In this document: positions 1 to 64,000 of the stretch, one piece after another
Layout of the letters: each line of letters begins with the position of its first letter
Numbering within the stretch: the stretch's first letter is position 1
Assembly (NCBI GenBank): GCA_965644295.1
Contig: CBFFRP010000184.1
Span: 1 to 64,000, forward strand
Length of the DNA: 64,000 nt
Source: Paraphysomonas bandaiensis
Lineage: Eukaryota > Protista > Chrysophyceae
Direction of reading: 5' to 3'
Notes under the pieces: model-generated
The model's database searches: none
What the model saw: the letters and a program-made list of their open reading frames with translations, nothing else
Told to the model about the DNA's origin: nothing
Translations under genes and position numbers: made by a program

Positions 1-1555
1 CACTTTCGAGATCCGTTGTTGTGTTGAAGAGTTGTGTGTCAGTGCCTCTGCATTCTGCATGAAACACAAAGAAATGAATAGTAAAAATTTAGTTATAAAG
101 GAAATAAATTCAATTGCTAATGTATATCTATAGAATATATTTATAGATTTGGGATTGCCTGGTGAAAGTATCAAAAAATAGATGTGACGAATAACGGTTG
201 TTCCACGAAGATTTCGTTTATTGTTAATTACAACTTTTTCTTGGAAGTTCGTTGAGTATAAACAATTAAATTTCAGATTTACTTAGTACATGATAAGTCT
301 AATCTTCACACACGTTACTGATATCAAGAGACAAAAAGTATTACAACTAACTCTTGAATAGTTAAGACGAGAATATTAGGATTGAAAAGACATCAAAATG
401 GCTCATTATATATGCAAAAGATCTACTCCATATGCTTCATACAGAAAATAACATAACCAATTGATTACACCTCCTAGAGTTGGGCTACCGATACTCTAGA
501 AACTTCGACGCCCAATTCATATCAGCAGTATCGAGAGTGACTGCATTTACTTTTATAGTGCAGTGATGCAATGCTATACAGTTGCGACGAAGGATTTAAA
601 TACATATATCGTACAAAGAAGAGAGAAATTCGAGGGTCCAGTACGTCTCAAAAACGGATCGTGAGACGTTAAAATGGTTGTTTGCTTTGGGTCGTGTTAT
701 TAGGGCCTGATTTCATTGGAAAGATATTAATGTAGAATTTCAGTGTACAGATGGTGTGCGATTAGAATTTAAGCAGATGTACATTCTCAACTGATTTGGC
801 TGTCAAGTCTCCAATATCAAAGCATATGAATCTTGGTGGCAAGGCCCTCATTTAATTCATCAGACTGATATGTCTACGAGCTGCCCAATTTTCAGCATTT
901 TGGTGTGTAATTCACTTCTTTAGAACGAATCTGCTGTGAATATTCCTAAAATCATTGAAACGTATAATCGGCACCTTAAGGCATTGTATTAATCCATTGT
1001 AGCCAGATGTATCTTTTATTCGTTAAATCCCCCTCTCAAGATAAACTATCCATGTACTGTGTATGTATTCTATGCAAACAAACAGAAGGTAAAAAACACG
1101 TCATTTTCGCACATCCAGGCTTTAGATATCTAGATATCCCGTTTTTTTGTATTCAGGCATCTAGATAATACATATACGAGTAGAAGGACAGCCTCGACGT
1201 ATCTGCAGTCAGCATCTTATTTTTTCGGGAATATATTGAAGCAAATATCCTCTATAATACTGATATACAACTACGGCTGATATTCAGATAATTGTTATCT
1301 CAATAATAGAGGCATCTTTGAACAAAAATATACAAAGGATGCCGATACGCGAGCAGTGGATGCATGTGTGTGTTCTTCGTCAACTTCTTCTTCGAGTTGT
1401 TCTGAGCGGAGTACTCCAATTCTCTCTGAGCGGCCCACAGCATATTAGTGTGTGTATGTATTGTATAAGCCCTCGTGTATCCGTATGAACAAGTCATTCA
1501 TGACCATTAGCGTTATCATCTACAGTAGTGTCCAATCGAGTGTAATTTGATCCGG

Positions 1556-4460
1556 ATGGGGTGTTCCTGTAGCAGTGGGGCGCATAGCTCTAGCAAGCCC
1601 TATACAACAACTGACATTAATAAACAGACACAGTCACTTACATCTCTGGACTCATTCGATATTCCTGCCGACGTCTCTCACCTCAATGCAGAGGATTTTG
1701 TTGTGAATAGCTATGTCGCAGAGGGTGGCATGGGTGTAGTTTATTCGGCATATAGGAAACAAGACAAATCTAAAGTGGCTCTTAAGTTTTTTGGGTACAA
1801 TGAACACCATGTGAGTGTGTCAGATATATGTGGGGAGATTAAGCTTCTACAAAATGTGTCCGGAATAGAGGGTGTTGTGCAATTGTACGGTGTATTTATG
1901 GACTCTATTCACGGTTATGCCCAGTTTAAACTAGATCATAAGGTATCTGTGCTGTATTAGTCTTTGTGGCCCTTCCTTTTATGACAGTCTCTTCGTATGA
2001 ACAGGCGTATCCTGTTATATGTATGGAGTTATTAGAAGGTAATCCTTCTCACTCTGTATACTGCGAATGATACACATTAATCTTTGTAGCATACAAGTAG
2101 CTGAGCAATAGGATTCATCTGTATGTATTGTGTCAAATGTGGTGTATGACCTGAGTTTGGGGTCAGATTGATGATTTTGCCTTGTAGGAGGAGACATGTT
2201 CGAATGGATCCACTGTCGCAAACGAGTTTCGGAAAAATACCTTGGCACAATATTCAAGAGTGTGATTCTGGCTTTGCAGGGCATACACTCTCGACGATTG
2301 CTACACAGGTATGCAGAAAAGTTTTTGTTCCTGTTTGATATAAGCACAGAGACTTGAAGCCTGAGAACTTGATGCTCGTGAGCGAGAATGATGATTCTGC
2401 CGTGAAGATTATTGATTTTGGTTTGATGGTAGAGCTCCCTGAAGGCAAGCAGGTTTATACATCTGTTGATGTCATGGGAACCAGAGGTAAGGTATTTGTG
2501 TATGTATGTTACCATGTATATAGGAGCCTTTTAAATATATATGTGTTGACATCCACCTGTATACTTACTTGATTTTTTCTAACAGCATCGTGTCATTTAA
2601 CGAAATCCTGTTATCCTTTATGTTTGCTATAAAATCTAGCTATTTTTTGCAGCTAATGGTTAGTTAGACATACTTTTAGATGCAACACTTGTCGTAATTT
2701 CGTGAATAATTTGTGGCTTTACTACTATGTAGGGTATGTGGCCCCAGAGTCCATAAGCCGATCAGAGTATTCGGTAAAGAGTGATGTGTGGCAAGCAGGC
2801 TGCACTTTGTACTCACTATTAAGTGGAAAAGCGGCTTTTAGCCATCATTTGTCTCAAACAACGTCTGGAAAGTATTATCCTATGACAGGTATGTCACATG
2901 TTCCAGCATAATTGATAGTGAACTTGTACATTTGCATCTTCAAGGACGTATGACATGTCTACGATGACTTGACGTAGAGTATTTTTTAGTTTGAGAACTT
3001 AACTGGCGTATGTATTTTATTGGTCTTTATTCGGCTCGTGAGTTATAGTATTATAAGTATTTGTGCTCTCTGTAAATTTGTACCTACACGCACGCAAGCA
3101 TAGGCGTTGCCACTTGTATTATTATTCTACATGTATGATTTATACCCTGCGATGATGTCTGTGTCATTAAATTAGTGTTCTGTTGCCAGGCGTCGCCTGG
3201 AATGGTATCTCCGAGGAGGCCAAGGATCTTGTTTCCAATATGCTAAGACAAGACCCTTCGTGTAGATTCTCCACGCAGCAAGTTCTCGACCATCCTTGGA
3301 TGCGAAATCAAGTATCTGATGAAAATATGGACGACTTATACTACAGGCGAATCAAGACTCTAGCACTCCGACAAAAATTAAAAGCATTTTTCCAGAAAAA
3401 AGGTCTTTTCATTGCATGTGAAGTAAATTAGGATGTCACACTCTGTTATATCAATATTCATCGAACACAATGCAGTCTTTAGGGTTTTGAATATATATTT
3501 TCAGGCGTTTTCGAGGAAAATAAGATTTTGAAAGAAAAACTTCGTGGGGCACTTCCTTTTCTTAATCCTAAGAATAAGATAGAGACTATTCCCCACAGGT
3601 ACAGTAGATTTACTTGGTTGTATCCTTACTGTGTAAGGGTATGATTACGCAGAGAAACTATGAGTCGCATTGAGATTCACCCATCTATACAGCTGCTTCG
3701 TAAGCCTGTACGTTGCCATACGGATAGCAAGATTCTCTACGATAACAATAGTAACAGTACTACTACATGTCTTGACGAAGAAGAATTTGACGAAAAAATG
3801 TGCACACTTCGAAATGTCATGATAGAGTCTCTGTCTGGCGGAAAGTTGCATGCTGACTCTGATGGAGAGAATAAATCTATTCCCAGCTCACTCCAAGATA
3901 ATACCAGCTCTGTCGTATGCATTGGGAGTTCTGTTGCAAATGAGACCGATTCAAGTGCTGTTGGTTCCGAGCATGATTATCAAATGCTATCCAAGGAACC
4001 AACTATTATCCCTCCACCGCAAGAACGTGAAATTACCTTTCCGTCTTTCGTAGCCATTATGTTGCAGTGTGATCTTCCGGAATTGGCCACCCCTGAAGTC
4101 TTCAGAATATTTGATATCAGTAAAACAGGTACCATTCGGCTGCAAGACTTTCTACTTACTATGGTGGCGCTGCGGGAGTCAACCGCATGTCCTGAAGATA
4201 TCGACGATACGGATGCTAATATAAGGCTTTACTTCGACCTCTTCGATGTTGATGACAACGGAACAATATCAGTAAATGATTTGATGTTGGCATTGGAATG
4301 CTTGTTCAGAAGTGATAACAGCACAACTAATCAGTGTATTGCGCATGATGTTAATTCTCTATTCGAAACAATGGATATTCATCAATCTGGTCAAGTTGAC
4401 TTCAATGAATTCAAAGAGTTTTATGAGGCCGTTCTTGTTAATTCATCGGGTAGTAATTAG
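1556..4460 (+). CDS. Ca2+-regulated Ser/Thr protein kinase with C-terminal EF-hands (CDPK/CCaMK-like), multi-exon
   Basis: Starts MGCSCSS (myristoylation/palmitoylation-like). Spliced kinase motifs AEGGMGVVY, VALK, HR|DLKPEN (41-nt intron 2309-2349), DFG, GTR|GYVAPE, SDVW, HPW. Junction segment RRIKTLALRQKLKAFF. EF loops DISKTGTIRLQD, DVDDNGTISVND, DIHQSGQVDFNE. GT-AG introns e.g. 1943-2004, 2039-2187. Confidence 0.9.
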
Positions 4461-5690
4461 ACATCCTAACGTACGAATATATCATCATGGAAATATCAGT
4501 CACGTGTCTTTCATTTAATTGTGAACATAGATGCGTTTTTATCAATTGCAATTAATTGGCTGGTTTAATTATATAGCATCTGAATATGTTGTATAGCTGC
4601 TGATCATAGGTACCTGTTATCATAGAGGCTTGTTTGTGCAGTTACTATATCATTTTATTAATCATAATTGTGGTGTAAATGACGTTGTGTATCCGTTGGG
4701 GACCACTATGAGGGGAACCCTAGTGTGTGTGCAACAATGGACTTGGATGACGAGGAAGGTGATGCCATTCGTTTACATAAGGACAACCCAAAAGCGCAAG
4801 AAAGTACGCATCAAGCTGCCAATACAATATTGTTGCATGAAACATTTGAATAGCACTATCAATATATTTGTGAGAAGTAGTCTAGTAAAACTAAAATTGT
4901 TACGACTGATTGTTTCAAGCTAATGACGCCTCTAGACACTAAACACCTTGAAAAAGTTGATGCTTCTGCGTGTCAGTCGGCAACCTTGGAATGAGACTAT
5001 AGTTAAGAAAGTTATGAAAAGCCAATGATTAGGTGCTTGGTTAAGTTTTGCAATTATTATTGTTAGTTACCCCCTGTCAGTAATTAATTGATACGCCAGC
5101 CTGATATATAGAATCCAATATTTAATATTTATGATGTAGTCTAGGCTGTGTGGTTATCATTAGGACTCAGCTTAATACAAGATTGTATCTGTGAGTAATA
5201 ATGTTCAATGAAATATATCATGAACTGAATTAAAGAGAGTATATGTTGAAGATACATGATCGTCATCATAACGTCGCCATTATCAGTTACACTTCTAAGT
5301 ATTCCGTTGTGAATGATAGTTATGTTTTGTATTGTTATTCATAATTCTCACTTCACTGTGTCCATTACTCCACACTCTAATAATCACAACATTATTTTAC
5401 TATCACTAAAATCAATTCTTTATTGTTATCACTAACTTCTGCCGTAAATTTAATGCCACAGCTGTTCCTGCAGCAGGTAGAACCGTACAGAACAAGATTA
5501 TGGGATGTCATATAGCAATGAAAGGCTGAGTTATCATTACAGCCTCGAACCCATTCACTTTTATTTGCGGAATTAAACTAACCAGTCATTACAATCCAGT
5601 CATTGCTATTATTATGATTGATAGCATCAAATAAAAAATTAGTACGGTACATACTACATGCAGCTTAATATATAGAATATTCATAAGTAA

Positions 5691-6563
5691 CTAACTGTTA
5701 GGAATAGGTCGCACTGTATCAGATTTAAGTTTTCTCGCAAACGCCTCTATTCTTCGGCTTGCAATGTCCTCCAAGGCATTGTAAAACCTTTCTGTCAATA
5801 TGTCAGCATTAATATTACTATTTTGTGATGGGGTGACGCTATGTTGATGAGGTCGTGACAATGCTTCAGATGATTGCTGTGATGCATTTACTATGCTACT
5901 ATTGCGCATTTTATCCGTATCGTGATTTCTATTTACAGACGAAGGCGTATTAACAGCGGTCGATCGTGCAATAAGCGCTGCCGCACTCAGTCTGACAGGT
6001 GCTATTGCTGTACTGGAAGGCGAATGTGGCTTTACGGAGTTTTTCGGACTCTGATTGGGAGAAAGGTGCATTGGGGAGGGAGGAATCACAGAGGAATTAA
6101 TAGGATTTTTTTTACGCATGCCGTCGATAACTTGTTCCCTTGTGTCGGGTATCGTATCTGGGGACTTCCTGGCTCTAGTCCCATCTCTACTTACACTTCG
6201 AGTCGGGCTTCCGTTGCCCATATGGTCATTGTTGCATCTTTTATCCTGATAAGACATACTCAACCGTTTATTGTTCCGTATAGTAGGTGATCCGACAGTC
6301 TTCCCGTAGCTACGAACAGTTGAAGAAAAGGAGTATTGAACAGACGACGCACCAAGCGAGCGCGCCTCGCCGGGGCTGTCGGAATCGTCCGTTGGCTCGA
6401 CAAGGCCATCTTCGTCAAAATTCAACGCACTCTTTACTGGCATTGCAGATCGAATCGCATTTTTGGATCGTCTCAGGTAATCTGCAGCAATAGTGCGACC
6501 AAGGAACGACTCTTGACCATACGTGGAGTGTCTTTCATTCGAACTATTGAAACCTTCAGTCAT
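5691..6563 (-). CDS. Hypothetical Ser/Pro/Arg-rich, mostly disordered protein (290 aa)
   Basis: ATG-initiated single ORF with many SP motifs and a short C-terminal amphipathic helix (LTERFYNALEDIASRRIEAFARKL); no family recognised. Confidence 0.6.
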   Translation of the reverse strand: MTEGFNSSNERHSTYGQESFLGRTIAADYLRRSKNAIRSAMPVKSALNFDEDGLVEPTDDSDSPGEARSLGASSVQYSFSSTVRSYGKTVGSPTIRNNKRLSMSYQDKRCNNDHMGNGSPTRSVSRDGTRARKSPDTIPDTREQVIDGMRKKNPINSSVIPPSPMHLSPNQSPKNSVKPHSPSSTAIAPVRLSAAALIARSTAVNTPSSVNRNHDTDKMRNSSIVNASQQSSEALSRPHQHSVTPSQNSNINADILTERFYNALEDIASRRIEAFARKLKSDTVRPIPNS

Positions 6564-7191
6564 ATTAGTGAGGCCTCAGCAACTGAATGCCCTCCAATTC
6601 ACACGTATATCAACTGTAAATATAAAATATAGCAGGCGGCGTGTCACGACAGGGCCTCTCTCTCTATGTATATATGTATATATGTATATGGAAGCAACAG
6701 CAGAGTATCTCAAGCGGCTGAATATATCACACAGTGGTGATGTATGTGATGACGAGAGGTAGAAACAACAAGAGATGAGGTGAAATAAATTACGTTGATT
6801 GAAACATTCGTATGAGTGGGATGAATGAGAGAGTTGAGAGATGGATACACGAACACAAGATAGCAGCAGAGAGCTGACGATATGTACCTACTTACAATCG
6901 TACCTACCTACCTACATAGTGTGCATACATATAAGTACATATATGCTAATGGTGTTGGTGTTGCTGTGTGTGGGTATAACAGTTATGTATGTCTGTATGT
7001 CTGTATATGCATGTATGTGTTAAGTGTGGCGGAGTATCGCTACTCTGCTCTGGCCTTGTGTGGTTTTATTGAGAGGGAAGCAGAGAGGTGCTTGACAGCC
7101 TGTTCACTACCTCAGACCGCATCAATCGACCCAATCCTTACCCCGTCAATTAACCTCTCATAGATATTATTACAAGCATCATATCGCAGCC

Positions 7192-8852
7192 ATGAATAAG
7201 GCCAATGCCCTGTCTGCGGAGGCTTGGCCAGAGTGGAATATCAGTCCTACCTCTCCTCCTGTTGTTACTGTAGAAGGACACCACATACAAGGGGTGTTTT
7301 CAATGATCCATACGCAGCTGGAAACTCTGCGTAACCTCTGCATAGATCAAGGGAAGGCTCTTATTGAGGCGTCTCGTAAAGAGGAGCGCACTAACGAGAA
7401 GCACACTCGTGCAGTGTCAAAATTAACAGAGCGGCTCGAAAAACTTCAAGCTGAAATCAAACAAGGTGAAACAGGCCAATTGACTGAAAGGTTAAGACTT
7501 GCAGAAGAAAAAGTTGCGCAATTGGAAAAGCAATTGGAAATGCAGTCGTCATCTGGTATGAAAACTGCGATCGAAGAATGCCGCTCGTTGAGTGAGAGTC
7601 ATGATGCCAGGCTGATGGAGATTCAAAATCGACTCTCTAATGTAGATATTGAGGATCACGACAAAAAGCTTCACGATATTGAAAGTCGCATGTCATCAAT
7701 GAACTTCGAGAAGGGAGACATACACGCCCGTGTTGTCCATTTAGAAGATGTAGCGTGCTGGTATAAAACCCAAGCAGAAAAGATGAATGAAGAGTATACC
7801 GTATTATATGACAACAATGAAGTGTCTGCTCGAGAAATAAATGACCTCAAAGACAGAGTTTATACGAAGCATGAAAATGAGATTGCGCAATTGTTTGAAG
7901 AGAAAATGAATGCCTCTGACGGAGCAGCAATAACAGCTGTTCTAACTCGACGACGGTCTTCCGATCAACACGACAAACCTGCCAGTAACAATGAGCCGGA
8001 CTCAAATGCGGTACCGGACATATGCTTGCCTGGCGAAGAGGAAATCGAACGTCTGACTAACCTCGTTACAGAGTTGGACAGACGATTATTACTAGTCAGC
8101 GCAGAGTGTCGAGATGATATCGAAACCGTTAAATATAAGGCAGATAAAAAGATTGATGTTTTGCAGAAATGGATCATGAAATATGTATCTAATGCTGTGA
8201 AGGACAAAGGAGAGAATGATGACGAACAGATAGACATTGGCCGTGTTCGCTGTATAGTGTGCAACCATACATCTAAGAAGCTGGACACAGATACACCTTA
8301 TGCGAAACCTGATTTCAAAAATACTCTAGGCTATTTACATGATGGCCGGCCGCTACCGCAGGAAGAAAATGCAGTGTACCGCTCTGGGTTTCGTTTGCCC
8401 AATAAGGAGGCAAACGATCCTAAATATCGAATGTCGAATTCTCCACCTCGTGGCCAAACTGGGGGGAATGCTTCGACGCATCAATCAAAATTCGCCCGGC
8501 TACGTGCAGTTCCCCATAGCAATAGTGCGGAAGTAATAGATATTGATGAGTACCGTGTAGATCGGACTGGAGTAGTGGACGTAACGGAGGACACTATAAC
8601 CCGACCGAAGACTGGAGAAGATGCAGGAGTGAGTCGTGGTTTCTATAAAGAAATGGAAAGGTAAGGCTGTGAAGTATGTGTGGAGTGTCAACTGTTGTAC
8701 ATATCAATTTGTGTTTTATATTTCCTATATATTGGTTACGTCCATGCATTTGATATATTTACTGGAATTACAGGAGATATATACGTCCGTCGTCAGCCCC
8801 TGCGAAGAAACACTCGCATCGAGTATTGTCCCAAAAACATTCTATACACTAA
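7192..8852 (+). CDS. Coiled-coil protein with C-terminal RCxxC motif (possibly QRICH2/C16orf96 DUF4795-like, flagellum-associated)
   Basis: 490-aa ORF with long heptad stretches and GRVRCIVCNH. Probable intron 8661-8773 (GTAAGG..CAG) adds terminal exon RRYIRPSSAPAKKHSHRVLSQKHSIH, stop 8850-8852. Family call is tentative. Confidence 0.7.
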
Positions 8853-9410
8853 TGAAGCGATGTGTCCTGCCAAGTGAAGTGATGTTGGGATGAAGACATA
8901 GCAGCTAGAATAATAATTATATTGGTACATGTAAGTAGTTAATTCGCCCTGTTGAATATTGAATAAAAACGAGATACTGATCATATTGGACAATTTTGCG
9001 TATAATAATTTTAGTGTATAGGGAGATACTAATTGATAATTTAAATATGGATGTTATTGAGAAGTAGACACGGTACAGCTCTATAGAATTTCGAATTCCG
9101 GGCGTGTAGAACGCTATTTAGATTTTAAGAATTCCATTGATGTCTTAAGTTTAGGTTATAGTGTTGGAATACTTTTGTAGTTCTTAACAACTCTTGTTTT
9201 CGTGAGCTACAATACGCCAAAATTAAGTATTTAGTAGGTTATTAAAACTAGAAAATGATATACCCTGCTTACACTGGATATTATAGATTGTTTAGATTTA
9301 GAAGTATGGATACAGAGGCCGTGCGCCAATTCAAACGAATGGTCTCCGAATATAAAATACATTACAATCACTCGTAATATTGCTCTTATGTGAAATTTAC
9401 GACTGAGTAA

Positions 9411-9709
9411 CAGGGCCAGTCAACAATATATTGCAAGCAATAATAATAATAATAATAATTTCAAGACCAACAATAAATATTAAATATGTTGCAATATATT
9501 GATATATATTGGGCGCTAAGAAGAAGAAATTTTCTATATATATGATATATCAATCAAGGATATTTTCTAATAAGTCACACTAGCATGAGCAATATATATC
9601 AATATATTGCAATATACACTGCAAGGTCAAATTTTGCTAAAATAATAATAAATATATTGTATCAAGCAAATATAAATAATTGCAATTCAATGTATTTTGA
9701 CTGGCCCTG
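9411..9709. mobile_element. Non-autonomous hAT-type MITE (299 bp)
   Basis: Perfect 13-bp TIR CAGGGCCAGTCAA / TTGACTGGCCCTG; perfect 8-bp TSD CTGAGTAA (9403-9410 and 9710-9717); AT-rich interior with repeated CAATATATT motifs. Confidence 0.92.
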
Positions 9710-9821
9710 CTGAGTAATATTACAATAAAAGCTTTGAAAAGATAATTTGATTACAATTTACTATATGCAGGCATATAAAATATCTCATTTTCGAAAGTTC
9801 ACTTCTAAAAATCGTCCAGAT

Positions 9822-11762
9822 TCAAAGAGCGTCAGATGCACTGTTAAATGCACCATCTAATGACACAATCTCATGTTTCTTTGCCAGGATGTCCCTCCCG
9901 CCAAACTGATTTCCAAATTGCTGTAAGTACGTGAGCAGAACATTTGCAATCAGTACATACAACACGTCCACAGTGTACTGGAGCGCTATCGTATCGTTGT
10001 ACTCGTATATGAATAAATCTGTGAAAAGAATAAGTACGTACGTATATTGTAAAATAGCGGTTAGGTGGTATTTTGAATAGATTCCGTATTATATATACTA
10101 GACACTATTTCACGAACACTATTGTGTGAAATGTATCACAATTTCATGCAATCCAAAACTATACGCCATGACAAGTCAACCACAAAAAGAGTAGAAACAC
10201 ACTTACTTTCAATAGAAGTCATCATATAATCCAAACCGATCCATGCAACTACACCAGCTATTCCCAGTAGATTGTAGTTAATTAGTCTTAGGGGCAAAAA
10301 TATCTTGTCACCGAACTTCCAAACAACATCAACTTGGAGTCTGTCTACATCAATACCGATTTCCTTAAATCGCTTTGACAACGAGGTAGATACCCCCTCA
10401 TGAGCCTACATAAACAACATAGCAGTGTTTGAGCTATACGAAATGTACTGACAATTAAAAACAAAGTACGACATAAAGTACAACATACAATATATAAAGT
10501 CAGGAAGTATATTAACATCATATTCTACAACGTACCTCTTGGGCATCATCACTTTCGACATTAATAACACTGTACAGCTCGCCAGTAAATATAACCACCA
10601 CAAATCCCACTATACAGTAGCCAAGGCCGAAGAGAAGAAACACCCACTCAACGTGGGTGTGGATGTTTTCGTGGTCACGCCCGTCATCATCCATGCTATC
10701 GTCATCTCTATCTAGAGATGCCAAGATAAACTCAGTCGGAATCTCGCCAAACAGATCCCAAGTGGCAAACCAATACAGTACAACAGCTATAAGAGTAAAT
10801 ACCACCTTAAACTCCATTGGCACCTTGCAGAAAGTATAGGGCTTCATATTCTGAACTTCAGATTCGGATTTTTCCATTCGGGGTGAAGGTATAGGTGACG
10901 TTGATGCTGTGTCAGACGCCGAAGTTGAATTCAGCATTGAAGTTGCGGCTGCCGCTAAATTCTGATTGGAACTTGGTGAAGGGTGAGAAAAGCTGTTTCG
11001 TGGTGATGTGTTGGGCGTCGTAATGCAAAAAATTACATCTTCATCATCAAACACTCCGAATTGACCGGACAACTGCCCCAAAGACATTAATATTGCATTG
11101 GATATACTCAAGAGGCACAAGTTAACTACAATACGGGCAGGCAAGGAGTTGTGGCGAGTAGCCAGATAGTATAAAAAGATATCGCTTCCCACCCAACATG
11201 CAGAAATCAGAATCGCATTTGCGTTGTACCGAAAAAAACGAAGAATATAAAAGTGCATTTTGCACGCGTGGAATGTACAGTCGATCCCAAAACAAGTTCG
11301 GAGTTCACTATCTACAGCTCCGCACCAATAACCGTCTAACTCTGGCAGTAAATTTTTGCTATCTGGTTCTTCTGGCTCAATGCTGTCGTCATACTGGACC
11401 AAAAACTCTAACGACCGAGTGAGAATCATGAGCGCGGTGCAAGCCCAAAACAGACAGAATCCATATATCACATAAGGTGTAAATGACAAATCTATATCCA
11501 CTACATCGTAGACCGCATGCTGATAAATAACCAGAGCGATGAATGTTAATATGCCCTCGCCGACCACTCGTATCTTCTTACTGTCTGTCCATAAGTTAAT
11601 AGAGAACACAGACACGAACACGGGATTGGCTCTGTTCGATACACCTGATGCTGCAGATGTCGATGAATCCACAGTGTTGATAGTAGCCGGACTCTTAGTG
11701 TGTTCCTGTGAGCTGACGTCTGCTGTTATGAGAGGACTCAACAGCTGAGGCTTCTGAAACAT
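9822..11762 (-). CDS. Eight-TM membrane protein with internal 2x duplication (Fuseless-like), 3 exons
   Basis: Exons ~11762-10536, 10405-10207, 10018-9822 splice in frame. Hairpin motifs FIALVIYQHAVYD / IAVVLYWFATWDLF and ILISACWVGSD / IAGVVAWIGLD. Half-ends ISNAILMSLGQLSGQFG and IANVLLTYLQQFGNQFG match each other. Confidence 0.75.
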
Positions 11763-12409
11763 AGAGATCAATGCAGTGAGAGAGAGGGGAGTCGAGAGGG
11801 TCTGGTCAAGTGTTCAATGAAGAGGCACTGTTATTGATATCAATCCCATTCACTATTGCGTACAGGTGACTGTATGAGGTGTGTCGATCAGTTCTGTTTC
11901 CACGTCACTGTCCTGCAGATACATACACCTATACATATATATGTGTATGTGCACACTGCTGCACTGTGCATATCAACTGCATAAATACCTACTAAATACT
12001 GTAGTTTTCCTTCTAGAAAGAGGGATATTATGGTCCATGTGGAACTCTACCCCTATATATCCGGAAATATACATAATGAACTTACTTGGAACCTGTAGGA
12101 ATTCCTACTGTATTTGCTTGTATTATTGCGGTAGGTGTACTGGTGCAGCGGTACACATATACGCTGACCATCAACATACGGGCGTACCTCAATAACTACT
12201 GCACACGTACGGCCCAGCTCACCATGGAGTGGTATGGTATATACGACCACACTGTTCAGCACTAACAAACTATCTAGTAAAGGAGTTGCTCGTGTGCAGC
12301 TACTCCTTCTATTGGTGCTGTCTCTGCTTCCGCTGTGCTGTGGTCGTTATGATCGTATAGCTATATGCTATAAGCAGCCCTCTCTCTACATACACACACA
12401 TAGACGCAC

Positions 12410-14253
12410 ATGTTCCCCCCGGCTGTTAATTGGGGGCTTGAGATAGAGATAGTATCATACCTGTCTCTTAATGACTTATACATATTCGGGAAGAGTTGCA
12501 AGAAGGCGTTTCTGTTATTTCTGAGAGAGAGACAGTTCCGTCAGTGCTCGGCCAGCAGCTCGAACAGGTCCGTCTCTGCCAGTGTTGTTGCTGGATTTGT
12601 ATCACTCTATCATAGATTTTTATCGAAATATTGGAAGAGAGAGACTGTGGTCGTGACAAGTTATCCCCGGTGTGGTAACTCATATCTGAGACGCTTATTG
12701 GAGCACTGGAGTGGGACGATCACTGGAAGTGATAGTCACCCGTGTAGAACTCTCAGTTCGAGTTTGCTGCGCTGTGGGTATCAGGTAGTGATACGTTATA
12801 CCTAATTGTAGGCAATATTTGTTATGATAAGTACACTTTCTCAAGCAATTGGAGTATCTTTTTACAAGATAGTGTATCCGTACTATTTATAGTGTTGTAT
12901 ATAGTATGTGCCGTAATATATATCGCATTGATAGGGCGAGGGCGTCACAGATGATTCTGTCTGGTTCGTCAAAACGCATTTTCCCGAACGCTTGGGCTAT
13001 GTGAAATTCGATGCTGAACGAGGTATATTGTTGGTTAGGAATCCTTTTGACGCCATTCTCTCGTATTTTCACATGGGAATGACCAACACTCACAATAAGA
13101 GTCTATCAAAGAAGGTAAATACCTATATAACTTATTTGAAAGTTGTTATGGGTTGTTGTCCTTGAAGGCGTTTAGTGAGTTACAACACATCTGGCAGCCT
13201 TTTCTGAGGAATGAAATAAGAGTATGGGTCGAATTTTATAAATATTGGCTTAACTGTGCCGCCGGTCACCCGTATGGAACTTATGAACGTACAGACAAGC
13301 CTGCCATTGATAAAGCAGAATAATACATTATTATGTTTGTAATGTTTATGCTGTGATAATGTGACGCCAAATTTGTTCTAGTACTGCTATGTTGTCGACC
13401 TGTCATTTTGATACAGTCTATATCTCCCAACTGCCCCCTAATAACGAATTTTATAGGTCCTACAGATGTATCTAGCGTATGGACAGGCTCTCCAGAGCGT
13501 TTTGAGATGCCGTTGTTTATTGTTCGCTACGAAGATTTGTTACATGATACCAAGGTGAAGTCGAAATCATGCAAATTTGTATTTCTACAACTCGTTGTGC
13601 TGTTATGTATGCTGTAACACACTGAATTGTTCTGCTGTTTACGGTGGGTTGTTTTCGTTTCGGTAGGCGATAATGTCTCAAGTGAGTCGTTTTCTGAATG
13701 CTGGAAATCCTCCTCTGTGTATACACATGGACTCCAATAGTGGGAGCAGCGGGGCTGGATACGAGAGAAGAGAGGTATATACCTATGTTTTCATGTGTTT
13801 TTGTATTTCTAGAGATTTCATGACATACGAACTTGTTGTTTTTATCAGTGAGGAGCCTCTGAGTGGTTATGACTTCTTATATGTATGCAGGTTCATGCTC
13901 CAGGTGGATCTCTTAGGACAGCTTACACACCCGAGGATGTGAGCTTTATGCTGACACATTGTGGCGAACTCTTGACTACAATGGGTTACAGAGTCACAGC
14001 AGATACAAGTGCGATATCTGGAATGAAACTTGAAGTTTTACCTCAGACTTCACTTGCGTGGATGAGTTCCGACATGGAATGTACTTTTCGCAACCATTGT
14101 ACATGTACAGAAGATAGCTGTAACCGTGGAAAGGGTGTGATGAACCATAGATTTATGGTGCGTGGTTTGCATGACCCTTACGGAAGAAAAATAACATTTT
14201 TGAGGAAAAGCCTCACGCAGGATGACACAGTTCCCTTTGAAACTGCTTCGTAG
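12410..14253 (+). CDS. PAPS-dependent sulfotransferase (WSCD-like) with N-terminal F-box-like segment, multi-exon
   Basis: 5'-PSB motif VTSYPRCGNSYLRRLLE, VKTHFPER, 3'-PB motif LLVRNPFDAILSY and IVRYEDL, joined by GT-AG introns (first donor 12785). N-terminus LEIEIVSYLSLNDLYIFGKSCKK. Confidence 0.85.
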
Positions 14254-15111
14254 CCGGCACTAATAGATATTATTATAGAGAATACCAAGTGATAATATTT
14301 CTTCTATTTGTTGAAATACTTAAGTTTCTCTCAGATAGAACTGTAGTATACGTTAAATACAATGTGAAAACAGTAATACGTTGTCAAAATACTGTATGGC
14401 TATATAACCGTAAAACTGAAGTGTCATAATTATTCAAGATGCGGAAGTTTATCAGTGGTTGCTATCAGAATGATGAGCTTTATGCCCAATGACACAAGAT
14501 TGTGTATACAATAATAATAATCTATCTAGTATGACGACTCTACACTTCTTTAACTATCTAACGTATAAAAAGACCAAGAAGTCAATACGCATAAGTACTC
14601 CATACATGTCTATGTATTCATGTATTCTATATATATTTGCTATGCATCGTGAAGCAATTTCACTAGCTACAATAGATTTCCCTAGATGTTATCATCGTCG
14701 ATCATTCAAAACTAGGAAACCAGTAGATAGTTAATCATTATATCCACGTCCAATCAAACGATGTGGAAGATGATGTAATTACCTCATAGGCCATGCAAGT
14801 GATGTGAGTATGTTGCGGTATAATTGTTATTTACTTTTCTATTAACGAGTTTTCTGGATTGCTAATACAACAATGGCTACAGCAAAGACAACGGACATGA
14901 AAGGACTCTGCTATGAAGTGCATATATCTACGACAACAATGGCAATTTCCGTATAATTCGAAATAATTAGTTACAACACCATCATAGAATCATGCTGTAT
15001 ATACCTGCATATACTCATAAACAGCTCTCAGCATGATACCCTTATAAGTAAAGAAAACACATGATATTCGTCAGGACGGGCGTATGTAATTACCATCGGT
15101 GGTAAATGCAT

Positions 15112-18067
15112 TTAGGGAGCTAACGGCTCCACACCCATGTGAAAAGTAAGGGTCCCACCTTTCATAAGTTCTGAATAATTAATAGCATTGGTAACAACAT
15201 CCTGACCATTCCACGAGACACTCTGAACATACACATTCTCAGCAGAGTTATTTTTCGCTTCGATAATGAGCTCGGGGGACTGAGAGGCACCCGGTGCACC
15301 GTCAATATTTATGACTACTCTTTCAAAAAGAGGTGAACCGAATACGTAATCATCTGTGCCTATATACGCAATTCGTCGGTAACTATGCACAATAAAAAGC
15401 AATTCAATCTACGTACCAGGTGAGAGGGAATAGAGCCCAATGGATGTAAGAACATACCACGCTCCCATCTCTCCATTATCCTCGTCCCCAGAAAACATAT
15501 CCCATGTAGGATTATACAGATCACGCATCGCTTTACGCAAGTAGTATTGACCCTTCGCAGCACATACCCCAGTTACCCCTACATATATTTGTTACACAAA
15601 AGCAGAGAAGCTACAAGAATATATAAACAAACTGCACGTATTTACGGAATGCACTCGTCTGCATTACCTGCACTTGGGTCCACAGACCCAAACATATACA
15701 GCATATGGTGAACCGGTTGATTGTTGTGCTCGTATTGTCCCCAGCAGTTCACTGCCATTTCTGTCATTTCATGAATCTGCGAAGAGTAGTCTCCCAGGTG
15801 GTATACAGAAGCCATTGTCTGGGTTTGGTCCAACATAGCGCACATATCCAATTTAGCGTCAGCATACAATTCCGCAAGACCTGGGGCGTCATATGGAATT
15901 GAAAACCGATACTGCCAAGGCCCAGCCTCTGTGTAATCTCCACCCCACGCAAATTCATCGAACGGTTCTGTGAATTTTCCACTCGCAGCTTTCCTCGACC
16001 TCATAAATCCAGTTGAGAAATCAAACAAAAGCGAGTAGTTTGCTGCCCGATTTCGCAATGAAGTAGCAGTATCATAGTCACCTACAGCTTCGGCTGCTTT
16101 GGATATAGCGAAATCTGATTGGTAGTAGTCCAGGGTACGAGAAACTACCTCACTACAAGCTTCTGAGTGCGGTATATAGCCAAACTTGATGTAGGACTGT
16201 AAGCACTCTCTGCCCATTCCCTCTGAAGGTTTCTCTGGAGGCTCATAAGCATCTTTACAAATAGCCTCATACGCTGTTTGGACATCAAAACCTGATATAT
16301 ACAAACCGAATGCTTTAGTATTCGTAACACAAGAGATTGAAAATCTAGATAGACTTGAAAGTCAAAGACTCGTACATTACAGACATATTGAACCCATTGC
16401 ACAAAGTACATGCACCACCTGGAATTTTCTTAACGATCGCATCCGCTATGCTGACATCTCCCATGGTACCAACCATAGAGCCACGGTAGCCTGGGCTGGC
16501 CCATTTCGGTAGCCACCCACCTTCTTTGTATGCATTTACCCATCCTTGTAGAGTAGTGGAAAGAGCTGGTACATTCACCAGAGACAAGAGAGGGTCTGTA
16601 TCACACATTAGCAATGCAGATAGCACAAAAACTGTCATAAAATAGCTCTAGGAAGTATATGGAACTTACATACGGTACTGTAGGCATCCCAAAACCCTGA
16701 GTCGGTGGATAAGGGTCCGATGAAAACCTCCGAGCTGTCGACAAAGGGCGACCAGTGAACAATATTTCCGCTTTCATCCATCTCAGACAATTGTCGAGGA
16801 AATAACGACGCGCGGTAAAGCGAAGAGTAGAATGTCGTCAAGATGCTGTTGACTTCGTTGGACGTGTACGACGAGTGAAGTGACATGACGTTGGCTCGCA
16901 GCAATACCTCGTTCCACTCAGACTTTGAGGCTCGAAGTGTGTCGTCAAAGGTAACACCTACTGGAACTTCGTGTTGCATGTTTAGCAGCGCTTGCTCGGA
17001 CGATATGAATGAGGTGGCAATGCGAAGTGAAAGTGTGTCTGTCATTGAATCGGGGTGCAAGTCGATCCATGCTGCTTCGTTATTAGAGTTCGAAGATAGT
17101 ATGAATTCCGACGTCAAGGGTTTGTCGCCGTCATCACCTGTACATAGGGAATCATCGAGGTTTCATTAGGCAAGGACGTAACATTAACAGCCATAGTCAA
17201 ATTGAATAAAACAATGACACAAACGTTGTTCGACAGCAAAAGCACACTGTGTGGATATTCACATATTAGGATACACACCAGCATATATCCCAATAGCGAA
17301 CTTATGTCCAAACTTCTCTTGAGAAGGAACCCCTCCTGAATTAGCAGTTGATACACCAGTGATACCGATTGCGCCATCGCTTAGCGTAGTTATCTGTGAT
17401 GAGTCATTCCCACCATTCAAGCCAATCAATATTCGTCTGGTTTGATTAAAATCTGAATTTTCTTCGTGGGGAGGGAAAGTTACTTTGATAATAGCTCCGT
17501 GAGAAGTGGATGTAAGCTCCAGTGATGTGTACGACTCTAACGTACCATATGCCAATAAACTCACTTTGTAGAAATAAGGCGAATAGACAGTTTCTTTGGG
17601 GTTAAATGATGAGAACTGATGGATATCGTTATGCTTCGGATCTACAATATTGGCAGTGACAGTAAACTGGCCATAATCGCTAATCCAGGGACTTCATATA
17701 TATAATTACATAAGAGAATAAGAGGACAGCAGAGTGCTGACGGGTTACATACCTCGGCTGATGGGTGCAGCGAATACCATAGAATGAAACATCATAGGGG
17801 TGAAACCACCACGACCCTTCAGAGGTTGTTGTCATCGGTGACCAGCTGTTGAAGCCCCAAGGACGGGCCACAAGTGGCAGGACCTATACATATATATATA
17901 ACGATGAGTTAGTTCAGTTGAGATGACACACAGCAACACACATTCCCATGACTCAAATCATATCTTGAGTCCGTCCCTCCCAATATATCCACATACTCAA
18001 CAGGATTATCCACTCCCCATGTACGCCCAATGGCAGATACAAAGAGGAGAAACAACATAGATCTCAT
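15112..18067 (-). CDS. GH92 alpha-1,2-mannosidase, secreted, multi-exon
   Basis: Signal peptide MRSMLFLLFVSAIGRTWG, then YVDILGGT..SHGN|VLPLVARPWGFN, HQP|SPW, DSGFWD, LPKWASPGYRGSMVGT, SRTLDY, YTEAGPWQY, IHEMTEM, QYEHNNQP, GDEDNGEMGAW, GSPLF, YVQSVSWNG, GGTLTFHM. Confidence 0.93.
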
Positions 18068-18121
18068 AACCTGCTGTGAATAACAGCAGCTCTAACGAAC
18101 TGACATAATAACATCAGAACA

Positions 18122-18248
18122 ATGTATGTATGTATGTATGTATGTATGTATGTATGTATGTATGTATGTATGTATGTATGTATGTATGTATGTATGTATG
18201 TATGTATGTATGTATGTATGTATGTATGTATGTATGTATGTATGTATG

Positions 18249-18282
<34 letters not shown>

Positions 18283-18472
18283 TGTATGTATGTATGTATG
18301 TATGTATGTATGTATGTATGTATGTATGTATGTATGTATGTATGTATGTATGTATGTATGTATGTATGTATGTATGTATGTATGTATGTATGTATGTATG
18401 TATGTATGTATGTATGTATGTATGTATGTATGTATGTATGTATGTATGTATGTATGTATGTATGTATGTATG

Positions 18473-18503
<31 letters not shown>

Positions 18504-18764
18504 TTATGTATGTATGTATGTATGTAATTATGTATGTATGTATGTATGTATGTATGTATGTATGTATGTATGTATGTATGTATGTATGTATGTATGTATG
18601 TATGTATGTATGTATGTATGTATGTATGTATGTATGTATGTATGTATGTATGTATGTATGTATGTATGTATGTATGTATGTATGTATGTATGTATGTATG
18701 TATGTATGTATGTATGTATGTATGTATGTATGTATGTATGTATGTATGTATGTATGTATGTATG

Positions 18765-18798
<34 letters not shown>

Positions 18799-18912
18799 TG
18801 TATGTATGTATGTACGTATGTATGTATGTATGTATGTATGTATGTATGTACGTATGTATGTATGTATGTATGTATGTATGTATGTATGTATGTATGTATG
18901 TATGTATGTATG
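18122..18912. repeat. (TATG)n tetranucleotide microsatellite, ~790 bp
   Basis: Nearly perfect TATG array with a few TATA, TAAT and TACG variant units. Confidence 0.99.
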
Positions 18913-19041
18913 ATGGACTGGGTGCTGAGGCGGGATTTGATTGCTATGATGAAGGAAGCATCGCCGTTGGGGCCATTCTCCCCCCAGGCTTTGTGTCACC
19001 TCTGTGTGATATATCATAGACTGTGTTAGGCGTAGACAGAT

Positions 19042-22000
19042 ATGTTGTCGGACATATCTAAAGGCAGCAGCTTATATGATATGGGCACATATACGCTCAA
19101 CTTCTCTGCTAGGGATCATGAGAAATCCAAGAGAGGCATAGGAGAGATAGTATGGAACTACTTCGAAACACCCTTACTGCTTGTGAGTATCGGAATAGCC
19201 TCTGCCCTTCTCTCGTACATGCTCTCTTTCTCAGCTGATTTCAGTGAGATAAATAAGGACATACTCGCTCGGTCTGAAGGGGTCGTCATATGGGCTCTTT
19301 ATTCCATATCAAACGTTTCATTGGCATGTGTGTCGTTGTATGTTACTAATTTCTTGTGTCCTGAATCCATTGGAGGCGGTATTTCAGACATGAAGGTTAT
19401 ATTAAGCGGCAGTATTATGCAAACCAAGCTTTCGTTTCGACTCTTGCTTGCGAAATTAATTGGACTGTCATTTGCGCTGGCATCTGGCCTGTCTGTTGGA
19501 AAGGAAGGGCCATTAGTACAAATGACTTCTGCGATTGCAGAGCAATTGATGCGTTTCCCTTACTTCAGGTAAATAATGTTGTAGTACGCGTCATATATAT
19601 CTATTTGTAACTATATATTACTCTGTAGCAATACATACCAGAACACAAGTAAGAGGTTAGAGATTTTAGCATGTGCCTGTGCGGCAGGGATAACAGCAAC
19701 TTTTGGGGCGGCTTATGGAGGAGTCCTGTACTCCATAGAGGTTACTTGTACGACTTATATGTCCAGAAACCTTCCCAGGGCGTATCTCAGCAGCATCGTT
19801 GGAATGCTCGTGTTCTTGGCATTAGGTAAGTAGCATAGCACTTGAACTTAAAGAGCCTATATAACCATTGAGTTAGGCGCGACAAGTCATATTACACTGT
19901 ATACGAAAGTGAATGACAGATCTGACTATAGACGTGTCCACTCAACGACAGTGAAAATAAATGAAATGGTGTCAATGATTCTCTTGGGTACAATTTGCGG
20001 GATATTTGGAGTTTTATTTGTTATGCTTGTGAAGGTAGACTATTTTGTCTAGCGTGCAATAAATATTGTGTATTAGAATGTTGCGCGTTAAAAATCTTTT
20101 ATTTAACTCGATATGGTATTCTCAGGTGGTGTGTAAATTGAGAAATCGTCTTTTAGACAAGCGTCTTCCAAGGTACGGCTCTCGCATGTACAGTTGATAT
20201 ATCAGTGTTGGTATAATGCCATGTCTCAGAACGTAGTATCTGCAGTTATGGCGTGGAATTGTACCTTATTTTGTGTCCACATGATGTATCGTAGTAGTAT
20301 ATAGTAGCATGCATGATTGGATGTACTGGATATCTAATGTGAGTGACAGTTCCATTTTGAGTTCTCGCAAGTACTTGATAGTCAGTATTGTGGCACTTCT
20401 GATAACTCCAGTGATCTACTTGGAGCAAGGCTTCGGGTCCACTGTCAAGAATATTCCTCTGATTGATGTTGTTTTTCGAGTACAACCTGTTGAGCTCACC
20501 CCTCGCGTGTTGTTTTACTTTCCGGTGAAGTTTCTTATGACCATATTGTGTGTGACACTGCCTCTACCGGTGGGACTCTTTGCCCCTGTTTTCTTGTTAG
20601 GGGGAGTGCTTGGCCGCATTGTTGGTAAGATAATCGCTTTTCTGTGCAGTGTATTTTGTTTTTTGTGCGCATTCCTTAAATGTGGTGTAGACTATGAGTG
20701 AACATCCAGCGCGCACAGTCTCATGGGTTTATTGTATCATACAGGCCAGGTGATGTCTGATTATCCTGAGTGGAGTGGCGATATTCCAGCCCGTGAGTTC
20801 GCTCTGATTGGTGCTGCGGCTTTTTCCACCGGAGTTACAAGGTTGTTTACTGCAAGTAACGTCATTAATGGCCGTTGTTAGATTAATGCTGATCGTAAAC
20901 TGATAGCTGTCTCTGTCGTGAATATACCAGAAGTGTTCCAGCATGTATAGCCCTGATTTCTTGAAATCGCCACTACCTGATTCCGCGATGTTTTTATAGG
21001 GCGATATCCACTGCAGTGATTGTCTACGAGCTGTCGGGTCAACCCCACTTACACTTGCCACTATCAGGTCTGTCTGTGCTGGTACTTGCTGACCTTATTA
21101 TTCTCAATACAGGATGCAGTAAAATGTATTCAATCATCATTGCATTATATTGTGAATATTCATAGTTCATAGGTGTTTAGCTGTTAATGTGATTGCTTAT
21201 TCGTTCAGTTGCAATATTGGCTGCATATTTCACTTCGAACCGCTTTTCAAAGAATGTGTACGACATCTTAATAGGTATAGTATTCACTTCCGTGAATATA
21301 TTGAATGTACAATACATGGTATATGTTCTGTTTACCACACTGATTCTGTCCTCTTAACAAGCCCTAAATTCATTCGTACAGAATGTAGTGACGCGAACTA
21401 TCTGCCAATGCTTCCAAAGGAATTCTTCAATCGACCGGCAGCAGATGTCATGCTACCCGTCGATGGTAGAATGGTAAGCGGTGACTCCATTGTTGATGCT
21501 CTATTGCTTCTGTATCTCCCGTTTGATTTAAACCTTTTATATCAGGTGTTAGATCTCAACTCCACCTATCGGGATGCCATACAATTGACAGAGGAGCTAG
21601 AGTTATTGCCAGAATATGCTTCAGTACTCAATATAGCTGTTGTTTGCAACAAAGATGATATGGTTATCATTGGTATTGCCAACGCGGAGAACATGCGCAG
21701 TAAGATCGTTGATACTGGAGGAAAGAAAAGAGCACTCACATTAGAGGTGATGCTCTTCTGAGCACATATAGTAGTTACATGCAATAAGACGTTGATGTCG
21801 TTTTATACGTATATAGGCCTTAGATGTGAGTTCAGAACCGACATCCCAGGTGCGCAGATTTATCAGGAGTGTACAAACATCAGGATCCTTTGCATATGGG
21901 TAAGTGAGTACACTGAATGTGTGCTTCTAGATTGTGTAAATCAGTAAATTTTATTGTGCCGTATGCAGTGCTATATTATATACAGTATGTCATTTCCTAG

Positions 22001-23079
22001 GCCATGTATAATGGAATACTCTCTTATATTTTGAACAGGGAGTCGAAGGAGAATTATTTTGGCCACGAGGTAAGCTGCATGAAATGCCTTAATTGTATTG
22101 CTGTACATTGAGGAGAGCTATTTTGTGTTGATATTGCTCACTTGCGGTGCGTTAACAGAGAATCAAGTTCGTTATGCTGAAAGACAAAGGCGCTTCTCTG
22201 ATGGCCGTTCATACAGATGAGCTTCCGGGTTGGAAGTGGCAAGAGATATTCTCTGAGGAGAGTACAGGTTAGCTGATTTACCAACTTTCGGATAACAGTT
22301 ATGAAGTGGCCGTATACTGTTATGAAATTTCATATCTTAGGTTTTGTGTTCTCAGATGAAAACAAACGAGCTAGTCTGGATAGTATTCCAGATGCCGTGT
22401 ACAGTAGTACTCGCAGCGTCGGGTCGCAGCCGAGCCCTCGCAAAGTTGGGAGGAGCAGTATGGAAACCGACAGCAGCAGAGTTGCCCCTTACGTCCGCGT
22501 GGACCCTTCACCATACCAGGTACTATTGTTATCATATAATAGTCACAATATCATTGGGGAAACATTGCACTGAGAATATGACGACTCTTTTCGTGCCATA
22601 AATAACTATATTGATTACCCCTGCTGTACTATTTAGGTGGACGAAACAATGCACTTGAATAAAGTCGAGCTACTGATGCGCATGCTGAAGCTGAATGAGG
22701 TAAAAATCACTTTTCTTTCTGGATAAAGGGCGCACATTTATAGTCAATATATTTAGGTCTATGTCACCAGATCCGGGAAATTAGTGGGAATAATTACTCG
22801 TAGCAGTTTCAGCAGATACATAGGTGACAGAGAGAAACGGCCAATCGACAGTTGCTTTGAGTTCTGTGGAGTATTAAGGAAATCAATTTGCGGGGAAAAT
22901 TTCTGTGAAGACGGCAGAGGAATTCGAAGAACAACGAACAGTCGGTAAGTGCATGTTTAGTTTAGACTTGTATATCAATATATATGTGAACCTATAACTT
23001 ACTCTTTACTGATGTCTAATGTTCTAATGTTAGGTATATGCCTATTCCGTCATCAACATCTCACCACAGTAATCTCTAA
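19042..23079 (+). CDS. CLC-family chloride channel with C-terminal CBS domains, multi-exon
   Basis: GGGISDMK (GSGIPE-equivalent), GKEGP, CAAGITATFGA, GVLYSIEVT, PVGLFAP, GAAAFSTGVT, NVYDILI. CBS motifs PAADVM, VDPSPYQ, YVTRSGKLVGIITR. Last exon stops at 23077-23079. True start may lie upstream (~18909). Confidence 0.92.
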
Positions 23080-23362
23080 GTTAAAATTGCAATATAAGAT
23101 TATTTTGGTACACTGATAATTGTGATTTGTGTATATTTTTTGTAATACACAGTTTAGTGAAAAAGTTTTGAAGGACAAGAGTAGTATAAATAAATTGATT
23201 TTTGTGCTTTATTCTTCTCCGATCATCGTATTGGAGATATCTTTGTGACTGCCACTGTAGAATGTCGTAATTACAACTCGCTATGCTCACCGACGAAGTG
23301 GCCAGTATGTAGCATCATGAAAGAATAGTTTTACGTCGTAACGCACGGTAGAATTGTGACAG

Positions 23363-23567
23363 ATTATGACTCAGTATTCACTACTACTGCTGTGGTAAAA
23401 CACACATAATATAGTTAGAATTCATTGAATTCATGTATCTTTACTTATCACGACGTTGTGTTCTACTATTATGACTCAGTATTCACTACTACTGCTGTGG
23501 TACTAAAACACACATAATATAGTTAGAATTCATGTATCTTTACTTATCACGACGTTGTGTTCTACTA
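23363..23567. repeat. Tandem duplication of a ~100-105-bp unit
   Basis: ATTATGACTCAGTATTCACTACTACTGCTGTGG...CGACGTTGTGTTCTACT occurs at 23363 and 23468, with only small indels. Confidence 0.95.
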
Positions 23568-23727
23568 CATTACCACGTGAAATCGGCAGTACCTCGAAAA
23601 CTGAACTCCATGCTATTAAAATTCAAATTATATTTAACCTCATGTATCGTTTTTGAGCTACAGCCCATCGCTTTATTTTATCATCCAATTTCGACAATAA
23701 TTAAACCTGAAGTCGTATAACCAAATT

Positions 23728-24909
23728 CTACTTCTTGGAGTCAAAAGCTCCCTGATTTTCCTTCTGGAATTTGTGCATGAATTCACGAATATACTGCACC
23801 ACTTCAATGGGCTGGTGATTGTACATAGTGATACGAATTGCGTCTGTAGAAATACCCAGAGGATGCGAACGCACATCAAGCCATCCCATGTCAGCAGTCT
23901 CCTTCAAAAACTTTTCCACAAGTTCTCCGTCACGCCCTTCACCTGAGCCAATAGTAAATACGACTTGCATGCGAGAACGGAAGCGCCAGTCATTCACAAA
24001 GGTACGGTAGAAGCCATTGGACTCGTCAATATAGTTATACAGCAAGTTAGAACGGTCAATCGCAAGTTTCTCGTAAAACTCAACTCCACCACGCTCAAGC
24101 ATATATTCACAGGTGAGGTGACCAAGCCAGACAGAAAAAATTACAGGCACGTTCCAGATCTTATTAGGGGCAGTCTGGAATACATTCCAGTTGCACATCG
24201 TGGGAGTGTGAGGATGCACATCATCATTGATAAGATCCTTACGAATAATGGTGTAGCACACACCGCTAGTAGAGAAAATCTTGTGTGCAGCGGCGTATAT
24301 CACACCGTATTTGGAGATATCTACAGGCTTGGATCCGAAATTGGCACTTGCATCACAAACAAGTTCCACCCCTTTGGGAACGGCATCATACTCAAAGTCT
24401 TGGAATTCAAATCCCTGACGGGTATCAGCAGCTGTATAATGGACGTATTTGGAGTCAGCGGGGATATTCCAATCCTTTCCAGCAGGATAGTCGAAATAGA
24501 GCCCAGTGGGGTCTACATTAGCCTCATGGACATCGTCACAGAAAATCTTTGCCTCCTTTACTGACTTCTCAGACCAGTGACCACTCATCAAGTAAGTGGC
24601 TTTGCCTCCCTTGCTGCCCAATAGATTCATAGGGATAGCAGCGAACTGCAGTGTGGCTCCACCGTTAAAGAAGTGCACCTCATAGTTATCAGGAATATGA
24701 TTGAGCTTCCTGAAAGACTCCTCGGCTTGGTCCATGATAACATGAAAGTCCGATGTGCGGTATCCCATCTCAGCCACAGATATCTGTTTGCCCAGAGGGC
24801 TCAGGAACAGCTGCTGCGCCTTCTCCAACACCTCTACTGGTAGAGCCGCACAACCCGCGGACAGATTCACAATGCGCTTCGGCATCGTAGAAAATAAACG
24901 GCGCTGCAT
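23728..24909 (-). CDS. serC: Phosphoserine aminotransferase (class V PLP enzyme), intronless
   Basis: NLSAGCAALP, YEVHFFNGGATLQFAAIPMNL, GHWSEKS, VCDASANFGSKPVDISKYGVIYAAAHK (PLP Lys), RSRMQVVF, IRITMYN. Confidence 0.92.
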   Translation of the reverse strand: MQRRLFSTMPKRIVNLSAGCAALPVEVLEKAQQLFLSPLGKQISVAEMGYRTSDFHVIMDQAEESFRKLNHIPDNYEVHFFNGGATLQFAAIPMNLLGSKGGKATYLMSGHWSEKSVKEAKIFCDDVHEANVDPTGLYFDYPAGKDWNIPADSKYVHYTAADTRQGFEFQDFEYDAVPKGVELVCDASANFGSKPVDISKYGVIYAAAHKIFSTSGVCYTIIRKDLINDDVHPHTPTMCNWNVFQTAPNKIWNVPVIFSVWLGHLTCEYMLERGGVEFYEKLAIDRSNLLYNYIDESNGFYRTFVNDWRFRSRMQVVFTIGSGEGRDGELVEKFLKETADMGWLDVRSHPLGISTDAIRITMYNHQPIEVVQYIREFMHKFQKENQGAFDSKK

Positions 24910-25493
24910 AGTTATATCGTACTGTGCTGTTGCAGCTCGATGCTAATGTATTGTATGGTTGAGTGTGGTATGATATGGGAGACCATCCACACACACACCT
25001 CTCCATATATCCACACCACTGTACAACTGTACCAGCGATGTACGAACACACCTGCCACACACCACATGCTGCTGTATACGTACATCAGACCATTCAAATG
25101 ACGGTTCGTCATACAAAATACTGCTCTGTAGTACTCCGTACACTCCTCACCTTCAACAGCAAAGCAGGCGCTTCGAAATAGCATAGTTTCTGCCAACAAA
25201 AACTGGAGTATTCTGAGCACGAACTCAGAAGGTGTAAAAAAAAGGCAGTTACATTCTGCCTCTGTTTAAAGTGAAGAAAGATGTTCGAGAAAGAATACTC
25301 GGAAGTTACTTACACTGAAGTGACGTAAGCGACTTGGAATTGAAGTGAAGTGAAGTGAAGGTGGTGGTATCGCTATAGTTACAGCACATCTGTGTATCTG
25401 TGCTGTCGAGGCTAGAGGGTATCTCAGTCTATTGCCATACAGCTGTATCATATAATACCACCCCACTTATAGTCTGACGCTGATAATAGCCGT

Positions 25494-27692
25494 ATGACAG
25501 TCGGTAACACTGAATCTCTCGACCCTATTGATAGGGCCAGTAATAGCGCGAGGCCAGGCACCGCCAAATCGTGTAGATCAAGCGATGCAGGCGGTAAGAG
25601 GAGGAAGAAGAAGAGGGTGCCACTCTCTATAGAGGATATATTCAACAAACCCTCCACAGTAACAGCCTCGAACATAAACCCTCCTCCTGCTAGAGTTGTA
25701 CTTACCCCAAGGAGTGCAGAGGCGTGTCTTAAGCTCGGAGTCAATCCAGAGGTGATTAAGATACGAGACATTGACTCTTTCTGGGAGCCGAATATAGACC
25801 CCTCTGTGCAACGGATGAGGCACGAGGCTTATGTGCAGCGCAGATACGAAGTTATGAAGCAGCTACGTGCTGAGAGAAAGAAGTTAATGAACACAGACTT
25901 TCAGCCGTCGGAATCTCCTGGTGCAGGTCTCACACCGGACACGATTCTAAAGCAACAAGAGGCTGAAAACCAAACTATTATTGAGATGGAGAAAAAGAGG
26001 ATCGAGAAAATGAAGCAGCGTCAAGAAAGGGAACTGGAGCAAATGCTTCAGTACGAAGTCAATCGTGCAAAGTTACAGCAGGATATGGAAAAACGTATTC
26101 AGGTTAGCAAGAAAAAAGAAATGATGAGGAAGAAACAGCAGGAGAAGCGGATGAAACTGATGGCGGAGGAGAGAAGGCTCAGAGAACTACAAAAACTAGC
26201 TATGGAAGAGGCCGAGGAGTCTAAGAGGCGCGCACTTGCAAAGGTAGACAAGTGGTAGAATTCTTGTCAGTTTTGTATGATTATACTAAGTTTCCTGGCG
26301 TTTCATATGACGGTATGTATTAGGTTATGTTTGAACGAGAGCAAAAAGCAATTGAGGACATGAAGCGCAAAGAAGAGCAGGACGCTCGCATTGCCAAGGA
26401 GCAAGAGGTTCTCAGAAAGAAGAAGCAAGAAGAACATCGTATGCAAGTTCAAAGGTAGCCTAGTGTCACATTGATGAGTACTTACCCATGTTAGCTTTAA
26501 CGTAGAGTAATATATGGATTTGTTATGTAAATGTTCTCAGTTTGAAATCGATAGGTACTTTACTGAAGAGCAAATGAAGCTCCGATCTCGGCTGGAGTCC
26601 ATGAAAGAGGCCGAGATACGTAAGCAAAAAGCAATAGAAGAAGCTCAGAAGCAGAAACGGAAAGAGCTGAAGAAGAAACGCGAGGTTGTAGAGAAGCGCA
26701 TAGCTCGGAATATGGAAATGGCAGCTGAAGTTGAAAGGAAGCGCAAAGACGATTTCCTGAGAAAACAAGAGAAAAACGAGAAGCTGCGTAAACAGCACCT
26801 GGATGAGATGGAAAGACAAAGGCAGCTGCATGCCCAAGAGGTGGAGATGCAGGAGCAGCGGAGGCGTATGATTATGCTTCAGCAGAGGCGTGAGGAGGAG
26901 CTTAAGAAAGAAGAGTTAATCCGTAAGTTCGAGGAGGACGAGAAGCACGTCGAGGAGATAAAATCCATGCATCAGCACGAACAGGAATTGATTAAAGAAA
27001 GAAAGGCACTCCAGGTTCAGATGAAGGCAGAGAATGTCGAGAGAGTAAAGCGGATGGCTGAATATCAAAGACTCAATACTTTAAAGAAGATTGAGAAGAA
27101 TGAAGAGTAAGTGTTTCTCAATCATTTGTTTACCCAGGCTGATGAATTCGCGCATGGATGCATATGTACTGATATGTCTACAGCTTGTTCGCTACCTACC
27201 GTCTTATATGCTGCATTGGTTGAACATGATGATATTGGTCTCATCATATCTTTACTCCACAGGCGCACAAATTCTTTGCTGGAAGCTCGCAAGAAACTTA
27301 TTCAGCAAAGACGAGAAACGGCTGTCAAAACAAAGAAACAGAAGGATGACATCAACAAGCTCATGGAGAGTGTTCGTACGGACCAATCAAAAGCTAATAA
27401 AATTATTTCGATGGCTCTAAAAGGTAATATGTCGATAAACACTATTATGACACCAGAGCGTGCATCCACGACCGGAAGAAGGAAGAAAGCGAAGCGAAGT
27501 AAGACTTCGAAGTCAATGCTCAGTTCTAATGAAAGAGAAAAAAGTTCGTTTTCTGCTGGTGACAGTGGCTTATCGAGATCAATGGGTGATAGCATGAAGT
27601 TCGAAAGGGACAACATGCACCCTGAACCGAAGCCGTACGTGTCTCCCTATGAAACTTCTACCCCAGCTAAGCCCCCAAAAGTAACCCTATAG
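25494..27692 (+). CDS. E/K/R-rich coiled-coil protein (trichohyalin-like, probably flagellar/centriolar), 4 exons
   Basis: Exons 25494-26243, 26324-26454, 26555-27106, 27263-27692 splice in frame. N-terminal motif LTPRSAEACLKLGVNP, then ~450 aa of charged helix. Confidence 0.85.
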
Positions 27693-28896
27693 ACAATGAA
27701 ATTCTACGTGCGTTGGCATATTTTGGCGATATTTTGTATGTTATTTGTCCTGCACCAGCATGTTTGTAAAGTGCTAGTCGTTGCCTGTTGCTACAGTGAA
27801 TTGCGATCAATTAATGACATGCAGTTATCAGTGTGAGCAGTAAGTAAATATTTAAATGAATCTAATTAAATAAAAAGTAATCTATGAAACAACACACAGA
27901 GGGCATCAATGAAATTGAAAGAAAATTCCATTTTCTTTTTTGTTACGCTATACATAGCGAAAATAATTTCATCATTGCGCCAAAAAGCAACTGAGTAGAG
28001 AGTAGATAGCTGTGCTAAATATATTGTTCCCTAGCCCCGGCTGTGAAGTAAATAAAGAAAAGCTTTCTTCAATTACATTTCGTAAATCATTTAGAACTGT
28101 CATATTAGCAGTAATAAAAGCACTACAAAGCGAACTAAAAATGACTTCTATCAACATCCATAACAATGCCTTTGCATCTCCGCAAAATGAATCGCTACAA
28201 TCAGATAGGATGTTGTGGATTTTGCCTTTTCCTCATTGTAAATTGCTGGTCCGCTTGAAATCGTGGGCACATCCATACACTTTCGAAACTTAAATAAGAG
28301 CAGTAATCTCACTCAATGATCAGTTTGTACAAATAGACTGATATCAACCCTTTGTTAGAGAAATATAGATCGCTGTAAACATATAGCTTATATTCTGTTA
28401 GCCACACTGGCAGCTGTAGTAGTTTAAGCTGTGTCTTCGCATTATTCTATCGCCTTATGGGCTCATAATGTACCTCTCTATGGGTCGGTTTAGTGACACT
28501 GGGCATCAACACATAGGGAAGAACAGCCTATTGGTTGTGATCCATACACACAACGCCGTTGAAATTTGTTTACGGCGTGCTGGAGTTGATGTGAATAGAG
28601 GAGGATTATTCTCATCACGTTACCGCACTGGAGACTATCCTCGCCATAATACAGCAGAGAATACCGTATATATATATATATACGGTATATTATACACATA
28701 CAATACACGCAATATACCTATACGGTATAACCGTATAACCACACCACACTCCAATTCATTCGTAGAGCAGCCGTGATGTTTCTGCTATACTAACGAGTAG
28801 TATGAGTATGGTATAGTATAGCAGTGTATAGCATGTACAGCACAGTGTGAGTAGAGGACACTGCTTGTTATCATATCACAGAACAATATATCCGGC

Positions 28897-29405
28897 ATGA
28901 ACTCTCACGGGAACAAAGAGGACAGAGCCTCCGGCAAGCACATCAAGTGGGACGAGGAAGTTATATCTGAGCACGACAGAGAGAGAGGCACCCGACAGAA
29001 GGTACCCGTATATATACACACAGTACATGCTATCTGACCCCTCTCATGCAGATAGATGAGCCGCCTACACCTTACTCCTACGCTAATGTGGATGCTGATG
29101 ATGAATGCGACGAGCATGACACACGTGCCCCGAATAAAGCCCTTCAAGAAGACGTGTCGCATAACTGGGAGGCTCTTAACGCTAAATTAAATTTCGAATC
29201 ACAGCAACAGAAAATAGAAGAAGATGAAAGATTAGAAAGATCACGAATTGGAGAACCCCACGCTGATGATGACGTCCCGGGTGCTGGAAAGAAACGACCA
29301 GCCAAAGATTCTTTTGCAGAAAAGCGAGCGGCGCATTACAATGAGTATTTAGTGTTGAAAGCAATGAAAAATAAACCCCTGGAAGATGATGATGAGGATG
29401 CATAG
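28897..29405 (+). CDS. PPP1R2: Protein phosphatase 1 inhibitor-2 (IPP-2 family)
   Basis: Exon 1 KHIKWDE..RGTRQK, intron 29002-29051, exon 2 IDEPPTPY ... FAEKRAAHYNE. These are the RVxF-like, PxTP and HYNE motifs of inhibitor-2. Confidence 0.92.
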
Positions 29406-31832
29406 TTGCTTTCGTTGTTGTCAAACTAATTGAGATATGTAGCTAGCAAGGTCATGCGACTACTTCGAATTTTAAACTATCCTATCGTGCAGTTTCTATA
29501 AATAATATTGTTAACAACGTATGGTTTGATAAAGGTTTCATGTTACTAGTTTACACTGTCTGAAACACATTTAGGAAAAAGAAGAATAGAATTTAGGGAT
29601 TTTAGAAGCGGTTGCAACACGATCAAAAGCAGTAGTTAATGGTCTGATGACATGACATTCCTGGAGTAAGTGCGTGTTATATGATATATGATCCACTGCT
29701 TCGTCCATCCTCCCTGGGCGGCTATATTCGATGGATATTCGATCATGAAATGTACAGTGCATAGTGTAATAATTGTAATGTTTTGTAACATACCTACTTT
29801 AATTTCTCACCATCATCACTACCACTGATTTCTAATTGCACTCATCATCCGATTAATGACGACTGCAGTAAAATAAGCGCACATCAGTTTTTGACATGTT
29901 CATTTGAATGGTAAAACTTTAATAACTGAATGCTGATTAATCAAAACTAAAAGCATAATCTTGTACGGTCAAAGTACTTCTCAGCTTCTCAAACATATTT
30001 CGCAACATATGTATATTATTAATTCATGGACTACAGCTGTCAACTACTGTATATTGTATTCAAGTAACAGTAATAATAGAATACCTTAAATAAATGTAGC
30101 TATTCAAATCATCACAAATGCAAAAATCTCAACACTCACTCTCAATTCAAAGCTGTATATAGAATTTTCACATCACTAAACAGAACTGACAGATAAGCAA
30201 CCACCAAAAACCCACTAGGACAAACAGGTGGGCGTATGACCTCTCACCTTGCTTGGACATATTGTTGCTGATGACTTCCTTGAGCTTTTCTAATCTTCTC
30301 CTAAACGCCTATCTCTTATAAATTAACAATCCTTTTTATTAATGACAATACTCAAAGATTTGGTAAAAATAGCAGCAGTTTGATCGCCAGTACTAACAGT
30401 GTCGCTCGCTGTATTGAATAGACCATCCGAGTGGCTTTGCACAGTTGAAGTCCTAGATCGGTCAACACCTCCCAAAGCCACATCAATCCCTGAATACTGC
30501 ATACACGGCTTGATTCTCACTCTCCATTGATGAAGTCGAGACTGTGACTTGAGAAATTGATTGCCAGGTAAGTGGTCCACCAGTAGCAAATACATGTAAC
30601 AAATCTACTGCCCAATCTGTATCGATTAGGATATGCTGTCGAAGCTGTTTCCACTAAACCGGATCCTCTTTCCGATATACAGTAATAGATGTCATCAACT
30701 AAAATATAGTCCGGGTTGGCTTAGCAGCATATCGAGATAAAGTATAATTAGTATCAGGTTTAATATTTTTGACACATAACATAACATCGCGCCGATATAA
30801 ACTGTAATAGAGATAGTTTTTGGCCCCTTCTTACTCATCGGAATATCCTGAGCTTGATGATTGATACTGTCCATCGTCATGGCATCTGAGAAACTCAGCG
30901 CAGTTATCCAAGATTTTCTCAGTATTGGCTCCGATACATACATATGGCGTAAAACCCAACGACTTCAGAAACGTATTGATGGCCTTCCACTGTGATCGAG
31001 GCGAGCAGATACCGTGTGCAGATACTATGTCTCACTGGAAGCGTAAAGTCAGGAGGTGGGTTCATAAACGCGTCATTTTCATGGGTCACAGAATTTGGTA
31101 CACTGCCTGCGCTTTGTTGATACATACAGTACATCACTGTTGATTAGTTGCACAATATCAGCAACATGTAATAGAATTTTCTCCTCTACCTGCTCTCAAC
31201 CGCTAGAACCACTAGTACTCTAAATATGACAATCAAACCTTTCCAATAACCACAACTCCTGTGGTCTTAAACAGGAATCCATCATCAACGTGATAAGATC
31301 CCATCATATGTTGAATTCATCAACTGCACGATCATCGAAGTCGCTTTATACAACTGCAGCCTCTTGCAATAGTTAAGGTAATTCTATTCTTTAGGAGAAA
31401 TGCTCTTCTTGATTGGAAAACCTGAATCAGGTAGCATGTGGTCAGAGTCATCTCCTCTCATTGTATTGTATTCAACTCCGGAGTATTGTAGTCCTAAACT
31501 TGCTACTGGGGTATCGCTGAGAATAGACTAGTCAATTAGTTCAGCGCTCCTATTTATCCTAATGATGCTATTTTAGTCGGTGGTCGCCGGGGCACATCGG
31601 TGGTTTCTAATCAAGCCTATTCTTGGTTTTCTCTAGTACATATTGGTTGTTCTGGGCCTGAGTGAATACTCCCACAGATCATATCAATATTCCTAGCAGG
31701 AAAGGCAACTCACATATACTGTATATAGGTATATATCGGCAATCACCTTTTCTAAGAATCACGTAGATTGCAGCTCATCGTCATACTTCCCGGGATATGA
31801 CACTCTGCTGATGATTTGGAATTTGCACACTA

Positions 31833-32043
31833 TCTACATATATATATACACTGAATATCTGATTATTACGAAAACCAAGCTTGTGCGAAGCCAACCTAAC
31901 AACTCGCTCGATACTATAAGCATAACATATATATGCTTTCACTCCCCAACCAAAAGCCGGACTCGCACCTTTTTGTGGTGTTCTGGGGGATAAGTACTGG
32001 AGATATTTCTCTACCGGGAAATTAACGCGGGCAGGGATACTAG
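31833..32043 (+). mobile_element. Possible small non-autonomous Helitron-like element
   Basis: 5' A|TCTACATATATATATAC; 3' degenerate GC hairpin (CTCTACCGGG-AAATTAA-CGCGGGCAGGG) followed by CTAG. The 3' flank is A rather than the expected T. Confidence 0.35.
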
Positions 32044-33272
32044 AATAAGTGTCAATTGGGGGGGTAAGTACCGGAGAGATTTCTCCGCCGGAAACTAACG
32101 TGAGCCGATAACGAAAACTCCGCATATATATTATGTAGTTGAACTACAAGGTATTGACTTGGTGAATTGTAAATAATGATTAGAGATTACATATGTAACA
32201 TGTCGGTACATTGTACTAAGTGTGTGGATATGCATGCATGTGATGTGATATCCATTCATTCAAGATACATCGTGCGTATGCAATAGAGAAACTACGGAAG
32301 CGAAGTTTATACTTCAACTCTCCCCCTTAAACTAAGCGTACGTTCTGAATGATATGGAAATGCATATCTATACTTACAGTAATACACAATAATATCACAG
32401 CACACAAGCATTTAATGAGAGCAACGAAAAAGAATTGACCTGAAATGTCTAAATTCTGTTTTGCGAAGGAGTTTAGTCATAACTTCGGCAACATTGTTGG
32501 CAGAATCAACAGACACGAAACGAACGATATTGCTTTGAACGAGTTGTCGAATGAAATGATGACGAATTTCGAAATATGTTTAGACCGCTTGTGGAAGACT
32601 GGGTTAACCGATAGATTAATGATGTGTTGTCGACTTTGATTTCCAGGGTATCTGGTTGGATGGGTTTTGCAGGTGGGCGCGGGAAAGTCAATGGACAATG
32701 TGGGGTTTATGGCTGCCCCCCATTGATGTATATTGAAGATGTTAACGGTCACATTACTTGAATCCTTGGATTATCGGGAGAACTTCACAGGATGCACACT
32801 GAGCATACCTTCTGCAAATTACGGCTCTAGCAGTATCTCATACTCTTGTAAGGGCCCTCTTCCACTTCACTGTCTCTTCTGATGGTAATAACCACACACA
32901 TGAAGCAGTTGTCTCAAGCGGTTAAAAGTCATCGTACTGGTCTTGCACAGCATGAAGCTTGCGGTACAGTGAAGTCAAGTCAGTCCATTAACGACTCCAT
33001 CAATCGTCCTTTTTGTTTTAATCTGCAGGTTGGGTCATAATTTCACCCCACAATAGACTGTCTGTGTGTCTATTTATGGTCACATGACCCTCATATACAA
33101 CACACTCCTGCCAGTATACCAGCAACCGTATATACAAAATACATACTCTAATAATACGTAATTTACACAATTTTACATAGTTTCGACCGTTTAGAGAAAC
33201 CACAACAGCCGGGTGTAGATGTACGCAGAATTGCATGCATATTATCAAGCAAAACGACTGAAGCTGTGTTGC

Positions 33273-34106
33273 TCAAGGTGGCATCCAACGTGGGTGGAGG
33301 AAGTAAATACGGGTCGAAGGATGACGTTGGATAAATAAAGCTTCATTGGATGAGCTAACTGTGTTGTCCTTGGGTGAGTTGGATGTAACAGAGGAATTAC
33401 TGACGTGACAAATGTCGTTCGGAAAACGAGCAACAGGTTCACATATTGCAGGACCTGTAATAAGGAGATCCGCAGTCCAATACCGCATATCATAATGAAA
33501 GTGGATTTGATGGCGTGCGCCATTGTGTATGATGGAGGCGATCTTGTCTCCATTATCCATCTGCCTGAAATGCCAACCCTGGTTGAACATAAGTCTTTCG
33601 GATAATAAATTCTGTGATATCTGGGGATAATATTTGACTCTCTTAAAGAAGGAAATATCGCCCTCTCCAGACGCTTTGAGCTGATGGTTATCGGTAACCT
33701 TAATAAAATGACGTGATGTTGGTACAAAACATGATAAATGCGTACAATCATTAACCAAGTGGTCAAAGCATCCGCCATCAAGAGCAAAGCGCATAGTTAA
33801 GGCTGATGAAGTCTTTGGGGCCACTGCAGAAGATGGAAGGACCATCAAGACACCATTGGAATCACTACTATGTGTCTGTGAATAAGGGGAATCATCAGTA
33901 TCCATGAACTGTACATGTCTGGTCGGTGCACGGTGTGAGCCAGAGCGGCCTCTGTCACGATTTGATTTGGGTGGGCGTCCACGTCCACGACCGCTTCTGT
34001 TGACCAAACATGAGGGCCTAGGGTTAGGAGCATGCTGTGGAGCATTGTGGGGCACTTCCGGTTGTCGTGCAGGAGGTGCGGGGGGTTTAGGCCTCTTCGG
34101 GCACAT
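33273..34106 (-). pseudogene. Copia gag-end/aspartic protease remnant ORF
   Basis: RG-rich gag tail, then DGGCFDHL, IKVTDNHQLKASGEG and VKYYPQISQNLLSE, the usual copia protease region; no integrase or RT follows. Confidence 0.75.
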
Positions 34107-34556
34107 AATGTACGAATTGACCGCAACGCAAACTGGTGTGTGTACATCCTCCAAATCCCGTTTTTTCTTGGAGGGTGAAAACTTGGGGTTTTGGTAACAA
34201 TGTTTCGGAGAATGGTTTCTGAGACAATGCGGACACACTGTGGGAATAAGTCGATCCAGCGGAATATGTCGATCCAGCAAAAAAATCGACCTTTTTTCGT
34301 TTATTTCTCTGAAATATATTCGTCAAAAAACAACATGCATCAAAAAAGCCGGGATTTTTTTGCTGGATCGTTATTCCCACAGACAGAAATCAGTGTGTCC
34401 GCATTGTCTCAAATTCTCCGGAACATTGTGTACCAAAACCCGAAGTTTTCACCCTCCAAGAAAAAACGGGATTTGGAGGATATACACTGCTGCTGCTGCT
34501 GCTGTTTGCGTGCGGTCAATTCGGATTGTCATTGTCATGAACTGCCCGAAGAGGCC
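34090..34556. mobile_element. Foldback MITE (~467 bp) with ~200-bp imperfect TIRs
   Basis: Starts GGCCTCTTCGGGCA and ends TGCCCGAAGAGGCC, flanked by TA on both sides. Arms match over long blocks (ATCCTCCAAATCCCGTTTTTTCTTGGAGGGTGAAAACTT and its reverse complement). Confidence 0.88.
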
Positions 34557-36486
34557 TAATGGATCCGCTACCAAGTTGAACTCCAAGGTATAAATAACGA
34601 TTAGAGATTACAGATGTAACATGTCGATACATTGGACTAAGTGTGTGGATATGCATTCATTCAAGATACGTCGTGCGTATGCAATAGAGAAACTACGGAA
34701 GCGAAGTTTATACCTCAACTATGTTGTTAGCAGATAATTTTTTGTCCACTCATAGCCGAATACTTGTAGACGACTTGGGGTCCTGACGAATAAACAAACA
34801 TCTGGGGCAGATGGCTGCTTGCTGAAGTCAAGCATCCGGGCTGTTGAAGTTAGCAATAATTATTCAGAACATTTGATTCATCATATAATGGCACATTTAC
34901 TGAGTGCGTGTCCTCATTCTTCTCGTCTCTCTCCTTTCTACGCAGATACTTGTTCCATTCTAACTACATTTTTCGAAGGTTTAGAGGTCGCTTTTATTTT
35001 TTCGAAAATTAAGTTTTTTGTTGATGCTTCAGGAGTTATTTTCCTTCTGTTGTCGATGTTGTGCTCGGTGTCTGAATTGAGATACATGATGTCTATTTTT
35101 CCGTACACATAGCAATACTCAATAGAGACACTCTTTTTCCTGATCATGTATATATTATAGTGACGTATTGAAATCGTTAAGCAATACCACCTTTCAAGTA
35201 CAAGTTAGTATATAGGTCTTCGAATTCCTGACGAGTTTCGAGTGCGCATCGCAACTTTGTAATTAGCATCATCAGTGGAAGGCTCTCCCAGTTCTGCCAC
35301 GTTTCTGTTCCTTGAAATAATCAATTTCCCACACGCAAACTCTCGTGGTAAAATTTAAAACTAGCATGTTGCAACTCACCAATTTATATTTCGTTTCCCC
35401 ACGAAATCTTTCTTTTAACATCGCAAAGAAGTCGAAGTTCCTTAGGAGGGTCGTCATATGGAAGCATGTTCTCTCTTCAGCATTCGTCGACGATCTAGAT
35501 TGCTTCTGCCACGGGTTGAACTTCCTCAAAGATTGAGCTAATACAAGTATCCTTCCACTCCAACTACTTATCGAGATCCATCTCATGCTTTCTTTTACTA
35601 CTATTGACGCATTGTCTGCAGGCCTCCTTGGTTGATCCTTTAGACGTAAATGGTTTAGACTCTTGCGTAGGAGCTATACATAGAGTTTCTTAGTCCAGTT
35701 GATCACCCCGAACTTATTGAACATTGAAAGCTTCTTTCAGAATGAACTACCATCATATCAGTGTTTGCTTTAGGATGGTTAAAACTTTAATAACTGAATA
35801 TTGAATTCACTCAATAATAAATTTGTAAAATTATGATCAACATCACTTACCTTCTATTTTGTCAATCGCTGAATTTATACACTCCTTCTCCTACCAATCA
35901 ATATTATCAGGTCTTAGATAGGCAAGATCTTGTACGGTCAAAGTATTCTCAGATTTTCAAACATATTTCGCATCATATCATATTATTAATTCATATACTA
36001 CAGTTGTCAACTACTGTATGCAAGTAACGATCATAATTCGAATACCTTAAAAAAATGAAGCTTTTTACTTGATCACAAATACAAACATAACAGAGTACAT
36101 TCTTCTAGACTTACTTCGGACTCGTAAGAGAAGGCGTAATGAACGCGACCAGAGAGTTGAGAGATGGACTGGAAGTTTAAAGTATGTGAAATGTGAACGT
36201 ATATATGGTTGTGGAGGCTACTTATTTCTCTTCCGCGTTTATATGTAAATGGAATAGCTAAATGTAAGACGAAGGAGTATGGCTTGTAGTATTATTGTAT
36301 GTCATTACAATTGCTTGCACCAATTATATATATTCGTTATTGTACACATCAACATATATATGCATTACGATTATGAGTTGATAAAAAGTAAACGATTGAC
36401 CACTATGGAATATTCTACATGATTATCTGAGCACTGATAGCTACACAACATCTAGTTGTACACTAATACTTCATTTACTAAAATCT

Positions 36487-39400
36487 TCATTTCTTCTTTT
36501 TCACTTTCTTGGCCTCCAAATCTTCTTTCTGCTTGACTTGAATCTTCTTATTGGCTACCGTTAACCATTTTGCGCTAGCGTTCTGCCACTCTGATTCCGA
36601 CGCCTTTATTCTCCCTGCAAGCTCCGAACGAATACGAGCAATGTTATCCGCCGCTAGAGCCTTACGACGACTCATTTCAGCATTCTGAATGGCCTCTTGT
36701 CTATCAAAATTCACCCGCGCCTGAGCAACATCACTTGCACGGCCATCTCTAGCTCTTTTGGCTTCGTCTCGGGCCTGTTGTTCGAGCTCAGCAATATGAG
36801 CTCGGTGTGCTTGTATCATCTCAGTTGGTGCAGCACCCTGCTCGTCTCGGGCACGCTTCTCCTCCTTGTCGAATTCCTTTCTCTTTTCCAACTTACTCTT
36901 TTCCAATTCTGCCTGTCTGGTCTCGATCTCAAGGGTAGATCGGTCATTTCCTGCAGCAATGTTCAACTCAAACGCTTTCCTTTCCCGATCTAGTTGGGCC
37001 TCTTTATCTTTAACATAATCCTGCAGATCAGTTTGTACTCTCCGTATCTTAATTGCAGCTTCAGCCTCGAGCGTTCTACGGTCATTGTTAAGATCCTGCC
37101 CCCGGGTGAGTAGCTCATTTCCTTCGATTCTCATGGCGGCACCGAAATACCAATCGTCGGTTTCGGGCATTTGAGAAAGTGCAGTTTGTAGATCTTGTCT
37201 AATCTGTTCGCTTCGGCTGCGAAACTTCGTTTCCAAGCTCTCCTTAGCTAAACGAATCCATCTTTGGGCAAGAGCTGTAGTGGCAGCATTCACATTCACC
37301 TCACCAAACTGCTCCTCCAGAGCTTTCTTCATCTCAGCTGCTTTCTCCGCATCAGAAACTACTTTTCCAACCGCTTCTTTCGCTTTCTTCATCTTCAACT
37401 GTCGCATTCGTTGAGCATATTTATCCATTTGTTTTCGGGCATCTTCACGTGGAAAACTCCCCCCTAACTTCTTTCTCGCAGCATCAAGCCATTTGCTCAT
37501 CATGCGCCCTTCTGGTGAGTTGCGGTTGACAACCATTGGATCAAATACTTGGTCATCACCCTCATCATCTGAAGAAATGTCTTCCGGTCGAGTGATACGT
37601 GTTGCTCCTGGCTCCCGACCAGCCCTCATTAGCCGGTCCTGCTCAATGGCGTCTTCGCACACAGTACAACGAGTACAATATTCAGCATGGGACCGGAAAA
37701 ATGCTTTCCATAGTTGTGGATCAAGCTCATTCGGCGTATAGTGGTCTTCGAACATCGCAATCAACCGATCAATAGCATATGGATCTGGCTTTCCATGCGT
37801 CGCCAGGTGACAAACAAGCCGTACATTATTCACTTGGGGCGTTCGACCACAGAGCTCACAAGCCAGCTTGATGTGCTGATCTATGATCCCACGTACAAGC
37901 TTCGCAAATGCTCGACGCTTTCGGGCTTTCGCTAGCCATAATCGGGCTATCGCAAGATTGGTTCCTTCTAAAGGCTGCCGTGACCAGTTTCTCCTAGCAT
38001 TTTCCAATTCATCCTCCTCGTCGCTTGATATATCTTCTCTGTCCCCCGCCCGTCGCATGCCCTCTCCCATTGCCATCAATTCAGCATACACATCTCTCAC
38101 ATATTCAACAACTGGCCTACCGTCATGACCAGGGTTTTCCAGTGACCTTGGAGTGATTAGCTCGACCAGGTGCTGCAAAATCCACGGACGATTACGTTCT
38201 AAAAACCGATGTCGAAATCGCTCTGAATTGAGAGCCTGTAATTCCATTCTCTCTTGCTCCAAATCCTGTTGACGGCCTTCACCAATCGCCAGTTTCGCAG
38301 CCACGTCATCATCAACTGTTCCTTCAATTTGCTTCGTTACCCACATTCCGCGCCATCCAATACGCAATATTTTAACATCCCCAAGCCTTCTCAAAACAAT
38401 GCCCATAATCTCCCCGCCAATTATCATCACTACTATAAGTAAGCAGGCAACGGGGTCTGCAAACGGATTGTAGAGGTTCTTGACATAGATGGTCATGCCG
38501 AATATATTCATAATCATACCCATTGAGAACAAAGTGACAATGAAATAGTACTGTGATGAAAAGCAAAGCATATCCAACGTCTGAAAGCCCTCCGATATCG
38601 ATTCGTCTAATAAAGAGCTCCGTAACATCCATCTATGTTCTCTGACACTGAACCGATACCGCTGGTACGATACGTAATCGTAAACCTTCCAACCATGCAC
38701 AAGTTCCTGTGTATTCAACAGAAATACATCCATGGCAAGCAAAAATGGAATAATATACAAGGCAAAGAGAATGTAATATATCATTTGATTTTCAAGAATA
38801 CCATAGAGTGGGGCAATTTGTATCTCGTCATAAAAAATGAGCAAAATAACGTTGATGATGGGAAAAATAAAGAGAGCAGACACTTCCGTCGAATAACCAG
38901 AAAAGCTGTCCAGTAGAGGTTCGATTCCTTCACTCTCCAATTCAATCTCCTCATTTATTCGACGCCATTCAAGTTCCTCTTCGGCTTTCTCCTCTCGAGT
39001 CATTCGGCGATTGCTTCCGTAGCTTCTTTTGAGTTGCATCATCCAACGGGGCCAAAGCTTATTCACTTCGCCAATAGTAGGATCTAAGTACATTCGCTCG
39101 ACAACCATGACGCATAATTCGACAAAGTATGACAATATGAAATCAGAAAAGTCATCTGCTCCCATTGTTATCAGCCCCTCAGTAACTGTGTAAAGAATAA
39201 CAAGAGGGTTGATCATCAACATTTCTTTAAGCATATCTTCGAAGAAGTAGTCCATCCATTTTTGGCAAACTTTGAACAGAATGATATACATGTAGACATC
39301 ATCCCCGAAAGTAGATGAAAAACTAAATTCAATTATAACCATCATAAAGAGTTCCAGTAACATTGATGCGAGCATCAGATGAGCGCGTTTCCATATCATC

Positions 39401-42400
39401 GGTGTCCATATCGGAGATGGTGCAATAAGCTCATCTTCATCGCCATTACCATCTTGAACATCTGGGATAACCTCTTCGGCATACACATCATCATCTCCGT
39501 GTTCATCTGTCCACTTGGGAATAATAAGGCGTGCAGATAAAAACGTGATATACAACCCCATGCCCATGAAGCATGTCCCCATTCTCCCAACTCTGTATAA
39601 ATTAATTCGTGAAAGATCAAGTGTCAATGAATCCGACCAGTCACCAGGAATATCTTCAAAGCAAGTAGCTGAAGGTTCTTCAACAGGGTCAGGAGAGCAT
39701 AATGTACCACCATCTTCGTAGGACGAAAGCCACGCAGATATCCACACCGCCCCAATGAGAACAGGAGTTACTGCAAGCGTACACCCCACAATAGGGGCCT
39801 CTGATATAATATGATACAGAATATAAGAGTGGAAGGCGGGTGGGTGCCGTAGCTTCGTCAGTGCGCGGTTAATGGCCCATACAATGACTGCCACGGTAAT
39901 TGACAACAACCCAACCATGGTAAAAAAGAACATGTAGACATCAGCCGTAAATTCAAACATATTCAATAGCTCGAACCACCACAACGCCTTGTATCTGATT
40001 TCTAATTGATATTCACTTGTGGCAATATCTTCATTGAAGTCAGTGACGCACTGAGGGATACCCTGCTTCTCAAGATTTTTTTGCTCGGAACTTCCTGACG
40101 TAAGTGTGTGGCACTGAAAGTCCGGCAAATACGAAATAATTGCTACAACCAAACGTTTATAACCCTGAGTAACTTGATAGTACTGGATAGTTAGTCTCAC
40201 TTGCCTAGGCACGACGTTGTTTAAGCCGTCTGCTTCTTCATCTACAGTTACTGGAAGTGCTTCGAATGTACCGCGAAGTTTATCGAGGTATGAACTTCTT
40301 CCCCAGCGCTTTGTGTAATTTCTAGAAAAATCCGGATTTTGTTTAAAGACAGATTCGTAGTCTTTGGGGGCAACTGGTTCTTTAGTTAAGTAAAATATTG
40401 CTTCTCCACCTTCCATCTCAAACCATCTAGGCTGTCCAGCAGGAACATCTATTTGCTCCTCGAATATGCACTCCAAAATAGCCCCCCTATGCTTGGACGT
40501 AAACCACTCCACCTCTTTTTGATTGATGACTCGAGTAACTTCGTCTTTCGGGACCACATTATAGCATTTATCAGCAGTGGGATATATCTGATTGTCCCAA
40601 ATGTACTGGCTCACAGGTTTCGTAACTTCGTAATCAATGATTTTGCAATCAGGGTGTGTTTCAAGCATTTTGCTGATAGACATGTAACTGTCAAACCCTT
40701 TACAGTTGCTAAAAAATGGAAAATACGGCAAACCCAAGTATGGGTTTTCACCCGTGTCATCTCCTACAATAAACCAATCAGCGCTTTGCTGCACATCAGT
40801 GAACGGATCTGGCACAGCATACAGGTCCTCACTAACTTCTTCTAGGTCTGGAACAGTGACATACTCTTCAAAAGTGAGAGACGAGTTAGGGTTCTGTTCA
40901 ATATAATCGAAATAGTTCAGTCGTTCTCTAGCCTCATATCTTTCAGAATACTGAGGATCACCAACAAAGAGGTCCGAATTTCTGTTAATTAAAACTTTGT
41001 TTTCAAAACGAACACTTGTGGTGCCAGGAGCACCACCGATGGGCTCTCCAGGCAGCCGATACACTTCAGTGGGCAAGTTCAACGGTGGCTCCATAAACTC
41101 AAAGTCTTCGGCGTTGATAATTGCCATAAAGGCAGCACGAGAAGGATGGGAGGCTGTGTATTTCGCACGCCCGGGCGAATGCACATTGATGTCACCTTTG
41201 TTCGGAACATAACCATCGAAAGCTGTATAGTAAATTCCATTCAGTAGTTCCATGACAACTGTCAGTTCAACATGCTCCAATGCTATAATACTTATCTGTT
41301 GAAAATCGTGCTTATTGTCAGGAAACCCCGCGTCAACTCTGTCGCTGGTGAAGTAGTAGGGCAAACTATGTCTCTCACACTGACAGCACCCGGGAGTCAT
41401 TTCATAGAAGTCGTAGTTAGGATCCGAATAAAGCCTCCACTCTTCATCCTCAACCCATGTTGATTCTTCTTGCTTGTCAGCACCTTCTGCAATTGGCCCA
41501 TCAGGGCCATTCCTGGTGTCAATTTCCCACACTAACTTTGGATATGTTCTATCTTCACAGAAGAAAGGGATTTGCCGACATTTATATAAGTCAGGTTCCA
41601 TGAAGCGAACATCTACATAAGGTGAATCACAAGGAACTTTGGTTCCGTTAACCATGACACACGATTCAAGCTTATAGCGGTTCAGACATTCTTCATACTT
41701 CTCTTCTTGAAGAGCAAGACTCGGAGTTGTGCAAACTGGTGGCTCGGACAGGTAATCACAGATATAACGCGTGGGGCAAGGCTTGCAGTCCACATAGACA
41801 GCCCATACATAGTGGTCGCCATAAGTTAAATTAGTTTCAAGGCCGGACATATCCAGCGTGAAGGTCGCAACTTCGAAAGCTTCCAATACAACAGTACCCA
41901 CAGTATACGTCTCCTCTCCCAGCTGACTGTCTGCACCTCCTAGTTCCCAAAAGTCTGTCATATTCTGTAAATATGGCTTGGAATCATTATACCAATTAGG
42001 AACAACATTCACACGACGCAATACGTCAACCCCAGTCGACAAACAGTCTTCTACACTGATCGATCTTACCACAGAAACTGTACCATTTGGACACTTGTGA
42101 AGCCGCTCACATTCACACACATCATGTCTACCAGGCCCAAGCTCCATATCACCGGTCACCGACATCTGCATCTCCAGCCAAACAAGATCCTCCAATCTTT
42201 CTCCGAATTCCTCAAGAGCTCTAATTGATTTATATAAATCAAATGTATACGGGTCCATTTCAGTGCGTTCAGACAATCCGACTTCCTCTAATTGATTATT
42301 CCATTCTGCTTCCACGGCACTTTTAAGTTCGGGATATGTAGAAAAGTTAAGCATCTCAGTCCAAGTGAATTGCACCTCCAGTCCACTATTCAAATTCAAC

Positions 42401-45400
42401 GTTCCATTCATACGAGGTCCGATTGAGGGTTTAGAATCCTTAAATTCTAAGGCGCCAGATGTCATCGTAATCTTTCCGTCTGGCATATCAGCAGAAAACT
42501 CACATATGGTAGAAGTTTTATGAATTCTCTCAAACCACACATCACGGTTACCAGTATAAGGTGGGTTGATAGACCCAATACCAAGATCGTCAAGTGGCAC
42601 GTCAGAAGTGCATTTCCACAAACGATATATTGCCATCATAACTCTAAAATAGGTGGCACAATCGCACTCTGCTCTGAAAATAGCCTGATCCACTAGTCGC
42701 CATTTATGATCACGTGCACACATACTATTTTGTGAGGTAGCTTGGTTAACTATACTAGGGCGATAGTATTTTCCATCATCATATCCTGTCAAGGTGGAAT
42801 CATTTTGGTAAGGAGCACGACCGGGAACAGCTTCAGCCAAATATTCAATATGAATATTAAGAAGTTCTTCACCTTCAGGAAGCCACTCGACAACATACCG
42901 CAATTTCAATTCGCTGTCTACACCATCTTTACACCTCAAATCATGTAGCGACAGCGTTCTGACATCATCGTTTCCGATATACGCAACATTGCGAGTGTCG
43001 CGATAAGGATCGGCAGTCTCAGGGTCAATATTTCTGTTTGTTGCATCGTTAGCACGAGTTCCTAACGTCGCACTACCAGTTCCCGACGGGCAAAAATGAT
43101 CAGCGGGACATTCGTTTCTGAAAGCTTGACCAAGTCCCGTTCCATCACCACAAACATAACCTGCCGGACAAAGCATCTTAAATTGCCCCAATGCGGAAGG
43201 TAAGTTCGTATCTGGAGTTGTACCGAAATCGCATACGTATCCTTCTCTACATTGATACGCCGTACTTCTTTCTGATGAAGTCATTTCATCACATATAAAC
43301 CCTTCCGGACATGTTTCTGCTTCGGACTCAGCGCTAACAGAAGAGGCTTGATAACATATCTGGTCTGCTTCGCATGTTCCAGGATACAAAACATCCAGGC
43401 CCCGTAAAATATATTGCTGTACTCCCGTTGGATCATAGTTGGGATCTGTATACACGTACTCATCGACCCCCGTGTCACTCTCTCTGTATCGTGAAGCATT
43501 CATCAGTCTTATACCTTTCGTGCAATTGTAAGCTGGTTCATATCTTCTTGCGTGAGGTAAGTCAATACTCATTGATCCTTTACCAAAGAATCCGTCATAT
43601 ACATCTGTTCCGTAACCTTGATGCTCCTCGCCTTTCTGAATGAAATAAGTTGGACCGTAATAATCAGATATACGTTGATACAACGACGAGCCTAATCTCT
43701 GCGCGTTATAGTAGCATTTAGCCTGCTGCTGATACTTGACAGATGCTTGATCAGTTGTACGAAAATGAGCACCGCGTCCCAATATATCGATGTAAGGGGG
43801 GACCAATTCTCCAAAGAAATAAATTTGATTGACTGGGTCAAGGGTGCCATCCGAATATCCGGGGTTTAACTTCAAGCATTCAAAATCACTGTATCGAGGG
43901 GGCATATCAAACTCACCAAAATAATATTCAACAACAGGGTTTCCATCTTTCTTCACAATTGGTTCAAAAGGGGTTGGTAAGTCATCCCAAGAGCACGGCA
44001 TCGTCATACCCTCAACTGCGCATACAGTGCCAGTTGGACATCGAATACATTCTCCCCTCTCTCGTAGACCATAGTTCTTCGACCAAGTTCCCTGAGGACA
44101 TGCTACACAAGGGAGGCCATCTTCTTCTACTGTGGAGCGGAAAGTTCCTGGCACACACAAATCAGCTATCATCTGGCCTTCGTTTACACAAGATGTCCCA
44201 GGTGGACATGGATAACATGTCGTAGTTTCGATTGTCGGAGCATAGTACCCTGGTAAGCATTGTGCAGGCCGAATTGTACCCTCCAGCTCAGCATACCAAC
44301 CCAATGGAGATGGAATTGGTGTCGCGGTACCTAAAGGACAGTAAAACCCAGTTGGACAAAGGCCAGAACCCTGGGGTGTGGCCGAAGCCGCTTCACAAAA
44401 GAAACCTTCAGTGCAAAGTTGGGCGTTTCTAAAATTCCCTTTCTCAACCTCTGCAAACCCAACTCCTTTTAGGCAATAAGTACCTGGGGAACATGGGTAA
44501 GGTCGCAAAGTTGTATCATTTCTAAAAGGATCCGCTGTTATGGTTCCATTCGGGCAGTAGTACCCGGCAGGACACTGGTGATTCGGAGCACGCAGTCCTT
44601 CTTCACTACATGCAAAGCCTGGTGGGCATATAGCAGGTCCTACTCGACCAAATCCAGGGCATATGAAGCCCCTAGGACAAATCGTACATTTTAACATCGC
44701 TATCTGGCCATTGAAGTGGCCTGGTGGGCAAGGTAACGGATCCCAATGGCCGTCGCGCGGACAATACGTTCCCACCGGACATGCTAGTTTCACTCCAAAT
44801 GGGCAGTAAAACCCCTGAGGACACTCTCCAGCACCAACAGGATCAGCACTTCCTTCCGGGCAATACATGCTCTCGAAGCAAGGCTGAGGAGTAGTAAAAT
44901 TCTTCATGTTGCCCTCATCTACTCCAACACCTGGATGACAATACATACCAGCAGGGCAAGGTACTGGACGTCGGAGTTTGAACTTACTGGCAGAATAGTC
45001 GAAGGCATAATCAGTGGCTGGAAAGTCCTCGGCATCTTCGTATTTTAGACAAGTATCATCTAAACAAAATCTTCCCCGCAGAGGCGTAAAAGGAGAATCT
45101 GTAGCAAGTGGTAGTAAATGACGCTCTTGCCAAAACCTAGACGGCTCATCAGATGCTTGTAAACCATAGTCATCAGTCTCATTAGTCCAACAACCTTCAT
45201 TTCTAGCACCAAGGTGGAGACTATGCCCATATGCAATTCGCCCTCTTCGTAGGGTTGATGTTCTTTCAGCATGAGAAAGAGACGGATATAACTCAGACGA
45301 TAAGTCAGGATGACCGCACGTCGTAGCGGAAGTAGCTGTTCCTTCCAGACAGAAGTGCCCTTCAGGGCATGGATTATCTGCAATCGTAATACCAGTAACT

Positions 45401-48400
45401 TCACATACAAAACCCGCGGGACAAATTCGAGGAACTTGCATACCCTCTTCTGGGCATACGTAGCCAACGGGACAACGCAAGCAGTCGCTTTGAGCAACTT
45501 TTGGATTGTAGGTACCCTTGGGGCACAGTGTGAAATTCGTATTGAACTCTCCAGGACAAAAGGTGCCCGCTGGGCATGGAATTACACTCTGCTGAGGACA
45601 ATAATGTCCCGTCTCGCATTTTACATTGAAAGTATAGACACGGCGATTATTGGTGTAATCTTGTCCATTGTTAGAAACTTCTATGAACACTTCACCAGGC
45701 TGTATACCAGGTGATGTATGAGCCGCTCGCTCATGGGGAGTATTAAAGGATTGTGAACGGTACTCGCGAAGATAGGCATGGTCTGGCTGCCGCTCAGGCA
45801 TACGTGCAGTGAAACAAAGAAGTAAACTCTCCGATAAAAACGTCGGAACAGAAACGAATTCGCCGATCCTACACCTAAGTTGCGTTGAGTTCACAAAACC
45901 AGCTCCTTTGATAACTACTGGATTTCTTGTATCAATAAAACCTTCATTCGGTAAAAGCGAATCCACTCTGGCATCCTCTTGGTAAAGGTACGCTATCCCA
46001 CTATCAGTAAAATCCTGTCCATTGTTACTTACTTCGACAGTCACAAGCAAGGACATGTACAGTGGAAATCTATATGCCGAAGGGAACAGCAAACGATCAG
46101 GCAAACCTTTGGAATTAAAAGCATCCTCGCCTTGCCAAACAGGGTCAGGATATCGATTTCGAACTTCCGACAGCGCCATTAGTCTTAACCCACCACTTGT
46201 GTCTTCATCTAGAGGAGGCGAAGGACATATGATATAATTTGAACTCACAAATTTTCCGGGAATGTCAGAGTAACCAAACCGACAAGTTAACCTAGATGAA
46301 TTAACAAAACCCACTCCATATACATTGACTAAGGAGCCAGCAGTCGTCGCCGGGCCGGAAACAGGGAATATTCTACTCAAAGCTGGATCGTTATAAAAGA
46401 AAAATGGTACTCTAGAGGCCGTATAATCTTGGTCATTGATGGACACTTCAAAAGGATAAACTCCTGCAGGATGCGGGGGAGCATAGCATTGAATGTTTCC
46501 AACATCTTTCAAGAAAGCTTGTACAGCAATGGAACCAAATTTACATCTCAATTCGTCAGTTTCATTGAATGGGCCACCAGACACAAGGACAGAAAAATTA
46601 CCAGATGTCGGTCCCAGAGGCGGAGACAGCCTCGTAATCGAGATTTCATTATCGTACGAGTATATTATACTGCTATAATCTTCTTCTACAGTTTGTACTT
46701 CCGACACTATATTCTCTGCAGGGTCATCTCTAAAGTATCCATTATTACTGACTTTTAAACTTACAGATCTTTCTGACGAGGTGGGAGATATACATATGAT
46801 TAAAGAAGAATTGATGTAGTGTGCAACTGGTACAACCATGTCTTTCCTGTCACCAAATCGACAGGCTAACTGTGACGACTTGATGAAATTCTTACCATGA
46901 ATCAGCACTTCAGTTCCCCCCCGTCGGGGGCCGTGATTAGGAATGATCGCATACACCTCGGTTTCAGGAATATAATCAAAGGTAACATTATCAACCGACC
47001 AATCTTGGCCGTTTAAGTTGACTCGTACTTGCACAGTGGAGCCATTTCTCTCGTCGAAGCCGTTTTGTTTGGTGTTGATATCCATATGCCAACCCAACCC
47101 CAGTGAATCTTCCACGGGAGTTAGCAGTGGAACATCAATAACCTCATATGTTGAACCACTGTACTCAATTGCCTTCGCGATTATATTCCATGTAAACGAG
47201 CTGCTATCAATAACAGCTGATCCAGTTGAATTAGCTGTTGCTTCCAGAAATGTAATATCATAAGAATAACCACCAAGTACAAAGCCCAGGTTTTCAACAT
47301 AACCTTGCAAAGATGATGACACGATGGTCACATCATTCACACTTCGTAGGGTAGTGATAGCATTGGCTATACGACTTCGGGGTGCCCCGACTGCAACATA
47401 AGAAGATTTCTCTGAGGCTAGTTCAGAATGACAATAAACACCACTGGATCTTTCTTCACACCCGATTTCATTCATAGATACTGAGAACAACCCTCCTCCC
47501 CAATCTAAAGTTGGTTCTGCATATTCTGAAAGGCTGATATCAAGAGTCGTTTGCGAAACATTAAAACTCAGAGCCGGTATAAAATCAATGTTTTCCGCAT
47601 TGTAGGCTTCTCCAGAGTTCAACATAGGAATCAACAATATCAAGTAGTCAGAAGTTGTATTAGACAGTCCCACTCGTTCAACAGTGACAAACGCAGACGT
47701 ATCAGACGACGAAAACAATGTTTCCCATTCGTCCGCACTGGCATTCCAACGCAGGGAACCTATCAGGACATCATACCACATTACATCTATCGTTTCTACA
47801 TCGTCCCCACGGCCACCTCCGCTTATCCTTATATGACCAACAGTTGTAGATGACCCAGCTCTATCTACTGCAACAGAACTGGTTGCGGATGTACCATTAA
47901 GTCGTGAACCATCGACTTCCAACATTCTGAGTCTGCTTTTGGCATGTAGTAGAGACGTGAAAGTTATACTCCAAGAGGACTCTTCAAAAGTCTCTACTAC
48001 CTTTGAGACAGTCACATTGCTCACAGTGGGGAGGTTATTTAAAGCATTCGCAACATCCGCAGCCGAAGAAGTAGGAAACAATAAATTAGTTGGGTCGCTT
48101 CCATCATATGTCAAAGTAAAATTGCCACCGAGAGCACGAGATGTTGTACTCATGACGGTAACATGGCCTGAAACATTCGTTCCTGCGAAAACACCGTCGG
48201 TCGAAACACTTACATTGGGAGGGGGTACACCATAACCGAATTCAATTTCCCACTTATAGTGGGTTTTATTGACAACTTCAGTTTTGGTGACAGTGGTACT
48301 CTGATATTCTGCGTTAAGCATTACCAGCCCAGCTTTCATGGCAGACGCCGGTGCATCTACATCAAGATTGAATGACATATTCGAAAATAAATTCGGCTCC

Positions 48401-51400
48401 AATGATATCTCCAGAACACCATGAAGTGATTCAGTCCCCTCCTGCAAGACAGCGTAGTCAGATGTACTACCACTAGTTGTTAGCAGAGAGCTATTCACTG
48501 CAATAACCTCTCTCCGTTGCAAAAACTCGTAGGAAATATTGAAAGCGATGCTTCCATCACCGAAGGGGCCGCTTCGCTGTACGTTCACATTTGTCACATT
48601 TGCAACACTTTCGAGAGCAGCTACCATTCTAGAAGTGACTGTCATCTCGTCTTCACTAAGCTCCACGAAGACGGTCCCTGAATCAGTTTGGTTATTTCTA
48701 AATCCAAGATAACCGCTTGGCTCGGAACCCTCAACAATGACTTCAACATCACCATAAACATTGGTTCCAGTCATGTTCTCTGTACTGAGAGTTATAAGAG
48801 GCATATTACCGCCTACTAAATTGCCTGTGAATCGAATTTCCCACTCCACACGATCACCAGCAGCTGTCACAACTCGGGTTACATTTACTGCATTTGACGA
48901 CAAAGCCGTATTTATGGCATTGGCTACAGTCTCAGCAGATGCGTCATGAGGAATAGGTGCAGTTGTAAACTGCTCCCCATCGTGAAGTCTAACTGTTAGA
49001 GTGACATTTCCCTGAAGACCTCTCATCGTGCTATTTTGGATGTCAATGGCAGTGACAACATCACATAGCATCAGTGGAACATTATCAATGCGCGACATGA
49101 AAACAATAACCCAAGACTCCATGGTAGAATTACGAATCACTGTGATATTTCCGATCATTGCCCTGTGGGCTGCAAACGCAGACTCGACATCAGCGAGTGA
49201 TGCTCCTGAGGGAATATTAACACTGACATATGACCCATTATATCCCAGCACATCGCAAGAGACGGAAGATGAATCTTCCATTGGAATCGCTTGTATTTCA
49301 TGTGAAGGAATATCCGATCGCCATATTAATTGTACTGAATCTCTACTATACTTAGGGAATATTTGAGAAGGCTCAACAATGAGATCAGGGGTCAAAAATG
49401 AGTCTAACACTGGATATTCACTGCTGTTAAACTCCAACAACCATGAGTTGTGAAAATTTTCATCAATGGAAACTTGCTCCACATACACTCCACTGTACCC
49501 CATGTATGCAAGTGCCGCAGTTACAGTTTCGGCAGATGCATTGAACGCAAAGTACTTTGTTTGCACATCTTCGTACAACATTTGATTCAATTCAGTATTT
49601 CTTGCGCTACTGACGACTTCTTTCAGTCTATCGTCGTAGGCAAACGTTTCTCTCAATGCAAGCGATATATTACCGTGTAGTCTCTCGGTAGTTGCAGACA
49701 CTAGACGAGCAACGATTATTTCGGAGTCTCGAGAGTACTTCGTATATAAGGTAACATCGTCGTACACTTCAGTGGACACTTCATCACAGCAAGCAGTGAA
49801 GAGAGGTATCTCCCCAGAGCGCGATACGAATGTTACCATCCAGGCATACGTATTGATTTCGTGTTGGAAAACGGACCGCACATAATTCAAATGTAAATCA
49901 ACTAATTGTTCTTCACCTCCCCAAGTATTAAAGTCCAATAAACCGGTCGAGAGGCGTGTTACGACGACATCGCCAACATTCGGCAGCTCCTCAAGTATAC
50001 GCTCCAGCTCCTCAGCTGAGCAATCATAGGGGATGCTCTCCGTTGTGAAATTCTCCAACGTCAGGTAAAATGACCCACTTACTATACTTGATCCTGCAGT
50101 GCTTATACGTTGAACTTCAGCTACTCTACCATCACTCAATGTGGAGAAGAAAGCGGCAGCATTAACTCCACTTAAACCAGCCCCATTCACAAGAAGTGGA
50201 TCGATATCGCCAAGGAAAAAGGGGAAGGATATGGACCAATAAAATGTGTTCTCGATTGGACCCTCACTCCGCTCTACCTCACATTGAGCGAAATCACTGT
50301 CAATATAAACGAGAGCATCTTTAACTTCTGTGGCAGAAGCATCAAAGTTCAATGGAGGAGCAGTAACTCGCTCCCTCTCGTTCAATTCGTTCGATTTCAT
50401 CTTATATAAAATAAAAGTTCCACCTATTGTAGATCCATTCACTTGAGTGACAACAGCAGCGTTCAGGGAAGTTGCCGATAGTCCTCTGCTGTCCAGTGAA
50501 ATAGGTGGCACATCACCAATGGGTGTATTGTACTCAATTAAATACATAACTCCGTCGTTGATGAAAGAGTATTTCTTCACGGTAACATCAATATCTGGAA
50601 TAGAATTTAGTGCACTTTCAACAACATCAGCTGTGGAATTCACAGCAAGCGTCCCAGACTTGTACCCAGCAAAATATAACTCAAAAGTTCCAGAAATACT
50701 TCTTGTTGTTCCCGTGCGCACAACTCTGGTTTCAACAGTAGCCCCTACATCCAAATACGACTCCACATCTAAGGCACTTACGTTTCCGAATCTATGGAGG
50801 AACGTAATTGTCCATGTCGGAATATCACTTTCGATAGAGAGCGTTACATCCACTTTACCAATCGTGGAAACGCTTGCCAAATAGGCCTCCATATCCGATG
50901 CCGTTGTATCATGCATAATATTCTCAGTCATCATACCATCTAATCCCAGTCGAAAATACCCGTTACTTGTATTCGATGATCCCTGGAGAGTGATATTTAA
51001 TATTGCAGCCCACCCACCATGAGAAATTGTAACAATTTCGGCGATATCAGATGAATTTACCAGCATGAACTCATTGACATCTCCGAACGACTTCTTAAAT
51101 GTCACCTCAAAACCACTTCCGAATTCGGAATCAAAGCCCGTTACTACAGATCCTACCGCCGACGGTATGCCTTGAAGAGCTATTTCCACTGTTGACGGCA
51201 ATGCGTTGGCAGGGAACGATACTTGACTACCATCAAGTTCAACTGTTATCACACTGTTACTTGGACTTGACTCATTGACATAGATTCTTTGAATTTCTGA
51301 ATACTCACTTTTATGTGAGTTATACGGTGCCCGTAGAATGACTGCCTGTCGTTCTTTAAAAGGGGTAACAACAGTCGTCAATAATTGCACTTCTTGCCTC

Positions 51401-54400
51401 TTTCCAAAATCTCTAACTTTCAGCAATCCGACAACAGGGGGTGACAAATCTACACCAAGGTTAATTTTCTGAACCTCATCAATATCAGTAACGTTGACAC
51501 TGAGTAATCCTATTTCTGGAACCGCACTATCGCCGCGCACTTCGATTGTCATAATATCACCTGTAAGGGGTGAGGTTGCTAGTGTCACTCTTTGAACTTC
51601 CTCGACATACGGTAACGCCGCCAATCTGACTGTCTGTACTTCATACTTTCTCTCCAAAGGGGGTGCAATGCAATGAATAATACTATCAGAATACCTGGTA
51701 GCTGATACGATAGTGTCTCCAAACCGACACTGAACCAGTTTATCACCTAAAGTAAAGTGCTGACCACGAATACGAATGTTTGTGTCCCTAAATATTGACC
51801 CTCTAGTCGGCTCAATTCTGCTCAAAACGGGAAGGTGATGATACTCGAAAGTCATTACTGAGTTGTTTAAAAAATCTTGACCGTTCAATGAAAAAGATAC
51901 TGTAGCAACAATGGGGTCAGGAACTGAAGGAGTAACGCACACTATGAGACCATCAATCGCCAGCTGAGCAGATACGATCTGATCATCAAACGAACACAAT
52001 GCATATTCAGACCCTCGAATGGAACTTCCTGTGATACGAACAGTGGTATTTCCCTGTATTGAGCCGTATGAAGGAGTTATCTCAAAAGTATCAACAGCAG
52101 GGTAATACTTGAACTGCAGGACATTATCTGATATTTCCAACCCATTCAGAGTCAAGGCCACAGTATTCAGTACTTCTTCGGATGCGGCGCCTGAAAGAAG
52201 AGGGGGCGAATAAAACTCAACAGTTGAGTTAGAGGTGTACCGCGCAGGCAAGATGTAGTTATTGAACACGACGCGTATATCATAATTAGAAAAGATATTT
52301 GGGGGTCGAAATATTTCATTGACTTGTATCACAATGCGGGTACCTCCTTCAATCGGCCCACTCGCAGGATGTAGACTGTATAACTCTATCGGCTCCACTA
52401 ATTCAAAAAGTATTCTGTCGTCAGTGAAGTGCTGACCATCTAGTGTTATTTCAACAGGAACGAATGGTCCTTGGCCAATCTGGACCTCTTGATGAAACAA
52501 AACGGTGGGGTACTCTCCGATGTCTGAGGACAAGAGCTCAATGTAAATCACACCATCAAAACTATCAGTGGAAACAACCAGAAATGTAATATTCCAACTG
52601 CACCCGACAAAAACTCCATCAAAATGAATCAAATCGCCACATGTTCTTTCTACTTCAACATCATTTATTCCATTCAACGCTTCCATAGCTGATTCCATAA
52701 CGTCACTGGATGAATTATACTCTATTTCTGTACTGGAATCACCATTAACGAAAACAGAGAAATAACCGTGAGGAGGTATGTAATCACCATCCACAATCAC
52801 GTTAACATCAACAGACACGTTTTCACCTACAATGCCACTGCTATCGGCAAATAATAATGCATCCAATGCCCCGCTGGATATCGGAAACGTCACAGTCCAC
52901 TCCTTGTGATAAAATGTTGATACGACTTCGTCAACAAGAATGACATTATTTCCGATCAAAGGAGAAAACGCATTGTGCATAATAAATTGAATTTCTTCAC
53001 GAGTTGCATTCGACAAAATTGGACCAGTCTGAATTCCACCTAACGATAATACATAATCACCAGCGATGACTGCAGCGCCGCTTTCCACAACTTCGGTTCG
53101 TAAGTTAACACCATTTCCTGTTAGATTGGATCCAGCGAGTTGCATGGGGGGCGCGTCGCCGGCTTCAGCAGGAAATGTTATAGTCCATGAAGCGAAATAC
53201 TTTCCCGAAGAACTTGATTCCACTTCAACGGGCAAGCCAAATGACAAAAGCAACATATCTGCAACATCCTTCGATGTGGCATCCAGTGGAAGCGTTGCGG
53301 TCGTATTCGATACGTATCCACCAACAGCATTCGTTGGACCCCATGATATCGTGAAGTGTCCTTTAAAAGGCATAGACCCACGCTGAATGATTCCTGTGGT
53401 AAGGTTGTATGAAGTCTGACTATTCAAGTCAATATCGTGGGACGCTATATCTGGCCTCTGACCATCTTCATCTAAAAATGTCACTACCCACCGATAGCCA
53501 TACGCTGACTCAGCACGTAGCCGGGTCACTGCCACATCTCCCACACCCGGAAGAGAACGAAGCGCTGCTTGTACAACAATAGCACTGGAGGTAGCACCCA
53601 ACAGCGATGATCGAGCACCATGATATGACAATGAAAATGACCCAGATATTTCGGAATCTCCAACCACTTCAACCCACTGAATTTCATACGTCGGCTCAGA
53701 CGACTCCACTATGATTTGTTGAACTTCTTGTCGTATGTTATTCTGCACTATTTTCCAGCTCTGAACCTCGGGCTGAGCGGAGTCTGATCCCCCATCTAAG
53801 AGGGTACGAACAGATATCTGATCACCAGTCATCCAGCTAGTGGCATCAGTTACCGACAAAACAACAGGGGGAACATCATCTTCGCGAGAAACAAATTCAA
53901 TACTGTAAGACTCATACATACACATCACTCCCAAAGGATGCTCCTTGGTACCATTGAAAGTTTGATTGATAATGACACTACCGACTCGAGGAAGTTCAAC
54001 CAGAGCATTTTCAAGTGTGGCTTCAGACAAGGAACTTATATTAAATGGTGAACTCGATACACCCTCCAACAATAAACGGATCATTCCATTCATCGCATCT
54101 GACCCCAAGGGACGTATATATCGCCACAACTGAATCTCCTGAACTTCGTGTCTGATCTTTGGAAAAAGAGTTTTAATTTCATGAGTAGGCGGAATAACTG
54201 TCATCTCTCCTAGCGTACATTTCGCGATGCTCGACGACAACACATTAGCGGGAAACACAGTTCCCCCGATTGAGCACGCCGCCAGTGGTGTTTGAACAAA
54301 ATTGGAGCCTCTCAGAGTAACTTCCACACCACCACTCTTAGCTCCAAGAGTTGGAAAAATCGACTCTACATTAGGACGAGAAAACAGATTAAACGTAAGT

Positions 54401-57400
54401 TGATTGGAATATGTTTGGTTGTTCTTCGTAATACAAACTTTTGCTGTCGCGTTAGTATTTAAGTACCACTCGCTGTTCGACTCATCAAAAAAATAATGTC
54501 CAATATTCGGTACAGAGCAAGTCATATACACGTCGTCCAGACGATTAGCAGGAACTTGAACAACTAGCGAAGGTATAGTGCCTAATATAGGGCTTAACAA
54601 GCTAATATTCATCACACATAGCAGTGAGTCACTGTAAGTGCCAATGCCTTGGGTCTCAATCGTGATATCAGTACTCTGATCGATTTGCCCATATTGTGGG
54701 GTCAGGGATATCAGGGACATCACATTTTCAAATTCAAAGAGCTTAGAGCTTCTAGCGACTACAGCATTAGTCACATTTGAGTCATGAAGCTTCAATGACA
54801 CAATGACACTACCCCTAGGATGTGGTGGTGATACACAGTGTGCAAAGGACTCATTTACGATAACAGCAGGCACATGTAATGTACCGAACAAGCATTCGGT
54901 ACTCTGATCATCAGCTGTGACAAAACCACTGCCTTCAAGTGTAACATTAACCCCTCCGTTCACAACTCCACTTGATGGAAAAATATTCGATACCACAGGA
55001 GCATCATCCACTACAATAAACAAGTGATGACTGGAAGCTTCGAGGCCGTCATTATATGTCAGTCGAATATTGCAGCACCCCGCTTGAATTTCTTCAACAG
55101 TAGAATGAGTTAAATCATTACGCGGAAACACATCAGAAACATTCATCAGCGGAAGATTTCCCCCATTTATCGGATGACCAGTTGTCAAAAACGTCACAGT
55201 CCATTCAACGCGATTGTCTTCCTCGTAAAAGAACTCCTTTTTCGAGACACTGATATCACCCACTGTCGTTAAAGCTGACAAAGCTTCTGAGAATTCATAT
55301 GCAGTTGTATGAATGGTCATGAAGTCGGTTGTCTCGCCCATGTACGAGACAGTGAAAGTTCCTTCCACTGTTCCCACCCCCTTTTCAACTTCATAAACCC
55401 TAACAGATGCTTGGCTTCCCAGTATACCCGAATCGTCCACCTTCATAAGGTTAATATCACTAACAGGATGGTTGAAGGTGACCAGGTATCTCCTCCCTAC
55501 ATTTAGTTCTTCGAGAATAACCTCGATATCGTCTTCGTATGCCCCAACAACACCCACAATGGCATCTTGCACTTCTTCAGCTGGTGCGTCCACAGCAATA
55601 GGCTGAGAGGTACGAGAGCCGAAGGACAAACTGTAAGTCCCTGCCAGCACACTTCCACGTTGCAACTCTGTGACGTCAACTCTTGCGTGAGTGCCATTCA
55701 ACATAGAGCTCTCAACTACAATTGGTTCCTCGCTGCCCTTGTTCACTAAAAATGTTATCAGCCAGTCATAGCCTCCATCGATTTCAAATGTATGCCGTGT
55801 GACGTTTACATCCACACCAAAGAGATCTTCAACAGCACTTTCTACTACAGCAGCAGAGGCATTATGCAATATGTCGGTTGAGTATTTCCCGTTATAAAAA
55901 AGCTTGAAAGTTCCTGACAACGGTTCAGATGTTGCATCAACAGTGGTGTTAACCTCACACACAACATTATTTGTAAAGGAGCCAGTTACGAGGGAGGTGT
56001 CACAGTCAAAATATTCCATTTTTCCAGCAATCGAAGTCAATTGTATATCCCATGCTCTGTAGTCACCAGGAATTCCAGGGGTATTTTCGTAAAACACAGG
56101 TCGAACACGGATATTTTGCAAGCCAAGACTCCTCGTAATATGGTCTTCAAGAACATTGTATGTGATGTTAACACTTAGTTGTGGTGTAAACAAATCACCC
56201 AATCCCAGCCTGAAGTAGCCCCCCAGCTCCGAATCAACTTGGATAAGAATTCTTTGAGTCATGGGAGTTAAAAATGGTGATAATTGATGTATTCCTCTAC
56301 CAGCACGGCTAGTATTTCCATTCAAAGCCACAGGAACCCCATCACTGAGAGCAAGCCGATCGAAGTAACTTTCGAAAACATAGAACGAAAGATACCAGCT
56401 TCTACCACCCGCGGGACGTTGTCGCTCAGTCACCGACAACGACTCTGGGCCAATTGCCACGAGAGAGGATATCTCAGACTTGACATAATCTGCAGAGGAG
56501 TTAAGGAAAATTCGAGCACTATTGGTACTCCCAGAAATAGAAACTACAACATCGCCGGACAGACAGCAGTCTTCAAGTGGGCGGGAAATCTGTGTGAGAT
56601 TAATGCTTATGTCACCATTGGATTTGAGCTGATCTCCATCAGCGGTTAACATTGCATCTGACGTTGTTAATTCCAAAAATTCAATTAACCAGACAAACCC
56701 ACCAAAATCCCTATATTCTCGAGACACAATAGTTTCCCCAAGTCCGAGGCGGAGCATGGCATTTACAATGTCGTCAGATGTCGAATGTGCAGGTACACTG
56801 ACAGCATTACTTTCCGAATAAAGAGACAACCATCCCCCTAATTGATCAAGATTTCGTTTTGATAATCTCGTTGTGTTCACTTCAAACCCTGTTGGAGTAT
56901 TACAAAAGGAGCCTCTGAGATCGATTAACGGAATATCACCGAAAATATTAGGCGTATCTCGGAAAATGACTTCCCACTGTATAGCACTCGGAGTATATGT
57001 GCTAGTGACAGACACATCCCGGACACCCATCACACTTTCTAGAGCTTCTTCCATCCACAGGGCTAGGCTAATGTTATTTGTGGAACCCCCATTGATAATA
57101 AACTCCGCTGAATCTTCGTTATTGAAAGACACAAACATCGGTTCAGATTTAAAACCATCAGGACACGAAGCTTCAATCAGCTGCTTTTCAGGGCCAGTTC
57201 CTTGACGAACAGTGGTAACTGAACAAACAACAGGCGTATTACCAGACACATCAGAGATATCAACTTCAAGGGTAGGCACATCACCGACATCCGAATCAAA
57301 CAGCACTAACCAGTTATGAACATATAATGCCGTGTGCTCCTCAGATTCCACGGCAATGCTATCTGGCATGAGTGTCAGCATTTGGCTAATATCAGACGAC

Positions 57401-60400
57401 AGGTCAAACCCGCTAGACGTGGACAATAGAGTGGCACCGGAGAAGTATACAGTTCCCGACAAAGCCTTCGCTTGCCCAGGAATAACTTCTCTAGTAAGGA
57501 CCATAGCACGCTCTGAAGGCCCTAAAGTTGAATTGAATGGTCTCACCAATTCGAGATTACCGGGATTCTCTGTAAACGTCATACTCCAACGAAATGATGT
57601 TTCACTGATGTCGTATCTGGACACCGTCAGGTCTGGAATATTCTTGAAAGAACTTAAGACTGCCATCTTGAGATCCTTTGCGGAAGCGTCATAAGGGATC
57701 GCATCTGTGACGTACGAATCGTACTCCAGATAAAAATAACCACTATTCGCACCAAGAACTTCTATATCTTGAACCTCGCATGCCACACCGTCTACAACAG
57801 TTTCCACGGAGGTTGAGATCGAGAGAGCGCGCGCAATATCGACAAAAGATACAGTAGCTTCGGCGACGTCACCACAAGAAACGCCAAATAAAATTTCATA
57901 TGAAACTGAAGCAATGACGATTTCAGCTGCCAGATCTTCGTCAAAACTCACCCTTTTGTTGACCATTATATCATTGACATCAAAGAGCGTATTAAGAATT
58001 TCCTGGAAACGTGTCGCTGTCTCATTCCAATGAATTACCGCCCTCCAAAAACCAAATTCCAATGAGATTGTGCCTTTGTCGAGTATTGGTCTCCTTTGGT
58101 TATCATAATAGAGCATTGTACCAGACACGTTAATCACTTGAACTTCCTGGACATATGCAGCAGGACGAACAACAATCCTCTGCGTCTCTGAATTCGGTGA
58201 TACCTTCGTCTCAAGCTGATAAACTGCCCTCGATCTTTCAGGTATCACTGCCGCAATACGTAATTCTATCTCCTCGTACTGTACACCCCATGTGGAAGAT
58301 CGCAAACGCTGAATTTCAGGTTGATCGGGGAGTGCAGACACTTCAATGCTCTGCACCTCTGGAGACAGCGGGCTACCGATAATGGACACCTTTTGCACTT
58401 CTCTGGACTCTGGCAATGCAGGAGGTAAAGTGCAATGTATTAGCTCTTCAGTACTGATGTGGGCGGTGGAGTTTGCTACTATTTCACCATCCCCATGAAG
58501 AAACTGACACAATGGATCCGGAGGGTTCGTTAGAATATCACTGCCTAGGATTCGCAAATCAACGTTAGTGAATTTCGTGACACGGACTGGAGACACTGAT
58601 GCCAGAATAGGAGGATCAACAACTCGCAAATTAACATAGCTATCAGTCTCTACAACTCCCTCCGCAACTAGGGAAATGGTCAAATTAACAAATCCGACTG
58701 GAAGGCCTTCTGGGACATCACATGCTACATACCCACCGTCATTAATGTACAGTGCCACAGAGAGAAATTCTCCCCCGTGCCAAACACATCGCATTTCAGA
58801 ACTTCCAAGGAAATTATCACCATAGAGCTCAACGGTTTGACCACCAGTTGAAAAAACAACTTGAGGATATACTCTATTAATGCGAGCCGGTTTCAAATAG
58901 CGAAACACTAATTCTCCAGCTGCTTCAACAGCACTCGTCAAAATACCGTCCGCAACCCGAAATACATTTACTGTGGAATTGGTTAACAAATACAATTTCA
59001 ATGACACATCTCCAGACAATTGGCTCAATTGTTCTGGCGTTGAACATTCTATCGTGTCTCGACTAATGTACTTTCCCCGAACTGCGACATCATTTCCGAA
59101 CACACAATACCATTTCAACGATGGAAAAAAATTGATACCATATAAATTTATGACAGTGTGCCCTGTTATTGAACCATGTTGAGGATAAAGAGTAATAATT
59201 CCCGGTCCTGAATGATATCGAAAGGATAACGAAGTCGGGTCAAAGTTAACACCGTTGTTGGAGAAGCTAAGCGATACAACACCGCTATAACCCACTCTCG
59301 GGAGAGTGCAACGAACCTGGTTATCACTGATCATCATCGCGGGTGAAGTGTGTACACCAAACTTACACATCGCTGACTTGTATGATTGAAAGTTAACCCC
59401 CGATAACGTTATAGGTATTCCACCACCAACTGGCCCAAATGCAGGAGTTATAGAGGTAATATTAACTGCAGAGTAGTATTCAAAAGAGAAACCGGTGCTA
59501 TCGAAGTCTAACATATTATAACTCAACAAAACAGGAACAACTTTTCTGTTGAACAGCATATCACCTTCAACAGGTGGAGTCATACAAATTAACTGTGTAC
59601 GTGATACATATGCGGCAACCACAGGTTTGCTGTCTCCGAAACGGCAACTTATCGTGGATATACTCTCGTCAAACGTTCCAAAAATATTGTAGGCCGTCCC
59701 CCCCATGGAAGGGCCATAAGAAGGATTAGTTGAATCCACTACAAAATCCATTGTATATTTGAAAAAAAGTTGAGTATTTTTCACGGTTACCCACGAGTTG
59801 CCACCAGTGCTAACCTGCAACAACGCAGACACACTCGTCGAGGAAAAACCATTTGTATAGGTTGGAGTTGAACAAAACACCCCACCATCATTTTCAACCG
59901 TCGCTGGTACGGAATCACGCCCAAACACACAGTTAACGGCTGCAGATAATCCTGCGATACCTTTCGATGAAAACTTAACCACTGTACCACCTCTCCAGCT
60001 CCCTAAAAGCGGCCAGATATCAGAAACTGAAGGAGTAGCCGCATATTCAATATTGCCAACATCAACGTAATCCTCCCCATTCATGGATACTTCCACAGTA
60101 ACAATTCCAGGAGTATGCGGCGGGCAGGTACACTGGATCGTTTGCTTAGACACAAACAATGCCCCAACAATACTGACGCCATCAAAACGACAAAACAAAT
60201 GACTCGGAAACGTTTGGACAAATCCATCACCATTTAACGTAAGGAGTGTGTTTCCTGTCTCGAAAACCATATCGGGAGATATGGAGTCGACTATAAGGGA
60301 GTGTTCCCAGTAAAACAACGGACCATCACTGGTGAAATCTTGACCATTATTGCCCACTGAAACTGTAGCAAATCCGGGGACATTACCAGCAGGGTTAGAG

Positions 60401-63400
60401 GGCGATTCCACTACAATTTCACTGCTAGATATGAATATACATTGAGAAATAATATCAACGCCACCGTCGGAAATGAATCGAACTGAGAGAAAGGGCGAAT
60501 CTATGAATCCACTACCATAAATACGGAGAGAAGTGCCACCACTCGCTGCACCTTCCTTCGGAGAGATGGAGGTCACGGAGATTTCATCGTAATATGTAAA
60601 CGACAGAGCATCACCAACGAGCTGTTTTTTCTTGCCATGAGGCTGTCGTAGAGATACTGTCACATTCGTCTGACCACTCATTCGAAACTCAGGTGCAACA
60701 CACGAGAGTGACCACGTCGACTGGACTGTCGCACCAACTTCAAAGTTTCCAAACTTACAGAACGGAAGAGCATCCCCCCATTCACTGAAGGCATCAAGCT
60801 GAATACCACTGATAGTAACATTTGTTCCACCACTGAGGGGTCCATGTGTTGGGAATATTTGCAACATATGGGAAGTAGCGACGTAATTCAGTTTTTCGTT
60901 GATGAGAACCCAGTCCGTTCCATTATTCGGACTAATCCCGACATCAACTTCTCCGGGTTTATGAGGTGGCGCAATACACTCCATTAATGTGGGAGATATT
61001 CGATGGGAAACTACCGCAACAGACTCGCCAAACTGACAGAGTACCTGTGCAACAGATGGGATTCCATCGCCATATATAGTCACAACACCACCACGTTCAT
61101 CAATAGACTTCGGTGAGAGGGAAAGGTATTCCACTCGACCTAAATACGTATAATAACCAGTATTCGTCACAAATCCACTGTCTGACACTATTTCAAACGA
61201 AACCTGTATAGTACCATTGTATAGTGCACTGGACAAGTTTAGTTCATTTAAAGGTGGGGAAGCAAACACAATTAATCCTGCACTGACATCGACATATTCT
61301 GGGCTAATGCTCACAAACTTCTCAATTTCAGCATACAATCTTACATAGTAGTCTGAATGTTGAAATATTGACGTATTCAACTCCACTGTAACACTCCCGC
61401 CAGTACTAGGACCAAACGCAGGATATACCGACACAATTTCGAACGGCTCGTGCACACTGAAAGTAATTACATTTGAAAGTGTATCCAAGGCTACTAGTTG
61501 TAGCTCTACATCATTAGCAGGAGTTTTAGATGATGCCCACACCGGCATCACAAAGGACAACAAATTAGTGCTTAGATATGTGACACTCAAATGTACTTCG
61601 AATGCAGAGGTGCTTCGAATAGTAACATACGTTGATTCTGAATCAACGAAGCCACTTCCATGAAGCAATACTTCTGTGCCACAAGGAGATATTATAGATG
61701 GAGTCATACTACTTATGTATTGTGCTCTGACAACTTGAATGTCAATGCTGCCTATCCAGTCTTGTTCGTTGCGAGATATATCAATTGTTCCTAGTCCTAC
61801 TGCGTCAGATTTAATAGGACATTTCAGAGTTGTGTTAGAAACCCATTCCGCATTCATCAAACCAGGACCGAACTTGCAGAACCAATCTGTATACGGTGAA
61901 AAAGGTCCACCCAACACAGTGACAACTGATCGAGTAGAGCTGAAAACTGATGATGGCTTCACAAACAGTACTTCTGGATGCCTATAATATTCGTACTGTA
62001 ATTCTGTACTTTCAAAACTATGCCCATTGAATGTTAGTTTGGGCACAACAAACTTTGCTTCATGTGCGATTGGAGCAATACAACTAACTTCATTGGCATC
62101 AGGGTCCACAACTAAAGCATCACTGACAAAATCATCAAACATACATCTAACAGTGCCAATATGTACGATGTTTGACAACCGAGGAGATTTGATACTAAAC
62201 TTTACCACAGTGCCACCGTCTACAATACCACTATCTGGGAGCATCATGTCCACTCGAAGACGACCAGAATATAAAAACGGTATAGAATTTGTCGTATATG
62301 TGCTTGTATTACGGCAGAATACACGTACATCGACTACTGAGTCCAAATAACTATTCAAACTTGGCGGTGTCTGACACGTAATTGAAACAGCGGTAGTCGA
62401 TTCTGGCAGGGCAAGCATCGATACTCCCGAAAATTCACACGAATACAAAAAGGATGGGTTAAAGCCGATTCCCGAGAGATGAACCACGGTATATCCAGTT
62501 GCAGGACCAATATCAGGGGATATACTAGTCAAAGAAAATTCCTCGTAAACAAATATATGTGCGACATGTCTAAAATCGACGCCATTTTCAGTGTACTCCA
62601 ATTCCATTTCACCTGCACGAAGAAGGGGTGGCAGCATACAAAATACTCTAGTCGATGATTCAAAAACCGCAGTAAGAAAATATTCGCCTAATCGACAGGC
62701 TCGCTCAGAGTAATCACCGAAGCCTTCGCCACTAATCGCAATAAAGGAGCCCTTCGATGGAACAACCGACACATCAGTGCTAGATACACCACTTATTGAA
62801 AAAGGGGTCGTATATTCGAAATACATTCCAGTCGTGAAGTTGCTCGAATCGTAAGTAACGGAAAACATTTCTTTAGACGGTGTTGAAAGTGCTGGAGATA
62901 TGCAATGCAAAACGGATGATGAAATGCGTCTAGCAAATGACGAAAGAGGCCCAAAAACACAACGAATATCATTTCTATTTGGAAACGACTCTCCCCGAAC
63001 TTCTATGACTGTGCCACCAGATATGTCTCCATGATATGGACTGATTGAGTTTACAACGACGTGCGAATGGTATACAATCTCAAAAGGTGTAGCAGGAAAA
63101 AAATCATTACCATTCAAAGACACTTGTAATGCTAATGTACCTGGAAAATTTCTTCCAGGGATAGAGCATGATATGACGTTGTCACTAAGAATCACACCGG
63201 TAGTTACACCAGTTCCAGCCTTACAGAATGCAACCGTGTTTGGGACAGAAAATCCTGCACCATGAACACTAACTTTACCACCCTCCAGAGGTATTTCATT
63301 CGGTACAACTTTTATAACTGAGGGATCCGCAAAGTAGTAAAATGTCACACCTGACGATGACACAATATTGCCACCAATACCGACATGAATGGGAATGGGT

Positions 63401-64000
63401 CCTACGTATGATGGCGGCAAGGTACATGACACTGAAGACGGAGATTCGAACACTGCCGGAACTATATGACGACCAATAATGCATTCATAACTTACAGATG
63501 ACATGAACAAAGATCCGAGTATATTAACCCTGGTCCCTCCAGTTACACTACCTGATGATGGAACAACATGTCTAATTCCAATCGGTCGCATAAGTACAAA
63601 AGGAAGTCCAAGATGACCGACGGCATCAGCAGTTACCAATGAAATACTGACGACATCAAATGAAAACGGCGTTGAAATATTCAGTGGACAGAGAACAGTG
63701 GTCGAATCTATAACACTCGCCATTACTATGTTCATAGCATTTTTGTTAAAACTACAGTACATTGCACTGTCGTAACCAACTCCAACATCAGTTGTTATGT
63801 ATATATCACTATATTCCCCAAGCAGTCCAACTGAAGGAGACAAGTGCACGGCACGTGGCATATCGAACACTTCAAAAGACGATTCGACAATGACAGCCCC
63901 AGCGACAACCCACGAAACTGTGTGTTTACCGTGTTCTAGCTCAGCGAATGATACATCGCAAGTAACTGAAGTATTCCCAACTGACGCAATCACTCTAGTT
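36487..64000 (-). CDS. Giant (>9,168 aa) multipass membrane protein: ~30 IPT/TIG domains, ~28 EVQ-type repeats, Cys-rich GCC2/GCC3 (ephrin-receptor-like) repeats, ~11 TM helices, cytoplasmic coiled coil; 5' end outside window
   Basis: Stop-free frame from 36487 to the window edge (ORF-track start is GTG; upstream codons are open). IPT motif xSxxPxxGxxxGGTxVxIxGxxF..CxFG..CxxPP..VSxNGxD. CPxGxYC repeats at ~45620-43990 and ~43380-43070. Hydrophobic helices at ~39940-38395. Charged helical tail ending KKVKKKK. Confidence 0.93.
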   Translation of the reverse strand, partial: TRVIASVGNTSVTCDVSFAELEHGKHTVSWVVAGAVIVESSFEVFDMPRAVHLSPSVGLLGEYSDIYITTDVGVGYDSAMYCSFNKNAMNIVMASVIDSTTVLCPLNISTPFSFDVVSISLVTADAVGHLGLPFVLMRPIGIRHVVPSSGSVTGGTRVNILGSLFMSSVSYECIIGRHIVPAVFESPSSVSCTLPPSYVGPIPIHVGIGGNIVSSSGVTFYYFADPSVIKVVPNEIPLEGGKVSVHGAGFSVPNTVAFCKAGTGVTTGVILSDNVISCSIPGRNFPGTLALQVSLNGNDFFPATPFEIVYHSHVVVNSISPYHGDISGGTVIEVRGESFPNRNDIRCVFGPLSSFARRISSSVLHCISPALSTPSKEMFSVTYDSSNFTTGMYFEYTTPFSISGVSSTDVSVVPSKGSFIAISGEGFGDYSERACRLGEYFLTAVFESSTRVFCMLPPLLRAGEMELEYTENGVDFRHVAHIFVYEEFSLTSISPDIGPATGYTVVHLSGIGFNPSFLYSCEFSGVSMLALPESTTAVSITCQTPPSLNSYLDSVVDVRVFCRNTSTYTTNSIPFLYSGRLRVDMMLPDSGIVDGGTVVKFSIKSPRLSNIVHIGTVRCMFDDFVSDALVVDPDANEVSCIAPIAHEAKFVVPKLTFNGHSFESTELQYEYYRHPEVLFVKPSSVFSSTRSVVTVLGGPFSPYTDWFCKFGPGLMNAEWVSNTTLKCPIKSDAVGLGTIDISRNEQDWIGSIDIQVVRAQYISSMTPSIISPCGTEVLLHGSGFVDSESTYVTIRSTSAFEVHLSVTYLSTNLLSFVMPVWASSKTPANDVELQLVALDTLSNVITFSVHEPFEIVSVYPAFGPSTGGSVTVELNTSIFQHSDYYVRLYAEIEKFVSISPEYVDVSAGLIVFASPPLNELNLSSALYNGTIQVSFEIVSDSGFVTNTGYYTYLGRVEYLSLSPKSIDERGGVVTIYGDGIPSVAQVLCQFGESVAVVSHRISPTLMECIAPPHKPGEVDVGISPNNGTDWVLINEKLNYVATSHMLQIFPTHGPLSGGTNVTISGIQLDAFSEWGDALPFCKFGNFEVGATVQSTWSLSCVAPEFRMSGQTNVTVSLRQPHGKKKQLVGDALSFTYYDEISVTSISPKEGAASGGTSLRIYGSGFIDSPFLSVRFISDGGVDIISQCIFISSSEIVVESPSNPAGNVPGFATVSVGNNGQDFTSDGPLFYWEHSLIVDSISPDMVFETGNTLLTLNGDGFVQTFPSHLFCRFDGVSIVGALFVSKQTIQCTCPPHTPGIVTVEVSMNGEDYVDVGNIEYAATPSVSDIWPLLGSWRGGTVVKFSSKGIAGLSAAVNCVFGRDSVPATVENDGGVFCSTPTYTNGFSSTSVSALLQVSTGGNSWVTVKNTQLFFKYTMDFVVDSTNPSYGPSMGGTAYNIFGTFDESISTISCRFGDSKPVVAAYVSRTQLICMTPPVEGDMLFNRKVVPVLLSYNMLDFDSTGFSFEYYSAVNITSITPAFGPVGGGIPITLSGVNFQSYKSAMCKFGVHTSPAMMISDNQVRCTLPRVGYSGVVSLSFSNNGVNFDPTSLSFRYHSGPGIITLYPQHGSITGHTVINLYGINFFPSLKWYCVFGNDVAVRGKYISRDTIECSTPEQLSQLSGDVSLKLYLLTNSTVNVFRVADGILTSAVEAAGELVFRYLKPARINRVYPQVVFSTGGQTVELYGDNFLGSSEMRCVWHGGEFLSVALYINDGGYVACDVPEGLPVGFVNLTISLVAEGVVETDSYVNLRVVDPPILASVSPVRVTKFTNVDLRILGSDILTNPPDPLCQFLHGDGEIVANSTAHISTEELIHCTLPPALPESREVQKVSIIGSPLSPEVQSIEVSALPDQPEIQRLRSSTWGVQYEEIELRIAAVIPERSRAVYQLETKVSPNSETQRIVVRPAAYVQEVQVINVSGTMLYYDNQRRPILDKGTISLEFGFWRAVIHWNETATRFQEILNTLFDVNDIMVNKRVSFDEDLAAEIVIASVSYEILFGVSCGDVAEATVSFVDIARALSISTSVETVVDGVACEVQDIEVLGANSGYFYLEYDSYVTDAIPYDASAKDLKMAVLSSFKNIPDLTVSRYDISETSFRWSMTFTENPGNLELVRPFNSTLGPSERAMVLTREVIPGQAKALSGTVYFSGATLLSTSSGFDLSSDISQMLTLMPDSIAVESEEHTALYVHNWLVLFDSDVGDVPTLEVDISDVSGNTPVVCSVTTVRQGTGPEKQLIEASCPDGFKSEPMFVSFNNEDSAEFIINGGSTNNISLALWMEEALESVMGVRDVSVTSTYTPSAIQWEVIFRDTPNIFGDIPLIDLRGSFCNTPTGFEVNTTRLSKRNLDQLGGWLSLYSESNAVSVPAHSTSDDIVNAMLRLGLGETIVSREYRDFGGFVWLIEFLELTTSDAMLTADGDQLKSNGDISINLTQISRPLEDCCLSGDVVVSISGSTNSARIFLNSSADYVKSEISSLVAIGPESLSVTERQRPAGGRSWYLSFYVFESYFDRLALSDGVPVALNGNTSRAGRGIHQLSPFLTPMTQRILIQVDSELGGYFRLGLGDLFTPQLSVNITYNVLEDHITRSLGLQNIRVRPVFYENTPGIPGDYRAWDIQLTSIAGKMEYFDCDTSLVTGSFTNNVVCEVNTTVDATSEPLSGTFKLFYNGKYSTDILHNASAAVVESAVEDLFGVDVNVTRHTFEIDGGYDWLITFLVNKGSEEPIVVESSMLNGTHARVDVTELQRGSVLAGTYSLSFGSRTSQPIAVDAPAEEVQDAIVGVVGAYEDDIEVILEELNVGRRYLVTFNHPVSDINLMKVDDSGILGSQASVRVYEVEKGVGTVEGTFTVSYMGETTDFMTIHTTAYEFSEALSALTTVGDISVSKKEFFYEEDNRVEWTVTFLTTGHPINGGNLPLMNVSDVFPRNDLTHSTVEEIQAGCCNIRLTYNDGLEASSHHLFIVVDDAPVVSNIFPSSGVVNGGVNVTLEGSGFVTADDQSTECLFGTLHVPAVIVNESFAHCVSPPHPRGSVIVSLKLHDSNVTNAVVARSSKLFEFENVMSLISLTPQYGQIDQSTDITIETQGIGTYSDSLLCVMNISLLSPILGTIPSLVVQVPANRLDDVYMTCSVPNIGHYFFDESNSEWYLNTNATAKVCITKNNQTYSNQLTFNLFSRPNVESIFPTLGAKSGGVEVTLRGSNFVQTPLAACSIGGTVFPANVLSSSIAKCTLGEMTVIPPTHEIKTLFPKIRHEVQEIQLWRYIRPLGSDAMNGMIRLLLEGVSSSPFNISSLSEATLENALVELPRVGSVIINQTFNGTKEHPLGVMCMYESYSIEFVSREDDVPPVVLSVTDATSWMTGDQISVRTLLDGGSDSAQPEVQSWKIVQNNIRQEVQQIIVESSEPTYEIQWVEVVGDSEISGSFSLSYHGARSSLLGATSSAIVVQAALRSLPGVGDVAVTRLRAESAYGYRWVVTFLDEDGQRPDIASHDIDLNSQTSYNLTTGIIQRGSMPFKGHFTISWGPTNAVGGYVSNTTATLPLDATSKDVADMLLLSFGLPVEVESSSSGKYFASWTITFPAEAGDAPPMQLAGSNLTGNGVNLRTEVVESGAAVIAGDYVLSLGGIQTGPILSNATREEIQFIMHNAFSPLIGNNVILVDEVVSTFYHKEWTVTFPISSGALDALLFADSSGIVGENVSVDVNVIVDGDYIPPHGYFSVFVNGDSSTEIEYNSSSDVMESAMEALNGINDVEVERTCGDLIHFDGVFVGCSWNITFLVVSTDSFDGVIYIELLSSDIGEYPTVLFHQEVQIGQGPFVPVEITLDGQHFTDDRILFELVEPIELYSLHPASGPIEGGTRIVIQVNEIFRPPNIFSNYDIRVVFNNYILPARYTSNSTVEFYSPPLLSGAASEEVLNTVALTLNGLEISDNVLQFKYYPAVDTFEITPSYGSIQGNTTVRITGSSIRGSEYALCSFDDQIVSAQLAIDGLIVCVTPSVPDPIVATVSFSLNGQDFLNNSVMTFEYHHLPVLSRIEPTRGSIFRDTNIRIRGQHFTLGDKLVQCRFGDTIVSATRYSDSIIHCIAPPLERKYEVQTVRLAALPYVEEVQRVTLATSPLTGDIMTIEVRGDSAVPEIGLLSVNVTDIDEVQKINLGVDLSPPVVGLLKVRDFGKRQEVQLLTTVVTPFKERQAVILRAPYNSHKSEYSEIQRIYVNESSPSNSVITVELDGSQVSFPANALPSTVEIALQGIPSAVGSVVTGFDSEFGSGFEVTFKKSFGDVNEFMLVNSSDIAEIVTISHGGWAAILNITLQGSSNTSNGYFRLGLDGMMTENIMHDTTASDMEAYLASVSTIGKVDVTLSIESDIPTWTITFLHRFGNVSALDVESYLDVGATVETRVVRTGTTRSISGTFELYFAGYKSGTLAVNSTADVVESALNSIPDIDVTVKKYSFINDGVMYLIEYNTPIGDVPPISLDSRGLSATSLNAAVVTQVNGSTIGGTFILYKMKSNELNERERVTAPPLNFDASATEVKDALVYIDSDFAQCEVERSEGPIENTFYWSISFPFFLGDIDPLLVNGAGLSGVNAAAFFSTLSDGRVAEVQRISTAGSSIVSGSFYLTLENFTTESIPYDCSAEELERILEELPNVGDVVVTRLSTGLLDFNTWGGEEQLVDLHLNYVRSVFQHEINTYAWMVTFVSRSGEIPLFTACCDEVSTEVYDDVTLYTKYSRDSEIIVARLVSATTERLHGNISLALRETFAYDDRLKEVVSSARNTELNQMLYEDVQTKYFAFNASAETVTAALAYMGYSGVYVEQVSIDENFHNSWLLEFNSSEYPVLDSFLTPDLIVEPSQIFPKYSRDSVQLIWRSDIPSHEIQAIPMEDSSSVSCDVLGYNGSYVSVNIPSGASLADVESAFAAHRAMIGNITVIRNSTMESWVIVFMSRIDNVPLMLCDVVTAIDIQNSTMRGLQGNVTLTVRLHDGEQFTTAPIPHDASAETVANAINTALSSNAVNVTRVVTAAGDRVEWEIRFTGNLVGGNMPLITLSTENMTGTNVYGDVEVIVEGSEPSGYLGFRNNQTDSGTVFVELSEDEMTVTSRMVAALESVANVTNVNVQRSGPFGDGSIAFNISYEFLQRREVIAVNSSLLTTSGSTSDYAVLQEGTESLHGVLEISLEPNLFSNMSFNLDVDAPASAMKAGLVMLNAEYQSTTVTKTEVVNKTHYKWEIEFGYGVPPPNVSVSTDGVFAGTNVSGHVTVMSTTSRALGGNFTLTYDGSDPTNLLFPTSSAADVANALNNLPTVSNVTVSKVVETFEESSWSITFTSLLHAKSRLRMLEVDGSRLNGTSATSSVAVDRAGSSTTVGHIRISGGGRGDDVETIDVMWYDVLIGSLRWNASADEWETLFSSSDTSAFVTVERVGLSNTTSDYLILLIPMLNSGEAYNAENIDFIPALSFNVSQTTLDISLSEYAEPTLDWGGGLFSVSMNEIGCEERSSGVYCHSELASEKSSYVAVGAPRSRIANAITTLRSVNDVTIVSSSLQGYVENLGFVLGGYSYDITFLEATANSTGSAVIDSSSFTWNIIAKAIEYSGSTYEVIDVPLLTPVEDSLGLGWHMDINTKQNGFDERNGSTVQVRVNLNGQDWSVDNVTFDYIPETEVYAIIPNHGPRRGGTEVLIHGKNFIKSSQLACRFGDRKDMVVPVAHYINSSLIICISPTSSERSVSLKVSNNGYFRDDPAENIVSEVQTVEEDYSSIIYSYDNEISITRLSPPLGPTSGNFSVLVSGGPFNETDELRCKFGSIAVQAFLKDVGNIQCYAPPHPAGVYPFEVSINDQDYTASRVPFFFYNDPALSRIFPVSGPATTAGSLVNVYGVGFVNSSRLTCRFGYSDIPGKFVSSNYIICPSPPLDEDTSGGLRLMALSEVRNRYPDPVWQGEDAFNSKGLPDRLLFPSAYRFPLYMSLLVTVEVSNNGQDFTDSGIAYLYQEDARVDSLLPNEGFIDTRNPVVIKGAGFVNSTQLRCRIGEFVSVPTFLSESLLLCFTARMPERQPDHAYLREYRSQSFNTPHERAAHTSPGIQPGEVFIEVSNNGQDYTNNRRVYTFNVKCETGHYCPQQSVIPCPAGTFCPGEFNTNFTLCPKGTYNPKVAQSDCLRCPVGYVCPEEGMQVPRICPAGFVCEVTGITIADNPCPEGHFCLEGTATSATTCGHPDLSSELYPSLSHAERTSTLRRGRIAYGHSLHLGARNEGCWTNETDDYGLQASDEPSRFWQERHLLPLATDSPFTPLRGRFCLDDTCLKYEDAEDFPATDYAFDYSASKFKLRRPVPCPAGMYCHPGVGVDEGNMKNFTTPQPCFESMYCPEGSADPVGAGECPQGFYCPFGVKLACPVGTYCPRDGHWDPLPCPPGHFNGQIAMLKCTICPRGFICPGFGRVGPAICPPGFACSEEGLRAPNHQCPAGYYCPNGTITADPFRNDTTLRPYPCSPGTYCLKGVGFAEVEKGNFRNAQLCTEGFFCEAASATPQGSGLCPTGFYCPLGTATPIPSPLGWYAELEGTIRPAQCLPGYYAPTIETTTCYPCPPGTSCVNEGQMIADLCVPGTFRSTVEEDGLPCVACPQGTWSKNYGLRERGECIRCPTGTVCAVEGMTMPCSWDDLPTPFEPIVKKDGNPVVEYYFGEFDMPPRYSDFECLKLNPGYSDGTLDPVNQIYFFGELVPPYIDILGRGAHFRTTDQASVKYQQQAKCYYNAQRLGSSLYQRISDYYGPTYFIQKGEEHQGYGTDVYDGFFGKGSMSIDLPHARRYEPAYNCTKGIRLMNASRYRESDTGVDEYVYTDPNYDPTGVQQYILRGLDVLYPGTCEADQICYQASSVSAESEAETCPEGFICDEMTSSERSTAYQCREGYVCDFGTTPDTNLPSALGQFKMLCPAGYVCGDGTGLGQAFRNECPADHFCPSGTGSATLGTRANDATNRNIDPETADPYRDTRNVAYIGNDDVRTLSLHDLRCKDGVDSELKLRYVVEWLPEGEELLNIHIEYLAEAVPGRAPYQNDSTLTGYDDGKYYRPSIVNQATSQNSMCARDHKWRLVDQAIFRAECDCATYFRVMMAIYRLWKCTSDVPLDDLGIGSINPPYTGNRDVWFERIHKTSTICEFSADMPDGKITMTSGALEFKDSKPSIGPRMNGTLNLNSGLEVQFTWTEMLNFSTYPELKSAVEAEWNNQLEEVGLSERTEMDPYTFDLYKSIRALEEFGERLEDLVWLEMQMSVTGDMELGPGRHDVCECERLHKCPNGTVSVVRSISVEDCLSTGVDVLRRVNVVPNWYNDSKPYLQNMTDFWELGGADSQLGEETYTVGTVVLEAFEVATFTLDMSGLETNLTYGDHYVWAVYVDCKPCPTRYICDYLSEPPVCTTPSLALQEEKYEECLNRYKLESCVMVNGTKVPCDSPYVDVRFMEPDLYKCRQIPFFCEDRTYPKLVWEIDTRNGPDGPIAEGADKQEESTWVEDEEWRLYSDPNYDFYEMTPGCCQCERHSLPYYFTSDRVDAGFPDNKHDFQQISIIALEHVELTVVMELLNGIYYTAFDGYVPNKGDINVHSPGRAKYTASHPSRAAFMAIINAEDFEFMEPPLNLPTEVYRLPGEPIGGAPGTTSVRFENKVLINRNSDLFVGDPQYSERYEARERLNYFDYIEQNPNSSLTFEEYVTVPDLEEVSEDLYAVPDPFTDVQQSADWFIVGDDTGENPYLGLPYFPFFSNCKGFDSYMSISKMLETHPDCKIIDYEVTKPVSQYIWDNQIYPTADKCYNVVPKDEVTRVINQKEVEWFTSKHRGAILECIFEEQIDVPAGQPRWFEMEGGEAIFYLTKEPVAPKDYESVFKQNPDFSRNYTKRWGRSSYLDKLRGTFEALPVTVDEEADGLNNVVPRQVRLTIQYYQVTQGYKRLVVAIISYLPDFQCHTLTSGSSEQKNLEKQGIPQCVTDFNEDIATSEYQLEIRYKALWWFELLNMFEFTADVYMFFFTMVGLLSITVAVIVWAINRALTKLRHPPAFHSYILYHIISEAPIVGCTLAVTPVLIGAVWISAWLSSYEDGGTLCSPDPVEEPSATCFEDIPGDWSDSLTLDLSRINLYRVGRMGTCFMGMGLYITFLSARLIIPKWTDEHGDDDVYAEEVIPDVQDGNGDEDELIAPSPIWTPMIWKRAHLMLASMLLELFMMVIIEFSFSSTFGDDVYMYIILFKVCQKWMDYFFEDMLKEMLMINPLVILYTVTEGLITMGADDFSDFILSYFVELCVMVVERMYLDPTIGEVNKLWPRWMMQLKRSYGSNRRMTREEKAEEELEWRRINEEIELESEGIEPLLDSFSGYSTEVSALFIFPIINVILLIFYDEIQIAPLYGILENQMIYYILFALYIIPFLLAMDVFLLNTQELVHGWKVYDYVSYQRYRFSVREHRWMLRSSLLDESISEGFQTLDMLCFSSQYYFIVTLFSMGMIMNIFGMTIYVKNLYNPFADPVACLLIVVMIIGGEIMGIVLRRLGDVKILRIGWRGMWVTKQIEGTVDDDVAAKLAIGEGRQQDLEQERMELQALNSERFRHRFLERNRPWILQHLVELITPRSLENPGHDGRPVVEYVRDVYAELMAMGEGMRRAGDREDISSDEEDELENARRNWSRQPLEGTNLAIARLWLAKARKRRAFAKLVRGIIDQHIKLACELCGRTPQVNNVRLVCHLATHGKPDPYAIDRLIAMFEDHYTPNELDPQLWKAFFRSHAEYCTRCTVCEDAIEQDRLMRAGREPGATRITRPEDISSDDEGDDQVFDPMVVNRNSPEGRMMSKWLDAARKKLGGSFPREDARKQMDKYAQRMRQLKMKKAKEAVGKVVSDAEKAAEMKKALEEQFGEVNVNAATTALAQRWIRLAKESLETKFRSRSEQIRQDLQTALSQMPETDDWYFGAAMRIEGNELLTRGQDLNNDRRTLEAEAAIKIRRVQTDLQDYVKDKEAQLDRERKAFELNIAAGNDRSTLEIETRQAELEKSKLEKRKEFDKEEKRARDEQGAAPTEMIQAHRAHIAELEQQARDEAKRARDGRASDVAQARVNFDRQEAIQNAEMSRRKALAADNIARIRSELAGRIKASESEWQNASAKWLTVANKKIQVKQKEDLEAKKVKKKK

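What the first reader, a model, noticed from the sequence alone, without database searches (positions are those of the whole stretch)
47045..58410. Balanced-parenthesis domain nesting: a branched ectodomain encoded by one chain
Seen: IPT domains 20, 23 and 26 (counted from the window edge) each break after CxxPP/CTLG and resume with their last strands only after a large insert. They resume at GCCNIRLTYNDG, VPVEITLDGQHF and VQVRVNLNGQDW; inserts are ~58410-55080, ~54200-52470 and ~51655-47045. Each insert opens with back-to-back short strands (EVQxIxV-like), followed by ~90-aa bodies (xGxFxLx..T..I..A..V..AL..VxV..WxVxF..GD) that mostly lack their own first strand. Manual count: insert 1 has 7 run strands and 7 matching bodies, plus 3 self-contained units. 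Insert 2 has 5 strands and 5 bodies. Insert 3 has 9 run strands and 9 bodies, plus 4 self-contained units. Inference: the chain runs outward donating one strand per domain and completes them in reverse order on the way back. That would build three rigid hairpin side-arms with twigs at regular spacing along an IPT stalk. I know of no description of this topology for this protein class.
Basis: partly seen in the sequence, partly recalled or inferred. Interest (0 to 1): 0.9.

Follow-up and report, generated by a model that had tools for sequence, protein, structure and literature searches.

The report
Tree-shaped protein from one chain
A giant surface protein of algae and water moulds grows side branches from a single chain, which runs outward leaving one strand per building block and completes the blocks in reverse order on the way back; the nesting is deeper than the deepest case named in a recent survey of such insertions.

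Summary
Observation confirmed; nesting supported by prediction and covariation, not by experiment. A 9,170-residue ORF (open at the window edge) encodes an IPT stalk, Cys-rich repeats and a multi-pass membrane module. IPT domains 20, 23 and 26 are split by inserts of 10, 5 and 13 units whose opening strands and bodies balance exactly. AlphaFold models (pLDDT 92 and 84) rejoin IPT23 across 580 residues and IPT20 across 1,110. In arm 1, three strand-body pairs 460-900 residues apart form single domains, all last-in-first-out. Couplings learned on self-contained units favour last-in-first-out pairing (z 3-5 after de-duplication); first-in-first-out does not. Arm size varies in relatives (1, 2, 4, 15, 28 units) yet stays balanced. 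The unit has no Pfam model; it has the fold of mycobacteriophage Bxb1 'CTE' domains. Precedents: Bxb1 gp23 nests three such units at another loop; cyanobacterial RpoC2 nests six levels. New: the insertion site, the depth (9 levels here, about 14 in a relative) and use as branches on a eukaryotic surface filament. Arm 3 was not modelled; rigidity and function are untested. The scan noted the same pattern elsewhere in this genome (s1-452779, unchecked).

The parts
36487..63999 (-). Giant single-exon ORF, 9,170 aa in the window, open at the window edge: IPT stalk, three nested arms, Cys-rich repeats, multi-pass membrane module, cytosolic coiled coil
58417..58617 (-). Host IPT20, first part (aa 1795-1861)
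55078..58416 (-). Arm 1: 10 CTE-like units, 7 levels deep, 3 twigs (aa 1862-2974)
58120..58401 (-). Arm 1 strand run, 7 strands starting at 58401, 58359, 58317, 58275, 58227, 58188, 58146
56584..56844 (-). Arm 1 body 5; completed by strand 5 (58227) in the model
   Evidence: 1u8s aligned over model 121..678
55654..55920 (-). Arm 1 body 8; completed by strand 3 (58317) in the model
   Evidence: RRM chains aligned over model 98..983 and 96..984
55378..55647 (-). Arm 1 body 9; completed by strand 2 (58359) in the model
   Evidence: Bxb1 capsid extension, 90 residues, rmsd 2.2, Z 11.9, model 82..1077
55006..55077 (-). Host IPT20, last strands (aa 2975-2998)
   Evidence: 81 of 87 residues of CAMTA1 TIG, rmsd 1.7, model 1..1200
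54208..54378 (-). Host IPT23, first part
52465..54207 (-). Arm 2: 5 units, 4 levels deep, 1 twig; strands at 54189, 54147, 53769, 53727, 53685
52390..52464 (-). Host IPT23, last strands
   Evidence: 86 of 87 residues, rmsd 1.7, model 3..666
51658..51828 (-). Host IPT26, first part
47035..51657 (-). Arm 3: 13 units, 9 levels deep, 4 twigs (twig strands at 51006, 50118, 49299, 47841); counted, not modelled
51271..51642 (-). Arm 3 strand run, 9 strands at about 14-residue pitch
46963..47034 (-). Host IPT26, last strands
43030..45618 (-). Cys-rich repeats, weak Ephrin_rec_like match (E 7e-4, below the Pfam cut-off)
38380..39942 (-). Multi-pass membrane module, at least 7 strong hydrophobic segments, conserved, no family match
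36490..37362 (-). C-terminal charged, coiled-coil-like tail
   Evidence: read from the sequence

Best explanation
The gene encodes a membrane-anchored stramenopile surface filament of IPT domains (probably about 13,000 aa in full) that carries three side arms, one on every third IPT near the membrane end. Each arm is made of ~105-residue CTE-like (ferredoxin-like) units inserted recursively into the loop right after the unit's first strand. The chain therefore runs out as a 14-residue-per-unit cable of first strands, turns at the tip, and returns as a string of bodies. Each body takes the most recent unpaired strand as a central strand of its sheet, and the last body hands the chain back to the host IPT. 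Complete units placed between returning bodies are twigs. Shown by computation: counts, host rejoining for arms 1 and 2, three long-range pairs in arm 1, family-wide covariation. Inferred: arm 3 topology; folding from tip to base during translocation; arm lengths of about 30, 18 and 40 nm (4.6 nm per level at 3.3 A per residue); stiffness from two chains crossing every joint. Function, inferred at about 55%: structural struts or spacers that widen, brace or cross-link a glycosylated surface coat, not ligand-binding tips.
For: Counts balance in all three arms and in hand-read relatives of different sizes: 1/1, 4/4, 4/4 and 9/9, 2/2, 12/12 in Aphanomyces euteiches, 4/4 and 6/6 in FN3 hosts of Thalassiosira, 8/8 in a bacterial multicopper oxidase, 15/15 and about 28/28 in P0016. 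AlphaFold pLDDT 91.9 and 84.1. The host IPT rejoins. Pairs strand2-body9, strand3-body8 and strand5-body5 form single domains. An antiparallel covariation ladder places the strand between two body strands. Last-in-first-out pairing scores z 5.1-7.5 on all groups, 3.2-5.2 at 45% de-duplication and 2.0-3.8 at 38%; first-in-first-out stays near zero or below; control pairs have mean about 0, sd 1. The solved Bxb1 gp23 carries three homologous units whose sequence is nested. For a structural role: tips are not consistently more conserved than other units, and sequon density is higher in the arms than in the stalk.
Against: No experimental structure of this topology. Arm 3 and the internal pairs of arm 2 were not read from a model. 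In this protein alone the covariation score is modest (p 0.001-0.06 by number of couplings; arm 2 not significant). AlphaFold of one chain cannot exclude strand exchange between chains. pTM 0.48 for arm 1 leaves the overall shape open. No localisation or phenotype data exist.
Confidence: 0.88

Rival explanations
1. Same complementation but between chains: the strand run of one molecule completes the bodies of an antiparallel neighbour, cross-linking filaments into a mesh.
For: Covariation and balanced counts fit this equally. Donor-strand exchange is established in chaperone-usher pili (own knowledge).
Against: The innermost strand sits 12-14 residues before its body, as in self-contained units. 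Single-chain models close without strain and rejoin the host. The same module closes inside FN3, oxidase and Dit hosts.
Confidence: 0.07
2. Bodies fold alone as a linear tandem array and the strand run forms its own local beta domain or flexible linker.
For: The strand motif is short and degenerate; a lone, unconserved look-alike occurs at aa 5767.
Against: The strand is central in the sheet. Long-range pairs appear in the model. Counts stay equal while arm size changes between relatives.
Confidence: 0.03
3. Function rival, same topology: the protein belongs to the flagellar surface, for example a hair base, anchor or lateral filament, and the arms bind mastigoneme subunits that share the fold.
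For: The unit profile weakly hits two chains of the tubular mastigoneme structure 9ufe at the same position (E 0.014 and 0.41). Named orthologues come from lineages with flagellated stages. A brown-algal 'flagellar titin' is said to link mastigonemes to the axoneme (10.1101/2024.02.19.579948), and oomycete FN3 giants with these arms are annotated 'titin'.
Against: The mastigoneme hits are weak and did not appear among the top structural matches. The 'flagellar titin' was not shown to be this family. No IPT, TIG, titin or fibronectin wording in the P. infestans flagellar-proteome supplements or a zoospore vesicle paper. Non-flagellate genomes were not tested.
Confidence: 0.3

Closest known systems
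Mycobacteriophage Bxb1 gp23 'tail tip cage' (PDB 9d93 chain M) and the capsid and tail-tube C-terminal extension (CTE) domains (9d9w, 9d9x, 9d94)
   Same: Homologous unit (profile E 5e-41 to gp23; Z 11-15, rmsd about 2 A). In gp23 three units are nested in sequence inside a host protein. [quoted passage not shown]
   Different: gp23 nests at the later hairpin loop, splitting each unit roughly in half, three levels, unbranched, on a phage. Here the split comes after the first strand, giving a bare strand run, up to 9 levels, with twigs, on a eukaryotic membrane protein.
Cyanobacterial RpoC2 SI3 region (hybrid-motif/HABAS domains)
   Same: Recursive insertion of one small fold into itself with bifurcating nodes; described as six-level (PMC13114784).
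   Different: Different fold, cytosolic enzyme, eight domains. Here 9 inserted levels (about 14 in P0016), extracellular, three arms per chain.
Phage tail-sheath outer domains, FliD and flagellin outer domains
   Same: Similar fold at Z 5.7-7.1; out-and-back chain paths are known for these proteins (own knowledge).
   Different: Few levels, mostly different folds per level, polymer subunits.
Tandem-IPT filaments: TLP-IPT glycofibril (10.1101/2025.09.30.679562), plexin and Met stalks
   Same: IPT stalk (Pfam TIG); TLP-IPT shows such stalks as glycan-coated fibrils with a 32.7 A rise per domain.
   Different: No side arms described there; host unknown. No sequence link was tested.
Donor-strand complementation in chaperone-usher pili
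   Same: A strand from elsewhere completes an incomplete domain (own knowledge).
   Different: There it is between subunits and chaperone-driven; here it is modelled within one chain, in stack order.

Membership tests
Recursive (nested) domain insertion, A1-B1-C-B2-A2 | Host domain is discontinuous in sequence and rejoins in space | tested here: met
   IPT23 and IPT20 rejoin in predicted models; IPT26 by profile only
Recursive (nested) domain insertion, A1-B1-C-B2-A2 | Inserted domains themselves host inserts, closing in reverse order | tested here: met
   Three long-range pairs in the arm 1 model; covariation
Recursive (nested) domain insertion, A1-B1-C-B2-A2 | All parts come from one chain in the native protein | not testable with these tools
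   Single-chain prediction only
Bxb1 CTE-like domain | Sequence homology | tested here: met
   Profile hits gp23 at E 5e-41 and the capsid at E 4e-5; PHROG tail and sheath families
Bxb1 CTE-like domain | Same fold | tested here: met
   87-90 residues at rmsd 2.2, Z 11-12
Bxb1 gp23-type nest | Self-insertion at the later hairpin loop | tested here: not met
   All arms here insert after the first strand
IPT/TIG tandem stalk | Tandem PF01833 domains | tested here: met
Mastigoneme proteins (Ocm/Sig) | Shared domain with the tubular shaft proteins | tested here: inconclusive
   E 0.014 and 0.41 to 9ufe chains
Mastigoneme proteins (Ocm/Sig) | Location on flagellar hairs | not testable with these tools
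   No localisation data
Meckelin/TMEM67-like membrane proteins | Homology of the Cys-rich plus membrane region | tested here: not met
   No Pfam, PDB or Atlas match for the membrane module; no structure was predicted for it
Chaperone-usher donor-strand exchange | Ig-like pilin fold completed by a neighbour's N-terminal extension | tested here: not met
   Unit is ferredoxin/CTE-like and closes within one chain in the models

The most novel reading that the evidence does not exclude
The CTE-like unit is an unnamed, portable branching module shared by phages, bacteria and stramenopiles. Insertion after its first strand lets one polypeptide encode a tree of arbitrary depth and branching, folded as a stack, deeper than the deepest nest named in the ECOD survey (9 levels here, about 14 in a relative). 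It builds a branched surface filament conserved from chrysophytes and brown algae to oomycetes that has no description in the literature I could search.
Probability: 0.65. Interest if true: 0.88.

Novelty: new variant of a known kind. Interest (0 to 1): 0.8.

Why it matters
Giant surface proteins are read as beads on a string. This one is most likely a tree, written as balanced brackets in the sequence. It extends the deepest nesting cited in a 2.7-million-domain survey (six levels), gives a natural test of last-in-first-out folding during secretion, and offers a modular way to put stiff side arms on a protein filament. It also explains large unannotated stretches in stramenopile giants, including the oomycete proteins annotated 'titin', and points to a conserved surface or flagellar structure that has apparently not been studied.

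Tried and rejected
Sequence search of the PDB with arm 2 alone: nothing. Mirror-similarity test on the near-identical bacterial arm (do similar strands go with similar bodies in reverse order?): no signal (r -0.26, p 0.93), so how arms grow is unresolved. A lone strand-like motif at aa 5767 is not conserved and was rejected as chance. Apparent arm loss in two Phytophthora proteins looks like gene-model excision (half a strand is left behind in one) and was not used. Meckelin likeness of the C-terminus: no support. The Bxb1 paper (Cell 2025) is not held, so how its authors describe gp23 was not read; nesting there is my reading of the sequence. Literature searches for this topology found nothing, but subscription journals are mostly missing. 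Strand registers for the single-protein test were corrected once by pitch and orthologue alignment (versus 78); the result barely moved.
Full report
The gene. The finding lies in one minus-strand ORF, 36487-63999, 9,170 residues, open at the window edge. Pfam recognises only IPT/TIG domains. After the stalk come Cys-rich repeats with a weak Ephrin_rec_like match, a membrane module with at least seven strong hydrophobic segments and a charged tail. An orthologous locus shows LamG plus TIG, then the arm region, then the C-terminal part, about 12,700 residues in three called pieces. Orthologues of the membrane region at 39-52% identity come from Ectocarpus, Phytophthora, Aphanomyces and Cantina; arm-bearing relatives include Pythium. 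A paralogous group at about 27% has no arms. The stretch 50101-56000 lies unbroken in contigs of two runs, which may be the source sample, and in pieces in two marine metatranscriptomes, with no joints. Another note names the organism as Paraphysomonas; I did not test that.

The observation. IPT23 and IPT26 match an IPT profile in two pieces around the inserts. Strands in runs are 13-14 residues apart, the length of one extended pass along a domain. Across the family, bodies either have their own strand 12-14 residues upstream or follow the previous body within nine residues. Written as brackets, arm 1 is seven opens, then close, twig, close, twig, close, close, twig, close, close, close. Arm 2 is an outer unit holding one twig and a three-deep branch. 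Arm 3 is nine deep with four twigs.

Balance in relatives. At the arm 1 position, orthologues carry 1, 4 or 10 units, each balanced. P. infestans arm 2 is 2/2 and Aphanomyces euteiches arm 3 is 12/12. The module also sits in unrelated hosts: FN3 domains of diatom and oomycete giants (4/4 and 6/6 in Thalassiosira), a bacterial multicopper oxidase (8/8, one strand degenerate) and P0016, with 15/15 and about 28/28, the latter opening with 14 strands. An automatic count over 39 complete blocks gives r=0.93 and 13 exact matches against a null mean of 4.7; it is noisy, so the hand counts carry more weight.

Models. AlphaFold2 of aa 3205-3870 with 40 sequences gave pLDDT 91.9 and pTM 0.74, with all five strands predicted as strands. 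IPT chains align over 86 of 87 residues at 1.7 A across model range 3..666. The first part of the host is only 60 residues, so the last strands must rejoin across 580 residues. The model of aa 1798-2997 (pLDDT 84.1, pTM 0.48) rejoins IPT20 across 1,110 residues (81 of 87 residues, 1.7 A). Single solved domains align to discontinuous parts of this model: the Bxb1 capsid extension over 82..1077 (strand 2 with body 9; 90 residues, 2.2 A, Z 11.9), RRM domains over 98..983 (strand 3 with body 8) and an ACT-type domain over 121..678 (strand 5 with body 5). All three are the pairs that the stack parse made beforehand. I had no coordinates, only aligned ranges, and the RRM and ACT matches are at Z 5.6-6.8.

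Covariation, independent of AlphaFold. Mean-field coupling analysis on 702 self-contained units gives an antiparallel ladder between the strand and the body's W-x-V-x-F strand (positions 1-57, 3-55, 5-53), plus contacts with the last strand. The strand is therefore central, as the first strand is in the RRM/ferredoxin fold (established knowledge), so a body without it would have a hole in its sheet. Scored with these couplings, 273 nested pairs in 66 proteins favour last-in-first-out pairing at z 5.1-7.5, while first-in-first-out and shifted pairings fall at or below the shuffled mean. After removing related arms, z is 3.2-5.2 at 45% identity and 2.0-3.8 at 38%, and control position pairs give about 0 with sd 1. 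For this protein alone, p is 0.06, 0.02 and 0.001 with 7, 12 and 20 couplings. Geometry agrees: the last strand is only a few residues from the first body, which rules out first-in-first-out order for extended runs (inference).

How it most likely works. The chain leaves the host IPT, runs outward as first strands, closes the tip unit locally, then zips back, each body capturing the latest free strand. Complete units between bodies branch off as twigs. During secretion about 100-130 residues of strands would wait unpaired until their bodies arrive (inference). At 3.3 A per residue the arms would be about 30, 18 and 40 nm long, about 10 nm apart if the 32.7 A IPT rise of TLP-IPT applies. Two chains cross every joint, which should stiffen the arms, but the models do not show this. 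Tip units are not consistently more conserved than the rest, and N-glycosylation sequons are denser in arms than in the stalk. I therefore favour a structural strut or spacer role (about 55%). A flagellar-hair role is a real rival (about 30%): the unit weakly matches two chains of the tubular mastigoneme structure 9ufe, and brown algae have a 'flagellar titin' of unverified identity.

What is known. The unit has no Pfam or NCBIfam model but is homologous to the Bxb1 CTE domains and resembles phage sheath, nozzle and FliD domains. Bxb1 gp23, a solved structure, holds three units whose first halves come in series and whose second halves follow, that is a three-level nest at a later loop. The ECOD insertion survey names six levels in cyanobacterial RpoC2 as its extreme example, with bifurcating nodes (PMC13114784). 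So nesting, and even self-nesting of this fold, is not new. The strand-run variant, its depth, and its use to branch a eukaryotic surface filament were not found in the searchable literature. Verdict: a real feature and a new variant of a known kind, interest 0.8.

Noticed in passing
window 37840-40749 (-): Membrane module plus flanks, 39-52% identical across stramenopiles and about 27% in an armless paralogous group, with no Pfam, PDB or Atlas match. Far more conserved than the ectodomain; may be a channel or signalling unit.
   Followed up: partly
P0072 (L004:148-10248): Bacterial multicopper oxidase surface protein (GCA_016199325) with an 8-level arm of near-identical strands and bodies.
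   Followed up: partly
P0016 aa 230-4200 and 5330-7150: Arms of about 28 and 15 units, up to about 14 levels deep; many bodies carry a second small beta domain inserted near their start.
   Followed up: partly
P0002-P0014 (diatom and oomycete FN3 giants): Proteins annotated 'titin' or 'fibronectin type III' carry the same nested arms inside FN3 hosts, including a conserved nine-strand run in oomycetes.
   Followed up: partly
PDB 9ufe chains BA and EA, residues ~194-301: Tubular mastigoneme proteins weakly match the unit profile over its whole length.
   Followed up: partly
P0175 aa ~1024-1040; P0179 aa ~3700-3865: Phytophthora gene models that lack an arm present in close relatives; probably annotation cuts rather than real loss.
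   Followed up: partly
window 46680-46701 (-): Lone strand-like motif in an IPT loop with no body; absent from orthologues.
   Followed up: yes
window 18064-19029: Four overlapping ORFs on both strands with strong GC skew (0.32); probably a tandem repeat.
   Followed up: no
window 33273-34280 (-): Retrotransposon Pol fragment (Pol_BBD).
   Followed up: no
window 3660-4460 (+), 15642-16304 (-), 23728-24909 (-): Ordinary neighbours: EF-hand protein, GH92 glycosidase exon, class V aminotransferase.
   Followed up: no
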